Source of the DNA: Methylorubrum extorquens
GTDB lineage: Bacteria > Pseudomonadota > Alphaproteobacteria > Rhizobiales > Beijerinckiaceae
Assembly: GCA_900234795.1 (NCBI GenBank)
Contig: LT962688.1
Coordinates: 4,470,001-4,502,000, forward strand
DNA length: 32,000 bases
Reading direction: 5' to 3'
The notes beneath the pieces are model-generated. The model searched no databases, was not told the DNA's origin, and worked only from the letters and a program-made list of their open reading frames with translations. Position 1 is the first letter of the stretch, and each line of letters opens with the position of its first letter. Of the stretch, positions 1 to 32,000 are shown in pieces. A program made the position numbers and the translations under genes.

Positions 1-1271
1 CGGCGCCGAACGGCAGGTAGGCGTAGCGATCGCGCGAGGCCGTCAGCTCCGGTGCGAACCGATCCGGATCGAAGACATCCGGCCGGTCCCACAGCGATTG
101 GTGCCGGTGTAAGGCATAGACGGGCACATGCACCGATTCCCCGGCCGGGATGACCGTGTCGCCGAGGCGGACCTCCTCCGCCGTCCGCCGGACGATCAGC
201 GGTGCCGGCGGGTACAGGCGCATCACTTCGAGGACGACCTGCCGGGTGAAGGCGAGCCGGTCCAGCGCCTCGGGGGCCGGATCCGCACCGAGGCCTGCGA
301 TCTCGTCGAGGATGCGAGCCTCGACCGCCGGGTGGTCGGCCAGCACCCGCAAGGTCCATGTCAGGGCGAGCGCCGTGGTCTCGTGGCCGGCCGCGACGAA
401 GGTCAGCAGGTTGTCGATCAGGCTCTCGTCGGACAGGCGCTCCCCCGTCTCCGGGTCCTTCGCCTGCAACAACAGCCCGAGGAGGTCGGCACCGGGTTCG
501 CCGCGTGCACGGCGCCGTTCGACCGTTCGGGCCACCTCACTCCTGAGGTAACGGACCGCCCTCGCTCCCGCTCGCGCCCCCGGATGCGGCATCCAGGCCG
601 GCGCCCCCAGCATCGAGAGCGCGATCTTCCAGGGGAGTCTGGCCGAGATAGGCGTCGATCGCCCGTCCGAACGGCTCGACCTTCAACTGGCTGTCGCCCG
701 ATACCATCGTCGCGACGATGACGTCGAAGGTGGTGCGCATCATCTCCGGCAGGATGTCCCGCTCGCCGTCGAAGCGCGCATCCGCGGACGCGCGAGAGGA
801 CATCTGGCCGAGCCAGCGCAGGCGCGTGGCGTGGGCGGCCTCCGCCATGGCGGGGATGAAGGCCTTAACCCGGTCCGGCCGGAACATCGGGGCTGCCGTT
901 CTACGCTGCCCCCGCCAGTGCGGGCCGTCCGCCGTCAGGATACCGGACCCCAGGGCGGGCGCCAGCGCCCGCAGCATGAAAGGCTCGCGCTCCAGAGCTC
1001 CGGCCTGATCGACGATCAGGCTGCGGATGTGCCCGGGCGCGCAGACATACGTCGTCCGCTGGCCGAGGAAGCGCGTTGTCACGAGCGGTCGCGTGTAAAC
1101 CTCGTCGGGCCACGCCTCGATCAGGCTGCGAAGCATCGTGGCAAGCACGGACGGCAACGCGACCGCCTCGGCGAGCGCCTCCTGAAGCGGCGGACCGCCC
1201 GCCTCGCATACCCGAAACGTTCCTGCGGATGACATATCGGCAACCTCTCCGTCGCGACCCTCCGCCACCAT
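1..1271 (-). pseudogene. cytochrome P450; C-terminus cut by the left window edge; reading frame interrupted near 625-645
   Basis: Minus-strand translation from 1271 gives a P450 N-terminal half (LGSGILTADGPHWRGQRRTAAPMF, FGRAIDAYLGQ) and then runs into a Gly/Ala/Ser tail and a stop at 537-539. A frame offset by one base continues the P450: PWKIALSMLGAPAWMPHPG, the I-helix FVAAGHETTALAL (about 374-400), LYPPAP, and YLPFGAG at base 1. Codon phase at 1271 and at the I-helix differ by 1 nt. Confidence 0.6.
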
Positions 1272-1758
1272 CGTTAAGTTTTTCGCAGTTCGTCCCTCGC
1301 GGATACGGTCAGACCAGACATTATTTCGACGACGAATTCATGTGATGAACGTTCGATTGACGCGCTGCGCCCCGTAATAAACCTCACGTTACGCTCGGCT
1401 GTCAGATGGAAACCTTACCCGGCTTGCGCTTTGAGTATCGTGCGTCTCCAAAAATATAATTTAGTATATTTCACCTCGAAAAATTAGATTGTGCTGTTGA
1501 TCGCCGTGGCAGATCGTGGGCAGCACCAGATCAGGGCGGAAGGTTAAAGGTCTGAATTGAGTGTTGGGGAAAGCTCGCTCGATGCACGACAGCGAACGTT
1601 TCCTCACGCCGCGGCAAGCGATACGATCCGCTCACGCTTCGGTGCCGCCGATCAGGCTCGGCCGGACAGGTTCGCTCATGACGACGTGATCCTCCTGCGG
1701 TAAGGGTCGAGCCAATCCGTCGCCGTCTGTTCGGGGGCGCCTACGGAAAGGATCGTTC

Positions 1759-4260
1759 GTGGCCTCTGTTCTGGCCTCCATTGCCAAGCATGCCTTCGTC
1801 GTCGATGGCGGCGAGACGGGCCGACTTGTCCGCTCGCGGGATTGGTCCGCGACCCCGCTCGGGCCGATTGAGGGTTGGCCGCCGACCCTGAAGACCGCGG
1901 TCAACATCATGCTCACGTCGCCGGGCCCGGTCTCGATCCTCTGGGGGCCTGAGCGCGTCCAGATCTACAACGACGCGTACATTCCGATCGCGGCGGAGCG
2001 GCACCCGGACGCGCTTGGCCAGCCGGTGGCCCAGAATTGGAGCGACGCTTACGAGGCGTTCCTCGCTCCCATCCTCGATCGTGTGTTCGATGGCCAGACG
2101 GTCCGGATCGAAGAGTATGCGGTGCCGCTGCGGACGCCGTCAGGGCGTGTCGAGCAGCGGTTCTTCACCGGCAGCTTTCAGCCCCTGCATGATGAGACCG
2201 GGACGGTCGAAGGTGTCTTTCATCCGCTCTCCGAGGTGACCGGCAACAAGGCGGCCGCGGAAGACCAGCGCCGCGCCGAACAGGCGCTGCGCGAGAGCGA
2301 AACTCGCTACCGACAGATCGTCGAAGGTGCCGAAGACTACGCGATCGTGCGTCTCGACGATCGCGGGATCATCACCACGTGGAACACGGGCGCGGAGCGT
2401 CTCACGGGCTTTACGGAGCGCGATGCGATCGGGCAGCCCGGAGATATCCTGTTCACCCCCGAAGATCGGGCCCTGGGCCGGGCTGAGGCCGAGTTGAACC
2501 GGGCGAGGAGCGACGGGCGAGCGCTGAACGAACGCTGGCACATGCGCAAGGACGGCAGCCGGTTCTGGGCCTCGGGGCTCATGATGCGTCTCGACGCGGA
2601 CGGCGGCAGCTATCTCAACATGTTCCGCGACCGAACCGCCGAGCACGAGGCGGAGGCGGCGCTGGCCGCCGAAGTCGCGGCGCTCGGGCGGCTGCAGGAG
2701 GTGAGCACCCGGCTGGTCGGCGACGAGGCTCCGCAGGCGCTCTACGACGCGATCCTGACCGCCGCCGCCGACCTGATGGGGTCCGAATGCGCAAGCATCC
2801 AGATGCTGGATGCGGCCGGTGACCTCAAGCTCCTGGCGCATCGCGGCTACGACCCGCGCTCGGCGGCGTATTGGCAGACGGTCGATGCGCGGTCCGAGAG
2901 CACGTGCGGCCTTGCGATGACGCGGGGCGAGCGCGTGATCGTGCCCGACGTGGAGGATAGCGGCCTCGCCCACCGCAGCGGCGACCTTCAGTCCTACCGC
3001 TGGACGGGGATGCGCGCGATCCAGACGACGCCGCTGTTGTCCCGTTCGGGCAAGCCCATCGGCATGATCTCGACGCACTGGAAACAGCCGTACACGCCTC
3101 CGGAGCGCGACCTCAAGCTCTTCGACGTGCTCGCCCGCCAGGCTGCCGACGCGATCGAGCGGACGTCGGCTCAGGCAAACTTGCGCGAAAGCGAGGCGAG
3201 GCAGGCGTTCCTGCTCTCGCTCTCGGACGCGATGCGCTCGCTCAAGACGCCGGCGGACATCGCCTCGCTGGCGGCCGAGCGTCTCGCCGAGCGTTTCAAC
3301 CTGAGCCGGGTGTTCTACGTCGAGTTCTTCGGCAGCCTGATGCGGGTCGAGCGCGACTATACGAGAGGTGTCGGCTCGCTCGTCGGTGAGCACGACCTGG
3401 CGGCGTTCGGACCGGACCTGCTGCGCGCCTATCACGATAGCCCGATCGTCAAGGTCGACGACGTCCGCACGGACCTGCGGTTCAGCGAGGACGCGCGATC
3501 GGGGCTCCTTGCCCGGCAAGTCGGGGCCTACCTCGATGTGGTGCTGTTCGAGCACGAGCGGTGGGTGAGCGTGCTTGCCTTGCAGAGCGCCAAACCCCGG
3601 ACTTGGACATCCTCCGAAGAGGGTTTGTTCCGGGAGGTCGGCGAGCGCGTCAAAGCCGCCATCGAACGCGCGCGCGCCGAGGATCGGCTTCGCGAGCTGA
3701 ACGACACGCTTGAGCGGCGGGTCGCCGAGGCGCTTGCCGAGCGTAACATGCTCGCAAAGCTCGTCGAGATGACCGACGTCATGATCATGGCGATCGATCT
3801 CGACTACAACATCCTCGCCATCAATGCCGCGAATGCCGACGAGTTCGAGCGTATCTACGGTGTGCGCCCGAAGGCAGGCGACAACATCTTGGCGCTGCTC
3901 GCCGACCAGCCGGAGCACCAGGAGCAGGTGCGGATTGGCTGGGCCCAGGGCATGCGCGGCGAGCCGGTCACCTTCGTTGAGGATTACGGCGACCCGACCC
4001 GTGTCCGCCCCTATTACGAGGTGAACTTCCGGCCCCTACGCGACGAAAGCGGCGAGCTGGTCGGCTTCTACCAATTTGTGACCGACGTCACGGACCGCTT
4101 GCGCCGGGAGGCGGCGCCATCATCCGGCGGGGATGCGTTGCGTGCCGGTGCCCGTCTACTATCGTGGCGGTGCAAGCGTCATCGTCGCCCATCTGGCGTT
4201 GAGGTGACACCCCGTCATCAGGCTGGGAGCGACACGTGGCGCCGAGCGACATCGACGTGA
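1759..4260 (+). CDS. PAS/GAF multi-domain sensor protein without a kinase or output domain (apparently truncated sensor histidine kinase)
   Basis: GTG-start ORF of 833 aa. It has an N-terminal PAS block typical of alphaproteobacterial sensor kinases (DWSATPLGPIEGWPPTLKTAV, LWGPERVQIYNDAY). A second PAS (YRQIVEGAEDYAIVRLDDRGIITTWNTGAERLTGF), two GAF-like blocks and a third PAS (MIMAIDLDYNILAINAANADEF) follow. No H-box or ATPase motifs are present. The last ~50 aa are Arg-rich low complexity. Confidence 0.85.
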   Translation: MASVLASIAKHAFVVDGGETGRLVRSRDWSATPLGPIEGWPPTLKTAVNIMLTSPGPVSILWGPERVQIYNDAYIPIAAERHPDALGQPVAQNWSDAYEAFLAPILDRVFDGQTVRIEEYAVPLRTPSGRVEQRFFTGSFQPLHDETGTVEGVFHPLSEVTGNKAAAEDQRRAEQALRESETRYRQIVEGAEDYAIVRLDDRGIITTWNTGAERLTGFTERDAIGQPGDILFTPEDRALGRAEAELNRARSDGRALNERWHMRKDGSRFWASGLMMRLDADGGSYLNMFRDRTAEHEAEAALAAEVAALGRLQEVSTRLVGDEAPQALYDAILTAAADLMGSECASIQMLDAAGDLKLLAHRGYDPRSAAYWQTVDARSESTCGLAMTRGERVIVPDVEDSGLAHRSGDLQSYRWTGMRAIQTTPLLSRSGKPIGMISTHWKQPYTPPERDLKLFDVLARQAADAIERTSAQANLRESEARQAFLLSLSDAMRSLKTPADIASLAAERLAERFNLSRVFYVEFFGSLMRVERDYTRGVGSLVGEHDLAAFGPDLLRAYHDSPIVKVDDVRTDLRFSEDARSGLLARQVGAYLDVVLFEHERWVSVLALQSAKPRTWTSSEEGLFREVGERVKAAIERARAEDRLRELNDTLERRVAEALAERNMLAKLVEMTDVMIMAIDLDYNILAINAANADEFERIYGVRPKAGDNILALLADQPEHQEQVRIGWAQGMRGEPVTFVEDYGDPTRVRPYYEVNFRPLRDESGELVGFYQFVTDVTDRLRREAAPSSGGDALRAGARLLSWRCKRHRRPSGVEVTPRHQAGSDTWRRATST

Positions 4261-5126
4261 TCCGGGTTCGCCTCGCTGCCCATCCGCGACCTGCCGACTT
4301 GGCCGAGCGGCGCGCTCGAGTCGACGCTCTCGCCGCCGACTACGCCTTGCCTCCGGATGTTCGGGTCGAGCCGATTGATGCTCATGGCGTGCCAGCGGAG
4401 TGGACGAGCACGCCCACGGCCGATGGCGAACGTGTCATTCTATTCCTGCACGGGGGCGGCTACGTCTCCGGATCCCTGAAGAGCCACCGCCACATGGTCG
4501 CGCAGGCTGGCCGCGAAGCGCGGGCACGCACCCTGGCGCTCGGCTACCGCCTCGCGCCGGAGCACCCGTTCCCGGCCGCGCTCGACGACGCGCTCACCGG
4601 CTACCGCTTTCTCCTGGCTTCGGGCATCGCGCCGGCACGGATCGCACTCGCGGGCGAGAGCGCGGGCGGCGGCCTCGCGCTCACGACGGCCCTGTCCTTA
4701 CGAGAGGCGGGCTTGCCTCTGCCCGGATGCCTCTGGCTGAGCTCGCCCTGGGTCGATCTTGCGCTGACTGGGGCTAGCATGGAATCCAAGGCTGCCGTCG
4801 ATCCCCTGCTTGGCAGGACCTATCTCTCCGAACTTGCGAGCCTCTATTTGAACGGTGCCGATGCGTTGGGGCCTCTCGTCTCACCGATCAACGCCGATCT
4901 CGCGGGGCTTCCGCCGATGCTGATCCAGGTCGGCTCCGCCGAGACGCTCCTGGACGATTCCGTGCGGCTTGCAGCCGTCGCGGGCGCCACCGACATTGCC
5001 GTACACCTCGAGATCTGGCCTCACATGATCCACGCGTGGCATCTCTTCTACCAAGATGTCGCGGATGGCCGACGCTCCCTCGCGAGCGCCGGGTCCTTCA
5101 TCGAGAGCCGTCTCGACGGTCGTTGA
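4236..5126 (+). CDS. alpha/beta hydrolase fold-3 esterase/lipase (HSL family)
   Basis: 296-aa ORF with the HGGGY oxyanion-hole motif and the GESAGG nucleophile elbow. The GTG start overlaps the tail of the sensor ORF. Confidence 0.88.
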   Translation: MAPSDIDVIRVRLAAHPRPADLAERRARVDALAADYALPPDVRVEPIDAHGVPAEWTSTPTADGERVILFLHGGGYVSGSLKSHRHMVAQAGREARARTLALGYRLAPEHPFPAALDDALTGYRFLLASGIAPARIALAGESAGGGLALTTALSLREAGLPLPGCLWLSSPWVDLALTGASMESKAAVDPLLGRTYLSELASLYLNGADALGPLVSPINADLAGLPPMLIQVGSAETLLDDSVRLAAVAGATDIAVHLEIWPHMIHAWHLFYQDVADGRRSLASAGSFIESRLDGR

Positions 5127-5214
5127 AAGGCGGGGACGCGAACAGGCCGCTCCCCTCGACTGCGTGCCGGCTCCGAAGCCCTTGGACCGGGAGCGTTCCG
5201 GCCGCTCAAACATC

Positions 5215-5457
5215 TCAGAGTTTCAACACCGCGAGCGATTTTGCGGCGCCGCGCTGCTCCAGATCGAGACCGTGTTCTCGGATCTCCGCGTCGGTAAGTT
5301 CGCGCAGCACCTCGGATTCGGCGTCGGCACCGACCGCCTCGGAGACGACCAGAAGGGCGTCCTGCTCGTCGCCTGCGACCACCAGAACCGGCACGGTCCT
5401 CGGGTCGCCTCCGTCCGGCCCCCGCGCCGTCACCTGCACACCGTAGGCCTTGTTCAT
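5215..5457 (-). CDS. hypothetical small protein (80 aa)
   Basis: ATG-start ORF with an AGGA about 11 nt upstream. It is co-directional with the SDR gene and the 59-aa ORF upstream. No recognisable domain. Confidence 0.45.
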   Translation of the reverse strand: MNKAYGVQVTARGPDGGDPRTVPVLVVAGDEQDALLVVSEAVGADAESEVLRELTDAEIREHGLDLEQRGAAKSLAVLKL

Positions 5458-5514
5458 TGTCTACCATTCCTGATCAGTATCGCTGTCGTCGCGGTTGCTC
5501 CGCTGGGAGCGGAT

Positions 5515-5694
5515 TTACGGTCCTCCGGCGAGAGAGCCTGTGATCACCATAATCAACGCATCGATATCGATCCGCCCTTGGATGTCGACAAAGCCGTCCT
5601 CCGCGAGGCTGACCTTCGGTGCGGCATCCGTCGCCTCCGCTTGACGCTGAAGTTCAGTCAGGATGGCGTCCCTGATCGTGGTCTGCAGGTCCAT
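5515..5694 (-). CDS. hypothetical small protein (59 aa; below the ORF-track cutoff)
   Basis: Hand translation gives MDLQTTIRDAILTELQRQAEATDAAPKVSLAEDGFVDIQGRIDIDALIMVITGSLAGGP, ending in TAA at 5515-5517. A strong GGGAGGA Shine-Dalgarno lies 7 nt upstream of the ATG at 5692-5694. Confidence 0.5.
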   Translation of the reverse strand: MDLQTTIRDAILTELQRQAEATDAAPKVSLAEDGFVDIQGRIDIDALIMVITGSLAGGP

Positions 5695-5779
5695 GATTGA
5701 TCCTCCCTATCGAGTCGTCCGACGTCGCATGTCCAAGCGTCGCGGTCGCGCAGGTTGAGAGACACGCCTCTGCGAGGTC

Positions 5780-6544
5780 TCACGCCTGTTTCGGCTGCCC
5801 GTTCGATGCCGTGAGGCCGCCATCAACCGGCAGGTTCACGCCGGTGACGTAGCGCGCATCCGCGCTCGCCAGGAAGGCGATCACGTCGGCAACCTCATCG
5901 GGCTCGGCTCCACGGCCGAGGGGGATCCGCTCCGCGAAGCGCTTCATCAGGGCCGTGTCTCCCTTCATGTCCTCGGTCAGGTCGGTGAAGGTCAGGCCGG
6001 GATTGACCGCGTTGACCCGCACGCCTCTCTCGCCGAGTTCAAGGGCCAGCGAGCGCGTGAAGTTCGACACCGCACCCTTGGCCGCGTTGTAGAAGCTCAT
6101 GTTCCAGTCGCCGCCGAGCCCCGATACGGACGAGACGTTGACGATGTTGCCGCCGCTCTGGATCAGATGCGGCAGGGCGGCGCGCGTGCAGAAAAACACG
6201 CCGTCCACGTCGATGGCCATGACCTTGCGCCAATCGGCGACGGACGCCTCAAGGAGCGGGCCGGTCGGAACGACGCCGGCATTGTTGACGAGGATGTCGA
6301 GCCGGCCGAAGCGCTCGACCGCGGCGGCGATCAGAGCCTCGGCATCACCCTGATCGGACACGTCGCCGGTCTGCACCAGGACGCGATCCGGTTCGAGATC
6401 GGCGGTGACGCGCTCAAGCTTCTCCCGCGTGCGGCCGTTGAGTACGACCGATGCGCCGTCCTGCGCGAAGCGCCGTGCCGTCGCGGCCCCGATGCCGGAG
6501 CCTGATCCCGTCACGATCACCACCTTGCCGCTGAACCGGGTCAT
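5780..6544 (-). CDS. SDR family oxidoreductase (3-oxoacyl-ACP reductase-like)
   Basis: 254 aa with the TGSGSGIG Rossmann motif, NNAG, and the YNAAK catalytic Tyr/Lys. Confidence 0.92.
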   Translation of the reverse strand: MTRFSGKVVIVTGSGSGIGAATARRFAQDGASVVLNGRTREKLERVTADLEPDRVLVQTGDVSDQGDAEALIAAAVERFGRLDILVNNAGVVPTGPLLEASVADWRKVMAIDVDGVFFCTRAALPHLIQSGGNIVNVSSVSGLGGDWNMSFYNAAKGAVSNFTRSLALELGERGVRVNAVNPGLTFTDLTEDMKGDTALMKRFAERIPLGRGAEPDEVADVIAFLASADARYVTGVNLPVDGGLTASNGQPKQA

Positions 6545-6656
6545 GCGCTGGGCTCCCCACGTCGTCGCTCATCGGTCGCTGCGGCCCCTGCGGGCGTCGA
6601 GGTCATCTCGCAGGGCTAACCGAGCGAGGCGGCATTCGTTCTCGATCGCAAGGCCA

Positions 6657-7199
6657 TCAAGGGGCGCCCTCGTCGTAGAAGGCGCGTCCGTGCTCCCTAT
6701 TTCGGTCCTCGCCCGTCGCGAGCCGGTCCGCCACGTAGCCGGTCACGAAGGCATAGATCGCCTTATGCAGGAGATCGACGCGCTGCTCGTCGAGTGGCCA
6801 GGTCCACGGCGGGGCACCGGCTCCCGTGACGTTCTCCAGGGCCTGATCGTTGAAGAGCCGTGCGTTCAGGAACAGGAAGGAGGCGACCGAACCTCGCATG
6901 CCGTGCTCGGCCATTAGGGCTCGAAGCGGGCCGAGGGCGATGCCCTGGCCCCAGTGCATGGCCCAGTTCATCACGATATCGTCTCGATCGGGCTGCGAGC
7001 GACCGAGCAGCCGTTGCAGGGTATGGGCTGGCACGAACGAGTTCGACCGGCCCGTCAGGCTCTGCTCGATCTTCTCGGCGATGGTCATGGCCGCCACTCC
7101 GGCCGCCCCTGCCAATAGACCTCGGACCAGAACACCGCCGGCCGACCCACTGCGCTTGTCTGCTCCAGGACGATCGGGATCGACATCAGGGCGAGCCAT
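6657..7199 (-). CDS. hypothetical membrane-associated protein (about 180 aa)
   Basis: The C-terminal 180 aa of the 298-aa track ORF look protein-like (GLLAGAAGVAAMTIAEKIEQSLTG, WAMHWGQGIALGPL). The upstream extension is Arg/Pro-rich junk. The start was chosen at the ATG at 7197-7199 (MARPDVD). No family recognised. Confidence 0.5.
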   Translation of the reverse strand: MARPDVDPDRPGADKRSGSAGGVLVRGLLAGAAGVAAMTIAEKIEQSLTGRSNSFVPAHTLQRLLGRSQPDRDDIVMNWAMHWGQGIALGPLRALMAEHGMRGSVASFLFLNARLFNDQALENVTGAGAPPWTWPLDEQRVDLLHKAIYAFVTGYVADRLATGEDRNREHGRAFYDEGAP

Positions 7200-7549
7200 C
7201 GGCGAGATCCTTGGTCGGGCCGGCCGGCAGGTCATCGGCCGCGCTTTGAGGGGCCAACCCGGCGCTCGCCGTGCAAGTTCATCGACCGGTCGCCGCCGGC
7301 ATGGCCGCTTCGCCCGCCGTCCGTCGTGGTGTCCTTTGTCGTGGATCCTGGCATCGAGATTTGTCGCGGCGGCACCGTCGGCAACGGCGAGACGGTCCAC
7401 AGGATGGTTGCCCGAGCCCGCCCGTGATTCTTCCGGCTTCTGGCGCCGCGGAGGCTGAATGCCGGATTGCACCCACTCGTTCACGCTCGCCGCTGCCTTG
7501 CTCCCTGCGACGGAACGCGCGCAATCCGCCATTCGCCGGATACGCGCCC

Positions 7550-7729
7550 TCACATGAGCTTGGCCATCAGGAAGAACCCGAACCCCACGGCCAGGAGGCT
7601 TCTCGAGAGTCGGGCAAACGCGCCGACGCCCACGCCATCATCAAGCGCTCGCAAGTGGGCGACCTGCGCGAAGATCGCTGCCCAGTAGGCGGACCACAAG
7701 CTCAAGATTGCGCTGGTCAAGGTCGGCAC
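7550..7729 (-). CDS. hypothetical small membrane protein (about 59 aa; not in the ORF track)
   Basis: GTG-start ORF: VPTLTSAILSLWSAYWAAIFAQVAHLRALDDGVGVGAFARLSRSLLAVGFGFFLMAKLM. It has two hydrophobic segments. Third codon positions are very G/C-rich, the coding signature of this genome. Confidence 0.4.
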   Translation of the reverse strand: MPTLTSAILSLWSAYWAAIFAQVAHLRALDDGVGVGAFARLSRSLLAVGFGFFLMAKLM

Positions 7730-7744
7730 GGCCCCGCTTCGCTC

Positions 7745-7963
7745 TCAGGCCTGCGCACGCCGTTCCCGCCGCCAGGACGCAATCGCGTGCTGTCGCGCCT
7801 CAAAGGCCCGCCGAACGGGTGTGCCGTCCTCCCCTCGTCCCTCGCAACGGTAGCCGAACCGGAGCACGCCGTCGGGACCGTAGAGGCGGACCATCTCGGA
7901 TCGCCACGCGCGATCGGTTCGAGCCAGAACGGCTTCGGTCTCGTCCAATCGGTTCACGTCCAT
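7745..7963 (-). CDS. hypothetical small protein (72 aa)
   Basis: The internal ATG (MDVNRLDETEAV) has an AGGA about 9 nt upstream. It lies inside the implausible 444-aa plus-strand ORF. Confidence 0.4.
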   Translation of the reverse strand: MDVNRLDETEAVLARTDRAWRSEMVRLYGPDGVLRFGYRCEGRGEDGTPVRRAFEARQHAIASWRRERRAQA

Positions 7964-8157
7964 CGCGGTTATCCTGGGCATCGGGGATACCCGTTCAACG
8001 CGGTCCGATACGATCCGCTCCCCCGCACGCCTCGGCGAGCCTGTGCCATGAGAGGCCGCTTCCCCTCATTTTTTCGAAAATCGGTGCCGGGCGAGATGCG
8101 GCACTTACAGCACGTGCGGAGCGCGAACCGAGAAGAGGGAGACGTCGTTGTGCACGT

Positions 8158-8403
8158 ATGTCCGACCCATCGTCTGCCCCAGCCTCCGACCAAGCCATCG
8201 ACGCGCGCCGTCGCGAGATGGCGATCGAGCATCTCCTGTTCGGCACGATCCGCTTCGTCGCCAAGCGTCATCCCGATCTTCTGGATGAACTCGACGGTAG
8301 CCTCGACCACCTGTGGGACAAAGCCCATGGCGACGATCGAGACGACGAGGCGGTGCGGGAGGTGGCCCGACGCTTCCTCAAAAGCCTACGCGCCGAGCGT
8401 TAG
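8158..8403 (+). CDS. hypothetical small protein (81 aa)
   Basis: Only the last 81 aa of track ORF 7708..8403 look protein-like: MSDPSSAPASDQAIDARRREMAIEHLLFGTIRFVAKRHPDLLDELDGSLDHLWDKAHG. The ATG is at 8158. Confidence 0.45.
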   Translation: MSDPSSAPASDQAIDARRREMAIEHLLFGTIRFVAKRHPDLLDELDGSLDHLWDKAHGDDRDDEAVREVARRFLKSLRAER

Positions 8404-8627
8404 CCGCCAGAGCAACGGCAGCCGCGATCGCGCGGATGCTCGTGACCTTCCGCAACAGTCAGGTTCCGATGCCGATCCGTTCGCTTCCGGACGGCCACGG
8501 GGCAAACAGCAATTCTCGCTCCGTGAGCTCCTGAAGAAGGGCGAGAGCACGGGAGACGCGCCGTCGGCTACTTGCTCCCTCTCGCGCTGCCCGAACGTTC
8601 GTTGAGGGTGTCTCTGGTGCCCGGTGA

Positions 8628-9095
8628 TCAGAGGAAGCCGTGGACGCGCAGGGCTCGGATCGACGTGGCCGCGCCCTGATGATGGATGAAGACGCCACCG
8701 GCCTCTTCCCAGCGGTGGCGATGGGTGTCCCAGTCGTCGACGAGTGCGTCGCCCGGACGACAATGCTCGCGCTTCAGCGCAGCGGTCGTCGTGATCATCG
8801 GCGTGCCGGGGAAGTGGCGCTCGGCCCAGCACCGCTTCTGCGGCTCGGCCCAGTTCCCGCGGGGCAGGCCGGTGAGGATGACGGGTTCGCAGGACCTGAC
8901 GGCCTCGTAGAGCTCCCGCGCGTCCGGTAACAGTGCGAGCTCCGCGAAGAAGTCGGGCTCCGCCGCCAGCCGGCTCCAGAACTGCCGCATCCCGAACCGG
9001 CGCTGAAAATCCTCCGGCGACATCCCGAGTACGCGTGACGCTCCGCCGTTGAAGTCGGCGAGGACCCCGTCGCAGTCAAGAAACACCGTCGGCAT
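8628..9095 (-). CDS. HAD-superfamily phosphatase, 5'(3')-deoxyribonucleotidase-like
   Basis: MPTVFLDCDGVLADF carries the DxDGV nucleophile motif at the N-terminus. The size (about 155 aa) suits small capless HAD nucleotidases. The start is taken at the second ATG (9093-9095). Confidence 0.65.
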   Translation of the reverse strand: MPTVFLDCDGVLADFNGGASRVLGMSPEDFQRRFGMRQFWSRLAAEPDFFAELALLPDARELYEAVRSCEPVILTGLPRGNWAEPQKRCWAERHFPGTPMITTTAALKREHCRPGDALVDDWDTHRHRWEEAGGVFIHHQGAATSIRALRVHGFL

Positions 9096-9354
9096 CCCTG
9101 TGCCCCACCCTCTCATTGTCCTGCCTTGGCGGTCGCGCGAGCGCAGCCAGATGGGTAACGAGGCGGCGCGGGTTTCGGATCACGGGCAACATGAAGCGCG
9201 ACACTGCGCTCGGGTCGAGACTTGAAGCGCCGGACCGCCAACGTCATAGGCGTCGCAGCCGGACAGCGACGGGGCGGAGCCATAGGGGACCTCCGCGCGT
9301 GCCGTCGCGACCTCGCGTCGAGACGCGAGGGCGGCACCAAGCGGGCGGACGGAC

Positions 9355-9993
9355 ATGGACAGCACCACACATACTCTCGTGCTCGTGCGGCACGGCCAGA
9401 GCGAGGACAACGAGCGGGAGCTGTTTTCAGGCTTGCGAGATCCTGCCCTGACCGCTCGCGGCGTCAACGAAGCGCGTGCCGCCGGCCGCAGGCTGAAGAC
9501 GCTCGGATATCGCTTCGACCACGCGTTCACGAGCCGGCTCCAGCGTGCTCAGCACACGCTCGCCCTGATCCTTGAGGAACTGAGCCAAACCGACCTGCCC
9601 GTGCATGCGGACGCGGCCTTGAATGAACGAGACTACGGCGCGCTTGCCGGTTTGAACAAGACGGAGGCTCGTGCCCGGTTCGGCGTCGAGCAGGTCCGCT
9701 CCTGGCGGAAATCTTCCGACGCGGTGCCGCCCGGCGGCGAGAGCTTGGCCATGACGGCAGCGCGCCTGTGGCCGTTCTTCGAGCGTGCCATCGCACCTCG
9801 CGTTCGAAGCGGCGAATGCGTGCTCGTCGTAGCTCACGGAAACTCGCTACGATCCCTGCTCATGCGACTCGATCAAGTCGCCCCCGCAGACATCGAAGAT
9901 GTCAACATTGGTACAGCGGAGATGCTCATCTACCGCAGCAACACAGATGATCAAACGCTCGTCCGGGCAGCTGCGATCGCTTGTTCGAGTTAG
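9355..9993 (+). CDS. gpmA: 2,3-bisphosphoglycerate-dependent phosphoglycerate mutase family protein (histidine phosphatase)
   Basis: Motifs present: LVLVRHGQSEDN (RHG), LNERDYGALAGLNK, and AHGNSLRSLL (the second catalytic His). Length and motif order match short alphaproteobacterial GpmA. The usual SxWN/TGW tryptophans are replaced (SEDN, SGL), so it may be a divergent paralog. Confidence 0.7.
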   Translation: MDSTTHTLVLVRHGQSEDNERELFSGLRDPALTARGVNEARAAGRRLKTLGYRFDHAFTSRLQRAQHTLALILEELSQTDLPVHADAALNERDYGALAGLNKTEARARFGVEQVRSWRKSSDAVPPGGESLAMTAARLWPFFERAIAPRVRSGECVLVVAHGNSLRSLLMRLDQVAPADIEDVNIGTAEMLIYRSNTDDQTLVRAAAIACSS

Positions 9994-10592
9994 AGAGGAA
10001 GCCTCAGAAATCGGGTCGTCTCGCGTAGGGGCGAGACGAGGCGGATGCCGCTCCCCTCGACCCGACCGGTTGCGCGACATCGGCCCCTGTGTCGGCGCTC
10101 ATGCAAAGTGGCCGGTCAGTCCCTTTTGGACACCGATTGGCACCATCGAGGGCGGCATGAACTGGGAGCTGCCCGGCCGGAAGACCTCAAGGCCGCCACC
10201 TGCTTCGTGCGACCCGATGACATGCCTGCCTGCGTACGGATCTCTCACGACCTCAGCATGGACACCACCAGCCCCTCACATGCCTAGGCCAATTTCATGG
10301 ACCTCCAGCGAGTGAGCTAGTGAGCCGGGCATCTGACGGAGACGCGCAGCGGAGGGCTGCGCAGCTCGTGATGATTAGGCGAACGAGTGGAGCGATGAGG
10401 CTGAGCCCGGCGGAAGGATAATGTCTGATCGCGATCGTCGCAGCAGCATAATGCAAAATTGTTGAGTCTCGGTCAGGAGATGTGTCGACCTATGCATTAA
10501 GGGCATGATTGGCATTTGGCATCTGGTATACCAGGCCGTCTCGGGCAGTGGCATAACCCTGCCAACGCAAGCAACCAAACGGGACGCCTACC

Positions 10593-10802
10593 ATGATCGC
10601 TCTTCTCGCTGCTGCCGCTGTCGCTGCTGGTGCTGCCAACGTTGCCTTGGTCGCTTTTATGGCTGACCGTGTATCTCCGAACGGTAGCGCCGCTGGCGAG
10701 TTCGTTGCCATCACCGAGACCACTCCTGCTGCTGCCCAGGCCCGTGCTGTCCGGGCCGGCAACGAGAACGTTCCGGCCCAGGCTGCTAAGCTCGCTGCAT
10801 AA
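10593..10802 (+). CDS. small Ala-rich protein (69 aa) with an N-terminal hydrophobic segment and a C-terminal ...AAKLAA
   Basis: ATG ORF followed 40 nt later by a strong intrinsic terminator. The N-terminus MIALLAAAAVAAGAANVALVAFMA is signal-peptide or TM-like. Codon usage is T-ending (GCT, GGT, CGT, GTT), unlike neighbouring genes. Confidence 0.45.
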   Translation: MIALLAAAAVAAGAANVALVAFMADRVSPNGSAAGEFVAITETTPAAAQARAVRAGNENVPAQAAKLAA

Positions 10803-10840
10803 GCCAGCCCTCACGCTGCACTGACGCTGCAAATTGATGA

Positions 10841-10872
10841 GCCCTGCCAGATCCTGGCGGGGCTTTTCTTTT
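10841..10872 (+). terminator. rho-independent terminator
   Basis: gccctgccag / ctggcggggc form a 10-bp stem (one G-U pair) with a 3-nt loop. The stem is followed by ttttctttt. Confidence 0.75.
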
Positions 10873-10970
10873 GCTCAAGGCCAGCGGGAAATCTCGCGCG
10901 AGGCCGAAATCAACCTTGGTGCGTTCGGCTCGGATCGCTTTGACTCTAAGAGGAACACGCCGGGTGCTCT

Positions 10971-11116
10971 CGGTATGACGAGGACGTTGGGAAGGACGAG
11001 TCTTGCCAACGTCGACATGAGCGGCGCTTCGAGGAGCCGCCACCGGTATGACGAGGACGTTGGGAAGGACGAGTCTTGCCAACGTCGACATGAGCGGCGC
11101 TTCGAGGAGCCGCCAC
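10971..11116. repeat. perfect tandem duplication of a 73-bp unit (10971-11043 and 11044-11116)
   Basis: The unit cggtatgacgaggacgttgggaaggacgagtcttgccaacgtcgacatgagcggcgcttcgaggagccgccac occurs twice head-to-tail with no mismatch. Each unit contains the palindrome gacgttgg...ccaacgtc. Confidence 0.95.
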
Positions 11117-11189
11117 GTCCGGATGTCCCCCTGCGGCGTCGCGGCTCGTGGAGCGCTCCTGGGGAATGTCCCGTGGAAGTGCGCCCTGG

Positions 11190-12005
11190 TTATTGCGGAA
11201 GCCGCATCTGCTTGCGGATGCCTTTGTCGAAGGCCCCTGCCGGCACGAAACGACGTAGCAGGCTAACCCGCCGGGCCATCTTGCCGACTGTATAGCGGAC
11301 CTTCGGCACCGTCGCTTTCGCCGCCATCACGACCGTCTCGGCCACCGCCGCTGGCGCGTCGGCGGCCGCCATGACGTCGCGCATCAGGCGCTCCTGACCG
11401 GCGCGCGCGGCGTCGTAGGCGGCGAGTGGCGCGTCCGGAGAGACGAGGTTCCGGTCGAATGCGGTGCGCGTGTAGGCCGGTTCGACGAGGACGACCCTGA
11501 TGCCCTGTGTCCTAACCTCGTGATCGAGGGATTCGGAATAACCTTCGAGCGCGTGCTTGCTCGCGGCGTAGAGCGCCATGTAGGGCGCGGGGACGAGCCC
11601 AAAGAGCGAGCTGATGTTGACGATGCGGCCACCACCGCCGGCTCGCATCAAGGGCAAGACGGCGCGGGTCATGCGGATGGCCCCGAACAGGTTGACGTCG
11701 AACAGGGCCTGCGCCTGCTCGATGGAGGACTCCTCCGCGCCGCCGCTGATGCCGAAGCCGGCGTTGTTGACCAGCAGGTCGATCCGCCCGGTCCGCGAGG
11801 AGATTGTCTCGACTACGCCGGCGACCGACGCATCCGAGGTAAGGTCGCAGGGCAGCATCGTGATGTCGCCCTCCACGACTTGGTCGACTTTTCGGCTCGT
11901 GCCGAACACCCGGTAGCCCGCGGCCTTCAAGGCTCTGGCGGTCTCCAGGCCGATGCCAGAGGCAGCCCCCGTGACGATTGCGACCCTGGTTTCGGGCTGT
12001 GCCAC
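11190..12005 (-). CDS. SDR family oxidoreductase
   Basis: 271 aa with TGAASGIG, NNAG, and the YAASKHAL catalytic motif. Confidence 0.92.
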   Translation of the reverse strand: MAQPETRVAIVTGAASGIGLETARALKAAGYRVFGTSRKVDQVVEGDITMLPCDLTSDASVAGVVETISSRTGRIDLLVNNAGFGISGGAEESSIEQAQALFDVNLFGAIRMTRAVLPLMRAGGGGRIVNISSLFGLVPAPYMALYAASKHALEGYSESLDHEVRTQGIRVVLVEPAYTRTAFDRNLVSPDAPLAAYDAARAGQERLMRDVMAAADAPAAVAETVVMAAKATVPKVRYTVGKMARRVSLLRRFVPAGAFDKGIRKQMRLPQ

Positions 12006-12315
12006 GAGGTTCTCCTCTCAGGCCGGCATTTCTGTTGGGCGCTCTCGGTGTAACGGTCCCCGGATGTGGTGTGACGGGTCGAGCCTGAAGCGTTTGGGCT
12101 CTTTCGTCCAGGCCTGACAGATGAACGCGTAGGGTGTGAGGCACCTCTTCGCATCGGCGAAGCGATGCGCCGCGCGGCCTGCAATAGGATCTGGTTCAGG
12201 GCGCCCTTTCGCCTGGGTTCGGTGAATCCGCAATCAGGATTTCATGTGGGAGATGTCCGCGCGGCTTGAGCCAGCTCCTATGGCACTCTGCTCGGAGCCG
12301 GCCCTTAGGCAAGCC

Positions 12316-13296
12316 TCAAGGGTTGGCGTCGACGGCTGATCTGAGGACCGGCGTCCAGCGGGCAACCTCGCGCTCGACGAGCTTCTGCAGCGCGTCGGGT
12401 CCGGCCTCCGCGTCTTTCGGCACCGTGCCGCCGAGCTCGAGGATACGCCTCTTCGCGCCCGGATCCTTGAGCGCCGCATCGAGGGCGGCGACGAGCTTGG
12501 CCCTGACATCCACCGGCAGCCCCTTCGGTGCGAAAACCGCGTTCCAGGCGCTGACTTCGTAGTCGGGCAGGCCCGCTTCCTTGGTGGTCGGCACATCGGG
12601 CAGGCTCGGGGAGCGCTCGGGCGTCGCGATGGCGTAAGCCTTGATTGTGCCGCCGGCGATCTGCGGGGCGACGTTGACGATCTGATCGGTCATGAAGTCG
12701 ACCTGACCGGCCATCAGGTCGTTCAGCGCCGGCCCGGTGCCACGATAGACGACGAGGGTGGGCTTGGCACCGACGATCGAGTCGAACAGCACGCCGGTCG
12801 AGTGCGAGACGGAGCCGACGCCCGCATGGGCCTGGTTGATCGAGGCGCCACCAGCCTTGAGCCCCTCGATGAAGCCCTTGAGGTCCTGCGCCGGCATGGC
12901 CTTCTTGGCGACGATGACGATCGGCGTGCCGGCGGCGAGTCCAATGGGATCGAAGCTTTTGGCGGGATCGTATTTCAGGCCCTTGAACAGAGCCGGTGCT
13001 GCACCGTGCGTGCCCATATGGCCCATCATGATGGTGTAGCCGTCGGGCGAGGCCTGCGAAGCCCGCGTGATGCCCGTCGTGCCGCCAGCGCCGGTCACGT
13101 TCTCGATGACGACCTGCTGACCGAGAGCCTGTGACATCGGCTCAGCGACGATCCGCGCGATGACGTCGGTCGGGCCGCCGGCCGCGAAGGGCACCACCAT
13201 GGTAATCGGGCGCTGGGGATAGGTGTCGGCCACAGCGCCGAATGCGGCGAGCGCCGACAGGAGGCCGATGGCGAAAGCCCTTCTCATGTTCCTCAT
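12316..13296 (-). CDS. tctC: tripartite tricarboxylate transporter substrate-binding protein (Bug/TctC family)
   Basis: 326 aa with a signal peptide. It carries YPQRPITMVVPFAAGGPTDVIAR and ENVTGAGGTTG, typical of Bug/TctC. It lies directly downstream of tctA. Confidence 0.9.
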   Translation of the reverse strand: MRNMRRAFAIGLLSALAAFGAVADTYPQRPITMVVPFAAGGPTDVIARIVAEPMSQALGQQVVIENVTGAGGTTGITRASQASPDGYTIMMGHMGTHGAAPALFKGLKYDPAKSFDPIGLAAGTPIVIVAKKAMPAQDLKGFIEGLKAGGASINQAHAGVGSVSHSTGVLFDSIVGAKPTLVVYRGTGPALNDLMAGQVDFMTDQIVNVAPQIAGGTIKAYAIATPERSPSLPDVPTTKEAGLPDYEVSAWNAVFAPKGLPVDVRAKLVAALDAALKDPGAKRRILELGGTVPKDAEAGPDALQKLVEREVARWTPVLRSAVDANP

Positions 13297-13352
13297 CCCT
13301 TTTTTGTTTTCCTGTCGCCGGAGATCCCTGCGCCCACCGGGCGCCGAGCCGG

Positions 13353-14858
13353 TCAGGCTTCCGTAAATACCTCGTCGCGGCTTCGCCGCAGCGACGGCAG
13401 CAGCGCCGCCGAGAGAATGGTAAAGGCGACGAGGAACAGCAGCGCACTGAGCGGACGCTCCAGGAAGACCATGGGATCACCGCGCGACAGCGTAAGCGCA
13501 CGGCGCAGGTATTCTTCCATCAGCTTGCCCAGCACGAAACCCAGCAGAAGCGGTGCCGGCTCGAAGCCGAACTTGATGAGCGCGTAGCCGAACACCCCGA
13601 AGGCCGCGATCAACATCACGTCGGTCGGCAGAGAGTTGATCGAGTAGATGCCGATCGAGCAGAACATCAGGATCGCGGGGAACATCAGCCTGTAGGGCAC
13701 CTTCAGAAGGCGCACCCAGATGCCGACCAGCGGCAGGTTGATGACGAGCAACATCAGGTTGCCGATCCACATCGAGGCGATCATGCCCCAGAAGAGATTG
13801 GGGTTCTTGGTCATCACGCCGGGCCCCGGGATGATGCCGTGGATGGTCATCGCGCCGACCATCAGCGCCATCACGGCATTGGGCGGGATGCCGAGGGTGA
13901 GGAGCGGGATGAAGGCCGTCTGTGCGCCGGCATTGTTGGCGCTCTCCGGACCGGCGACGCCCTCGATGGCACCGCGGCCGAAGCGGCTCGGGTCGCGGGC
14001 GATGCGCTTCTCGACGGTGTAGGCTGCGAAGGGGCCGAGGACGGCGCCGTTGCCGGGCAGGATTCCGAGCAGCGCCCCAATTGCGGTGCCGCGGAAGACA
14101 GAGGGCGCCGCCTGCCGTAGTTCCGCCAGCCCCGGCAGCAGGCGGCCGATACGGGCCTGCGCGATGTCTCGCGTGTCGGTCTGATCCAAGTTGCGCAGGA
14201 TCTCGGCCACCCCGAACAGGCCCATCGCCAGCACGGAGAAGTCGACGCCGTCTGTCAGGAAGGTGAAGCCGAAGGTCATCCGTTCCTCGCCGGTCTCAAG
14301 GTCGGTGCCGACGCAGGCGAACAGGATGCCGACCAGGATCATCGCCACGGCCTTCAGAACGGAGCCGTGCGCGAGGACGACGGCAAAGGCCAGCCCCATG
14401 ACCATCAGGGCGAAGTATTCCGCCGGTCCGAAGATCAGCGCGAGGCGTGTGAGCGGTGCGCCGAGCGCCGCGATCAGGACGGTGGCCACGGTGCCGGCGA
14501 AGAACGAGGCAAGCGCGGCGGTGCCGAGCGCAATGCCGGCCCGGCCCTGCCGCGCCATCTGATGCCCGTCGAGGGTGGTGACGACAGAGGTCGCCTCTCC
14601 CGGGATGTTGACGAGGATCGCGGTGGTCGAGCCGCCATACTGCGCCCCGTAATAGATGCCCGCGAGCATGATCAGCGCGCCCACCGGATCGAGGCCGAAG
14701 GTGATCGGCAGGAGCATGGCGATGGTTGCAATCGGCCCGACGCCGGGCAACACGCCGATCAGCGTGCCGACGAGGCAGCCGAGGAAGCACAGCAGCAGGT
14801 TCTGCAGGCTCAGCGCGACGCCGAAGCCGAGACCCAGATTGGAGAGGAGATCCGGCAC
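13353..14858 (-). CDS. tctA: tripartite tricarboxylate transporter permease, large subunit
   Basis: 501-aa polytopic membrane protein (GVLPGVGPIATIAMLLP, GGSTTAILVNIPGE), flanked by tctB and tctC. Confidence 0.9.
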   Translation of the reverse strand: MPDLLSNLGLGFGVALSLQNLLLCFLGCLVGTLIGVLPGVGPIATIAMLLPITFGLDPVGALIMLAGIYYGAQYGGSTTAILVNIPGEATSVVTTLDGHQMARQGRAGIALGTAALASFFAGTVATVLIAALGAPLTRLALIFGPAEYFALMVMGLAFAVVLAHGSVLKAVAMILVGILFACVGTDLETGEERMTFGFTFLTDGVDFSVLAMGLFGVAEILRNLDQTDTRDIAQARIGRLLPGLAELRQAAPSVFRGTAIGALLGILPGNGAVLGPFAAYTVEKRIARDPSRFGRGAIEGVAGPESANNAGAQTAFIPLLTLGIPPNAVMALMVGAMTIHGIIPGPGVMTKNPNLFWGMIASMWIGNLMLLVINLPLVGIWVRLLKVPYRLMFPAILMFCSIGIYSINSLPTDVMLIAAFGVFGYALIKFGFEPAPLLLGFVLGKLMEEYLRRALTLSRGDPMVFLERPLSALLFLVAFTILSAALLPSLRRSRDEVFTEA

Positions 14859-14874
14859 GGGCTTGCGCTCCCGA

Positions 14875-15540
14875 TCAACCGGTCATCGAATGACGGGCGA
14901 CATCGGTCCCGCCCCGCCGCGCAGACCGGCGCAGCAGGAGGAGCAGACCCAGTCCCGCCAGGGCGAGCGCCCCGGCCGCCAGTCGCAAGAGCACCCGTGA
15001 GGAGACCGTTCCGCTCGCCACCTCGATGAGCGCGGTAGGAAAGAGCGGGATCGGCAGGTTGAGCAGATCGCCGAACAGCAGCATGCACCCGGCCGTGAGA
15101 AGCAACGCCAGGATCACGAGCTCGCGAAACCGCGCTTCAGGAGACGCGTAGCCCGCGAGAATGACCGCGAGGGGGCCGGCGACGATCAGGCCGAGGCCGG
15201 GCGTCGTGATGGGGCCGAGGGCGGTCGGCCGGATCGTCGCGGCAAAGGCGAGAATCGCCAGGACGACGACGCTCGGGCCGCGCAGGCCGAACGTCTGAAG
15301 CCCTGCGCCGTCACGGACGAAGCCCGTCGCGGCAAGCAAGACCCCGCAGGCGGCCACGCCGATTGCAACCCAGTGCGGCAGCATGCCGGGCCCCATCGCA
15401 CCGAGGGTGCCTCGCGAAAGATCGCCCGCGGCCCAGACGCCGGACATTCCGAGCAGGACGAGGCCAAGGCCGGCTGCCACGTTCTGCGGCACGCGCGAAA
15501 GCGCATAGCCCGACCCAGCGCCACTCGATCGGTCGCTCAT
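14875..15540 (-). CDS. tctB: tripartite tricarboxylate transporter small membrane subunit (TctB-like)
   Basis: 221-aa hydrophobic protein immediately upstream of tctA (16-bp gap). The assignment rests mostly on position and hydrophobicity. Confidence 0.65.
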   Translation of the reverse strand: MSDRSSGAGSGYALSRVPQNVAAGLGLVLLGMSGVWAAGDLSRGTLGAMGPGMLPHWVAIGVAACGVLLAATGFVRDGAGLQTFGLRGPSVVVLAILAFAATIRPTALGPITTPGLGLIVAGPLAVILAGYASPEARFRELVILALLLTAGCMLLFGDLLNLPIPLFPTALIEVASGTVSSRVLLRLAAGALALAGLGLLLLLRRSARRGGTDVARHSMTG

Positions 15541-16020
15541 CGTCCCCTCTCAACGGGCATGCCCGCACCGGTGCTCCCGATGCGCGTCGCGCAAAGAAAA
15601 CGACCGGACCCTCCCACGAGGAATTTTATCCAGATCTTAGGCTGCGGAGCTAAATTTCGGCAAGACCATAACACCCGCGAAATCGCTCATCTCCCAAGCC
15701 TTCTGTTGTCGACAACAGGGCCGGCGGGGGACGCGCTATCGCGGCTCCTTTCAACATCAGCATTCGAGGCAAGCGTTGACGGGTCGATGCCGAAGATGCG
15801 CGTGCGCGCCCGCTCAAGGGGGAAAGGTTTACCGCGGGTCGAGGCCTCTGCGAATTCTCATGGTTGGCGCATCCTGCGCCATCGGTCTTGACCGCGGAGC
15901 TCCCTCTTTAGGCGCTCGTTATGCCGCGTCGGAATGATGGGGAGCTGTGTGCCGCAGGCGTGGCATCGATCGTCGGCTCTACGAGTTGACGACTGAGCAC
16001 ATCACACCGGGAGAAATGCC

Positions 16021-16227
16021 ATGGACGAAGATCGCTTCAATATCGAATTGCGCAAGTTTTTGAAGGAAGTCGGCGTCACCTCGCAGCGTGAGATCGAACG
16101 TGTCGCCCGCGAGGGCCTCGCGCAGGGCGGCACGTTGAAGCTGCGTATGACACTCACGGCCGAGAATGCGCCGCTCGAGCACGTTGTCGAGCGGACGATC
16201 TCGCTTGGTGAGGGTGCAGACAGCTAA
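16021..16227 (+). CDS. small conserved hypothetical protein (68 aa; resembles DUF6494-type proteins, from memory and unverified)
   Basis: ATG ORF: MDEDRFNIELRKFLKEVGVTSQREIERVAREG... Its 3' third is duplicated as a remnant at 18925-19017. Confidence 0.6.
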   Translation: MDEDRFNIELRKFLKEVGVTSQREIERVAREGLAQGGTLKLRMTLTAENAPLEHVVERTISLGEGADS

Positions 16228-16586
16228 ACACTCTCGCTTACGGGAACGTGCCAGTAGGTCGGGCCGAAAGCGTCTGGCGCTTCATGCCCAGCGTGTAGCG
16301 GGTTCGGGCATGTCGTCAGCCATGTCCGTGTTCACCGACGTGATCCGCATCTGGCGCTTCCTCGGCAACTGCAGACCGAGCATACCATCGATCGACTTGA
16401 GCTCTGATCGATAAGGACCAGTGATTGATGCCGCCTCGGTCCGGCAGCGGGTGGCCTAGCCGCGGCACACCCACGGCACGCCATTGGCGGAGCCGTCCGC
16501 ATCCGCGGACACAGTGCCGGGCGCTTGAGCGGGCCCTTCGCCGCTCCCTGGCGCCCCCGACACGATTCGATCGTGTGAGCTTTGCG
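16136..16586. repeat. copy A of a diverged ~450-bp duplication, ending in a degenerate inverted tRNA-Arg 3' fragment (16549-16586)
   Basis: It aligns by eye along its whole length with 18926-19366, with many substitutions and small indels. The final 38 nt are the reverse complement of a tRNA T-arm/acceptor (tggcgcccccgacacgattcgatcgtgtgagctttgcg). Confidence 0.85.
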
Positions 16587-16705
16587 CGTGCCAGGTTTTC
16601 AGCGACGGACGATTTGCTCGTTGCGCTCTATGGCTACGGAGCAACATAGACAGGATCACCAGCGTTCTCCCTGCCTTCCGGCCGCTCCATTCGGTAATCG
16701 CAACC

Positions 16706-17707
16706 GTGTCTCCGCGACGAAGACCGTCTGTGCACTCCCGTGTCGCTCTCGGAACTGTGGCGGCTGCAGCCATGGCCATCGGTCTCATCGTCCGTGCCCG
16801 GGCCAAGCAAGCGGAGGACGCGCATCCGCCCTTGGGCCGTTTCGTCGAGGCCGACGGCGTGCGCCTTCACTATATCGAGTGCGGTGCCGGCGAGCCGCTG
16901 GTCATCTTCCACGGCAACGGGAGCATGGCGGAGGAATTCATCCTCAGTGGCTTCGTCACCTTGGCCGCGCAGCATTTCCGCGTCATCGTGTTCGATCGTC
17001 CGGGCTACGGCTACAGCCAGCGCCCGCACAGCAAAGTTTGGACGCCAGCGGCGCAAGCCGACCTCCTGATCGGTGCGCTCGCTCAGATTGGCGTCGACCG
17101 AGTGATTGCCCTCGGCCATTCCTGGGGAGCTTCGGTTGCGATCGCAGCAGCCCTACGCCACCCAGACGCCGTTCGCGGACTGGTTCTGGAGAGTGGCTAC
17201 TACTATCCGTCACCCCGTGCCGACCTTGCCCTGTTCTCGATAGCGGCTCTCCCGTTGATCGGTGACGTGCTGCGCTACACGGCATATCCGCTGACAGCGC
17301 GCCTGCTATGGCCGATCATGCGGCGCAACCTGTTCAGCCCAGCCGCCGTCGCTCCGTCGTTTGCACGATTTCCCTCATCGATGGCGATGCGTCCGTCGCA
17401 GCTTCACGCGAGTGCGGCAGAGTCCGCCTTGATGGTTCCGAACGTGGCGGTGCTCCAAAGGCACTATCGTAAGCTGAGGATGCCTATCGCCATCATCGCC
17501 GGGATCGGTGACAGGATGGTCGATGTCGACGGTCAATCACGTCGCCTCCACGGCGAGGTGCTGCAGAGTAGCCTGCACCTTGTGGAGGAGTGTGGCCACA
17601 TGGTTCATCACACCGCACCGCACAGAGTGTTGGCCGGTCTCGAAGAAGTTCGTCGGGCTGCCTGCGAGGCGAGCGCCCGCCGAGAGACGTCGCTCCAAGC
17701 GACGTAG
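16706..17707 (+). CDS. alpha/beta hydrolase
   Basis: 333 aa with an N-terminal TM anchor. It carries VIFHGNGS, the GHSWGAS nucleophile elbow, and a C-terminal GHMVHH catalytic His region. Confidence 0.85.
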   Translation: MSPRRRPSVHSRVALGTVAAAAMAIGLIVRARAKQAEDAHPPLGRFVEADGVRLHYIECGAGEPLVIFHGNGSMAEEFILSGFVTLAAQHFRVIVFDRPGYGYSQRPHSKVWTPAAQADLLIGALAQIGVDRVIALGHSWGASVAIAAALRHPDAVRGLVLESGYYYPSPRADLALFSIAALPLIGDVLRYTAYPLTARLLWPIMRRNLFSPAAVAPSFARFPSSMAMRPSQLHASAAESALMVPNVAVLQRHYRKLRMPIAIIAGIGDRMVDVDGQSRRLHGEVLQSSLHLVEECGHMVHHTAPHRVLAGLEEVRRAACEASARRETSLQAT

Positions 17708-17740
17708 ACAACTCATCCCAAAGCCAGCCGGTCAGCTCGT

Positions 17741-18883
17741 TCAGCGGCCCGGCTTGAAACGCAGGATGCATCCCTGATCTTCGTCGGTCAGGAGGTAGAG
17801 GAGACCGTCTGGTCCCTGAACAACCTGCCGGATGCGCTCACCCATGGGAATGCGCTCCTCACCGGTGACGCGCGACGCGACGAGGGTCAGACGAATGACA
17901 GCCTGTGAAGTCAGTCCAGCAAGAAACAGGTTTCCACGCCAGCTCGGAAAAGAGCTGCCGGAGTAGAATGCTATTCCTGAGAATGAGATCGAGGGCGACC
18001 AGTGGTAAGCGGCATCGTCAAGGTCCAGCCGTGCCGGTGGCCTTGGAATTGCGCTTCCATCCATGTGCTGACCCCAACTGACTAGAGGCCAGCCATAGTT
18101 GCGCCCCGGCTCAATGATGTTGATCTCGTCCCCACCGGTCGGTCCGAACTCGCCTGCCCACAGAGCGCCGGTTTCTGGCTGGACCGCGAGGCCTTGGATG
18201 TTGCGGTGACCGTAGGACCAGATCTCGGGCCGAGCGCCCTCATGGTTCGCGAACGGATTATCGGAAGGCATGGAGCCATCCGGGTTGACGCGGATGAGCT
18301 TACCGACGTCGGTCGAGAGGTCCTGGGCAAGGCCCGGATTGAACCGGTCCCCGGTTGAGATGAAGAGCTTGCCGTCGGGCGCGAACAGAAGGCGAGAGCC
18401 AAAGTGACCAGCGTCACTGCTACCCACCGGATGCTGCCGGAAAATGACTTGGAAATCCTCCAACGCGGTTTGGTCTGAGTTGAGTTTTCCGCGCCCAGCG
18501 GCTGTGGCCGCTCCGCTCTCGCGCGGTTCGCCGTAGGTTAGATAGATAAAGCGGTTTTCTGAGAAATTGGGATCTACCGCCACGTCTAGAAGCCCACCTT
18601 CGCCGGTATGGACGGGCGGAGTTCCGCGGAGCGGGGGCGAGACTTGTCCCCCTGCTGAGACGATGCGCAGGCGGCCAGCACGCTCGGTGACCAGCATGCG
18701 TCCGTCCGGCAGAAAGGCTAGACCCCAGGGATGGTCAAGATTGCAGGCAACGGGCTCTACGACGATCTCGGCCTTCTCGGTGCTGAGGCGCTCGGGCGGC
18801 CGCGCCACGGCAGGGTGCAAAATCAATGTGACCACGGCCGCGGTCGCAACGAGAATACGGATCACGGCGCTTCCCCAGACCAA
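17741..18883 (-). CDS. PQQ-dependent sugar dehydrogenase (soluble aldose/sorbosone dehydrogenase, YliI-like)
   Basis: 380 aa with a signal peptide. Motifs: HPWGLAFLPDGRMLVTERAGRLRIV, GGLLDVAVDPNF, IWSYGHRNIQGLA, GRNYGWP. Confidence 0.88.
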   Translation of the reverse strand: MVWGSAVIRILVATAAVVTLILHPAVARPPERLSTEKAEIVVEPVACNLDHPWGLAFLPDGRMLVTERAGRLRIVSAGGQVSPPLRGTPPVHTGEGGLLDVAVDPNFSENRFIYLTYGEPRESGAATAAGRGKLNSDQTALEDFQVIFRQHPVGSSDAGHFGSRLLFAPDGKLFISTGDRFNPGLAQDLSTDVGKLIRVNPDGSMPSDNPFANHEGARPEIWSYGHRNIQGLAVQPETGALWAGEFGPTGGDEINIIEPGRNYGWPLVSWGQHMDGSAIPRPPARLDLDDAAYHWSPSISFSGIAFYSGSSFPSWRGNLFLAGLTSQAVIRLTLVASRVTGEERIPMGERIRQVVQGPDGLLYLLTDEDQGCILRFKPGR

Positions 18884-18924
18884 GCCTCACCCTGCAACCA
18901 GGAAAAGCTCGCTCGGGATCAACA

Positions 18925-19017
18925 ATGAAGCTGCGCCTGACACTCGTGGCCGAGAATGCGCCACTCGAGCACGTCGTTGAGCGGATGATCTCGCTTGGTG
19001 AGAGTGCGGACAGCTAA
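18925..19017 (+). pseudogene. 3' remnant of a second copy of the 16021-16227 small gene
   Basis: It translates to MKLRLTLVAENAPLEHVVERMISLGESADS, paralleling LKLRMTLTAENAPLEHVVERTISLGEGADS. The N-terminal two thirds are missing. Confidence 0.7.
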
Positions 19018-19366
19018 ACACCTCCGCTTACGGGAACTTGGTGGCAGGTCCTCCCGAAAGCGTCTGGTGCCTCATGACCAGCGTGTAATGGGTTTGGGCA
19101 GGTCATCGGCCTGTCCATGTTCGCCGACGTGATCTGCCCTGGTGTTCTCGGCAACCGCGGATCGGCTTGAGCTTTGATCAACAAGGGTTACCGACTGGAG
19201 GCTGCCTCGGTCCGACGCCGGATGCGCGCCAGCGGCTTGCCCAGCAATGGCGCACCCACGGCACACCATCGGCGCCGCGTCCGCATCCGCGGGCACATTG
19301 CCGGCGCTTGAGCGGCCCCCCCGCTTCCTGGCGCAACCGACACGATTCGAACGTGTGACCTTTGCC
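18926..19366. repeat. copy B of the ~450-bp duplication, ending in an inverted tRNA-Arg 3' fragment (19329-19366)
   Basis: 19329-19366 (tggcgcaaccgacacgattcgaacgtgtgacctttgcc) is the reverse complement of tRNA positions 19512-19549 with one mismatch. Confidence 0.9.
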
Positions 19367-19472
19367 TGAGGAGGGCCGCGCGGCCATCCCTTTGAGCGAT
19401 CAGGGCATTTCATCACCCCGCACAGCGCCGTTGCGTCCGCCGCCCAGTTGGGCTACTCACGAGCCACGGTCA

Positions 19473-19549
19473 GCACCCGTAGCTCAGCTGGATAGAGCGT
19501 TGCCCTCCGAAGGCAAAGGTCACACGTTCGAATCGTGTCGGGTGCGCCA
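19473..19549 (+). tRNA. tRNA-Arg (anticodon CCG), CCA encoded
   Basis: The 77-nt sequence folds as a cloverleaf. Arms: acceptor gcacccg/cgggtgc, D-arm gctc/gagc, anticodon stem ttgcc/ggcaa with loop ctCCGaa, T-arm acacg/cgtgt with loop ttcgaat, and terminal gcca. Confidence 0.95.
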
Positions 19550-19553
19550 ATCA
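19503..19553. repeat. attL: 51-bp direct repeat (tRNA 3' 47 nt plus 4 nt)
   Basis: ccctccgaaggcaaaggtcacacgttcgaatcgtgtcgggtgcgccaatca is identical to 31614-31664. Confidence 0.95.
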
Positions 19554-19656
19554 TAAGCCATTGTTTTCGCTTATGGTTTTCTGACCCTTCCGAAAGCTCC
19601 ATCTAGCGTTCGTGAACAGCCTGTCACGCTTTGTCACAAGCGACGGGTCACGAATC

Positions 19657-20655
19657 ATGGCGACTATCCGAAAGCGGGGCCGTTCCTGGCAGGTTCAGGT
19701 GCGACACGTCGGCTTTCCCACCCGCTCGAAATCGTTCTCTTCCAAGGCTGCCGCAGTCGCGTGGGCGCAGGCTCGGGAGCGGGATTATGCTCCGACTGAT
19801 GCCCCTACCAACCGGTCCGCTAGCGATAGCTTGACGGTCGGAGAACTGTTGCAGCGGTATCAGACTGAGGTAACTGCGCTCAAACGGGGCTACGCTTCGG
19901 AGAACTGCCGCATCAACAACATGCTTGGGCATCCCGTAGCCACCGTCTCAGTCACGAACATCTCATCGCGGCACTTCGCAGAATATCGGAACAATCGACT
20001 CAAAAAAGTCGGCGCGGATACCGTGAGACGTGAACTGACAATCTTTCGCCACTGCTTCGAGATTGCGAAGAAAGAATGGGAAATATCCTTAATCAAAAAT
20101 CCCCTGCATGACATCCGCTTTCCGAATCCAGGACTTCCACGCGAGGAACGGCTGCCGACGGATGGTGAAAGTAGACTAGAGCTAGAAATTGCAGCACTTC
20201 GCAACAGGCATATCGCTGCTGCCATAAAACTAGCTATAGAAACAGGAATGCGCCGAGGTGAGCTGCTGTCGCTAAAGTGGAAGGATGTCGATCTTGTTCA
20301 AGGAACAGCGCGTATACATGAAACGAAGAACGGAAGACCGAGAACGATTCCACTTACTCCGGCCGCCATCCGGGAACTTGAACGTATCGAAAGGAAAGGT
20401 GAACGTGTAATCCCGGTATCTGCAAATGCAATTCATCTTTGCTGGAACCGCATAAGAACACGAGCAGGACTGGGAGGATTGCGCTTCCATGATCTCCGGC
20501 ACGAAGCGATAAGCCGCTTTTTTGAGTTAGGACTCACGGTTCCAGAGGTTGCATTGATATCAGGGCATCGCTCCCTTTCAATGTTGCACCGATATACGCA
20601 TCTGCGACCAGAGAATGTAGCGCGTAAGTTGAGAGCGATGACATTTTCCACGTGA
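19657..20655 (+). CDS. int: tyrosine-type site-specific integrase
   Basis: MATIRKRGRSWQVQVRH is the N-terminal arm/SAM-like region. The catalytic signature is GMRRGELLSLKW (Arg), HDLRHEAISRF (HxxR) and LSMLHRYTH (His/Tyr). The ATG at 19657 is preferred over the track start at 19612. Confidence 0.92.
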   Translation: MATIRKRGRSWQVQVRHVGFPTRSKSFSSKAAAVAWAQARERDYAPTDAPTNRSASDSLTVGELLQRYQTEVTALKRGYASENCRINNMLGHPVATVSVTNISSRHFAEYRNNRLKKVGADTVRRELTIFRHCFEIAKKEWEISLIKNPLHDIRFPNPGLPREERLPTDGESRLELEIAALRNRHIAAAIKLAIETGMRRGELLSLKWKDVDLVQGTARIHETKNGRPRTIPLTPAAIRELERIERKGERVIPVSANAIHLCWNRIRTRAGLGGLRFHDLRHEAISRFFELGLTVPEVALISGHRSLSMLHRYTHLRPENVARKLRAMTFST

Positions 20656-20848
20656 ACTAACAGCGACACAGTTGATTCTGCAGGCATAAAAGAGGATCGG
20701 CGTAGGCCGGTGAAAATAAATCACCAAATGAGATTCATTACTTGCGGAATGGACCATATTCATCTCTGGCCAGCGAGTGAACCGACGTCGTTGGCAATGA
20801 GCTGTCGAGATAAAGTTGTTCTATAGAAACTTCGGAACCATCTCGGCT

Positions 20849-20901
20849 TATAATAGGCACAAAACCTGTCTAGAATCGCAATTTGTCTAGCGATCTGTCA
20901 G
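20849..20901 (+). promoter_or_regulatory. putative promoter/operator upstream of the helicase-like gene
   Basis: TATAAT lies at 20849-20854. Direct repeats follow: TGTCTAG (20867-20873, 20884-20890) and TGTCAG (20896-20901). No good -35 was seen. Confidence 0.3.
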
Positions 20902-20923
20902 GGATATTTTCTGGAACGATAAG

Positions 20924-23311
20924 TTGAAAAAGTTTAAGTATTGCCCTGCGCCAACCGGTGCTGGAAAGACGTATGCGATCGAAGGACGACTAGCCGAAAT
21001 CAGCCGGGACAGTGAGGCGGCCATTCTACTTCAACCCTCGAAGAACCTTTGCCACCAAACTGCAAGCAACATGGCTACACGCTTTCCCGGCGTGATGGTG
21101 GAGGTTTTCAATCAGGACGTGTGCGGAACGAAAACCGTAGTCCGTCTTGCCGAACATCTCAGAAATCCACCAGACCGTCCTCACGTAATCATCGCTACGT
21201 GGGCCGCGTTCATGATGCTCCCTCACTTCGATCGCCGTGAACGCTTCCACCTGATCTGTGATGAAATACCCCAAGCATTCGTGCCAAAAAGCATCAAGTT
21301 GCCTGACAATCATCACGCAATCACCGATGCATTGGAAATCAAGGACGTTGGACCGATCTACGGACTTGTCACGGCAGGCGACACAACTGTTATTAGAAGA
21401 ATTGCAGAGAACGTGCGCAACGATGCTTTCAATGATCTACTCAGCCCGCTCGCCAAGCATATTCACGAACAGCGATATCTGACCTATGTTGATCGTAAAT
21501 CCTACAACGGACTTCTGAGCGGAAGCAGAGACGATCGCTCACTGAACACCTATTCGATGCTTACACCTTCCGTATTCGATGGATTCCGATCTGTGACATT
21601 GGTCGGTGCGCGGGCGGAGGAAACCATTTTGTTCAAGTGGTTCACCCTGCAAGGCGTCAAGTTCATCCAGGATGACGCATTGTTGAGCAAGCTTCGATAC
21701 CACGATCATCAGAATGGTCGTCTTATCGAGTTTCATTACGCGTCTGAACGGAATTGGTCGCTGACGGAACAGCACAACGATCCATCACTTAGGTCGAAGT
21801 TTGAAGGCGCCGTTTCACAAATGTTCGCAGGTCAGCAATTCGTATGGCAGGACAACGTGTCGAATGAAGCGATGATGTTCAGAGATAATGGTTTGGCGCA
21901 CAACGTCGGCCATTGTGCACATGGTCTTAATCAGTTTCAGCATATTGATAAGGCTGTGATCTTTTCTTCGAAGAATTTCAGCAAACATGAAGGGGGATTT
22001 CTGAGTAACTTCTGTCAGATCAGCCCAACTGAACAACGTATCGCATTAGCTTATCATAGTGCTTATCAGACCTACAATCGCATCTCTGTGCGTGACCCTA
22101 ACAACAGCTCAAGGAAGATAGTGGTTCTGCCTGATCAGCAGAATGCTGCTTGGCAGCAGGAACGATATCCCGGGTCGATTGTCGTTCCACTCGGGATCGA
22201 TTCAAGACCTGTGGAGCGAACGCGGGCTGACAAGGTTCATCGCAATGACGCCGACCGACAGAAAGCGCACCGGGACAAACTAAAGAACCAACAGAAGGAG
22301 ATTATGAGCAATGTGATTGATGCAGTTGATTCAAAGCAGACATATGTATCAGTCGACGACTGTCACGACTACTCCTTTAATACAGTATCTTGTGTGACAT
22401 CCCTTCAAGGTTCCATTATTGCACATAAGCGGGATAAAGAGTCGACAATGATCGTCGGATCAAAAGACGGTTTTGTTGCGAACATGAAGCAAATGTCAAA
22501 AAATGTGCTTGAGTCAAAGGATCGTAACAGGCTGATCAGCCCGGCATTGTTCATCGATCTGGTAGGGTTTGCTTCACGTAGAGCTAAACTCAATGCGTTC
22601 TGCGGCAGAAATATATACCTCGATATCGAAAATGGGACTTTGACGCATAGACAACTGGCGAACATTTTTCCAAGCATCGAAATGCTGGCCTATAGCTCAT
22701 ATAGTCATACGAAGGAGATGCCCCGATACCGAGTTGTGTTGCTTACTAACACGATCATGTCGCCTGACGTGTATACAGCGATTTATAATATGGTTTGTGA
22801 GAGAATTGAACTGGCAGGATACAAGACCGCTTCCGAGCATGATTTCGATGCCAAAGAAAAGGTTCATGGAATTGATCGTAAGCCATATCTGACAGACTTG
22901 TTTTATCTTCCTTGTATGCCTGCGGATGGTGAAGGCTTCTTCCTGCACTATCACAAGCATCGCAAGCCGCTTGACGTGATAGGTTGGTGCAACAACTCCT
23001 ATCCGACACGGTTCGATGAGGTTGAATCTGTCAGCCTTGAGCATCACCTACCGAAACAAAACATCGACAGAGATCATGCCCAACTCTGCGAAGAAGCCTT
23101 GCAGAGGTTCCGCGATCAGACCGTCAATCAGGGTAAGAGCCATAAAGCCCTGCGGGCATTGAATTTCACTCTGCTCGAAGGTGGTGTCGATGACGTGTCT
23201 CGTGAAGTGACGCTGACTCAGGCAGCATATCTGAGCCGTTCACGGGAAGATCGGCTCAGGGATAAGCAGCATATGATGAGGTTTGGTCTGCGAAACCTGA
23301 GCCATCGATAG
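20924..23311 (+). CDS. SF2 helicase-like P-loop NTPase with a C-terminal DxE/SxH domain (prim-pol-like or nuclease-like)
   Basis: TTG start; 795 aa. Helicase motifs: motif I APTGAGKT (20948-20971), Ia ILLQPSKNLCHQT, II LICDEIPQ (21251-21274), and a motif VI-like YQTYNRISVR. The C-terminal region has IYLDIEN (22616-22633), SSYSH (22694-22708) and RYRVVLL. Confidence 0.75.
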   Translation: MKKFKYCPAPTGAGKTYAIEGRLAEISRDSEAAILLQPSKNLCHQTASNMATRFPGVMVEVFNQDVCGTKTVVRLAEHLRNPPDRPHVIIATWAAFMMLPHFDRRERFHLICDEIPQAFVPKSIKLPDNHHAITDALEIKDVGPIYGLVTAGDTTVIRRIAENVRNDAFNDLLSPLAKHIHEQRYLTYVDRKSYNGLLSGSRDDRSLNTYSMLTPSVFDGFRSVTLVGARAEETILFKWFTLQGVKFIQDDALLSKLRYHDHQNGRLIEFHYASERNWSLTEQHNDPSLRSKFEGAVSQMFAGQQFVWQDNVSNEAMMFRDNGLAHNVGHCAHGLNQFQHIDKAVIFSSKNFSKHEGGFLSNFCQISPTEQRIALAYHSAYQTYNRISVRDPNNSSRKIVVLPDQQNAAWQQERYPGSIVVPLGIDSRPVERTRADKVHRNDADRQKAHRDKLKNQQKEIMSNVIDAVDSKQTYVSVDDCHDYSFNTVSCVTSLQGSIIAHKRDKESTMIVGSKDGFVANMKQMSKNVLESKDRNRLISPALFIDLVGFASRRAKLNAFCGRNIYLDIENGTLTHRQLANIFPSIEMLAYSSYSHTKEMPRYRVVLLTNTIMSPDVYTAIYNMVCERIELAGYKTASEHDFDAKEKVHGIDRKPYLTDLFYLPCMPADGEGFFLHYHKHRKPLDVIGWCNNSYPTRFDEVESVSLEHHLPKQNIDRDHAQLCEEALQRFRDQTVNQGKSHKALRALNFTLLEGGVDDVSREVTLTQAAYLSRSREDRLRDKQHMMRFGLRNLSHR

Positions 23312-23382
23312 CAGCAAACGGAGTGATCTTAGCTCCTATTCTTAAGTTAACAGTCGTTTGTTATATTAAGAAACTCAAGAGT

Positions 23383-23403
23383 CGAGGGGCGGTCGTCCCC
23401 TCG
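23383..23403. terminator. GC-rich hairpin between the helicase-like gene and the next ORF
   Basis: cgagggg-cggtcgt-cccctcg is a 7-bp stem in an AT-rich context. No T-tract follows, so function is uncertain. Confidence 0.3.
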
Positions 23404-23507
23404 GCGGCTCCGTCTGCCACCGCTCGCCCTTAGCTCTTGTTGCGATTGCTTGTTTAGCATCGTCCAAATAACCATTATAGTTAAACAGAGAAAGCAAAGT
23501 CCTGAAA

Positions 23508-23888
23508 ATGAACTCATCTGAGCCGCTTATGATCAACCTGGACTGCAATGACCTTGAGTCAGTCAGTAAATATCTTTTTTTGACTAAGTTAGTCAAAAAG
23601 ATTGCTGACGTCTGCCCTGACTCGGACGTCATAGTAAGTCAGGATCCAGAATTTCCGACGCTTCAATATTCTATCGACACTGTTCGGATTATGGCCGAAA
23701 CACTCCCGAACTTTCGAACTGCGAATGATTTTATGAGTTATATCGGAATACTTGAGTTCGCCGAGTGCATGAGGCACGTTGCTGTTGCTGCGGGACGCTA
23801 CGGTATGCATCCAGCAGAAACCTACGTGACGAAAATGATACTGACAGTGGAACAAGTAGTTTTTGGAGACGAGGCCGAAGCTGCGTAG
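23508..23888 (+). CDS. hypothetical protein (126 aa)
   Basis: ATG ORF with island-like low GC and a protein-like sequence. No recognisable domain and only a weak RBS. Confidence 0.5.
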   Translation: MNSSEPLMINLDCNDLESVSKYLFLTKLVKKIADVCPDSDVIVSQDPEFPTLQYSIDTVRIMAETLPNFRTANDFMSYIGILEFAECMRHVAVAAGRYGMHPAETYVTKMILTVEQVVFGDEAEAA

Positions 23889-24100
23889 GAAAAGGAAATA
23901 GTGCCACGATAAGCACTAAAATCTCCCGGTCGTTAGTATCTGCTTGGAGCAAGTCGCCGCACTGATCCCTATGTTTAGGTGGATTGCGGCGGCTTAATTC
24001 TGTACGTGTCCAAAATTGTGGGAAATAAGTCAGTTGGATTATTCTAATTAACCTCATGATACTATGCCAGTTCTAGTAACTACCGCTCGAATTACATTCA

Positions 24101-24505
24101 TTATCTGTCTTCTGTGCGAGATTTCTTGCTGTCCGCAAGAATTTCAGCAAGTTTGTCCTGGCAGGATCTATCGAGGTAGTAATTGCCGAAAAACCCATTT
24201 GGAAATGTCGAGTTTCCGCTCGCGCGTGCCTTTGCAATGATTTCACTACGAATGTTCTCAAACTCTTTGGCGTGATCCTGCCACAGGCCTCGGTAACGCT
24301 TACCATCTGCTATTCTATTCGCAACAGAGAGAGCATGTTCTACTTCCTTTTCTATGTCGAGTGACGGTAGGCAAGCTTCACGACGCAGAACATTCCTTGC
24401 GAGGACAATCCTGCGGATCTCGGCTTCGTCAACGGCGCCGTTATCCACATTCCAGCCATGACGTTCGGACGCTTTGTCGCCGGGAGTGGGACGATCGTCG
24501 GTCAT
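24101..24505 (-). CDS. hypothetical protein (134 aa), translationally coupled to the upstream ARH-phosphatase gene
   Basis: Its ATG overlaps the upstream stop codon (ATGA, 24502-24505). No domain recognised. Confidence 0.65.
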   Translation of the reverse strand: MTDDRPTPGDKASERHGWNVDNGAVDEAEIRRIVLARNVLRREACLPSLDIEKEVEHALSVANRIADGKRYRGLWQDHAKEFENIRSEIIAKARASGNSTFPNGFFGNYYLDRSCQDKLAEILADSKKSRTEDR

Positions 24506-26055
24506 CGTAGGCTCTCCGTGAACACACGATCCGCTAAGCCCTCGATTCGATCATTCCAGGCCAAACGCTTCCGCCACCGTTCGGGGATGCCTGACAGACC
24601 GTAGAAGGCACCGGCAAGCTGGCCTGTGATGGCTCCTGTGGTGTCGCTGTCGTCCCCGAGGTTCACCGCCTCAGGGACGGCCTCCGAGAAGCTGCCTGAC
24701 GATCCGACGCACCATAGAGCGGCCTCAAGGGAGTGAAGGACGTAACCTGAGGATCGGATATTGTCCCGGTGTTTCCCCTTCCATGATCCCTGGATGATCG
24801 CCTGCACACCATCAGAGAGAGGATGGCCGAAGGATGCGCTCAGAACGTCCGTGAGCGGCTTTCCTTGGATTGCTGCGGCAAGGATCGCGGAGAAGGCTTC
24901 ACATGCGTCTACGGCCTCTTGAGCGCCATGGGTCGTGTAGCTTTGCCGTCGTGCTGCATCCTTCAAGCGGTCGGGATCGTTCCAGTAGCGAACGGCGACG
25001 GGTGACAGGCGCATCAGGCTCCCGTTGCCAGCGGTCATTCTATCCGTCGGACCCGCATGGATGTCTCCGGTCCGTTCAAAGTGGATCAGAGCCGTGGCTG
25101 TCACGTTGCCGATATCGAAGCAGTGCCCCGTTACGGAGTTCTCGCCGTCCCTGAACCACCGGCAGAATCGTCTCAGGAGGTCGCGTTCATCTAAGCCGTT
25201 ACGCGCGATCAGACTGTCCGCGAGGCACAAGGCCATCGACGTGTCATCCGTCCATTCACCCGGCTTAAGGTTGAAGGGGCCGCCGCCAATCATGTCCGTG
25301 ACGGGATCGAAGCTGCCGCGCTGTTCGAACTCTACGGTCGTTCCGATAGCGTCGCCCACGGCCAAGCCGACCAGTGCACCAAGCGCACGGTCACGGATCG
25401 CATCGAGAGTCGTTGAAGGGAGGCGTTCGGGAACTGCTGATTGACCGTGGACGTGACGTTCCTGCTCGTCTGTCTCGATAGCGCCTGGGCGGGCCTCACG
25501 GACCCTCTGAACGGCATCCTCGGGGGTAGCACCAAGTTCGACCAAGAGGCGTGCCGCGATGGTGCCGGCCCGTCCAAGCCCGCCTTTACAATGAACGACG
25601 ACGTTGAAGCCGTTCCGCAAGCGTGACCGGAGCACTTCACCAACCGTCACCCATGCTGCTTCGAACTCGTCAGTAGGAGCCGAAACATCCGGGATCGGCA
25701 GGTGCAACCACTCTATACCGTGGCGCCGGCATTCAACCTCGAGTCCCCCAACCCGTAGGGCTTCGATCTCGTGACCTTCGATCAGGGTGACGAGCGCGGT
25801 AGCTCCCCAATCGGAGATCGCCGTCATGTCCGTCGCCAGATCGCGGTGCCAAATGCCTGTTGCTGAGTCCGTCTGAACTTTTCCGGGACAGAACGTAACA
25901 CCGATCTCGCCGAAGCCATCACCAGCCGGGAGCGTCGCGATCATGAGGGGATGCGTCAGGCTTGTTCGTTGATTTGGCTGACTGTGACGGCCAAAGACCG
26001 TTCGAAAAGTATGGTAGGTATCCTCTGGCATAGTATGAATGCTCCTGCCATCCAT
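24502..26055 (-). CDS. fusion protein: protein-tyrosine/dual-specificity phosphatase fold (CX5R) plus ADP-ribosylglycohydrolase (ARH/DraG family)
   Basis: The N-terminal half has VVVHCKGGLGRAGT (HCxxGxxR P-loop; Cys codon at 25588-25590). The C-terminal half has GLAVGDAIGTTVEF, EWTDDTSMAL and GDDSDTTGAITGQLAGAFYG, the ARH metal-binding signatures. The likely true start is the ATG at 26031 (MPEDTY), preceded by AGGAG. Confidence 0.85.
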   Translation of the reverse strand: MDGRSIHTMPEDTYHTFRTVFGRHSQPNQRTSLTHPLMIATLPAGDGFGEIGVTFCPGKVQTDSATGIWHRDLATDMTAISDWGATALVTLIEGHEIEALRVGGLEVECRRHGIEWLHLPIPDVSAPTDEFEAAWVTVGEVLRSRLRNGFNVVVHCKGGLGRAGTIAARLLVELGATPEDAVQRVREARPGAIETDEQERHVHGQSAVPERLPSTTLDAIRDRALGALVGLAVGDAIGTTVEFEQRGSFDPVTDMIGGGPFNLKPGEWTDDTSMALCLADSLIARNGLDERDLLRRFCRWFRDGENSVTGHCFDIGNVTATALIHFERTGDIHAGPTDRMTAGNGSLMRLSPVAVRYWNDPDRLKDAARRQSYTTHGAQEAVDACEAFSAILAAAIQGKPLTDVLSASFGHPLSDGVQAIIQGSWKGKHRDNIRSSGYVLHSLEAALWCVGSSGSFSEAVPEAVNLGDDSDTTGAITGQLAGAFYGLSGIPERWRKRLAWNDRIEGLADRVFTESLR

Positions 26056-26364
26056 CTATGCTAGATACGGATATTATTCAATGGCCGTGTTTTTAGAATG
26101 CTGATTGGCGATAGCTTCAATGATGATGAGCGCAAGCTTCCGATTATCCTCAAAGAGGCCGTTCAGTATAAGCTTGATCCGCGACAGCAGCAGCGGCGTC
26201 ATCGGGGTTTACTATGTCGGATACCCGAAGAAGTAGGGCTTGGTAAGCTACGCCGCGACACAGCGAAGCGTTCCAATAGGGCTTACTTTAGCGGAAATTA
26301 GCTAGAGACGGCACGGCCTCGCGGAGACAAGCAATTCGAAGTTACCTGTCTCTGGGGGCAGAGA

Positions 26365-26934
26365 TTACGTCTTGTCCGGTTCACTCACAGGAGCGGCGGT
26401 GGCACCAACTCCGTTGCCGATTTCCACTCCGCTATGAGGTGGTACCCCAGTCGGCAACACAGGGGCGGCGGTAGGCTCTTCCACGGTCTGTTCAAGCCCA
26501 GCTTCCACATCGCGGATCAGGTCCGCAAACTCGTACGGCTTCCTGAGCAGGCGTGTGCCTGGTGGTAGCTCGCGTTGAGGATCAGTTACACCGCCCGAGG
26601 TCACGATGATGCCAACAGCAGGCCAGCGGTGATGAACAAGGTGGGCAAGCGCAACACCATCGCCCTCAATGCTCCGCGCCGTAATCAACAGACGCACGGA
26701 GGTTGAACCTTCGAGCACCGCCACTGCCTCGGTGGCAGTGCGGACTTCTATGGTCTGGAAGCCTGCATCCGCCAGCATGTCGGCCGTGACCATACGGATC
26801 AGTTCGTTACCCTCGGCGATGAGGATGGCGATGGGCCTGCAATTAGCACTCAATGAGCTTGCTCCGATCCGAGACGCACGGTTGTCAGGACGAGGAGCTG
26901 GGAGCACTCCGGCATGGCGATGTTGCCGCGCCAT
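26365..26934 (-). CDS. receiver (REC) domain protein lacking the phospho-acceptor aspartate (pseudo-receiver)
   Basis: It aligns to CheY-like receivers: ILIAEGNE occupies the DD pocket. LLITARSIEGDG replaces the usual LLITDxxMPGxxG, with Ala at 26677-26679 in place of the acceptor Asp. IIVTSG (Thr) and LRKPY (Lys) are retained. The C-terminal tail is Pro/Ala-rich. Confidence 0.7.
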   Translation of the reverse strand: MARQHRHAGVLPAPRPDNRASRIGASSLSANCRPIAILIAEGNELIRMVTADMLADAGFQTIEVRTATEAVAVLEGSTSVRLLITARSIEGDGVALAHLVHHRWPAVGIIVTSGGVTDPQRELPPGTRLLRKPYEFADLIRDVEAGLEQTVEEPTAAPVLPTGVPPHSGVEIGNGVGATAAPVSEPDKT

Positions 26935-27236
26935 GGACCCTGGTGCAGCAACTCCTCTTACCGCACCGCGAGCACAGCTCCTAATTCGAGAGGGGCCCTA
27001 AGCGTCAAGTGCACAAATGTGGGCTTGCCTCCGTGCTGCCTACCCCTTGGCTCCGTTCCCAAAAGGGCTTCCCCTTGCGGAACGCCCCAATTCGAAGCGG
27101 CCACCAACGGCGGTCTGCTAAAGGCGCACCCACAGCGTACCGGCGGCGCGGGTCTTCATCAGCATGCCTTAAGGATCACAGGCGGCACGCGGCCAAGGGC
27201 GAGGCGCTTCCTGGCGGTCGACGCCGCCACCCCGAA

Positions 27237-27800
27237 TCAAATCGCCGACTCCTGAGCTTCTGAACCGATGATCCGATAGACCTGCATCCGAGAGCATCCG
27301 AGAGCCTTGGCGATGGCGGCCGGACCATGCCCATCAGCCTTCATCGCCAGCACCTTCTCCCGATCCAGCCGCCGTGCCCCGCCCTTGTAGACACCCTTCG
27401 CCTTCGCGGCCTGGATGCCTTCCTTCTGACGTTCAAGGATGAAGCGTCGTTCCATCTGCGACACCATCCCAAGGACGGTAAGCACGATCCTCCCGCTTTC
27501 ACCGCGGGTTGAAACGTGCGGATCAAGGACGGTCAGATAGGCGCCGCGCTGATCCAGTTCATGGACGATGTTGAGAACGTCGCGCGTATCACGGCCAAGC
27601 CTATCGGCGCGGACCACGACCAGTTCGTCACCCTCGCGGATGAAGTCGAGGATCGCAGCGAGTTCCGTGCGGCCATCGCGAGAGGCCCCGGACACCTTCT
27701 CTGACCGGATCGGCTGGCATCCTTCGGCCTTGAGCCGTTCTATCTGGATGTCGAGCGACTGATCCTGGGCGCTACATCTTCCATATCCGATCCTCGCCAA
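27237..27800 (-). CDS. serine recombinase (resolvase/invertase family)
   Basis: TTG start; 187 aa. It has IGYGRCSAQDQ (catalytic Ser10), VVVRADRLGRD, and the C-terminal HTH AAIAKALGCSRMQVYRII. Confidence 0.9.
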   Translation of the reverse strand: MARIGYGRCSAQDQSLDIQIERLKAEGCQPIRSEKVSGASRDGRTELAAILDFIREGDELVVVRADRLGRDTRDVLNIVHELDQRGAYLTVLDPHVSTRGESGRIVLTVLGMVSQMERRFILERQKEGIQAAKAKGVYKGGARRLDREKVLAMKADGHGPAAIAKALGCSRMQVYRIIGSEAQESAI

Positions 27801-27829
27801 GCGTCACTCCAAGCTCTAGACCCTGTGAC

Positions 27830-27915
27830 AATGCCGTAACATTCAGGAACAAGCAAGCCTGATGTTACGCTCGCGCTTAGGGAGGATCGGCGGGAATGTT
27901 ACGTCACCTTACGGT
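27830..27915. promoter_or_regulatory. res-like recombinase binding region
   Basis: It lies immediately upstream of the resolvase gene. CGTAACA (27835-27841) faces TGTTACG (27863-27869) as an imperfect palindrome. A third TGTTACG lies at 27897-27903, followed by CTTACGG. Confidence 0.4.
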
Positions 27916-28186
27916 GCACCCTGATGGTATGGATCAGAACGACGACGGCATGATGCTGCAGTTCCAATCCATTTTTTTGTCGGTGCCGAGATACGGTCGT
28001 GTCGGCAGAATTACGGCTCATCCAAATTATTGTTTCATATGGATAGCCCCTCCAAGGCTTCGTCGTAGCTGATAGGCGAGGCCGTTTGGGTGCATGTCGA
28101 CATGTCTTGGAGGCACACGAAGCGAATCCAGGTGCCAAACGCCACCAGCTGAGCTATCCTCCGACGATCGGCGTCTCCCCATATAA

Positions 28187-31100
28187 TTGTTGAGCGAAAT
28201 GCTACAATCGGATTTGCTGGACTTCTATGATCGTGATGCTCTTCTGGAACGCCTCACAAATGGAATGGCTACATCAGATCGGCAGGTTGTGTTCGTAGTA
28301 GGATCTGCCTTAACATCTCCGCACGCCCCGGGGCACCGAGGCGTTCCGGGCGTTGACGGAGTAATCGAATTAATAGCATCGGAGTTTAATGAAAGACAGC
28401 GCAGTGAGCTGCTCTCTAAACTCGAAGTAGCTGAAAATAAATATCAGGATGCATTCAAGTTTCTTCTTGGTCGCCGCAGCCCGCAAGCAGCCAACGACAT
28501 AGTCAGGCGTGCCGTCGCCTCCGCAAGACGAGACTCCGTGGCCAGAGGCTCGGGTTATACGTTGAATGGGTCCACGAGCGAAGACGCTTGCCGAGCGTTT
28601 GAGTCAGATATTGCAGGCTGGTTTCTAAATCCAGGCGTAAGTGCTCTTGGCGAACTTATGGCAGGTTATCCAGAACGTTTTGGAAAGATTGTTCTAACCA
28701 CCAATTTCGATCCTCTAATTGGCATATCGATAGCAGCAGCAGGCGGAATATCATTCAGAACATTCTTGCATGGCGATGGAAATCTAGCCCATACTCAAGG
28801 TGATGGTGCGCACATCGTCCATCTACACGGCTACTGGTTTGGCTCCGACACTTTGCATACCGGAAGACAGCTTGGTCAACAACGCCCACAACTACGGTCT
28901 TCGCTAGCACATTTGCTTCGAAATAAGATTGTCGTTATTATGGCCTACGGTGGCTGGGACGACGTATTTACTAAAACACTTGTTGATGTCGTGATTGACG
29001 ACAATGCATATCCCGAAATCATCTGGTGTTTCCGAGACACTTCGCCATCAATGCGGCCAAAGCTTTTCGAGTTACTCAAACCTGGCATCGATCGCGGGCG
29101 CGTGTCATTATACGCCGGCATCGACTGCCACAGCTTTCTACCACAGCTTTACGACTCGTGGCTTTCTATTGAAGGCAAATCCCCTAGACGCCGACAGCCT
29201 CAGTTGTCAGTTGAAGCCTTTGACTCGTCTGTCATAGACCAGCCTGATACTGGGGCCAGTATAGAAGCCGAAAAAAAACATACTTCCAAATTCCTTTGCA
29301 GTTTGGAAGAGGACCGTCCTCCGGTGATTGACTTTCTTGTAGGTCGAGACGCCGATTTGAAGGATTTGGAGGCAAAAAGCTATCGGGTAGCATTTGTGAC
29401 TGGCATTGGCGGTCAAGGTAAATCCGCCCTGGTTTCAAAATTTTTCTCAAGCGATTCGACGATCAGCGATTTCGATCACCGGGTGTGGCTTGATTGTAAG
29501 GAACAAAGCGAGCGATTCGAAGATCATCTCGCTCATTTGATAGAGTCTTTAAATGATGGGCGCGCGATGAGCGCAGAGCTTTCCAAACAGCCAGCAGAAG
29601 ATCTTGCTGATTTGTTTTGTTCGCTTACCGCTGATTTCCGCATACTAATCATTTTTGACAACGTAGACCACTACATCGATCTTGAGCGCCTCGCTCTGAC
29701 CGGCGCGGCCAGACTGTTTGTAGAGAGATTTCTTTCGAAAGAGTCTAAAGCCAAGCTTGTTTTTACGTGCAGACCAGATGTTGATGAAGCTGACTTAAGA
29801 TTTTACATCAAGAAACTGGCCGGCATTGATTTGGTCGCTACGCGACGGTTGTTCGATCTGCGTGGCGCTAAAGCTAGTGACGCTTCTCTAGAGCGTGCGT
29901 TCAATGTGACCGGTGGGCATCCCTTGTGGCTCGACCTTCTTGCAGCTCAGGTCGCTCAGCGGATACCTCCGATTGAATTGGATGAATTGCTCGAAAACAT
30001 ATCGGCCGGCACCGGTGAAATCCCAGATGCGACTCTTAGATCGATTTGGACAAGCTTGAAAGATCGAGAGCAAATAGTCTTGCAAGGTCTTGCAGAAACC
30101 CTTCGACCAACTACAGCCATACAGCTCTCAGATTACCTTAGATCAAGAACCAATTTCAAGCAAATATCGAAGGCACTAAAAACGCTGAGAAGTCTCAATT
30201 TGCTCGTAACGAAGGAACTTGACGAAGGCGAGGGGTTTGAACTTCATCCTGTAATTCGGGCTTTCATAAAGAATACTTTCAAACGATCCGAACGCGTATG
30301 GTATATAGACGCAATTTTGTCTATGTACTCGGCTTTCTTTGGCACGCATCTCAAAGACCTCAAGCATCATCCATCATCGTCGATGGTTCGGCATTGGCTC
30401 GAAGGCGCCGAGCTTTGCATAAACGCGGGACATAATTCACAAGCTCTACTGAGGCTGAGCGAAGTGAAAGGGGTTTTTCACAGCAGCGAGCCTCCGGGTG
30501 AATATATTCGAGTCACGCAGATTTTATTGTCAACACTCCCGGTTTCGGAGTGGCAATCGCACAAACACTTCGATGATGTCTTCAAAGATTATCATCGCTG
30601 CCTTGTCAACATGGGCCGCGTAGAAGAAGCAGTAAGTGCGCTGGAACAATACGAGAAGTCGCTGGCGGGGAAGGATGCCCGCTACATAAATTACTGCGAT
30701 ATGCAGACTTACATGAATTGGATGGCTGGTAATTTCATCCCTGCAATTCGTTGGGGAACCGAAGGTTCAGAGCTCAAAAACACTAGCGGAGTCGACACCC
30801 CTTTCAATGCTGAACATAATTTAGCACTGGCGCGTCGCGACTCGGGTTCCGTTGATGTTGCGCTTCAATATTTTCTCAGAGGGGCCAATGTAGCCGATGT
30901 GCTGGATATCGCTAAAGTTGATGCCGATCGTGGAGGGGCGTTTTACGGGAATATTGGTAGATGCTTCCATATTATGGGTCAAATTGACTCAGCGTTGATA
31001 TGTTACGTTAAGTCGGCCAGCTTGATTGATACTGAATTCAGAGAAAATATAACCGAGAATCAAGGATACATAAGGCAATGGATTGGTGAGTTATTGTTGC

Positions 31101-31294
31101 AAAAAGGGCAAAAGCAAGCTGCATTGCATTTTTATATAGCCGCGCTCGAGAAATGGCGTGTCGTATCACCTCCGAAAGCTGCGCGCCTGGAAAAATCTAT
31201 GCAGGCTGATTGGCCCGATGGGCACCCAAGTATCAATCCTGCTCGCGCTGAGGCAGCTGTAATTAGGTGGGTTAATAGTAAGGGCGGTCAGTGA
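28187..31294 (+). CDS. SIR2-like domain / NB-ARC-type STAND ATPase / TPR-like repeat protein (Avs5-like, NLR-like antiphage architecture)
   Basis: SIR2_2-type motifs: VVFVVGSALT, TTNFDPL (28697-28711), HLHG (28820-28831) and AYGGWDDVF. NTPase motifs: Walker A GIGGQGKS (29402-29425), Walker B ILIIFDNVD (29642-29668) and the NB-ARC GxP motif GGHPLWL (29912-29932). The last ~330 aa are helical-repeat/TPR-like. The track start is TTG at 28187; the ATG at 28199 is an alternative. Confidence 0.88.
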   Translation: MLSEMLQSDLLDFYDRDALLERLTNGMATSDRQVVFVVGSALTSPHAPGHRGVPGVDGVIELIASEFNERQRSELLSKLEVAENKYQDAFKFLLGRRSPQAANDIVRRAVASARRDSVARGSGYTLNGSTSEDACRAFESDIAGWFLNPGVSALGELMAGYPERFGKIVLTTNFDPLIGISIAAAGGISFRTFLHGDGNLAHTQGDGAHIVHLHGYWFGSDTLHTGRQLGQQRPQLRSSLAHLLRNKIVVIMAYGGWDDVFTKTLVDVVIDDNAYPEIIWCFRDTSPSMRPKLFELLKPGIDRGRVSLYAGIDCHSFLPQLYDSWLSIEGKSPRRRQPQLSVEAFDSSVIDQPDTGASIEAEKKHTSKFLCSLEEDRPPVIDFLVGRDADLKDLEAKSYRVAFVTGIGGQGKSALVSKFFSSDSTISDFDHRVWLDCKEQSERFEDHLAHLIESLNDGRAMSAELSKQPAEDLADLFCSLTADFRILIIFDNVDHYIDLERLALTGAARLFVERFLSKESKAKLVFTCRPDVDEADLRFYIKKLAGIDLVATRRLFDLRGAKASDASLERAFNVTGGHPLWLDLLAAQVAQRIPPIELDELLENISAGTGEIPDATLRSIWTSLKDREQIVLQGLAETLRPTTAIQLSDYLRSRTNFKQISKALKTLRSLNLLVTKELDEGEGFELHPVIRAFIKNTFKRSERVWYIDAILSMYSAFFGTHLKDLKHHPSSSMVRHWLEGAELCINAGHNSQALLRLSEVKGVFHSSEPPGEYIRVTQILLSTLPVSEWQSHKHFDDVFKDYHRCLVNMGRVEEAVSALEQYEKSLAGKDARYINYCDMQTYMNWMAGNFIPAIRWGTEGSELKNTSGVDTPFNAEHNLALARRDSGSVDVALQYFLRGANVADVLDIAKVDADRGGAFYGNIGRCFHIMGQIDSALICYVKSASLIDTEFRENITENQGYIRQWIGELLLQKGQKQAALHFYIAALEKWRVVSPPKAARLEKSMQADWPDGHPSINPARAEAAVIRWVNSKGGQ

Positions 31295-31613
31295 GAATAT
31301 AACTCGGCGATCGAGTCATGCGTTTGCGGCCTAAATATCTCACAACGGATCCTGTCGCAATACAGTCAAATTATCTGCTTGTTCTTGTTCGAATGATGGC
31401 TTGGTATTGTTTGCTAGGAGATCTGATATGAAGACCGGTATGTTTGATCGGCACGAAGCGTCACAAATCACCGCTGAGCGAGCTTGGCCGGCCTGTCCTG
31501 CCGGATTGATCCATCGCGACCGTTGAAGTAGATTGGCCTTGTAACTCGCTGATCATTAACGCAATTGTGGAACTGGATGGATGCCTACCCTTCGAGAAAG
31601 CTTCATTTAGCGT

Positions 31614-31664
31614 CCCTCCGAAGGCAAAGGTCACACGTTCGAATCGTGTCGGGTGCGCCAATCA
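31614..31664. repeat. attR: 51-bp direct repeat identical to 19503-19553
   Basis: A base-by-base comparison shows 51/51 identity. The flanking bases differ on both sides. Confidence 0.95.
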
Positions 31665-31730
31665 ACCTACTGTCTCTGAAGGCAGATTTGGTTTCCAGGG
31701 TTTAGCCCTCAGTCCCCAAAAGTCCGTCTG

Positions 31731-32000
31731 TCACGCCGCTGTCACAGCAAAGCCGCGACTCATGGCGACAGCTCCTCGCGGCGATGTTGATGTCGGAAGC
31801 GTGAAACCGGCCGTTGCCGGGCTGGAAGCGGCTTTGATCGCTGCGCCGCAGACGAAGGGGTTCTGCTGATTGCCCAAGCCCCCACAAGTCAGGGTAGCCC
31901 CGTGCACACTGAAGCGTGAGCCGTAGATCAGAGAATTGGTGCCACCAATCCAGAGCCGGTTTCCGCCGTCCCGTGATGCCAGCCGTCCTGCCCCCGAACA
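31731..32000 (-). CDS. 3' end of an unidentified gene entering from the right edge
   Basis: The minus-strand frame is open from the window edge to the TGA at 31731-31733 (GGNRLWIGGTNSLIYGSRFSVHGATLTCGGLGNQQNPF...). G/C at the third codon position is only moderate, and no domain was recognised. Confidence 0.3.
   Translation of the reverse strand, partial: CSGAGRLASRDGGNRLWIGGTNSLIYGSRFSVHGATLTCGGLGNQQNPFVCGAAIKAASSPATAGFTLPTSTSPRGAVAMSRGFAVTAA

Follow-up and report, generated by a model that had tools for sequence, protein, structure and literature searches.

Features of the locus

Within the window, as we call the whole 32,000-nt stretch of DNA analysed here, ARAGORN finds a single tRNA gene, an intact tRNA-Arg(CCG). 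Two copies of a 51-nt repeat, the first of which starts inside this gene, enclose 12,060 bp of DNA with lower GC content. The features of the locus are as follows (window positions and strand; L numbers are our labels for sequences used in comparison).

19473-19549 (+): tRNA-Arg(CCG), intact; its 3' part from tRNA position 31 forms attL (ARAGORN; Rfam tRNA, 67.7 bits)
19503-19553 (+): attL core, 51-nt direct repeat from anticodon stem/loop to CCA plus ATCA (repeat search)
19621-19664 (+): integrase-proximal arm with three GTCAC motifs (TGTCACGC..TGTCACA..GGTCACG; motif positions)
19657-20655 (+): tyrosine integrase, 332 aa, full length (Pfam Phage_integrase, 1.8e-26; phrog_1 integrase, 1.1e-58)
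20924-23311 (+): putative replication protein, 795 aa (Pfam DEAD; PHROGs 2467/31024; phrog_9765; Foldseek)
23508-23888 (+): acidic ORF, 126 aa (no family match; 86% identical in L073)
24101-24505 (-): ORF, 134 aa (ORF coordinates; 83% identical in L073)
24502-26055 (-): fusion of a dual-specificity phosphatase with a Tri1/DraG-like ADP-ribosyl(arginine) hydrolase (PTP-ARH), 517 aa (Pfam)
26077-26187 (-): remnant of an Xre/HTH_31 regulator, last 37 codons (tblastn with the HTH proteins of L071/L086)
26365-26934 (-): receiver-domain-like protein, 189 aa, variable middle region (Pfam Response_reg, 4.9e-4, below cutoff)
27237-27800 (-): small serine recombinase of resolvase/invertase type, 187 aa (Pfam Resolvase, 4.7e-35)
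27835-27903 (no strand): candidate res-like site upstream of the resolvase, three ATGTTACG motifs, one inverted and two direct (motif search)
28199-31294 (+): cargo gene, SIR2 - NB-ARC (STAND NTPase) - TPR, 1031 aa (Pfam SIR2_2, NB-ARC, TPR)
31506-31613 (+): attR-proximal arm, 94% conserved in L087, a related island with different cargo (blastn)
31614-31664 (+): attR core, second copy of the 51-nt repeat (repeat search)
31728-31769 (+): putative scar outside the island, similar to the integrase-proximal arm (CTGTCACGC..TGTCACA..TCATGGCGAC; local alignment)

Attachment repeats, arms and base composition

The two copies of the core (19503-19553 and 31614-31664) agree at 51/51 positions with a start-to-start spacing of 12,111 in the repeat search, and the repeat begins 4 nt ahead of the anticodon, covers the CCA end at 19549 and runs on for the 4 nt ATCA. 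An earlier reading of the bare letters (hereafter the sequence-only reading) had proposed a 12.1-kb island in tRNA-Arg(CCG) with perfect 51-bp repeats that extend from the anticodon loop to CCA plus 4 nt, and both the repeat comparison and the ARAGORN call bear it out. Chance cannot account for a perfect repeat of this length (51 nt), and other elements in other genomes are bounded by this core as well. That reading had further expected a sharp drop in GC inside the repeats. The content does fall, from 0.657 in the left flank to 0.518 in the island interior, but the interior is a mosaic and not uniform, with 0.48-0.53 in the integrase and helicase genes and in the cargo gene, and 0.60-0.61 between 24.5 and 27.8 kb, where PTP-ARH, the receiver-like gene and the resolvase lie.

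The integrase starts at ATG 19657, 107 nt past the tRNA end, and is a full-length ORF, in agreement with the intact integrase gene that had been placed beside the tRNA. Motifs of catalytic type (RRGE, HDLRH, GHRS and RYTH) are legible in its translation, which shares 77-80% identity with the integrases that related islands encode. The integrase-proximal arm, with its motifs just ahead of the int start codon, is kept in L074, L086 and L072; its three GTCAC motifs are candidate arm-type or operator sites. Altogether, the locus has the hallmarks of a tRNA island, namely a tyrosine recombinase at one end, direct repeats of tRNA 3' sequence and an intact tRNA at attL. The predicted attP junction reads ...CATTTAGCGT + core + TAAGCCATTG..., and the predicted restored attB reads tRNA + ATCA + ACCTACTGTC....

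For the arm at the other end, the blastn comparison covered L087 139-632 against window 31506-32000. Beyond attR, positions 31728-31769 resemble the integrase-proximal arm and are spaced from their core copy exactly as that arm is; the alignment scores 30, whereas 2000 shuffles reach at most 26 and 514 real windows at most 24. This stretch lies outside the island and is also present in L087-L089, including the empty-site allele described below. To judge from the alignment, the DNA directly right of attR carries the scar of an earlier related element. By tblastn, no integrase remnant is found right of attR, where the detectable trace is a DNA scar of 45 nt only; a look-up of the 35-aa ORF of the right flank returned no record.

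Relatives, empty site and island family

Ten close relatives lack the island and have the left flank in common with the window at 94-98% identity up to position 19514, a synteny that was obtained via look-up of the DUF6494 protein. The left-flank dehydrogenase was discarded as a synteny probe, the only homologue found in a scan of genome contigs (92%, in Methylobacterium sp. R2-1) being without synteny and without a tRNA. Two explanations for the truncated tRNA of the relatives, a group I intron and a 3' half encoded at a distance, were likewise rejected, Rfam and motif searches within 7 kb being negative.

An exact empty site is found in L089, a metagenome contig in which the intact tRNA directly joins the right flank of the window (97.9% identity) at the core boundary and the 51-nt core occurs once. 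At this junction, L087 carries a related island and L088 an unrelated element. The locus is polymorphic for presence and absence, with ten island-free relatives and one empty allele; the sequence-only reading had named a lack of empty-site alleles in close relatives among its refuting conditions, and the outcome favours the island.

Related islands with the gene order of the window island lie at tRNA-Arg(CCG) in L071, L072 and L086, and L085 carries a further one; the related island of L073 sits at tRNA-Thr(GGT), with an unrelated integrase and a 33-nt repeat whose two perfect copies are 11,275 bp apart. On sequence comparison, they make up what appears to be a Methylobacterium/Methylorubrum family not described so far, with islands of 11-14 kb at tRNA-Arg(CCG) or tRNA-Thr(GGT), whose backbone consists of an integrase, the 795-aa putative helicase/PrimPol fusion, the PTP-ARH fusion, a serine recombinase with a res-like site and a variable slot on the attR side that holds anti-phage systems. 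Sister islands keep this backbone and differ in the integrase (tRNA-Arg vs tRNA-Thr) and the defence cargo, both of which are exchanged.

In Methylobacterium sp. NI91 (L074), an integrase-helicase pair 80% and 67% identical to that of the window directly adjoins NikA-like, relaxase and TraG/T4CP genes, and the tRNA site is taken in L079 by an ICE-like element that encodes TrwC and T4CP. Such neighbours would suit an integrative mobilisable element, transferred by conjugation via an oriT that an ICE or plasmid in the same cell would recognise through its relaxase and T4SS. However, the junction core in L074 is degenerate and two elements may lie side by side there, and the window island itself has no relaxase, T4CP or T4SS genes and no recognisable oriT (Pfam, PHROGs, NCBIfam). 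We therefore regard this specific route as unlikely.

The 795-aa putative helicase-primase protein

The putative replication protein combines an N-terminal SF2 helicase core with an AEP-like domain (about aa 535-715) and a PriCT-like helical tail. Its helicase half has two RecA-like domains, a Walker A motif (aa 9-16, with GAGKT at aa 12-16) and a DExx motif; D113-E114 is invariant, and Pfam DEAD and ResIII match. The Walker A motif is included only from the TTG start, and the gene call on record, at 746 aa, misses it, which is a lesson for annotation. In Foldseek searches, the helicase half matches XPD/DinG in the PDB (E 5e-6) and jumbo-phage helicases in BFVD.

In the C-terminal part, the 'DNA primase' family phrog_9765 matches aa 553-681 (1.7e-10), and the primase-like domain has no sequence match in Pfam or the PDB. 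The model of this domain has a pLDDT of 85.5, and its best PDB structural matches are all AEPs (S-2L PrimPol 6zp9, LigD polymerase, RepB', ASFV and human PrimPol), but with weak E-values (E >= 6e-3) and TM of 0.3-0.47. Among 50 sequences, D567 of the AEP-type motif LDIE is invariant and D651 of HGID nearly so; the histidine of SxH (motif II) is present in the close family and lost from conservation across the wider one. PriCT_1 is detected in 2 of the 50 members, and the family comprises about 650 clusters at 50% identity. From these weak structural matches and the motifs, the C-terminal domain may be called AEP primase-polymerase-like. The label 'helicase/prim-pol-like' given earlier to this gene appears right at fold level, with the SF2 core in the N-terminal half and AEPs as top, if weak, structural matches in the C-terminal one.

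A replicase of this type beside an integrase, a size of 12 kb and a hotspot for defence cargo recall phage satellites of the PICI or P4 type, in which a helper phage would induce, replicate and package the island and the helicase-primase would serve as satellite replicon. The repressor-like Xre gene of fuller relatives also fits, as does the finding that the best relatives of the helicase half are in jumbo and T4-like phages. On the other hand, genes for a terminase small subunit, a capsid, capsid-size redirection or packaging interference, and genes related to cos/pac, are all absent from the PHROGs and Pfam matches. The 795-aa protein has no relatives among the IMG/VR viral contigs scanned, and a helper phage is not known. 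Altogether, a satellite of this kind appears quite improbable.

Backbone genes and deletion state

Downstream of the replication gene, the position of the 126-aa ORF is taken by a non-homologous ORF in L071/L086. The 134-aa ORF overlaps the PTP-ARH stop by 4 nt, in the same operon, and is swapped for unrelated ORFs in L071/L085/L086. PTP-ARH, 84-88% identical in L071/L072/L073, is a conserved backbone gene of the family; it matches Pfam ADP_ribosyl_GH (4.3e-80) and PTP-SAK (1.7e-13), the NCBIfam Tri1 model (1.7e-106, under the model cutoff) and PDB 6dre (8e-76), and its phosphatase is Cys-based (motif HCKGGLGRAG). The 189-aa receiver-like protein is CpdR-like by NCBIfam (6.4e-10). The 187-aa recombinase has the features of a small serine recombinase, a Resolvase catalytic domain followed by a C-terminal HTH in about 190 aa (Pfam HTH_7 and HTH_23; phrog_125 DNA invertase, 8.5e-52), and is 93-95% identical in L071/L073.

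Between PTP-ARH and the receiver-like gene, the Xre remnant corresponds to aa 81-117 of the HTH proteins of L071/L086 (65% identity), which are intact in these fuller relatives, and the umuDC segment of the latter is missing here. To judge by this comparison, the window copy has arisen by deletion, with loss of the Xre-type regulator and the umuDC segment of the family. Because the regulator is truncated, the island may be poorly regulated and perhaps less mobile.

This deletion state gives weight to the view that, after a single integration by the same route, the island lost its regulation and excision functions and is now ordinary chromosomal DNA. In the same direction point the small ORFs, none of which is an excisionase-like candidate, and the exact copies of the island, which are all identical, come from a few sequencing-run series and may represent one strain or clone. 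Against it, the repeats still agree at every position, the integrase is full length with its catalytic-type motifs, and none of the ORFs for the helicase-primase, the resolvase and the cargo is disrupted. Furthermore, L073 is in the same deletion state as the window island and its repeats are still perfect, and the empty and differently occupied alleles indicate recent turnover at the tRNA-Arg site. We thus consider a fixed remnant possible but doubtful, though less so than the two alternatives above.

The cargo slot

The ATGTTACG motif occurs 11 times in the window against 5.0 expected, with three matches clustered at 27835-27903, and inter-island homology stops at about 27930-27966, shortly past this cluster (alignment of four islands; blastn blocks). 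In relatives, the resolvase-adjacent slot holds PD-T4-10, PDC-M60 (receiver + PNP) and LmuB-like genes. A search for inverted repeats around the cargo, as in an invertible segment, gave nothing convincing.

In the window, the slot carries a protein with SIR2_2 (aa 168-294), NB-ARC (396-505) and TPR (790-946) domains, recorded from ATG 28199 with no exact record for the TTG-start version; more than 675 full-length homologues occur across Proteobacteria, the best 61% identical. PADLOC matches the SIR2 domain alone, via models of pAgo-associated proteins; its Avs models do not match, nor do the solved Avs5 sequences in the PDB at E<=0.01, and a defence role is thus assigned by analogy. The analogy is with Avs5 and SIR2-STAND proteins (PMC11897194, PMC12931631), in which a SIR2 effector likewise comes first, a STAND NTPase lies in the centre and a repeat sensor forms the C-terminus. 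The cargo thus has the Avs5 architecture without matching its sequence models or solved members; its NTPase matches NB-ARC and its sensor TPR, and proteins of its kind, ~1030 aa long and widely distributed among Proteobacteria, form a family apart. On this basis, it is a probable anti-phage sensor/effector.

A model for island mobility

We conclude that 19554-31664 is, with good confidence, a site-specific integrative genomic island with the integration route, modular family and helper dependence set out here. The island was recently acquired by a chromosome of the Methylorubrum/Methylobacterium extorquens group. Its mobility is supported by its absence in relatives, the exact empty site and the other occupants of the same junction; excision at the present day we infer. 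In the proposed route, the tyrosine integrase would recombine the element-borne 3' part of tRNA-Arg(CCG) (attP) with the chromosomal tRNA (attB), with a crossover in or close to the anticodon loop. The tRNA gene stays intact because the island provides its 3' part at attL, and the original 3' copy, displaced, would now lie at attR. Once excised, the circle may be replicated by the 795-aa fusion, the whole cargo may be exchanged at the res-like site, and the cargo protein is predicted to sense infection and to respond by NAD+ depletion.

As the sequence-only reading had noted, the island has no relaxase, conjugation, capsid or excisionase gene, and we find no terminase gene either (Pfam, PHROGs, NCBIfam, PADLOC); among the small island ORFs there is no excisionase match, and no recombination directionality factor was identified. 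Since transfer and packaging genes are lacking, movement from cell to cell probably needs a helper, be it a conjugative element, a phage or transformation.

The Logan contig L008 (12,141 nt, identical 30-nt ends) was rejected as an excised circle, as a 51-nt repeat in a k=31 assembly graph gives the same picture; the island-carrying Logan contigs all end at the repeat, as this graph forces, and are thus uninformative on excision. Neither a circular junction nor an excision product was observed. A separate contig break at 31652 is due to a 31-mer in common with an inverted pseudo-tRNA.

Comparison with known systems

Among the closest parallels are the tycheposons of Prochlorococcus (bioRxiv 10.1101/2020.12.28.424599), elements of 10-20 kb that, like the island, have a tyrosine recombinase, tRNA sites and partial-tRNA repeats, hallmark replication genes (helicase plus primase or primase-polymerase), frequent small serine recombinases and regulators and variable cargo, and no conjugation or capsid genes. 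Tycheposons also form tandem arrays and leave degenerated remnants at the same tRNA (10.1101/2020.12.28.424599). The likeness is one of architecture, and the host of the island belongs to the Alphaproteobacteria. Furthermore, the island has helicase and putative PrimPol fused in one 795-aa protein, helicase first, its backbone includes the PTP-ARH fusion, and its cargo is anti-phage, whereas tycheposon cargo serves nutrient acquisition.

Pipolins (PMC11551731) are likewise integrative, have tRNA-derived direct repeats and recombinases, and are bimodular, with a mobility/replication module and an exchangeable defence reservoir. They are defined by a primer-independent PolB (piPolB), whereas the island replicase is a putative helicase-AEP fusion; no PolB domain is found in the island ORFs (Pfam, PHROGs, NCBIfam), which places the island outside the pipolins. 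P4-like satellites and PICIs with defence hotspots (PMC9122126) resemble it in the integrase, the primase/helicase-type replicase, the anti-phage hotspot and a size of ~10-15 kb, but the island is without genes for capsid redirection, packaging and helper derepression and has a replicase of a different family.

Significance

The island illustrates a known kind of element well and does not represent a new one. A bolder reading, which we hold to be rather unlikely, would see in it a family not described before, namely defence shuttles of methylotrophic Alphaproteobacteria that replicate themselves, depend on a helper and are the functional equivalent of tycheposons or satellites, with three defining features. 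If this were true, a helicase-first SF2/AEP-PrimPol/PriCT replicase would be widespread and unannotated, the conserved PTP-ARH operon would counter ADP-ribosylating toxins or NAD-derived signals, and the resolvase/res site would be the docking point at which whole anti-phage systems are swapped.

Irrespective of this, the locus is a natural example of anti-phage gene movement in plant-associated and environmental methylotrophs, and it offers a base-exact att core, one unoccupied allele and three distinct occupants of the site. Two of its conserved proteins are unannotated, the helicase-PrimPol fusion as a candidate minimal island replicon and the PTP-ARH fusion as a candidate eraser of a toxin or signal. 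The res-like site beside the cargo slot offers a testable route of defence-system exchange.

Results

Insertion at tRNA-Arg(CCG)

The sole tRNA gene of the window (ARAGORN), tRNA-Arg(CCG) at 19473-19549 (+), scores 67.7 bits with the Rfam tRNA model. A perfect 51-nt direct repeat starts 4 bases 5' of its anticodon, runs through the CCA end plus ATCA (19503-19553) and recurs at 31614-31664, with a start-to-start spacing of 12,111; position, extent and 51/51 identity are exactly as the sequence-only reading had them. The proposed GC drop inside the repeats also holds (left flank 65.7%, 12,060-bp island interior 51.8%), but the interior is a mosaic, with integrase, helicase and cargo at 48-53% and 24.5-27.8 kb still at 60-61%.

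Starting from the left-flank DUF6494 protein (68 aa), we collected ten NCBI genomes from the M. extorquens group, DM4 (FP103042) and CM4 (CP001298) among them. They align to the window at 94-98% identity only as far as position 19514, and neither the island nor the window's right flank occurs within 7 kb in any of them. This flank similarity is the basis for placing the source organism in the M. extorquens group. A metagenome scan with the attR/right-flank junction as query matched three contigs. One (L089) is an empty site, in which the left flank (corresponding to 19249-19553 of the window) carries an intact tRNA-Arg(CCG) and the window's right flank follows directly after ATCA at 97.9% identity. 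The second (L087) has a related island's right end at this junction, 94% identical to the window over the last 108 nt before the core and unlike it upstream, and in the third (L088) an unrelated element ends there. Given the empty L089 and the occupants of the window, L087 and L088, the 51-nt core is therefore the exact insertion boundary. Insertion is site-specific at the tRNA core, the element-borne 3' part restores an intact tRNA, and occupants turn over: the site occurs unoccupied as well as with three or more different occupants. This is the opposite of a segment carried by all relatives with no empty-site alleles, the outcome named beforehand as speaking against a mobile element. Exact island copies (at most 1 mismatch over as much as 12,141 nt) all come from three sequencing-run series and may represent one strain.

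Directly 3' of the tRNA, in island-borne DNA, lies an inverted repeat, CATAAGC-N10-GCTTATG then GTTTTCT (19550-19582). The inverted repeat is kept in two related genome contigs, L074 and L086. It could be a candidate terminator for the island-supplied tRNA; a simple terminator scan did not flag it.

Gene content and the putative replicase

Genes of the island (coordinates, strand, product)
19657-20655, +, tyrosine integrase, full length (Pfam 1.8e-26; phrog_1 1.1e-58)
20924-23311, +, 795-aa putative replicase, Walker A at residues 9-16
23508-23888, +, 126-aa ORF, no family match
24101-24505, -, 134-aa ORF, no family match
24502-26055, -, 517-aa fusion of Cys-based dual-specificity phosphatase and ADP-ribosylhydrolase (PTP-ARH)
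26077-26187, -, Xre-type regulator remnant, 37 codons
26365-26934, -, weak receiver-domain protein
27237-27800, -, serine recombinase, resolvase/invertase type, 187 aa
28199-31294, +, SIR2 - NB-ARC - TPR protein, 1031 aa (cargo)

In the integrase translation one can read motifs as expected for the catalytic R..HxxR..H..Y set, and the nearest solved relative of the PTP-ARH hydrolase part is Tri1 (6dre, 8e-76). Relaxase, coupling protein, T4SS, terminase, capsid and excisionase are absent from the island ORFs in Pfam, PHROGs, NCBIfam and PADLOC alike, in agreement with the initial impression of an island devoid of relaxase, conjugation, capsid and excisionase genes.

The full-length AlphaFold model of the replicase is moderate in its N-terminal half, which Foldseek matches to XPD/DinG-type SF2 helicases in the PDB (E 5e-6) and to jumbo-phage helicase proteins in BFVD (Atu_ph07, E 5e-30). 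Searching 1.84 billion proteins with a C-terminal-domain profile gave 647 cluster representatives, most of ~800 aa and with the same layout. Remodelled with a deeper alignment (pLDDT 85.5), this domain has as its best PDB matches archaeo-eukaryotic primase (AEP) folds throughout, with weak E values of 6e-3 or worse (S-2L PrimPol, LigD polymerase domain, RepB', ASFV and human PrimPol). The family conserves motif I (LDIE), with D567 invariant, as well as motif III (HGID). Residues 553-681 give a hit to a PHROG 'DNA primase' profile (1.7e-10), and PriCT_1 is present in 2/50 family members. Against an AEP assignment, the motif II histidine lacks family-wide conservation, and Pfam and PDB sequence searches with the primase-like domain were empty. 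The earlier helicase/prim-pol-like call is borne out for the helicase half by structure, and for the C-terminal domain the weak AEP matches point the same way. With moderate confidence, we take the protein for a helicase/PrimPol fusion, helicase first, that is likely to serve as the replicon of the island. Several assemblies record a gene call of 746 aa that begins at an internal ATG and omits the conserved Walker A N-terminus (window 20924-21070); homologues of 791-800 aa support a TTG start at 20924.

A modular island family

Close homologues of the replicase occur only in Methylobacterium/Methylorubrum (14 proteins, 38-81% identity). The common backbone of the islands reads integrase, helicase protein, small ORF, small ORF (-) and PTP-ARH (-), then a segment of Xre regulator (-), small ORFs, umuD, umuC and others, followed by resolvase (-), variable cargo and attR. 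The island of Methylorubrum sp. B1-46 (L071) shares its chromosomal tRNA-Arg(CCG) locus with that of the window. The island of M. extorquens GCA_022214735.1 (L073) lies at tRNA-Thr(GGT) between perfect 33-nt repeats 11,275 bp apart; its integrase is unrelated to the window's while the remaining backbone is 69-95% identical, so the integration module is exchangeable. Conservation between islands is uneven across genes, at 93-95% identity for the resolvase, 84-88% for PTP-ARH, 77-80% for the integrase and 67-69% for the replicase. The Xre-umuDC segment is present in L071 and two further genome contigs (L085, L086) and absent from the window and L073, which are reduced derivatives. Judged by gene order and sequence, the islands form a modular family.

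The 134-aa ORF is translationally coupled to PTP-ARH, and unrelated ORFs of 127, 168 and 174 aa stand in its place in L071, L085 and L086. That the enzyme is conserved while its downstream partner varies suggests that the two work as a pair, the partner being e.g. a toxin or target-specific adaptor.

DNA homology between islands ends ~130-165 nt 5' of the resolvase start codon (window 27929-27966), just past a cluster of three ATGTTACG motifs (27835-27903), a candidate res-like site. Beyond the break each island differs. The window encodes SIR2-NB-ARC-TPR, L073 has a homologue of PD-T4-10_B (4.6e-28), L086 a receiver + PNP protein that hits PDC-M60C (3.5e-113) and L071 a fragment of an LmuB-like ATPase. 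The slot is thus a putative defence-gene hotspot. Full-length homologues of the window's cargo protein number >675 across Proteobacteria, with a top identity of only 61%. PADLOC matches it through the SIR2 domain only, and it matches no solved Avs5 sequence; it is Avs-like in architecture and at most a candidate member of Avs5.

Discussion

Compared by architecture alone, tycheposons (bioRxiv 10.1101/2020.12.28.424599) are the closest likeness in function and layout, with a tRNA-targeting tyrosine recombinase, helicase/primase hallmark genes, cargo, small serine recombinases and remnants in tandem as common traits. Pipolins (PMC11551731) and satellite defence hotspots (PMC9122126) also resemble the island. 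It lacks what defines each of three known classes: PolB for pipolins, a relaxase for ICE/IME, and packaging or capsid genes for phage satellites. The island is a tRNA-integrated, integrase-driven genomic (defence) island of a kind already known; that it belongs to a distinct family of helper-dependent shuttles strikes us as unlikely.

In the mechanism we propose, the integrase would excise the island as a circle, which the helicase-PrimPol would replicate, while the resolvase would resolve multimers and/or mediate cargo exchange at its site. By consuming NAD+, the SIR2-STAND protein may abort phage infection, and the PTP-ARH fusion may strip ADP-ribosyl marks or related nucleotides. Transfer would require a helper. 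In Methylobacterium sp. NI91 (CP047607; L074 4569-12376), an integrase-helicase pair closely related to the window's adjoins NikA-like, relaxase and TraG/T4CP genes, which makes conjugative mobilisation a reasonable route, although the junction there is degenerate (att core GTTCGAAGCGATGGCATCGTGGCGCGCCAATCA). A 1452-aa low-GC gene also lies beside this pair, and high-GC metabolic genes come immediately after the helicase gene.

The site also bears older traces. Just outside attR, 45 nt at 31728-31769 repeat the integrase-proximal arm pattern (CTGTCACGC..TGTCACA..TCATGGCGAC) at equal offset from the core, with a local alignment score that none of 2000 shuffles and none of 514 real control windows reaches. 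The empty allele (L089) has it too, which marks the pattern as the scar of an earlier related element, outside the present island.

At the locus corresponding to 19473-19514, tRNA-Arg(CCG) is shortened in 9/10 close relatives (L075-L078, L080-L084), DM4 and CM4 included: the 5' part runs as far as ...TTGCCCTCCGAAGGC, then GGAGGACCCGGCTCTCC... follows, with no T-arm (e.g. L081 13321-13400). Neither ARAGORN nor Rfam finds a tRNA or a 3' half within 7 kb in these genomes. The junction forms a hairpin, CTCCG-AAGG-CGGAG, whose pairing is preserved by a two-sided change in DM4/CM4 (GTCCG...CGGAC), and at least three different contents lie downstream. According to the DM4 genome paper, a 29.8-kb island lies at this locus (PMC2680597). 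In the tenth relative (L079, AP025942, 12651-20207), genes for a large serine recombinase, a TrwC relaxase and T4CP come immediately after an intact tRNA-Arg(CCG); here an ICE-like element with another recombinase type uses the same hotspot.

Left of the tRNA, degenerate inverted copies of its 3' half lie on the minus strand at 16549-16585 and 19329-19381 (91-92% to the att core, one with an exact 31-mer in common). Direct repeats of ~460 nt (16133-16590, 18922-19370; 84% identity) each end in such a fragment and enclose alpha/beta-hydrolase and PQQ-type sugar dehydrogenase genes, the latter 92% identical to a Methylobacterium sp. R2-1 gene without synteny. Between the inverted-tRNA repeats, L079 and L089 have either another cassette (DUF72 and others) or nothing, and the pair resembles a second exchange site, older and in the opposite orientation. 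Finally, a 73-nt unit with a hairpin (GACGTTGG...CCAACGTC) is perfectly duplicated in tandem at 10971-11116, between convergent genes, and is single-copy in the ten relatives.

Follow-up and report, generated by a model that had tools for sequence, protein, structure and literature searches.

The window analysed here, a 32,000-nt stretch of the Methylorubrum extorquens genome (LT962688.1:4470001-4502000), encodes on its minus strand a fusion protein (24502-26031) in which a PTP-SAK cysteine phosphatase domain is joined to an ADP-ribosylglycohydrolase (ARH) domain. By its domain content, the fusion is assigned to a known, computationally predicted enzyme class, in which ARG domains are fused or coupled to rhodanese-phosphatases and lack a cognate transferase (Iyer, Burroughs, Anantharaman and Aravind 2022, Viruses; PMC9503650, section 3.8). 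As a member of this class it may act as a bifunctional orphan eraser that protects against foreign ADP-ribosylation, a proposal on which our confidence is evenly balanced. A preliminary description of the locus had proposed a role in biological conflict, which is still the best reading; its statement that the locus resembled no described system no longer holds, given the class above and the match of the N-terminal domain to Pfam PF22784.

The fusion gene and its predicted active sites

An ORF check of the window recovers the 517-aa frame first reported for the fusion (24502-26055, minus strand) and a 134-aa ORF (24101-24505, minus strand), with the fusion stop codon TGA (24504-24502) overlapping the partner ATG (24505-24503). 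Frame and ATGA overlap are thus as described, and the start is revised: translation probably begins at M9 (ATG at 26031), yielding 509 aa, since an AGGAG sequence kept in relatives lies 10 nt upstream, M1 is unconserved, and homologs as well as NCBI record SOR31361.1 are 508-509 aa long. No sigma-70 promoter-like site was detected upstream of the fusion, which is uninformative in an alphaproteobacterial host. In PADLOC-DB v2, no model matches the fusion or the 134-aa partner.

All motifs quoted in the preliminary description are present, namely HCKGGLGRAGT (nt 25593-25561), GDAIGTT, WTDDTSMAL and GDDSDTTGAITG, and judged by the Pfam matches (ADP_ribosyl_GH, E 4e-80; PTP-SAK, E 2e-13) they are far beyond chance. 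Both families fall in one polypeptide, confirming a genuine fusion with two predicted active sites. The phosphatase domain (25450-25833, minus strand) matches PTP-SAK (PF22784) over aa 75-202 with 51.3 bits against a cutoff of 27, and Tc-R-P (PF22785) with 48.5 bits against a cutoff of 27. The PTP-SAK family presumably derives from work by Burroughs and Aravind in 2023. The HCX5R P-loop of the domain reads HCKGGLGRAG, with H147, C148 and R154 (509-aa numbering) invariant in 12 homologs; D115 of a PIxD motif, 33 residues ahead of C148, is likewise invariant in these homologs and, from its position, would be the general acid. The closest solved structures for this half are archaeal Tk-PTP and ShufPTP (E 2e-17 to 3e-15) and SsoPTP (4e-13), and a further match is to PTP-NADK, whose phosphatases occur fused to NAD kinase.

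The ARH domain (24577-25380, minus strand) is complete and DraG/Tri1-like, as had been proposed: PF03747 is matched over its full length (model positions 1-287 of 287; aa 226-493) with 269.9 bits against a cutoff of 26.2. The metal-binding motifs GDAxGTTxE, WTDDT and GDDxDT are all present, and residues D227, T231, T232, E234, T261-T264, D461 and D463 do not vary among 12 homologs. Against PDB sequences, the domain matches Tri1 (6dre; E 8e-76), 2cwc (8e-73) and DraG (1e-34). It scores 356 bits with the NCBIfam Tri1 model (NF041672; model positions 54-359), under the equivalog cutoff of 490, and 171 bits with the DraG equivalog (TIGR02662), under the cutoff of 337. The P-loop Cys and Arg, the PIxD Asp and the ARH acidic motifs are retained in 12 of 12 diverse homologs, and comparison with relatives gives dN/dS values of 0.12-0.13, indicating strong purifying selection; the fusion is predicted to be catalytically intact, with both active sites complete and strongly conserved.

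The mobile element and its cargo

The fusion is located on a 12.1-kb integrative element, consistent with the mobile island originally suggested. The element is bounded by a perfect 51-bp direct repeat (19503-19553 and 31614-31664, plus strand), of which the attL copy forms the 3' end of a tRNA-Arg(CCG) gene (19473-19549, plus strand; identified by ARAGORN and Rfam; tRNA and attL together span 19473-19553) and the other represents attR. Adjacent to attL is the tyrosine integrase of the element (19612-20655, plus strand; Pfam Phage_integrase, E 2e-26), and homologous integrases flank the same module in three related loci (L002, L005 and L007). A search of the island for RNA elements returned the tRNA as the sole match (Rfam). 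A 795-aa helicase/primase-like protein (20924-23311, plus strand) is the presumed replication protein, based on a weak DEAD/ResIII match and PHROG matches that include DNA primase and helicase families; in L218 a Prim-Pol/D5_N protein occupies the same position. The variable segment that follows contains orf126 (23508-23888, plus strand), convergent with the 134-aa partner and lacking any family match, which is retained in L001 alone (86%), its place in L002 and L090 being taken by unrelated ORFs.

Upstream of the fusion, an XRE-type HTH regulator gene survives as its final ~37 codons (26077-26187, minus strand), identified by tblastn and 62% identical to aa 81-117 of an HTH_31 protein in L002. 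The regulator is intact in L002, directly upstream of the fusion, and survives as longer remnants in L001 and L090 and as similarly short ones in L217 and L218. Beyond it lie a 189-aa receiver-like orphan (26365-26934, minus strand; Response_reg, 20.7 bits, under the cutoff), a variable cargo gene not found in L001, L002, L005, L218 or L220, and a 187-aa serine recombinase of the resolvase type (27237-27800, minus strand; Pfam Resolvase, E 5e-35), a conserved backbone gene that is 91-96% identical in L001, L002, L218 and L220. Homology of these two proteins to counterparts on the DUF6508 plasmid was considered and rejected, with no match for the receiver-like protein and resolvases only 33% identical.

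A 1035-aa SIR2-STAND(NB-ARC)-TPR protein (28187-31294, plus strand; Pfam SIR2_2, NB-ARC and TPR) is encoded 2.1 kb from the fusion, confirming that a SIR2 effector lies nearby; its PADLOC matches are to the SIR2 domain only. The functional link once drawn between the two genes is not borne out: no SIR2 gene is present in the related elements examined, in none of the relatives does the SIR2-STAND protein accompany the fusion, and neither SIR2, TIR nor ART families recur beside the fusion across 42 loci. The SIR2-STAND gene is defence-type cargo specific to this element copy. Related elements carry a CBASS system (L002), a TonB-dependent receptor (L218) or a Ros/MucR protein (L220). No DarT-like gene occurs in the element, and no ART or T6SS gene in either the 12.1-kb element or the window.

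Distribution and architectures of relatives

Full-length relatives of the fusion occur in several phyla. Within M. extorquens the gene is patchy at strain level and always inside integrative elements, and integrase or serine-recombinase modules are found in most alphaproteobacterial fusion loci. In other alphaproteobacteria, the fusion lies beside a ParB_N-N6_N4 methyltransferase, DUF5681, DUF2924 and a large serine recombinase. An NrtR-type Nudix protein with an NrtR_WHD domain is directly adjacent in five of the 42 loci (L010, L013, L014, L015 and L026), and no SLOG or cyclase gene recurs near orthologs in this set.

Among relatives, the PTP and ARH domains stay associated whichever comes first, and they are also found as two overlapping genes. 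Architectures include a triple fusion, Nudix-PTP-ARH, whose Nudix box is intact (L094), a permuted ARH-PTP fusion (L067), split overlapping ARH and PTP genes on a Roseomonas plasmid, and fusions of DUF6508 to either end of PTP-ARH (L042 and L050). This range of arrangements argues that ADP-ribose release, pyrophosphate cleavage and dephosphorylation form one pathway. ARH-only and PTP-only relatives with ~50% identity are present in jumbo phages and viral contigs; searches of 2.9 million viral contigs and of 50,697 phage records turned up no full-length fusion. When metagenomes were scanned with the single protein, most matches were ARH-only or distant relatives rather than members of the close Methylorubrum clade.

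Proposed function

In the proposed mechanism, the di-metal ARH domain, nearest to the arginine-specific enzymes Tri1 and DraG, would cleave mono-ADP-ribose from macromolecules, most likely from protein arginines, that carry the mark of a foreign transferase, for instance one encoded by a phage or acting as an interbacterial toxin. The cysteine phosphatase at the N-terminus would then remove a terminal phosphate from an ADP-ribose-derived product, completing disposal or signalling; candidate substrates are ribose-5-phosphate or AMP after Nudix cleavage, or phosphorylated ADP-ribose. Because free ADP-ribose lacks a phosphomonoester, an additional Nudix-type enzyme, missing from the element, is required for the phosphatase step. 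The PTP domain, by sequence nearest to archaeal PTPs, PRL and KAP, could instead erase protein phosphorylation, though the linkage of this domain to ARH, and to Nudix and DUF6508 in relatives, favours a substrate connected to ADP-ribose. Protection of this kind would be independent of a transferase and carried on the tRNA-Arg-integrated element beside other defence cargo.

An eraser of this type might also serve the element rather than the host, removing ADP-ribose attached by host transferases during transfer or replication, or destroying ADP-ribose-based immune signals. Candidate host transferases are DarT-like (DNA) or CmdT-like (mRNA) enzymes, with the nucleic acids or proteins of the element as targets. 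We regard this counter-defence role as possible, if on the unlikely side. Within the Methylorubrum element family, conservation is highest for the fusion and resolvase, whereas the integrase/replication module and cargo are swapped, and the neighbours of the fusion in other alphaproteobacteria are typical backbone or establishment genes; the conserved position of the fusion beside backbone genes fits an element-serving function equally well. The viral ARH-only and PTP-only relatives point the same way, and precedents exist in the orphan NADAR eraser AdfN of T4-like phages and in DarG3, an ARH-fold antitoxin acting against a DarT homolog. Against it are the absence of the full-length fusion from the viral and phage collections, the many orthologs in apparently chromosomal settings next to an NrtR-type regulator, and an ARH domain nearer to arginine-specific protein hydrolases than to known DNA or RNA erasers.

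It is less probable that the fusion handles soluble NAD-derived metabolites or signals, tuning or ending NAD-based immune signalling, or blocking phage NAD+ reconstitution after SIR2 action. Candidate compounds are phosphorylated ADP-ribose, O-acetyl-ADP-ribose, cyclic ADP-ribose isomers and the NARP1 intermediate ADPR-pyrophosphate. The substrate of a cysteine phosphatase must carry a phosphomonoester or a terminal phosphate, as phosphorylated ADP-ribose derivatives do, and the PTP-NADK match, the NrtR-type ADP-ribose sensor adjoining some orthologs and the SIR2 NADase-type effector in this copy are all compatible with such a substrate. However, that SIR2 neighbour is unique to this copy, and TIR, SIR2, SLOG and cyclase genes are not recurrent near orthologs. 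Furthermore, the nearest characterized relatives, Tri1 and DraG, are protein hydrolases, and phyletic patterns have been taken to argue that macromolecular adducts are the main targets of ARG domains (PMC9503650).

The small partner protein and the remaining alternatives

The 134-aa partner (24101-24505, minus strand), here termed family A, is a real gene: its Shine-Dalgarno sequence GGAGAG (24517-24512) falls within the 3' end of the fusion gene, an 83%-identical copy in another strain gives a dN/dS of 0.34, an exhaustive search of 1.84 billion proteins returned ~10 distant relatives (E down to 1e-18), and an AlphaFold2 model has pLDDT >90 across most of its core. The model suggests a disordered N-terminal segment of 24 aa followed by a three-helix core (aa 27-132). 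The partner has no match in Pfam, NCBIfam, PADLOC, PHROG, PDB or Foldseek, and the remote-homology check proposed at the outset, a Foldseek comparison of the model with PDB and BFVD, gave nothing better than E ~1. Profiles of family A, family B (see below) and DUF6508 have no match among PDB sequences, and neither orf126 nor family B is matched in PADLOC, Pfam, NCBIfam or PHROGs. An AlphaFold2 model of DUF6508 built from three sequences is unreliable (pLDDT 47).

The ATGA overlap and internal Shine-Dalgarno sequence support the translational coupling predicted for the pair, and this arrangement is kept in all Methylobacterium-clade loci examined. The identity of the partner is not. Family A is coupled to the fusion in three loci only, all of Methylorubrum type; the unrelated family B occupies the slot in at least five other Methylobacterium/Methylorubrum loci, more often than family A; and the 37 other full-length fusion loci searched contain neither family, nor any conserved coupled ORF. 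Counted over 42 full-length loci, the 134-aa partner is missing from 37. Fusions are 84-88% identical in cases where their partners share 45% or 83% identity or are unrelated, a decoupling that indicates no co-evolution. At the gene junction GC3 shifts (0.65 vs 0.49) and homology to L002 also breaks. Family A additionally occurs without any ARH, and is coupled to DUF6508 independently of the fusion. Since DUF6508 is itself fused to PTP-ARH elsewhere, this pairing points to a peripheral accessory; the link between family A, DUF6508 and PTP-ARH was traced with local HMM and Pfam searches, a word-indexed DUF6508 search having given three close relatives only. The idea that orf126 always accompanies family A was discarded, as orf126 is missing from L090.

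These patterns identify the partner as an exchangeable accessory of one lineage rather than an obligate second half. The ancestral operon would have comprised the XRE-type regulator, since truncated in this copy, the fusion and a small ORF, with the present partner grafted behind the fusion stop codon by recombination. The partner is not needed for core enzyme function, and is probably a regulator, adaptor or inhibitor.

A speculative extension, which we consider doubtful, divides orphan immunity into two layers, in which the ARH fusion would supply the enzyme and the small coupled ORF the binding half. The fusion would undo the modification, while family A, family B, or DUF6508 together with family A, would bind and block, or recognize, one particular foreign ADP-ribosyltransferase or its modified target, resembling the two protection modes of Tri1 but shared out over two genes. 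The small protein would then be under pressure from polymorphic toxins or phage enzymes, an arms race that would account for cassette swapping just past the start codon, faster partner evolution and the disordered N-terminal leader. If true, the accessory network of family A, DUF6508 and PTP-ARH, unrecognized until now, would represent specificity modules in a new class of anti-ADP-ribosylation immunity on integrative elements.

It is very improbable that fusion and partner form an obligate two-gene unit, either as a toxin-antidote pair or as a dedicated module conferring immunity or antitoxin activity against the SIR2 effector nearby. The conserved overlap, the tracking of the fusion rather than the replication gene by the small ORF where that gene is swapped, and the DUF6508 tie are in its favour, but the filling of the slot by two unrelated families, the 37 loci with neither, the decoupled identities, the break at the junction, the occurrence of family A without ARH and the unconserved SIR2 gene largely refute it by distribution. 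The strict two-gene unit of the preliminary description fails because no partner is conserved, an outcome which that description had named beforehand as counting against it, and only the looser tie through DUF6508 stands; its neighbourhood check likewise found no conserved partner in the 37 loci outside the Methylobacterium/Methylorubrum elements, and no SIR2 or TIR genes recurring among 42 loci. Nothing supports the suggested toxin-antidote pair, as the fusion usually stands alone and is therefore not a toxin needing a 134-aa antidote. Finally, it is scarcely credible that the fusion reverses endogenous, DraG-like regulatory ADP-ribosylation along with phosphorylation on a host protein, its mobile location being incidental, for despite its DraG-family membership, strong purifying selection and broad phyletic spread, it is patchy across M. 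extorquens strains and always within integrative elements, lacks DraT/nif context and scores 171 against 337 with the DraG equivalog, and shows the domain shuffling and variable accessories typical of conflict systems (PMC9503650).

Significance and comparison with known systems

Bacterial defence against ADP-ribosylation by phages and rivals is poorly understood, and the ARG-phosphatase class is its main computational candidate. The present locus is a compact and tractable case of this class, in a methylotroph amenable to genetics: it combines a single 509-aa enzyme whose two active sites can be mutated, a 12.1-kb element whose att sites are exactly defined, and natural variants differing in regulator, small partner and cargo. 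The shuffled relatives provide DUF6508 and a new small-protein family with their first functional context. If the proposed eraser function is correct, transferase-independent 'eraser' immunity would be established as mobile-element cargo; otherwise the fusion is simply one more member of a large, already annotated family.

The nearest solved relatives of the phosphatase half are Tk-PTP (5Z59), SsoPTP (2I6I), KAP/CDKN3, PRL and DUSP23 (E 2e-17 to 1e-8). The minimal archaeal PTPs share with the fusion the HCX5R P-loop and conserved upstream Asp; however, the archaeal PTPs, KAP, PRL and DUSP23 are stand-alone protein phosphatases, while the PTP here is locked to ARH. For the ARH half, the best-scoring characterized relative is Tri1, which confers immunity to the Serratia proteamaculans T6SS effector Tre1 (PDB 6DRE). 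The metal-binding acidic motifs are alike, and protection by enzymatic reversal of ADP-ribosylation is the Tri1 concept that is likewise proposed for the fusion. Tri1 also has an N-terminal extension that occludes Tre1, in addition to a separate enzymatic mode that also protects (PMC8120803). This extension is absent here, where only Tri1 residues 68-358 align and the PTP domain takes the N-terminus, and in contrast to the Tre1/T6SS partnership of Tri1, no Tre1 or T6SS genes are nearby. DraG, the Arg-ADP-ribose hydrolase of the DraT/DraG switch, has its fold and catalytic motifs in common with the fusion ARH, which differs in its attached phosphatase and in lacking DraT, nif or PII context.

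Protective erasers of other folds provide further parallels. Bacterial PARG acts against RhsP2 as a transferase-independent eraser (PMC11833690), and the phage NADAR protein AdfN is an orphan eraser in T4-like phages that counters DarT1 (PMC11825919). These two, together with DarG3 of DarHTG, are de-ADP-ribosylating enzymes that lack their own transferase or act as type IV antitoxins. They differ from the fusion in fold (NADAR for AdfN, macro for PARG) or in partners (DarT and a helicase for DarG3), and none carries a fused cysteine phosphatase.

The closest parallel in organization is the ARG-phosphatase class, which is widespread and predicted computationally to counter foreign ADP-ribosylation (PMC9503650); within the searchable literature, we found no ARG-phosphatase fusion that had been put to a biochemical or genetic test. 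In this class, a Nudix- or WYL-HTH one-component regulator is an optional feature of ~42% of systems, and variable accessory genes, also optional, include chaperones (vWA, SseB and TY-Chap1-3), ARPP and REases (PMC9503650). The present copy differs in having no Nudix or WYL regulator, its ancestral XRE-type HTH regulator being truncated, and in that no vWA, SseB, TY-Chap1-3, ARPP or REase was detected in the element. Family A, family B and DUF6508 are accessories not named by Iyer et al. (PMC9503650), and the fusion here lies on an integrative element, whereas the class was presented as a host system and not as such cargo. The systems are alike in their core: both have an ARG/ARH domain without a coupled transferase or sirtuin, both place an R-P superfamily cysteine phosphatase in the ARG polypeptide, Nudix (NrtR-type) one-component regulators adjoin orthologs of the fusion as they do members of the class, and both show a conserved core, displaceable accessories and rapid turnover between close genomes.

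The fusion gene and its constraint

Both reading frames of the preliminary description, a 517-aa frame (24502..26055, minus strand) and a 134-aa frame (24101..24505, minus strand), lie exactly where they were placed; all motifs quoted for the larger product are found in the window, and the fusion stop codon (TGA, 24504-24502) overlaps the partner start codon (ATG, 24505-24503). The 517-aa call should be corrected, the likely start judging by conservation being M9 (ATG 26031): an AGGAG motif 10 nt upstream is kept in relatives, M1 is not conserved, and homologs as well as the Methylorubrum extorquens database record SOR31361.1 are 508-509 aa long. In Pfam, the product matches ADP_ribosyl_GH over the full length of the model (E 4e-80; aa 226-493). 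Its N-terminal part is a Cys-phosphatase domain, the top models being PTP-SAK (PF22784) at 51 bits and Tc-R-P (PF22785) at 48 bits, each against a cutoff of 27. The family names PTP-SAK, Tc-R-P and PTP-NADK reportedly stem from work of Burroughs and Aravind that appeared in NAR Genom Bioinform in 2023.

The fusion is a real, constrained gene, with a dN/dS of 0.12-0.13 against two relatives. Both domains are present in all of the best 120 of 8000 scored candidates from a word-indexed search (56-100% identity), and, when a single genome was scanned for each species, full-length fusions were recovered in Alphaproteobacteria, Vicinamibacterales and other Acidobacteria, Gemmatimonadota, Trueperaceae, Latescibacterota, Gammaproteobacteria and Rubrobacteraceae. 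In an alignment of 12 diverse members, invariant features include the P-loop HCKGGLGRxG, an Asp (presumably the general acid) that precedes the P-loop Cys by 33 residues within a PIxD motif, and the motifs with which the ARH domain binds metal (GDAxGTTxE, (W)TDDT and GDDxDT).

A mosaic integrative element

Chromosomal DNA of high GC content (about 65%) makes up the window as far as tRNA-Arg(CCG) (19473-19549). The 3' end of this tRNA gene forms one copy of a perfect 51-bp direct repeat (attL, 19503-19553; attR, 31614-31664), and the two copies, spaced by 12,111, delimit a complete 12.1-kb integrative element. A 12,141-bp public assembly contig carries the 517-aa form of the fusion; its length equals 12,111 + 30 (k-1, k=31), which hints at an assembled circular form of the excised element. 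A 53-nt inverted copy 115 nt upstream of tRNA-Arg (19329-19381; 91% complementary to the tRNA 3' half), not called as a tRNA by ARAGORN or Rfam, could be a vestigial att site or a tRNA fragment of an earlier integration.

The element encodes, in order, an integrase, a 795-aa helicase/primase-like protein (20924-23311, plus strand), a 126-aa ORF convergent with the partner (orf126; 23508..23888, plus strand), the partner and fusion on the opposite strand, the last ~37 codons of a truncated XRE-type HTH regulator gene (26077-26187, minus strand), a receiver-like 189-aa protein, a 187-aa resolvase and a 1035-aa SIR2_2, NB-ARC/STAND and TPR protein (28187-31294, plus strand). The last is a candidate Avs-like defence protein of NADase type, its PADLOC matches being limited to the SIR2 domain. 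The 795-aa protein, whose family is without a Pfam model, has an N-terminal DEAD-like P-loop and a centre matching phage primase/helicase PHROGs; it is probably the replication initiator of the element, given that a Prim-Pol/D5_N protein occupies the same place in the related Methylorubrum element L218. The element is a compositional mosaic: GC3 is 0.49-0.53 in the integrase, 795-aa protein, orf126 and partner genes, 0.60-0.70 in the fusion, receiver-like and resolvase genes and 0.46 in the SIR2-STAND gene, and one composition break coincides exactly with the fusion/partner junction.

Related Methylorubrum elements keep the resolvase at 91-96% identity, and in the replication gene identity falls to 27% or a Prim-Pol/D5 protein takes its place. 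In one of them, L002, 43 nt separate the fusion from an intact XRE-type HTH gene upstream, of which the window, L001, L090 and L218 retain just 3' remnants; exchange of the upstream cargo seems to have removed the regulator. In place of the SIR2-STAND-TPR cargo, unique among these elements to the window's copy, CBASS is found in L002, a TonB receptor in L218 and a Ros/MucR protein in L220. The L002 module, upstream of the fusion (1070-3660), is CBASS-like, with an SMODS/DncV-like cyclase and a Cap15-type effector, and its position where the window has SIR2-STAND indicates that these Methylorubrum elements carry interchangeable defence cargo.

An exchangeable partner in a coupled slot

The partner is a real gene of a small sequence family. 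A word-indexed search of 5.8 billion proteins returned only the partner itself and one 83% copy, and an exhaustive phmmer search of 1.84 billion representatives extended its family (family A) to about 10 small relatives at 31-46% identity. An AlphaFold2 model on the family A alignment has a disordered 24-aa leader followed by a confident three-helix core (aa 27-43, 51-95 and 104-132), for which no fold or sequence relatives were found in PDB or BFVD. The Shine-Dalgarno motif of the partner, GGAGAG (24517-24512), lies within the last codons of the fusion, which makes translational coupling of the two genes plausible.

A stop-start coupled small ORF follows every fusion examined from the Methylobacterium/Methylorubrum clade. 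The slot is filled by unrelated families: the window, L001 and L090 have family A, and L002, L005/6, L007, L217-219 and L220/221 have family B (119-125 aa). The two share only their first residues (M-[ST]-D-D/A...P), since the exchange point is located 10-20 nt past the start codon, and DNA homology between the window and L002 covers the fusion, is lost over the partner and orf126 and returns in the replication gene. Identities to the window are decoupled between the two genes (L001, fusion 88%, partner 83%; L002, fusion 86%, partner unrelated; L090, fusion about 84%, partner 45%). At the 37 full-length fusion loci outside this clade, about 16 kb each, no family A or B gene (0/37) and no conserved coupled downstream ORF was found, and family A also occurs without any ARH nearby. 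As a second half of the system, the partner is conserved only narrowly. The coupled slot, restricted to one lineage and occupied by two unrelated families of small proteins, appears to be new.

Family A is also coupled with a DUF6508 protein, via an 8-nt overlap, in two independent contexts: a small ParA/resolvase plasmid-like element assembling in circular permutations, and an island of Methylobacterium sp. WL122. The same 185-aa ORF precedes the pair in both, the three-gene module lying on L087-L089 (contigs of about 7 kb) and at L224:5295-6766, respectively. DUF6508 is in turn a module of the PTP-ARH enzyme system: it is fused to PTP-ARH, C-terminally at locus L042 (85 bits) and N-terminally at L050 (111 bits), and a DUF6508 gene stands behind an ARH gene on an Aeromonas plasmid. 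This makes family A peripheral to the ARH system by two routes, and it is not required for the core of that system. The association of family A, DUF6508 and PTP-ARH appears to be new; a literature search found no paper mentioning DUF6508.

Genomic context and predicted function

The active sites of the fusion are intact and conserved, its two domains are obligately linked, in all orders, a cognate transferase is absent, the contexts are mobile or NrtR-linked and the partner is exchangeable. Our overall reading, held with roughly even confidence and with less for its details, is that the protein acts as a bifunctional eraser, whose ARH domain would take mono-ADP-ribose off macromolecules modified by a foreign transferase, arginine being the most likely site, and whose Cys-phosphatase would take a terminal phosphate off an ADP-ribose-derived product; substrates, reaction order and beneficiary are what we infer here.

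Neighbour clustering of 42 non-redundant full-length fusion loci recovered serine recombinases (11/42), DUF2924 (8/42), tyrosine integrases (5/42), an ~800-aa replication-like protein, a ParB_N-N6_N4 methyltransferase and DUF5681 (4/42 each). The main rival, that the element deploys the enzyme as counter-defence for itself, is unlikely. Jumbo phages commonly encode ARH-only relatives (41-58% identity), and three viral contigs have PTP-only ones (about 50%); among 2.9 million viral contigs and 50,697 phage records, no full-length fusion was found. Stand-alone PTP-SAK genes ~50% identical to the N-terminal half of the fusion lie on viral or prophage-like contigs (L128:3632-4270 and L130:7905-8555), that of L130 directly 3' of a NIF/HAD-type phosphatase gene; a related ORF sits about 1 kb upstream in L128.

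NrtR-type Nudix regulators with NrtR_WHD are immediately adjacent to the fusion at five of the 42 loci, and a triple fusion of 654 aa, Nudix-PTP-ARH, whose Nudix box is intact (L094:7305-9269), adjoins an MmeI-type restriction-modification enzyme (4216-6963) on a contig classed as viral. A small-molecule or signal-processing role for the enzyme is improbable. Other arrangements of the eraser domains include the reverse order ARH-PTP (L067), split and overlapping ARH and PTP genes on a Roseomonas plasmid, and PTP-ARH with 250-290-aa C-terminal extensions of unknown nature (L046 and L048). An AAA_21 ATPase gene is adjacent and divergent at 3/42 loci; in these three Vicinamibacterales genomes (L028:6588-7871, L030 and L032) it is of AbiEii/ABC type and lies 61-148 nt from the fusion, and the pair may represent an alternative way of building a two-gene eraser.

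No ART, SIR2 or TIR family recurs near the fusion at the 42 loci, and the SIR2-STAND gene belongs to the window's copy of the element alone. The ORFs, motifs and overlap of the preliminary description stand, and its interpretation is supported in part; a toxin-antidote or SIR2-immunity reading of the gene pair is very improbable. A housekeeping role is equally improbable.

Relation to known systems

The ARH half is closest to Tri1, a T6SS immunity ADP-ribosylarginine hydrolase (PDB 6dre, E 8e-76), followed by Thermus ARH (2cwc), Lmo0067 and DraG. The Tri1 model NF041672 (NCBIfam) matches at 356 bits over model positions 54-359, below its cutoff of 490, and the fusion was rejected as a Tri1 equivalog. 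It lacks the N-terminal extension with which Tri1 occludes its toxin (PMC8120803), and the Tre1/T6SS surroundings of Tri1 are not present around it. The phosphatase half is closest to minimal archaeal PTPs (Tk-PTP/ShufPTP, E 2e-17 to 3e-15; SsoPTP, 4e-13), with PRL, DUSP23 and KAP ranking behind.

Although the preliminary description did not recognize a described system, the fusion belongs to a known, computationally defined class with a function that is predicted only: the 'ARG-centric' systems, in which ARG domains occur without a coupled transferase (Iyer, Burroughs, Anantharaman and Aravind 2022, Viruses; PMC9503650, section 3.8). In over 55% of these a phosphatase, most often from the rhodanese-phosphatase superfamily, is fused or coupled, Nudix- or WYL-HTH regulators accompany over 42%, and chaperone, ARPP and nuclease accessories vary; they are predicted to strip ADP-ribose added by viral transferases, the phosphatase processing the freed ADP-ribose jointly with the Nudix domain (PMC9503650). 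The window locus matches this class in its defining features, the Nudix regulator being seen in its orthologs. The fusion itself will be no surprise to a specialist; no experiment testing an ARG-phosphatase protein turned up in a literature search, and the locus offers a compact entry point, rich in natural variants, for testing anti-ADP-ribosylation immunity. Experimental precedents for erasers that work without a transferase of their own are the enzymatic mode of Tri1 (PMC8120803), PARG against RhsP2 (PMC11833690), phage AdfN against DarT1 (PMC11825919) and the ARH-fold antitoxin DarG3.

Follow-up and report, generated by a model that had tools for sequence, protein, structure and literature searches.

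The window, a 32,000-nt stretch of DNA from a Methylorubrum extorquens-like host, contains a 12.1-kb island at a tRNA-Arg(CCG) gene, and the last cargo gene of this island encodes a SIR2-STAND-TPR protein. All features given below with coordinates are on the forward strand. The integration target, a tRNA-Arg with the anticodon CCG, was located by ARAGORN at 19473..19549. The left attachment site (attL, 19504..19553) is the first of two perfect 50-bp direct repeats; it takes in the 3' portion of the tRNA and 4 further nt, and is followed by the tyrosine integrase of the island (19612..20655; Pfam Phage_integrase, 1.9e-26). The island ends with the right copy (attR, 31615..31664), which lies 321 bp past the stop codon of the SIR2-STAND-TPR gene. 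The repeat is an exact two-copy match in the window with zero expected in shuffles. The G+C content falls from about 0.65 to about 0.48 on the island, and the DNA of the gene has 0.47–0.50 in a host of 0.61–0.71. With the tRNA, the integrase, the repeats and the drop in G+C, the description of the gene as island cargo in an earlier note on this DNA is borne out. Three long Logan contigs with an identical gene (L001–L003) stop exactly at the end of attR, 370 bp past the stop codon, and two shorter ones with the identical gene stop 358 bp past it.

The mechanical open reading frame spans 28187..31294, or 1035 codons counted from a TTG, exactly as the earlier note had reported. An ATG at 28199, four codons past the TTG, is the start in public gene calls and in the homologue alignment. 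This ATG is the better candidate and probably the true start, giving a gene at 28199..31294 that encodes 1031 aa plus a stop codon; residues are numbered throughout according to the 1031-aa version. A public database entry of 1031 aa (P0001) is 100% identical to the window protein, and the identical protein is present in 13 independent assemblies. The 3.1-kb frame is far beyond chance because the protein has 995 database relatives, the best with E = 0.

The frame is open across all 1031 codons and the catalytic and switch residues that are invariant in the family are all intact. Among 108 full-length homologues, the invariant positions comprise T167, T168, N169, F170, D171, H210, G211, W253 and D255 in the SIR2 part, G402, G405, G407, K408, D487, N488 and D490 in the P-loop and Walker B of the NTPase, and T523, C524, R525, G573 and W577 in the rest of the NTPase. 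The catalytic Asn/His, Walker A/B, the sensor-1 Arg, GxP and the MHD-like His present no variation in these homologues, and the motifs that had been quoted from the sequence were all located and are invariant or nearly so. Between the SIR2 and NTPase parts lies a variable, low-confidence linker (residues 326–365, 29174..29293; pLDDT 48–59) with a mean pairwise identity of 0.14 and no invariant column.

From the combined evidence, the anatomy encoded in this single frame is a SIR2_2 domain, an NB-ARC-type STAND NTPase and a compact C-terminal TPR solenoid. An AlphaFold2 model of the full-length protein (pLDDT = 90.3, pTM = 0.83) presents the order SIR2, NBD-HD-WHD and helical repeat solenoid, and its scores indicate a compact multi-domain packing of the predicted fold. 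The domain limits were inferred from the secondary structure of this model. A Foldseek search identified the STAND-TPR protein PH0952 (PDB: 6mfv) as the top match (E = 3e-15, 684 aligned columns spanning the NOD and TPR, target-normalised TM = 0.59, about 15% identity). EfAvs5 (PDB: 9jap) ranked second (E = 3e-12), and the other best matches were Apaf-1, CED-4, plant resistosomes, SPARSA SIR2, DSR2 and ThsA. With STAND/NLR proteins and SIR2 NADases as the best PDB fold matches, the proposed NLR-like architecture with a SIR2 head holds, and both the SIR2_2 and NB-ARC assignments exceed the curated Pfam cut-offs.

The SIR2 head is an effector domain of the SIRim type (residues 1–325, 28199..29173), as identified by Pfam SIR2_2 (31.1 bits against a gathering cut-off of 24.5), PADLOC, a profile match and residue invariance. 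It contains the motifs TTNFD (residues 167–171, 28697–28711), HLHG (residues 208–211, 28820–28831) and GGWDD (residues 251–255, 28949–28963). A SIR2-only profile search identified FAM118B (1.3e-8) and SPARSA SIR2 (5e-6), and the PADLOC model for Argonaute-associated SIR2 was matched at 1.8e-10. The predicted catalytic pair consists of N169 (28703–28705) and H210 (28826–28828), which align with the TTNFD and HIHG of FAM118B and with the TTNFD and IHG of SPARSA SIR2. The codon proposed earlier for the His of HLHG (28820–28822) encodes H208; the canonical catalytic residue is the His that precedes the Gly, namely H210. This residue aligns with H206 of FAM118B; a study of NADase activity mutated N163 and H206 of that protein as the catalytic counterparts (bioRxiv 10.1101/2024.09.18.613514). 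By alignment, the head keeps the canonical Asn/His, and it is nearest to human FAM118B and to the SIR2 of the short-Argonaute SPARSA systems.

The NOD (residues 366–695, 29294..30283) is of the NB-ARC / PH0952-Apaf-1 type as supported by Pfam, profile and Foldseek matches and by invariance. It may be considered in terms of an NBD (residues 366–543) with Walker A, Walker B and sensor-1, an HD (residues 544–606) with GHPLW (29915–29929), and a WHD (residues 607–695) with an MHD-like L682-H683-P684 (30242–30250). The Walker A motif GIGGQGKS (residues 402–409, 29402–29425) contains K408, and the codon given for this Lys, 29420–29422, was correct. Walker B lies within IIFDNVD (residues 484–490, 29648–29668) as D487-N488-x-D490 (29657–29668), sensor-1 is T-C-R525 (29765–29773), and GGHPLWL occupies residues 572–578 (29912–29932). 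These are presumably the named NB-ARC motifs, equated here from established knowledge of the NB-ARC family. GIGGQGKS, FDNVD, FTCRP, GGHPLW and ELHP are invariant in the family and across eight effector classes. Walker B reads D-N-x-D, not DD or DE; the second acidic position is always occupied by Asn, so the protein may hydrolyse ATP in an atypical way.

Pfam NB-ARC scores 31.1 bits against a cut-off of 23.5, and TIR- and Mrr-headed relatives span positions 15–227 of the 248 in the NB-ARC model. A family profile searched against PDB sequences identified PH0952 (2.5e-12) and also NRC2, Roq1 and ZAR1, and the Foldseek kin of the NOD are 6mfv, Apaf-1, CED-4 and plant NLRs. Judged by these profile and model comparisons, the NTPase belongs to the NB-ARC / AP-ATPase-PH0952 group, being of the PH0952/Apaf-1/plant-NLR type and not nSTAND3.

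The presumed sensor (residues 696–1031, 30284..31291) consists of an arm and a compact TPR-like solenoid with 18 helices in total. Modeled on its own, it had a pLDDT of 95.4. The TPR-like C-terminus that had been read from the sequence appears as a helical solenoid in the AlphaFold2 model, and several Pfam TPR models match residues 790–946 slightly under their cut-offs. A sensor-only fold search returned generic TPR proteins (consensus TPR, LGN, Rap, OGT, PEX5 and KLC), with no Avs, Avs5 or SAMD9 sensor among the best 50 matches listed, which agrees with the earlier remark that the C-terminal third is unlike known sensors. The region is short, about 336 aa, and is conserved about as well as the other domains (mean pairwise identity 0.44 versus 0.47–0.54 elsewhere in the protein, linker aside). 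This even conservation presents no sign of an arms race. R771, W841, N918, G920, R921, W961 and W986 are signature residues kept across all effector classes.

Clustered at 50%, the proteins with this sensor region give 557 representatives. The SIR2 head of the window type is present in 49 of 98 complete representatives; the other heads are a ThsA/Dsr1-like SIR2, Metallophos (PDC-S60-like), a ThsB-like TIR, Mrr_cat, HD-CE, a Schlafen AlbA_2 (PDC-S50-like) and a 180-aa head of unknown type. Thus, at least eight head classes occur on the NOD-plus-sensor chassis, and the signature residues of the NOD and sensor are kept in every class. Head matches to defence models reached 5.7e-56 for ThsB, 2.3e-25 for ThsA and 4.9e-34 for PDC-S60. 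This modularity, with several heads that match known defence effectors, is the best evidence pointing to an immune role.

No conserved neighbour was identified: among 132 flanking genes from 33 loci, no family occurred more than three times. Since no neighbouring gene is conserved, the protein appears to act alone. Some neighbours of homologues strongly match models for RM, BREX PglX, Lamassu LmuA, MADS, RT and Cas1; the immediate neighbours are mostly ordinary metabolic or housekeeping genes, with known defence genes a minority in a count of 33 loci that has no background rate. Next to a Sphingomonas copy are an AbiC-like gene (Pfam putAbiC) and a series of small genes, most of them without annotation. 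Homologues are found on plasmids, the phylum distribution is patchy, and IMG/VR holds one full-length copy. Some relatives appear disrupted, namely a Rhizobium phaseoli plasmid copy that is annotated as two CDS and the relative L021 with in-frame stops. No paper naming the family and no experiment on any member was found in the literature searched. Earlier work has described SIR2-STAND proteins as well as some 200 STAND clades associated with defence (PMC11897194, PMC12931631, PMC13581612). The family is widespread and uncharacterised, and the protein probably adds one more case to a type of bacterial immune protein that is already known.

The protein is likely a stand-alone, NLR-like abortive-infection protein from an uncharacterised family of the antiviral-STAND type. 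It shares with Avs proteins in the broad sense an effector-NOD-repeat sensor plan, no conserved partner gene and swappable defence-type heads. Immunity and NADase activity are suggested by the architecture, the conserved catalytic residues and the swapping of effectors. By analogy with characterised systems, we infer NADase activity, oligomerisation, a trigger and protection from phage, which would be connected as follows. At rest, the protein would be a closed monomer with the arm and TPR solenoid packed on an ADP-bound NB-ARC-type NOD, as in PH0952, MalT and Apaf-1. A ligand derived from infection, by analogy most likely a conserved protein or peptide of the phage, would dock on the TPR solenoid; autoinhibition would be lifted with an exchange of ADP for ATP at the P-loop, and the NOD would oligomerise. 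Oligomerisation would gather the N-terminal SIR2 domains and turn on NAD+ hydrolysis at the N169/H210 site. Depletion of NAD+ would then halt growth of the infected cell ahead of the release of phage progeny. If true, a single gene would serve as an antiviral alarm that combines a repeat sensor, an ATP switch and a NAD-destroying head.

SPARSA, ThsA and DSR2 are NADases, and SPARSA is turned on by assembly. FAM118B and Avs5 have also been reported as NADases (10.1101/2024.09.18.613514; PMC11897194), and NAD processing by FAM118B is tied to the formation of head-to-tail filaments (PMC12700824). The TTNFD, HxHG and GW..DD motifs of the SIRim proteins FAM118B and SPARSA SIR2-APAZ align with the window SIR2. 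Those SIR2 domains are governed either solely by the assembly of filaments or by a complex of Argonaute and guide, whereas the window SIR2 is fused to a STAND NTPase that has a TPR sensor.

The protein could instead be a STAND-controlled switch for cell death or growth arrest that is not primarily antiviral, and its TPR region would then bind a metabolite or a ligand of the cell, as happens in MalT-type STANDs. Such a switch might, for example, serve the island in addiction or competition, or it might answer a peptide or small-molecule signal or the disturbance of a host protein. The nearest chassis structures, PH0952 and MalT, are indeed regulators, and MalT senses a small molecule, its inducer maltotriose (PMC6468293). 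The sensor-only matches include the peptide-binding TPRs LGN, Rap, PEX5 and KLC, the compact sensor shows even conservation from phylum to phylum, and the neighbours of homologues are mostly housekeeping genes. The top NCBIfam match of the NTPase, though very weak, is a TPR protein of the FxSxx-COOH peptide system (PMC7159879). However, the SIR2, TIR, Mrr, HD, Metallophos and Schlafen heads are the repertoire of immune STANDs and not of regulators, none of the identified heads is a DNA-binding domain, and the ThsB, ThsA and PDC-S60 matches are strong. The gene is mobile and patchily spread like defence genes, and detecting the disturbance of a host protein would still count as immunity. A primarily non-antiviral switch is considered unlikely.

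Within an immune STAND, the SIR2 domain might ADP-ribosylate a protein or nucleic acid, or make a NAD-derived signal, in place of bulk NAD+ depletion; this is given little credence. The SIR2 fold of sirtuins supports ADP-ribosyl transfer besides hydrolysis. The same island carries a PTP-SAK plus ARH fusion, an ADP-ribosylglycohydrolase-phosphatase that might reverse or process the product. Its ARH domain matches PDB 6dre at 8e-76, an entry that was deposited as ADP-ribosyl-(dinitrogen reductase) hydrolase and which we take to be the Tri1 immunity protein. However, the fusion gene is on the opposite strand in a segment of different G+C with a resolvase and a REC-like gene between, ADP_ribosyl_GH is absent from the 25 most frequent neighbour families across 33 loci, and the SIR2 kin FAM118B and Avs5 are reported NADases (10.1101/2024.09.18.613514, PMC11897194).

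An orthologue of Avs5 (AVAST type 5), forming SIR2-NOD dimer filaments triggered by an early phage protein, would be a most improbable identity. Avs5, itself a SIR2-STAND protein, is a NADase whose activity is switched on by assembly and by a protein of the phage (PMC11897194, PMC12931631). EfAvs5 and PaAvs5 resemble the window protein in carrying, on one polypeptide, a SIR2 at the N-terminus, a STAND NTPase in the middle and a sensor of helical repeats at the C-terminus, and the expected logic is also shared, from trigger binding through assembly and NADase activity to NAD+ depletion (PMC11897194, PMC12931631). While EfAvs5 is the second fold match and some homologues have weak precomputed matches to nSTAND3 (PF20720), the TM-score to 9jap is 0.19–0.24 with 11% identity, compared to the target-normalised 0.59 for PH0952. 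The family profile did not return EfAvs5 from PDB sequences even at E = 1. Avs5 is defined with nSTAND3 (PMC12931631), an NTPase that is SAMD9-like; the window protein has an NB-ARC domain over the Pfam cut-off and no Pfam match to nSTAND3 at E ≤ 1. The catalytic His is retained in the window SIR2 but replaced by Asn (N180) in EfAvs5 (PMC11897194), and FAM118B and SPARSA are the nearest SIR2 kin. The repeats of Avs5 are poorly conserved (PMC12931631) whereas the window sensor is a compact, well-conserved TPR solenoid, and the window protein is about 1030 aa in length versus about 820–830 aa. PADLOC v2.0.0, a library not confirmed to hold an Avs5 model, returned Argonaute-associated SIR2 and a marginal Avs4 (0.011) only, and the same pattern was observed in five full-length SIR2-type relatives among nine proteins scanned; it recognises the SIR2 head and not the whole protein as a system. 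As to whether the protein belongs to a described Avs clade, it lies outside Avs5, with no Avs model in PADLOC v2 matched above the marginal Avs4. Membership in Avs5 was rejected on the missing nSTAND3-type NTPase and on a sensor with no Avs5 or SAMD9 match among the 50 best listed.

Inert or decaying cargo is the least probable reading: the DNA is foreign by its G+C, some relatives look disrupted and no convincing sigma-70-like promoter was found upstream, but the scan covered one kind of promoter and says nothing for an alphaproteobacterium, the 1031 codons are uninterrupted with their invariant residues intact, and 13 independent assemblies carry the identical protein.

The preferred reading, a stand-alone immune STAND, may be placed among known systems. 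PH0952 of P. horikoshii is the best match to the window protein by both sequence profile and fold. PH0952, MalT and Apaf-1 also have the P-loop, TTR-like sensor 1, GxP and MHD-like His, and a similar resting mechanism is likely, with the NOD doubly autoinhibited by the arm and TPR sensor (PMC6468293). PH0952 and MalT are transcription regulators with DNA-binding effectors, in contrast to the NADase-type SIR2 of the window protein and the nuclease, TIR and HD heads of its relatives. Avs1–4, Avs7–24 and the bacterial NACHT proteins share the tripartite plan, single-gene operation and swappable N-terminal effectors on a NOD-plus-sensor chassis. Helical sensors of TPR-like type are usual in these families (PMC13581612, a study of 589 clades); the large fold-recognising sensors analysed there were at least 400 aa, and the window sensor is much shorter. 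Among eukaryotes, the fungal and animal SIRim-NLRs (SIR2-NACHT/NB-ARC-TPR or ankyrin) likewise join a NAD-consuming head to an NB-ARC and repeats (10.1101/2024.09.18.613514). The plant TIR-NB-ARC-LRR receptors have a similar domain grammar, and the TIR-headed relatives of the window protein are TIR-NB-ARC-TPR. The likeness to eukaryotic SIRim-NLRs and plant receptors may have arisen from repeated assembly of the same modules.

The SIR2-STAND gene is present in the ORF listing as first described (28187..31294), on the + strand and with 1035 codons counted from a TTG, and all of the quoted motifs are present in its translation. The ATG at 28199 is the likeliest true start, because the identical protein is called as 1031 aa in public assemblies (database protein P0001) and because the alignment of homologues starts at that methionine, from which residues are numbered here. 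Pfam bore out the SIR2_2 and NB-ARC assignments of the earlier note with 31.1 bits each, against cut-offs of 24.5 and 23.5, at residues 168–294 and 396–505 in the numbering of the 1035-aa ORF. Several TPR models gave matches at 790–946 slightly under their cut-offs. The codon named for the Walker A lysine (29420–29422) is correct; however, the codon named for the histidine of HLHG (28820–28822) encodes H208, and the canonical catalytic histidine is H210 (28826–28828), directly before the glycine. In a promoter and terminator scan, promoter-like sites were rarer than in shuffled sequences, which makes the scan uninformative. The protein is solidly established as real and as correctly read in that note.

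An AlphaFold2 model calculated from a 108-sequence alignment was confident (mean pLDDT = 90.3, pTM = 0.83). From the secondary structure of the model and the positions of the motifs, the protein may be divided into a SIR2 domain (residues 1–325), a disordered linker (326–365), an NBD (366–543), a helical domain (544–606), a winged helix (607–695), and an all-helical arm and TPR solenoid of 18 helices (696–1031). The high pTM suggests that the four-part protein may be compact and closed as modeled.

The NTPase carries the NB-ARC motif set (GIGGQGKS, FDNVD, FTCRP, GGHPLW, ELHP), the last three of which we equate with the TTR, GLPL and MHD motifs of NB-ARC proteins. Its Walker B, D487-N488-V-D490 (29657–29668), reads D-N-x-D, and neither the family nor any of the eight effector classes shows variation at the asparagine. 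In NB-ARC proteins, a second acidic residue is usual at the position of this asparagine. With a D-N-x-D Walker B, ATP hydrolysis may be slow or absent.

A single-sequence search of the PDB sequences with the SIR2-STAND protein returned MalT alone (0.018). The family profile identified PH0952 from Pyrococcus horikoshii (2.5e-12), then the plant proteins NRC2, Roq1 and ZAR1, and also CED-4; EfAvs5 was not recovered by this profile in the PDB sequences. A Foldseek search with the full model likewise placed PH0952 at the top (E = 3e-15, target-normalised TM = 0.59), with 684 aligned columns over the NOD and TPR regions. The runners-up were EfAvs5, which had an E-value of 3e-12 yet a TM-score of only 0.19–0.24, Apaf-1, CED-4, MalT and plant resistosomes. 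A fold search of BFVD gave generic AAA+ and TPR matches only. PH0952, described as sister to the Apaf-1 clade, has a NOD-arm-TPR layout in which both arm and TPR sensor keep the ADP-bound NOD shut (PMC6468293).

The sole PADLOC match of the SIR2 head was to the SIR2 that accompanies short Argonautes (1.8e-10). A SIR2-only profile was closest to human FAM118B (1.3e-8), followed by a SPARSA SIR2-APAZ protein (5e-6). In this alignment, TTNFD falls over TTNFD, vvHlHG falls over VLHIHG and kIHG, and GW..DD is also held in common. The homologous catalytic residues of FAM118B, N163 and H206, were those mutated in the study reporting its NADase activity (10.1101/2024.09.18.613514), and in EfAvs5 an asparagine replaces the catalytic histidine (PMC11897194). 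Judged by its catalytic residues and by the match to FAM118B and SPARSA, the head is a canonical SIRim-type domain and a predicted NADase. The same head is also found on other STAND types, nSTAND1 and nSTAND5; head and chassis are therefore independently mobile modules. At four loci (L062, 7989–11711 of a Marinacidobacterales MAG; L075; L077; L065), it is fused to nSTAND5, nSTAND1 or a DUF4062/NPHP3_N-containing protein.

The C-terminal third had been described as showing no motif that could be tied to a known sensor, and structural modeling led to the same conclusion. When residues 694–1031 were modeled alone (pLDDT = 95.4), the fold matches were generic TPR proteins, namely designed consensus TPRs, LGN, Rap, OGT, PEX5 and KLC, with a best E-value of 6e-5 and TM-scores of 0.35–0.48. 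No Avs sensor was present among the 50 best fold matches listed. The sensor is also shorter than the Avs sensors analyzed in PMC13581612, which are at least 400 aa.

Among the candidates scored, 995 relatives of the protein were identified at E ≤ 1e-3. Nearly all of the best 120 are about 1030 aa in length, with 88–100% query cover and 42–61% identity. An alignment of 108 homologues showed TTNFD, H210-G211 and W253/D255 to be invariant in the SIR2 domain, as are the P-loop residues G402/G405/G407/K408, D487-N488-x-D490, T523-C524-R525, G573/W577 and L682-H683-P684; many tryptophan, tyrosine and arginine residues of the C-terminal third are likewise invariant. Conservation is even along the protein, with mean pairwise identities of 0.54 (SIR2), 0.47 (NBD), 0.53 (WHD) and 0.44 (TPR region), and the only variable stretch is the 40-residue linker between SIR2 and NOD (0.14).

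A relative is encoded in 302 stretches of species-representative genomes, from Alphaproteobacteria, Acidobacteriota, Actinomycetota, Verrucomicrobiota, Bacteroidota, Gemmatimonadota, Dormibacterota and others, a patchy spread that is typical for horizontally moving genes. Homologues are borne on one Granulicella plasmid and one Rhizobium plasmid. A tblastn search of 50,697 phage genomes gave no match to the protein, and IMG/VR held one full-length relative. Some relatives look disrupted. The Rhizobium phaseoli copy (H2, plasmid NZ_CP013588.1, 117705–120508) matches in two parts, and its annotation splits it into two CDS, an 'ATP-binding protein' and a 'SIR2 family protein'; in a second copy, at L021 (8001–8990), 12 stop codons interrupt the first 990 nt of the expected frame. 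Public labels on the relatives are 'SIR2 family protein' or 'NB-ARC domain-containing protein', and a search of NCBIfam gave matches far below threshold only. Literature sought by homologue accessions and by architecture yielded no paper naming or testing the family.

The strongest argument for an immune role is modularity. Residues 600–1031 were searched against 1.84 billion cluster representatives (50% identity), giving 557 matches, 187 of them at E ≤ 1e-30. Where the representative had a complete NTPase, the head was this SIR2 in 49 of 98 cases and something else in 48. The other heads, typed by clustering and by Pfam and PADLOC scans, were a second, ThsA/Dsr1-like SIR2 (2.3e-25), a calcineurin-like phosphoesterase resembling PDC-S60 (4.9e-34), ThsB-like TIR domains (5.7e-56), Mrr_cat, HD-CE, a PDC-S50-like Schlafen AlbA_2 domain, and an unannotated head of 180 aa. 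All head classes keep the NOD signatures and the sensor residues R771, W841, N918, G920, R921, W961 and W986. One chassis with exchangeable heads is a hallmark of Avs/NLR-type defence proteins, and a short, conserved TPR sensor common to eight effector classes would, if the immune reading is right, point to one conserved trigger behind them all. In a PADLOC scan of the protein and eighteen relatives or effector variants, the effector heads alone gave matches; the chassis is covered by no PADLOC model, so no named system was assigned.

The gene works alone: no conserved partner was found among 132 flanking genes at 33 loci and in three annotated neighborhoods, where a family recurred at most three times. 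Some neighbors match defence genes strongly (type I and II RM, PglX, LmuA, MADS, reverse transcriptase and Cas1), and one copy adjoins an AbiC-like gene (Pfam putAbiC) and several small genes in a row, most of them lacking annotation. The neighbors are mostly housekeeping genes and the share of defence genes comes without a background rate; defence-island enrichment is unproven. On the conjugative Pantoea ananatis plasmid pOC5aB (locus L085, NZ_CP059085.1, 5158–8049), an enterobacterial relative of 963 aa (WP_207806739.1) joins the same chassis to the ThsA/Dsr1-like SIR2; its gene adjoins a tyrosine integrase, and a retron-type HNH endonuclease gene lies about 5.6 kb off.

The gene is also the last of a mobile island. 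The surrounding backbone resembles that of Methylorubrum extorquens, from which a PAS histidine kinase is known that shares 98% identity with one encoded in the window. A tRNA-Arg(CCG) gene (19473–19549) is followed by a tyrosine integrase (19612–20655), and G+C falls from 0.61–0.71 to 0.46–0.50. A perfect 50-bp direct repeat, consisting of the 3'-terminal 46 nt of the tRNA and 4 nt more (19504–19553), recurs at 31615–31664, beginning 321 bp past the SIR2-STAND stop codon; shuffled sequence gave no match of this kind. These att-type repeats therefore define an island of 12.1 kb. The three long Logan contigs with the identical protein (L001–L003) end exactly at the right repeat, 370 bp past the stop, and the two shorter ones stop 12 bp before that point. 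Among 13 assemblies of public sequencing runs (ERR28498xx, ERR2831471), the gene-bearing contigs are at most 12,141 bp; the longest covers the entire island and breaks within both repeats, and those shorter contigs that are shown stop at, or no more than 12 bp from, the right-hand repeat. The island is thus a recurrent, strain-specific insertion.

The remaining cargo matched no PADLOC model. A 795-aa protein (20924–23311, +), listed with a 126-aa ORF (23508–23888), has DEAD/ResIII-like helicase motifs (2.4e-6) in its N-terminal ~100 residues, its only family match, with none in PADLOC or PDB sequences; it could represent a further uncharacterised cargo function. Its gene sits where the G+C of the island is lowest. 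On the − strand, 24101–26055 contains a 134-aa ORF (24101–24505) abutting a 517-aa fusion, with four bases (24502–24505) common to both ends. The fusion combines a 'Swiss Army Knife' dual-specificity phosphatase (PTP-SAK, 1.7e-13) with an ADP-ribosylglycohydrolase (4.3e-80) closest to PDB 6dre (8e-76), deposited as ADP-ribosyl-(dinitrogen reductase) hydrolase and presumably the Tri1 immunity protein. It is an NAD/ADP-ribose-linked module sharing the island with the SIR2 gene. A functional link between the two genes is unsupported, as they are not co-conserved and lie on opposite strands in different G+C segments. G+C is 0.46–0.50 at 20–24 kb, 0.54–0.61 at 24–28 kb and 0.47–0.50 at 28–31 kb, and a REC-like orphan gene (26365–26934, −) and a serine resolvase gene (27237–27800, −) stand between segments, a mosaic that suggests at least two modules.

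In the best-supported model, each step beyond the anatomy is taken by analogy from Avs5 (PMC11897194, PMC12931631), FAM118B, SPARSA and the STAND literature (PMC6468293). At rest, the protein would be a closed, ADP-bound monomer, with arm and TPR autoinhibiting it in the manner of PH0952 and MalT. An infection-derived ligand would bind the TPR, whereupon the NOD would open, take up ATP and multimerise; the clustered SIR2 heads would then start NAD+ hydrolysis and growth would halt. The foremost rival, a switch for cell death or regulation that serves no antiviral role and responds to a small molecule or peptide, is compatible with the generic TPR fold and is opposed by the exchange of effector heads. 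A second rival retains the immune role and gives the SIR2 head a chemistry other than NADase, set against the NADase activity reported for FAM118B and Avs5. That the gene is inert cargo is the weakest, with disrupted relatives on one side and an uninterrupted frame with intact catalytic and switch residues on the other.

The SIR2-STAND protein is rated as an uncharacterised member of an already known kind, and its family could well correspond to one among the 589 STAND clades that, with 684 sensor clusters, were surveyed in PMC13581612 (other version PMC12803255). A bolder joint reading, which we regard as improbable, would combine the PH0952/Apaf-1-like NOD and compact TPR into a large, cross-phylum, mainly soil bacterial NLR family with a trigger unlike that of Avs. 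The TPR of this family, evenly conserved and of a peptide-binding type, would respond to cues other than the large phage protein folds that known Avs sensors recognise, for instance a short peptide, the terminus of a protein, a small molecule or nucleotide that arises during infection, or a host-protein state. The head, with human FAM118B as nearest solved structure, would mark the bacterial source lineage of eukaryotic SIRim-NLR and FAM118 sirtuins.

If the immune reading is right, the gene offers a ready example of an uncharacterised bacterial NLR-like family, whose sensor spans many phyla and whose members are frequent among the Alphaproteobacteria and Acidobacteriota of soil, groups in which little defence biology has been done. 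Finding what triggers the compact TPR would give the Avs catalogue a further sensing specificity. The gain for annotation is modest: the gene merits the label of candidate SIR2-STAND defence protein, kept separate from Avs5. Membership in Avs5 was rejected on the NTPase, on the 50 best fold matches listed for the sensor and on the SIR2 domain alike; a similar mode of working would be expected by analogy, yet the family is not the same. The chassis belongs with PH0952, Apaf-1 and plant NLRs and the head with FAM118B and SPARSA, a pairing that resembles the NLR and sirtuin immune proteins of eukaryotes more closely than does the characterised Avs5.
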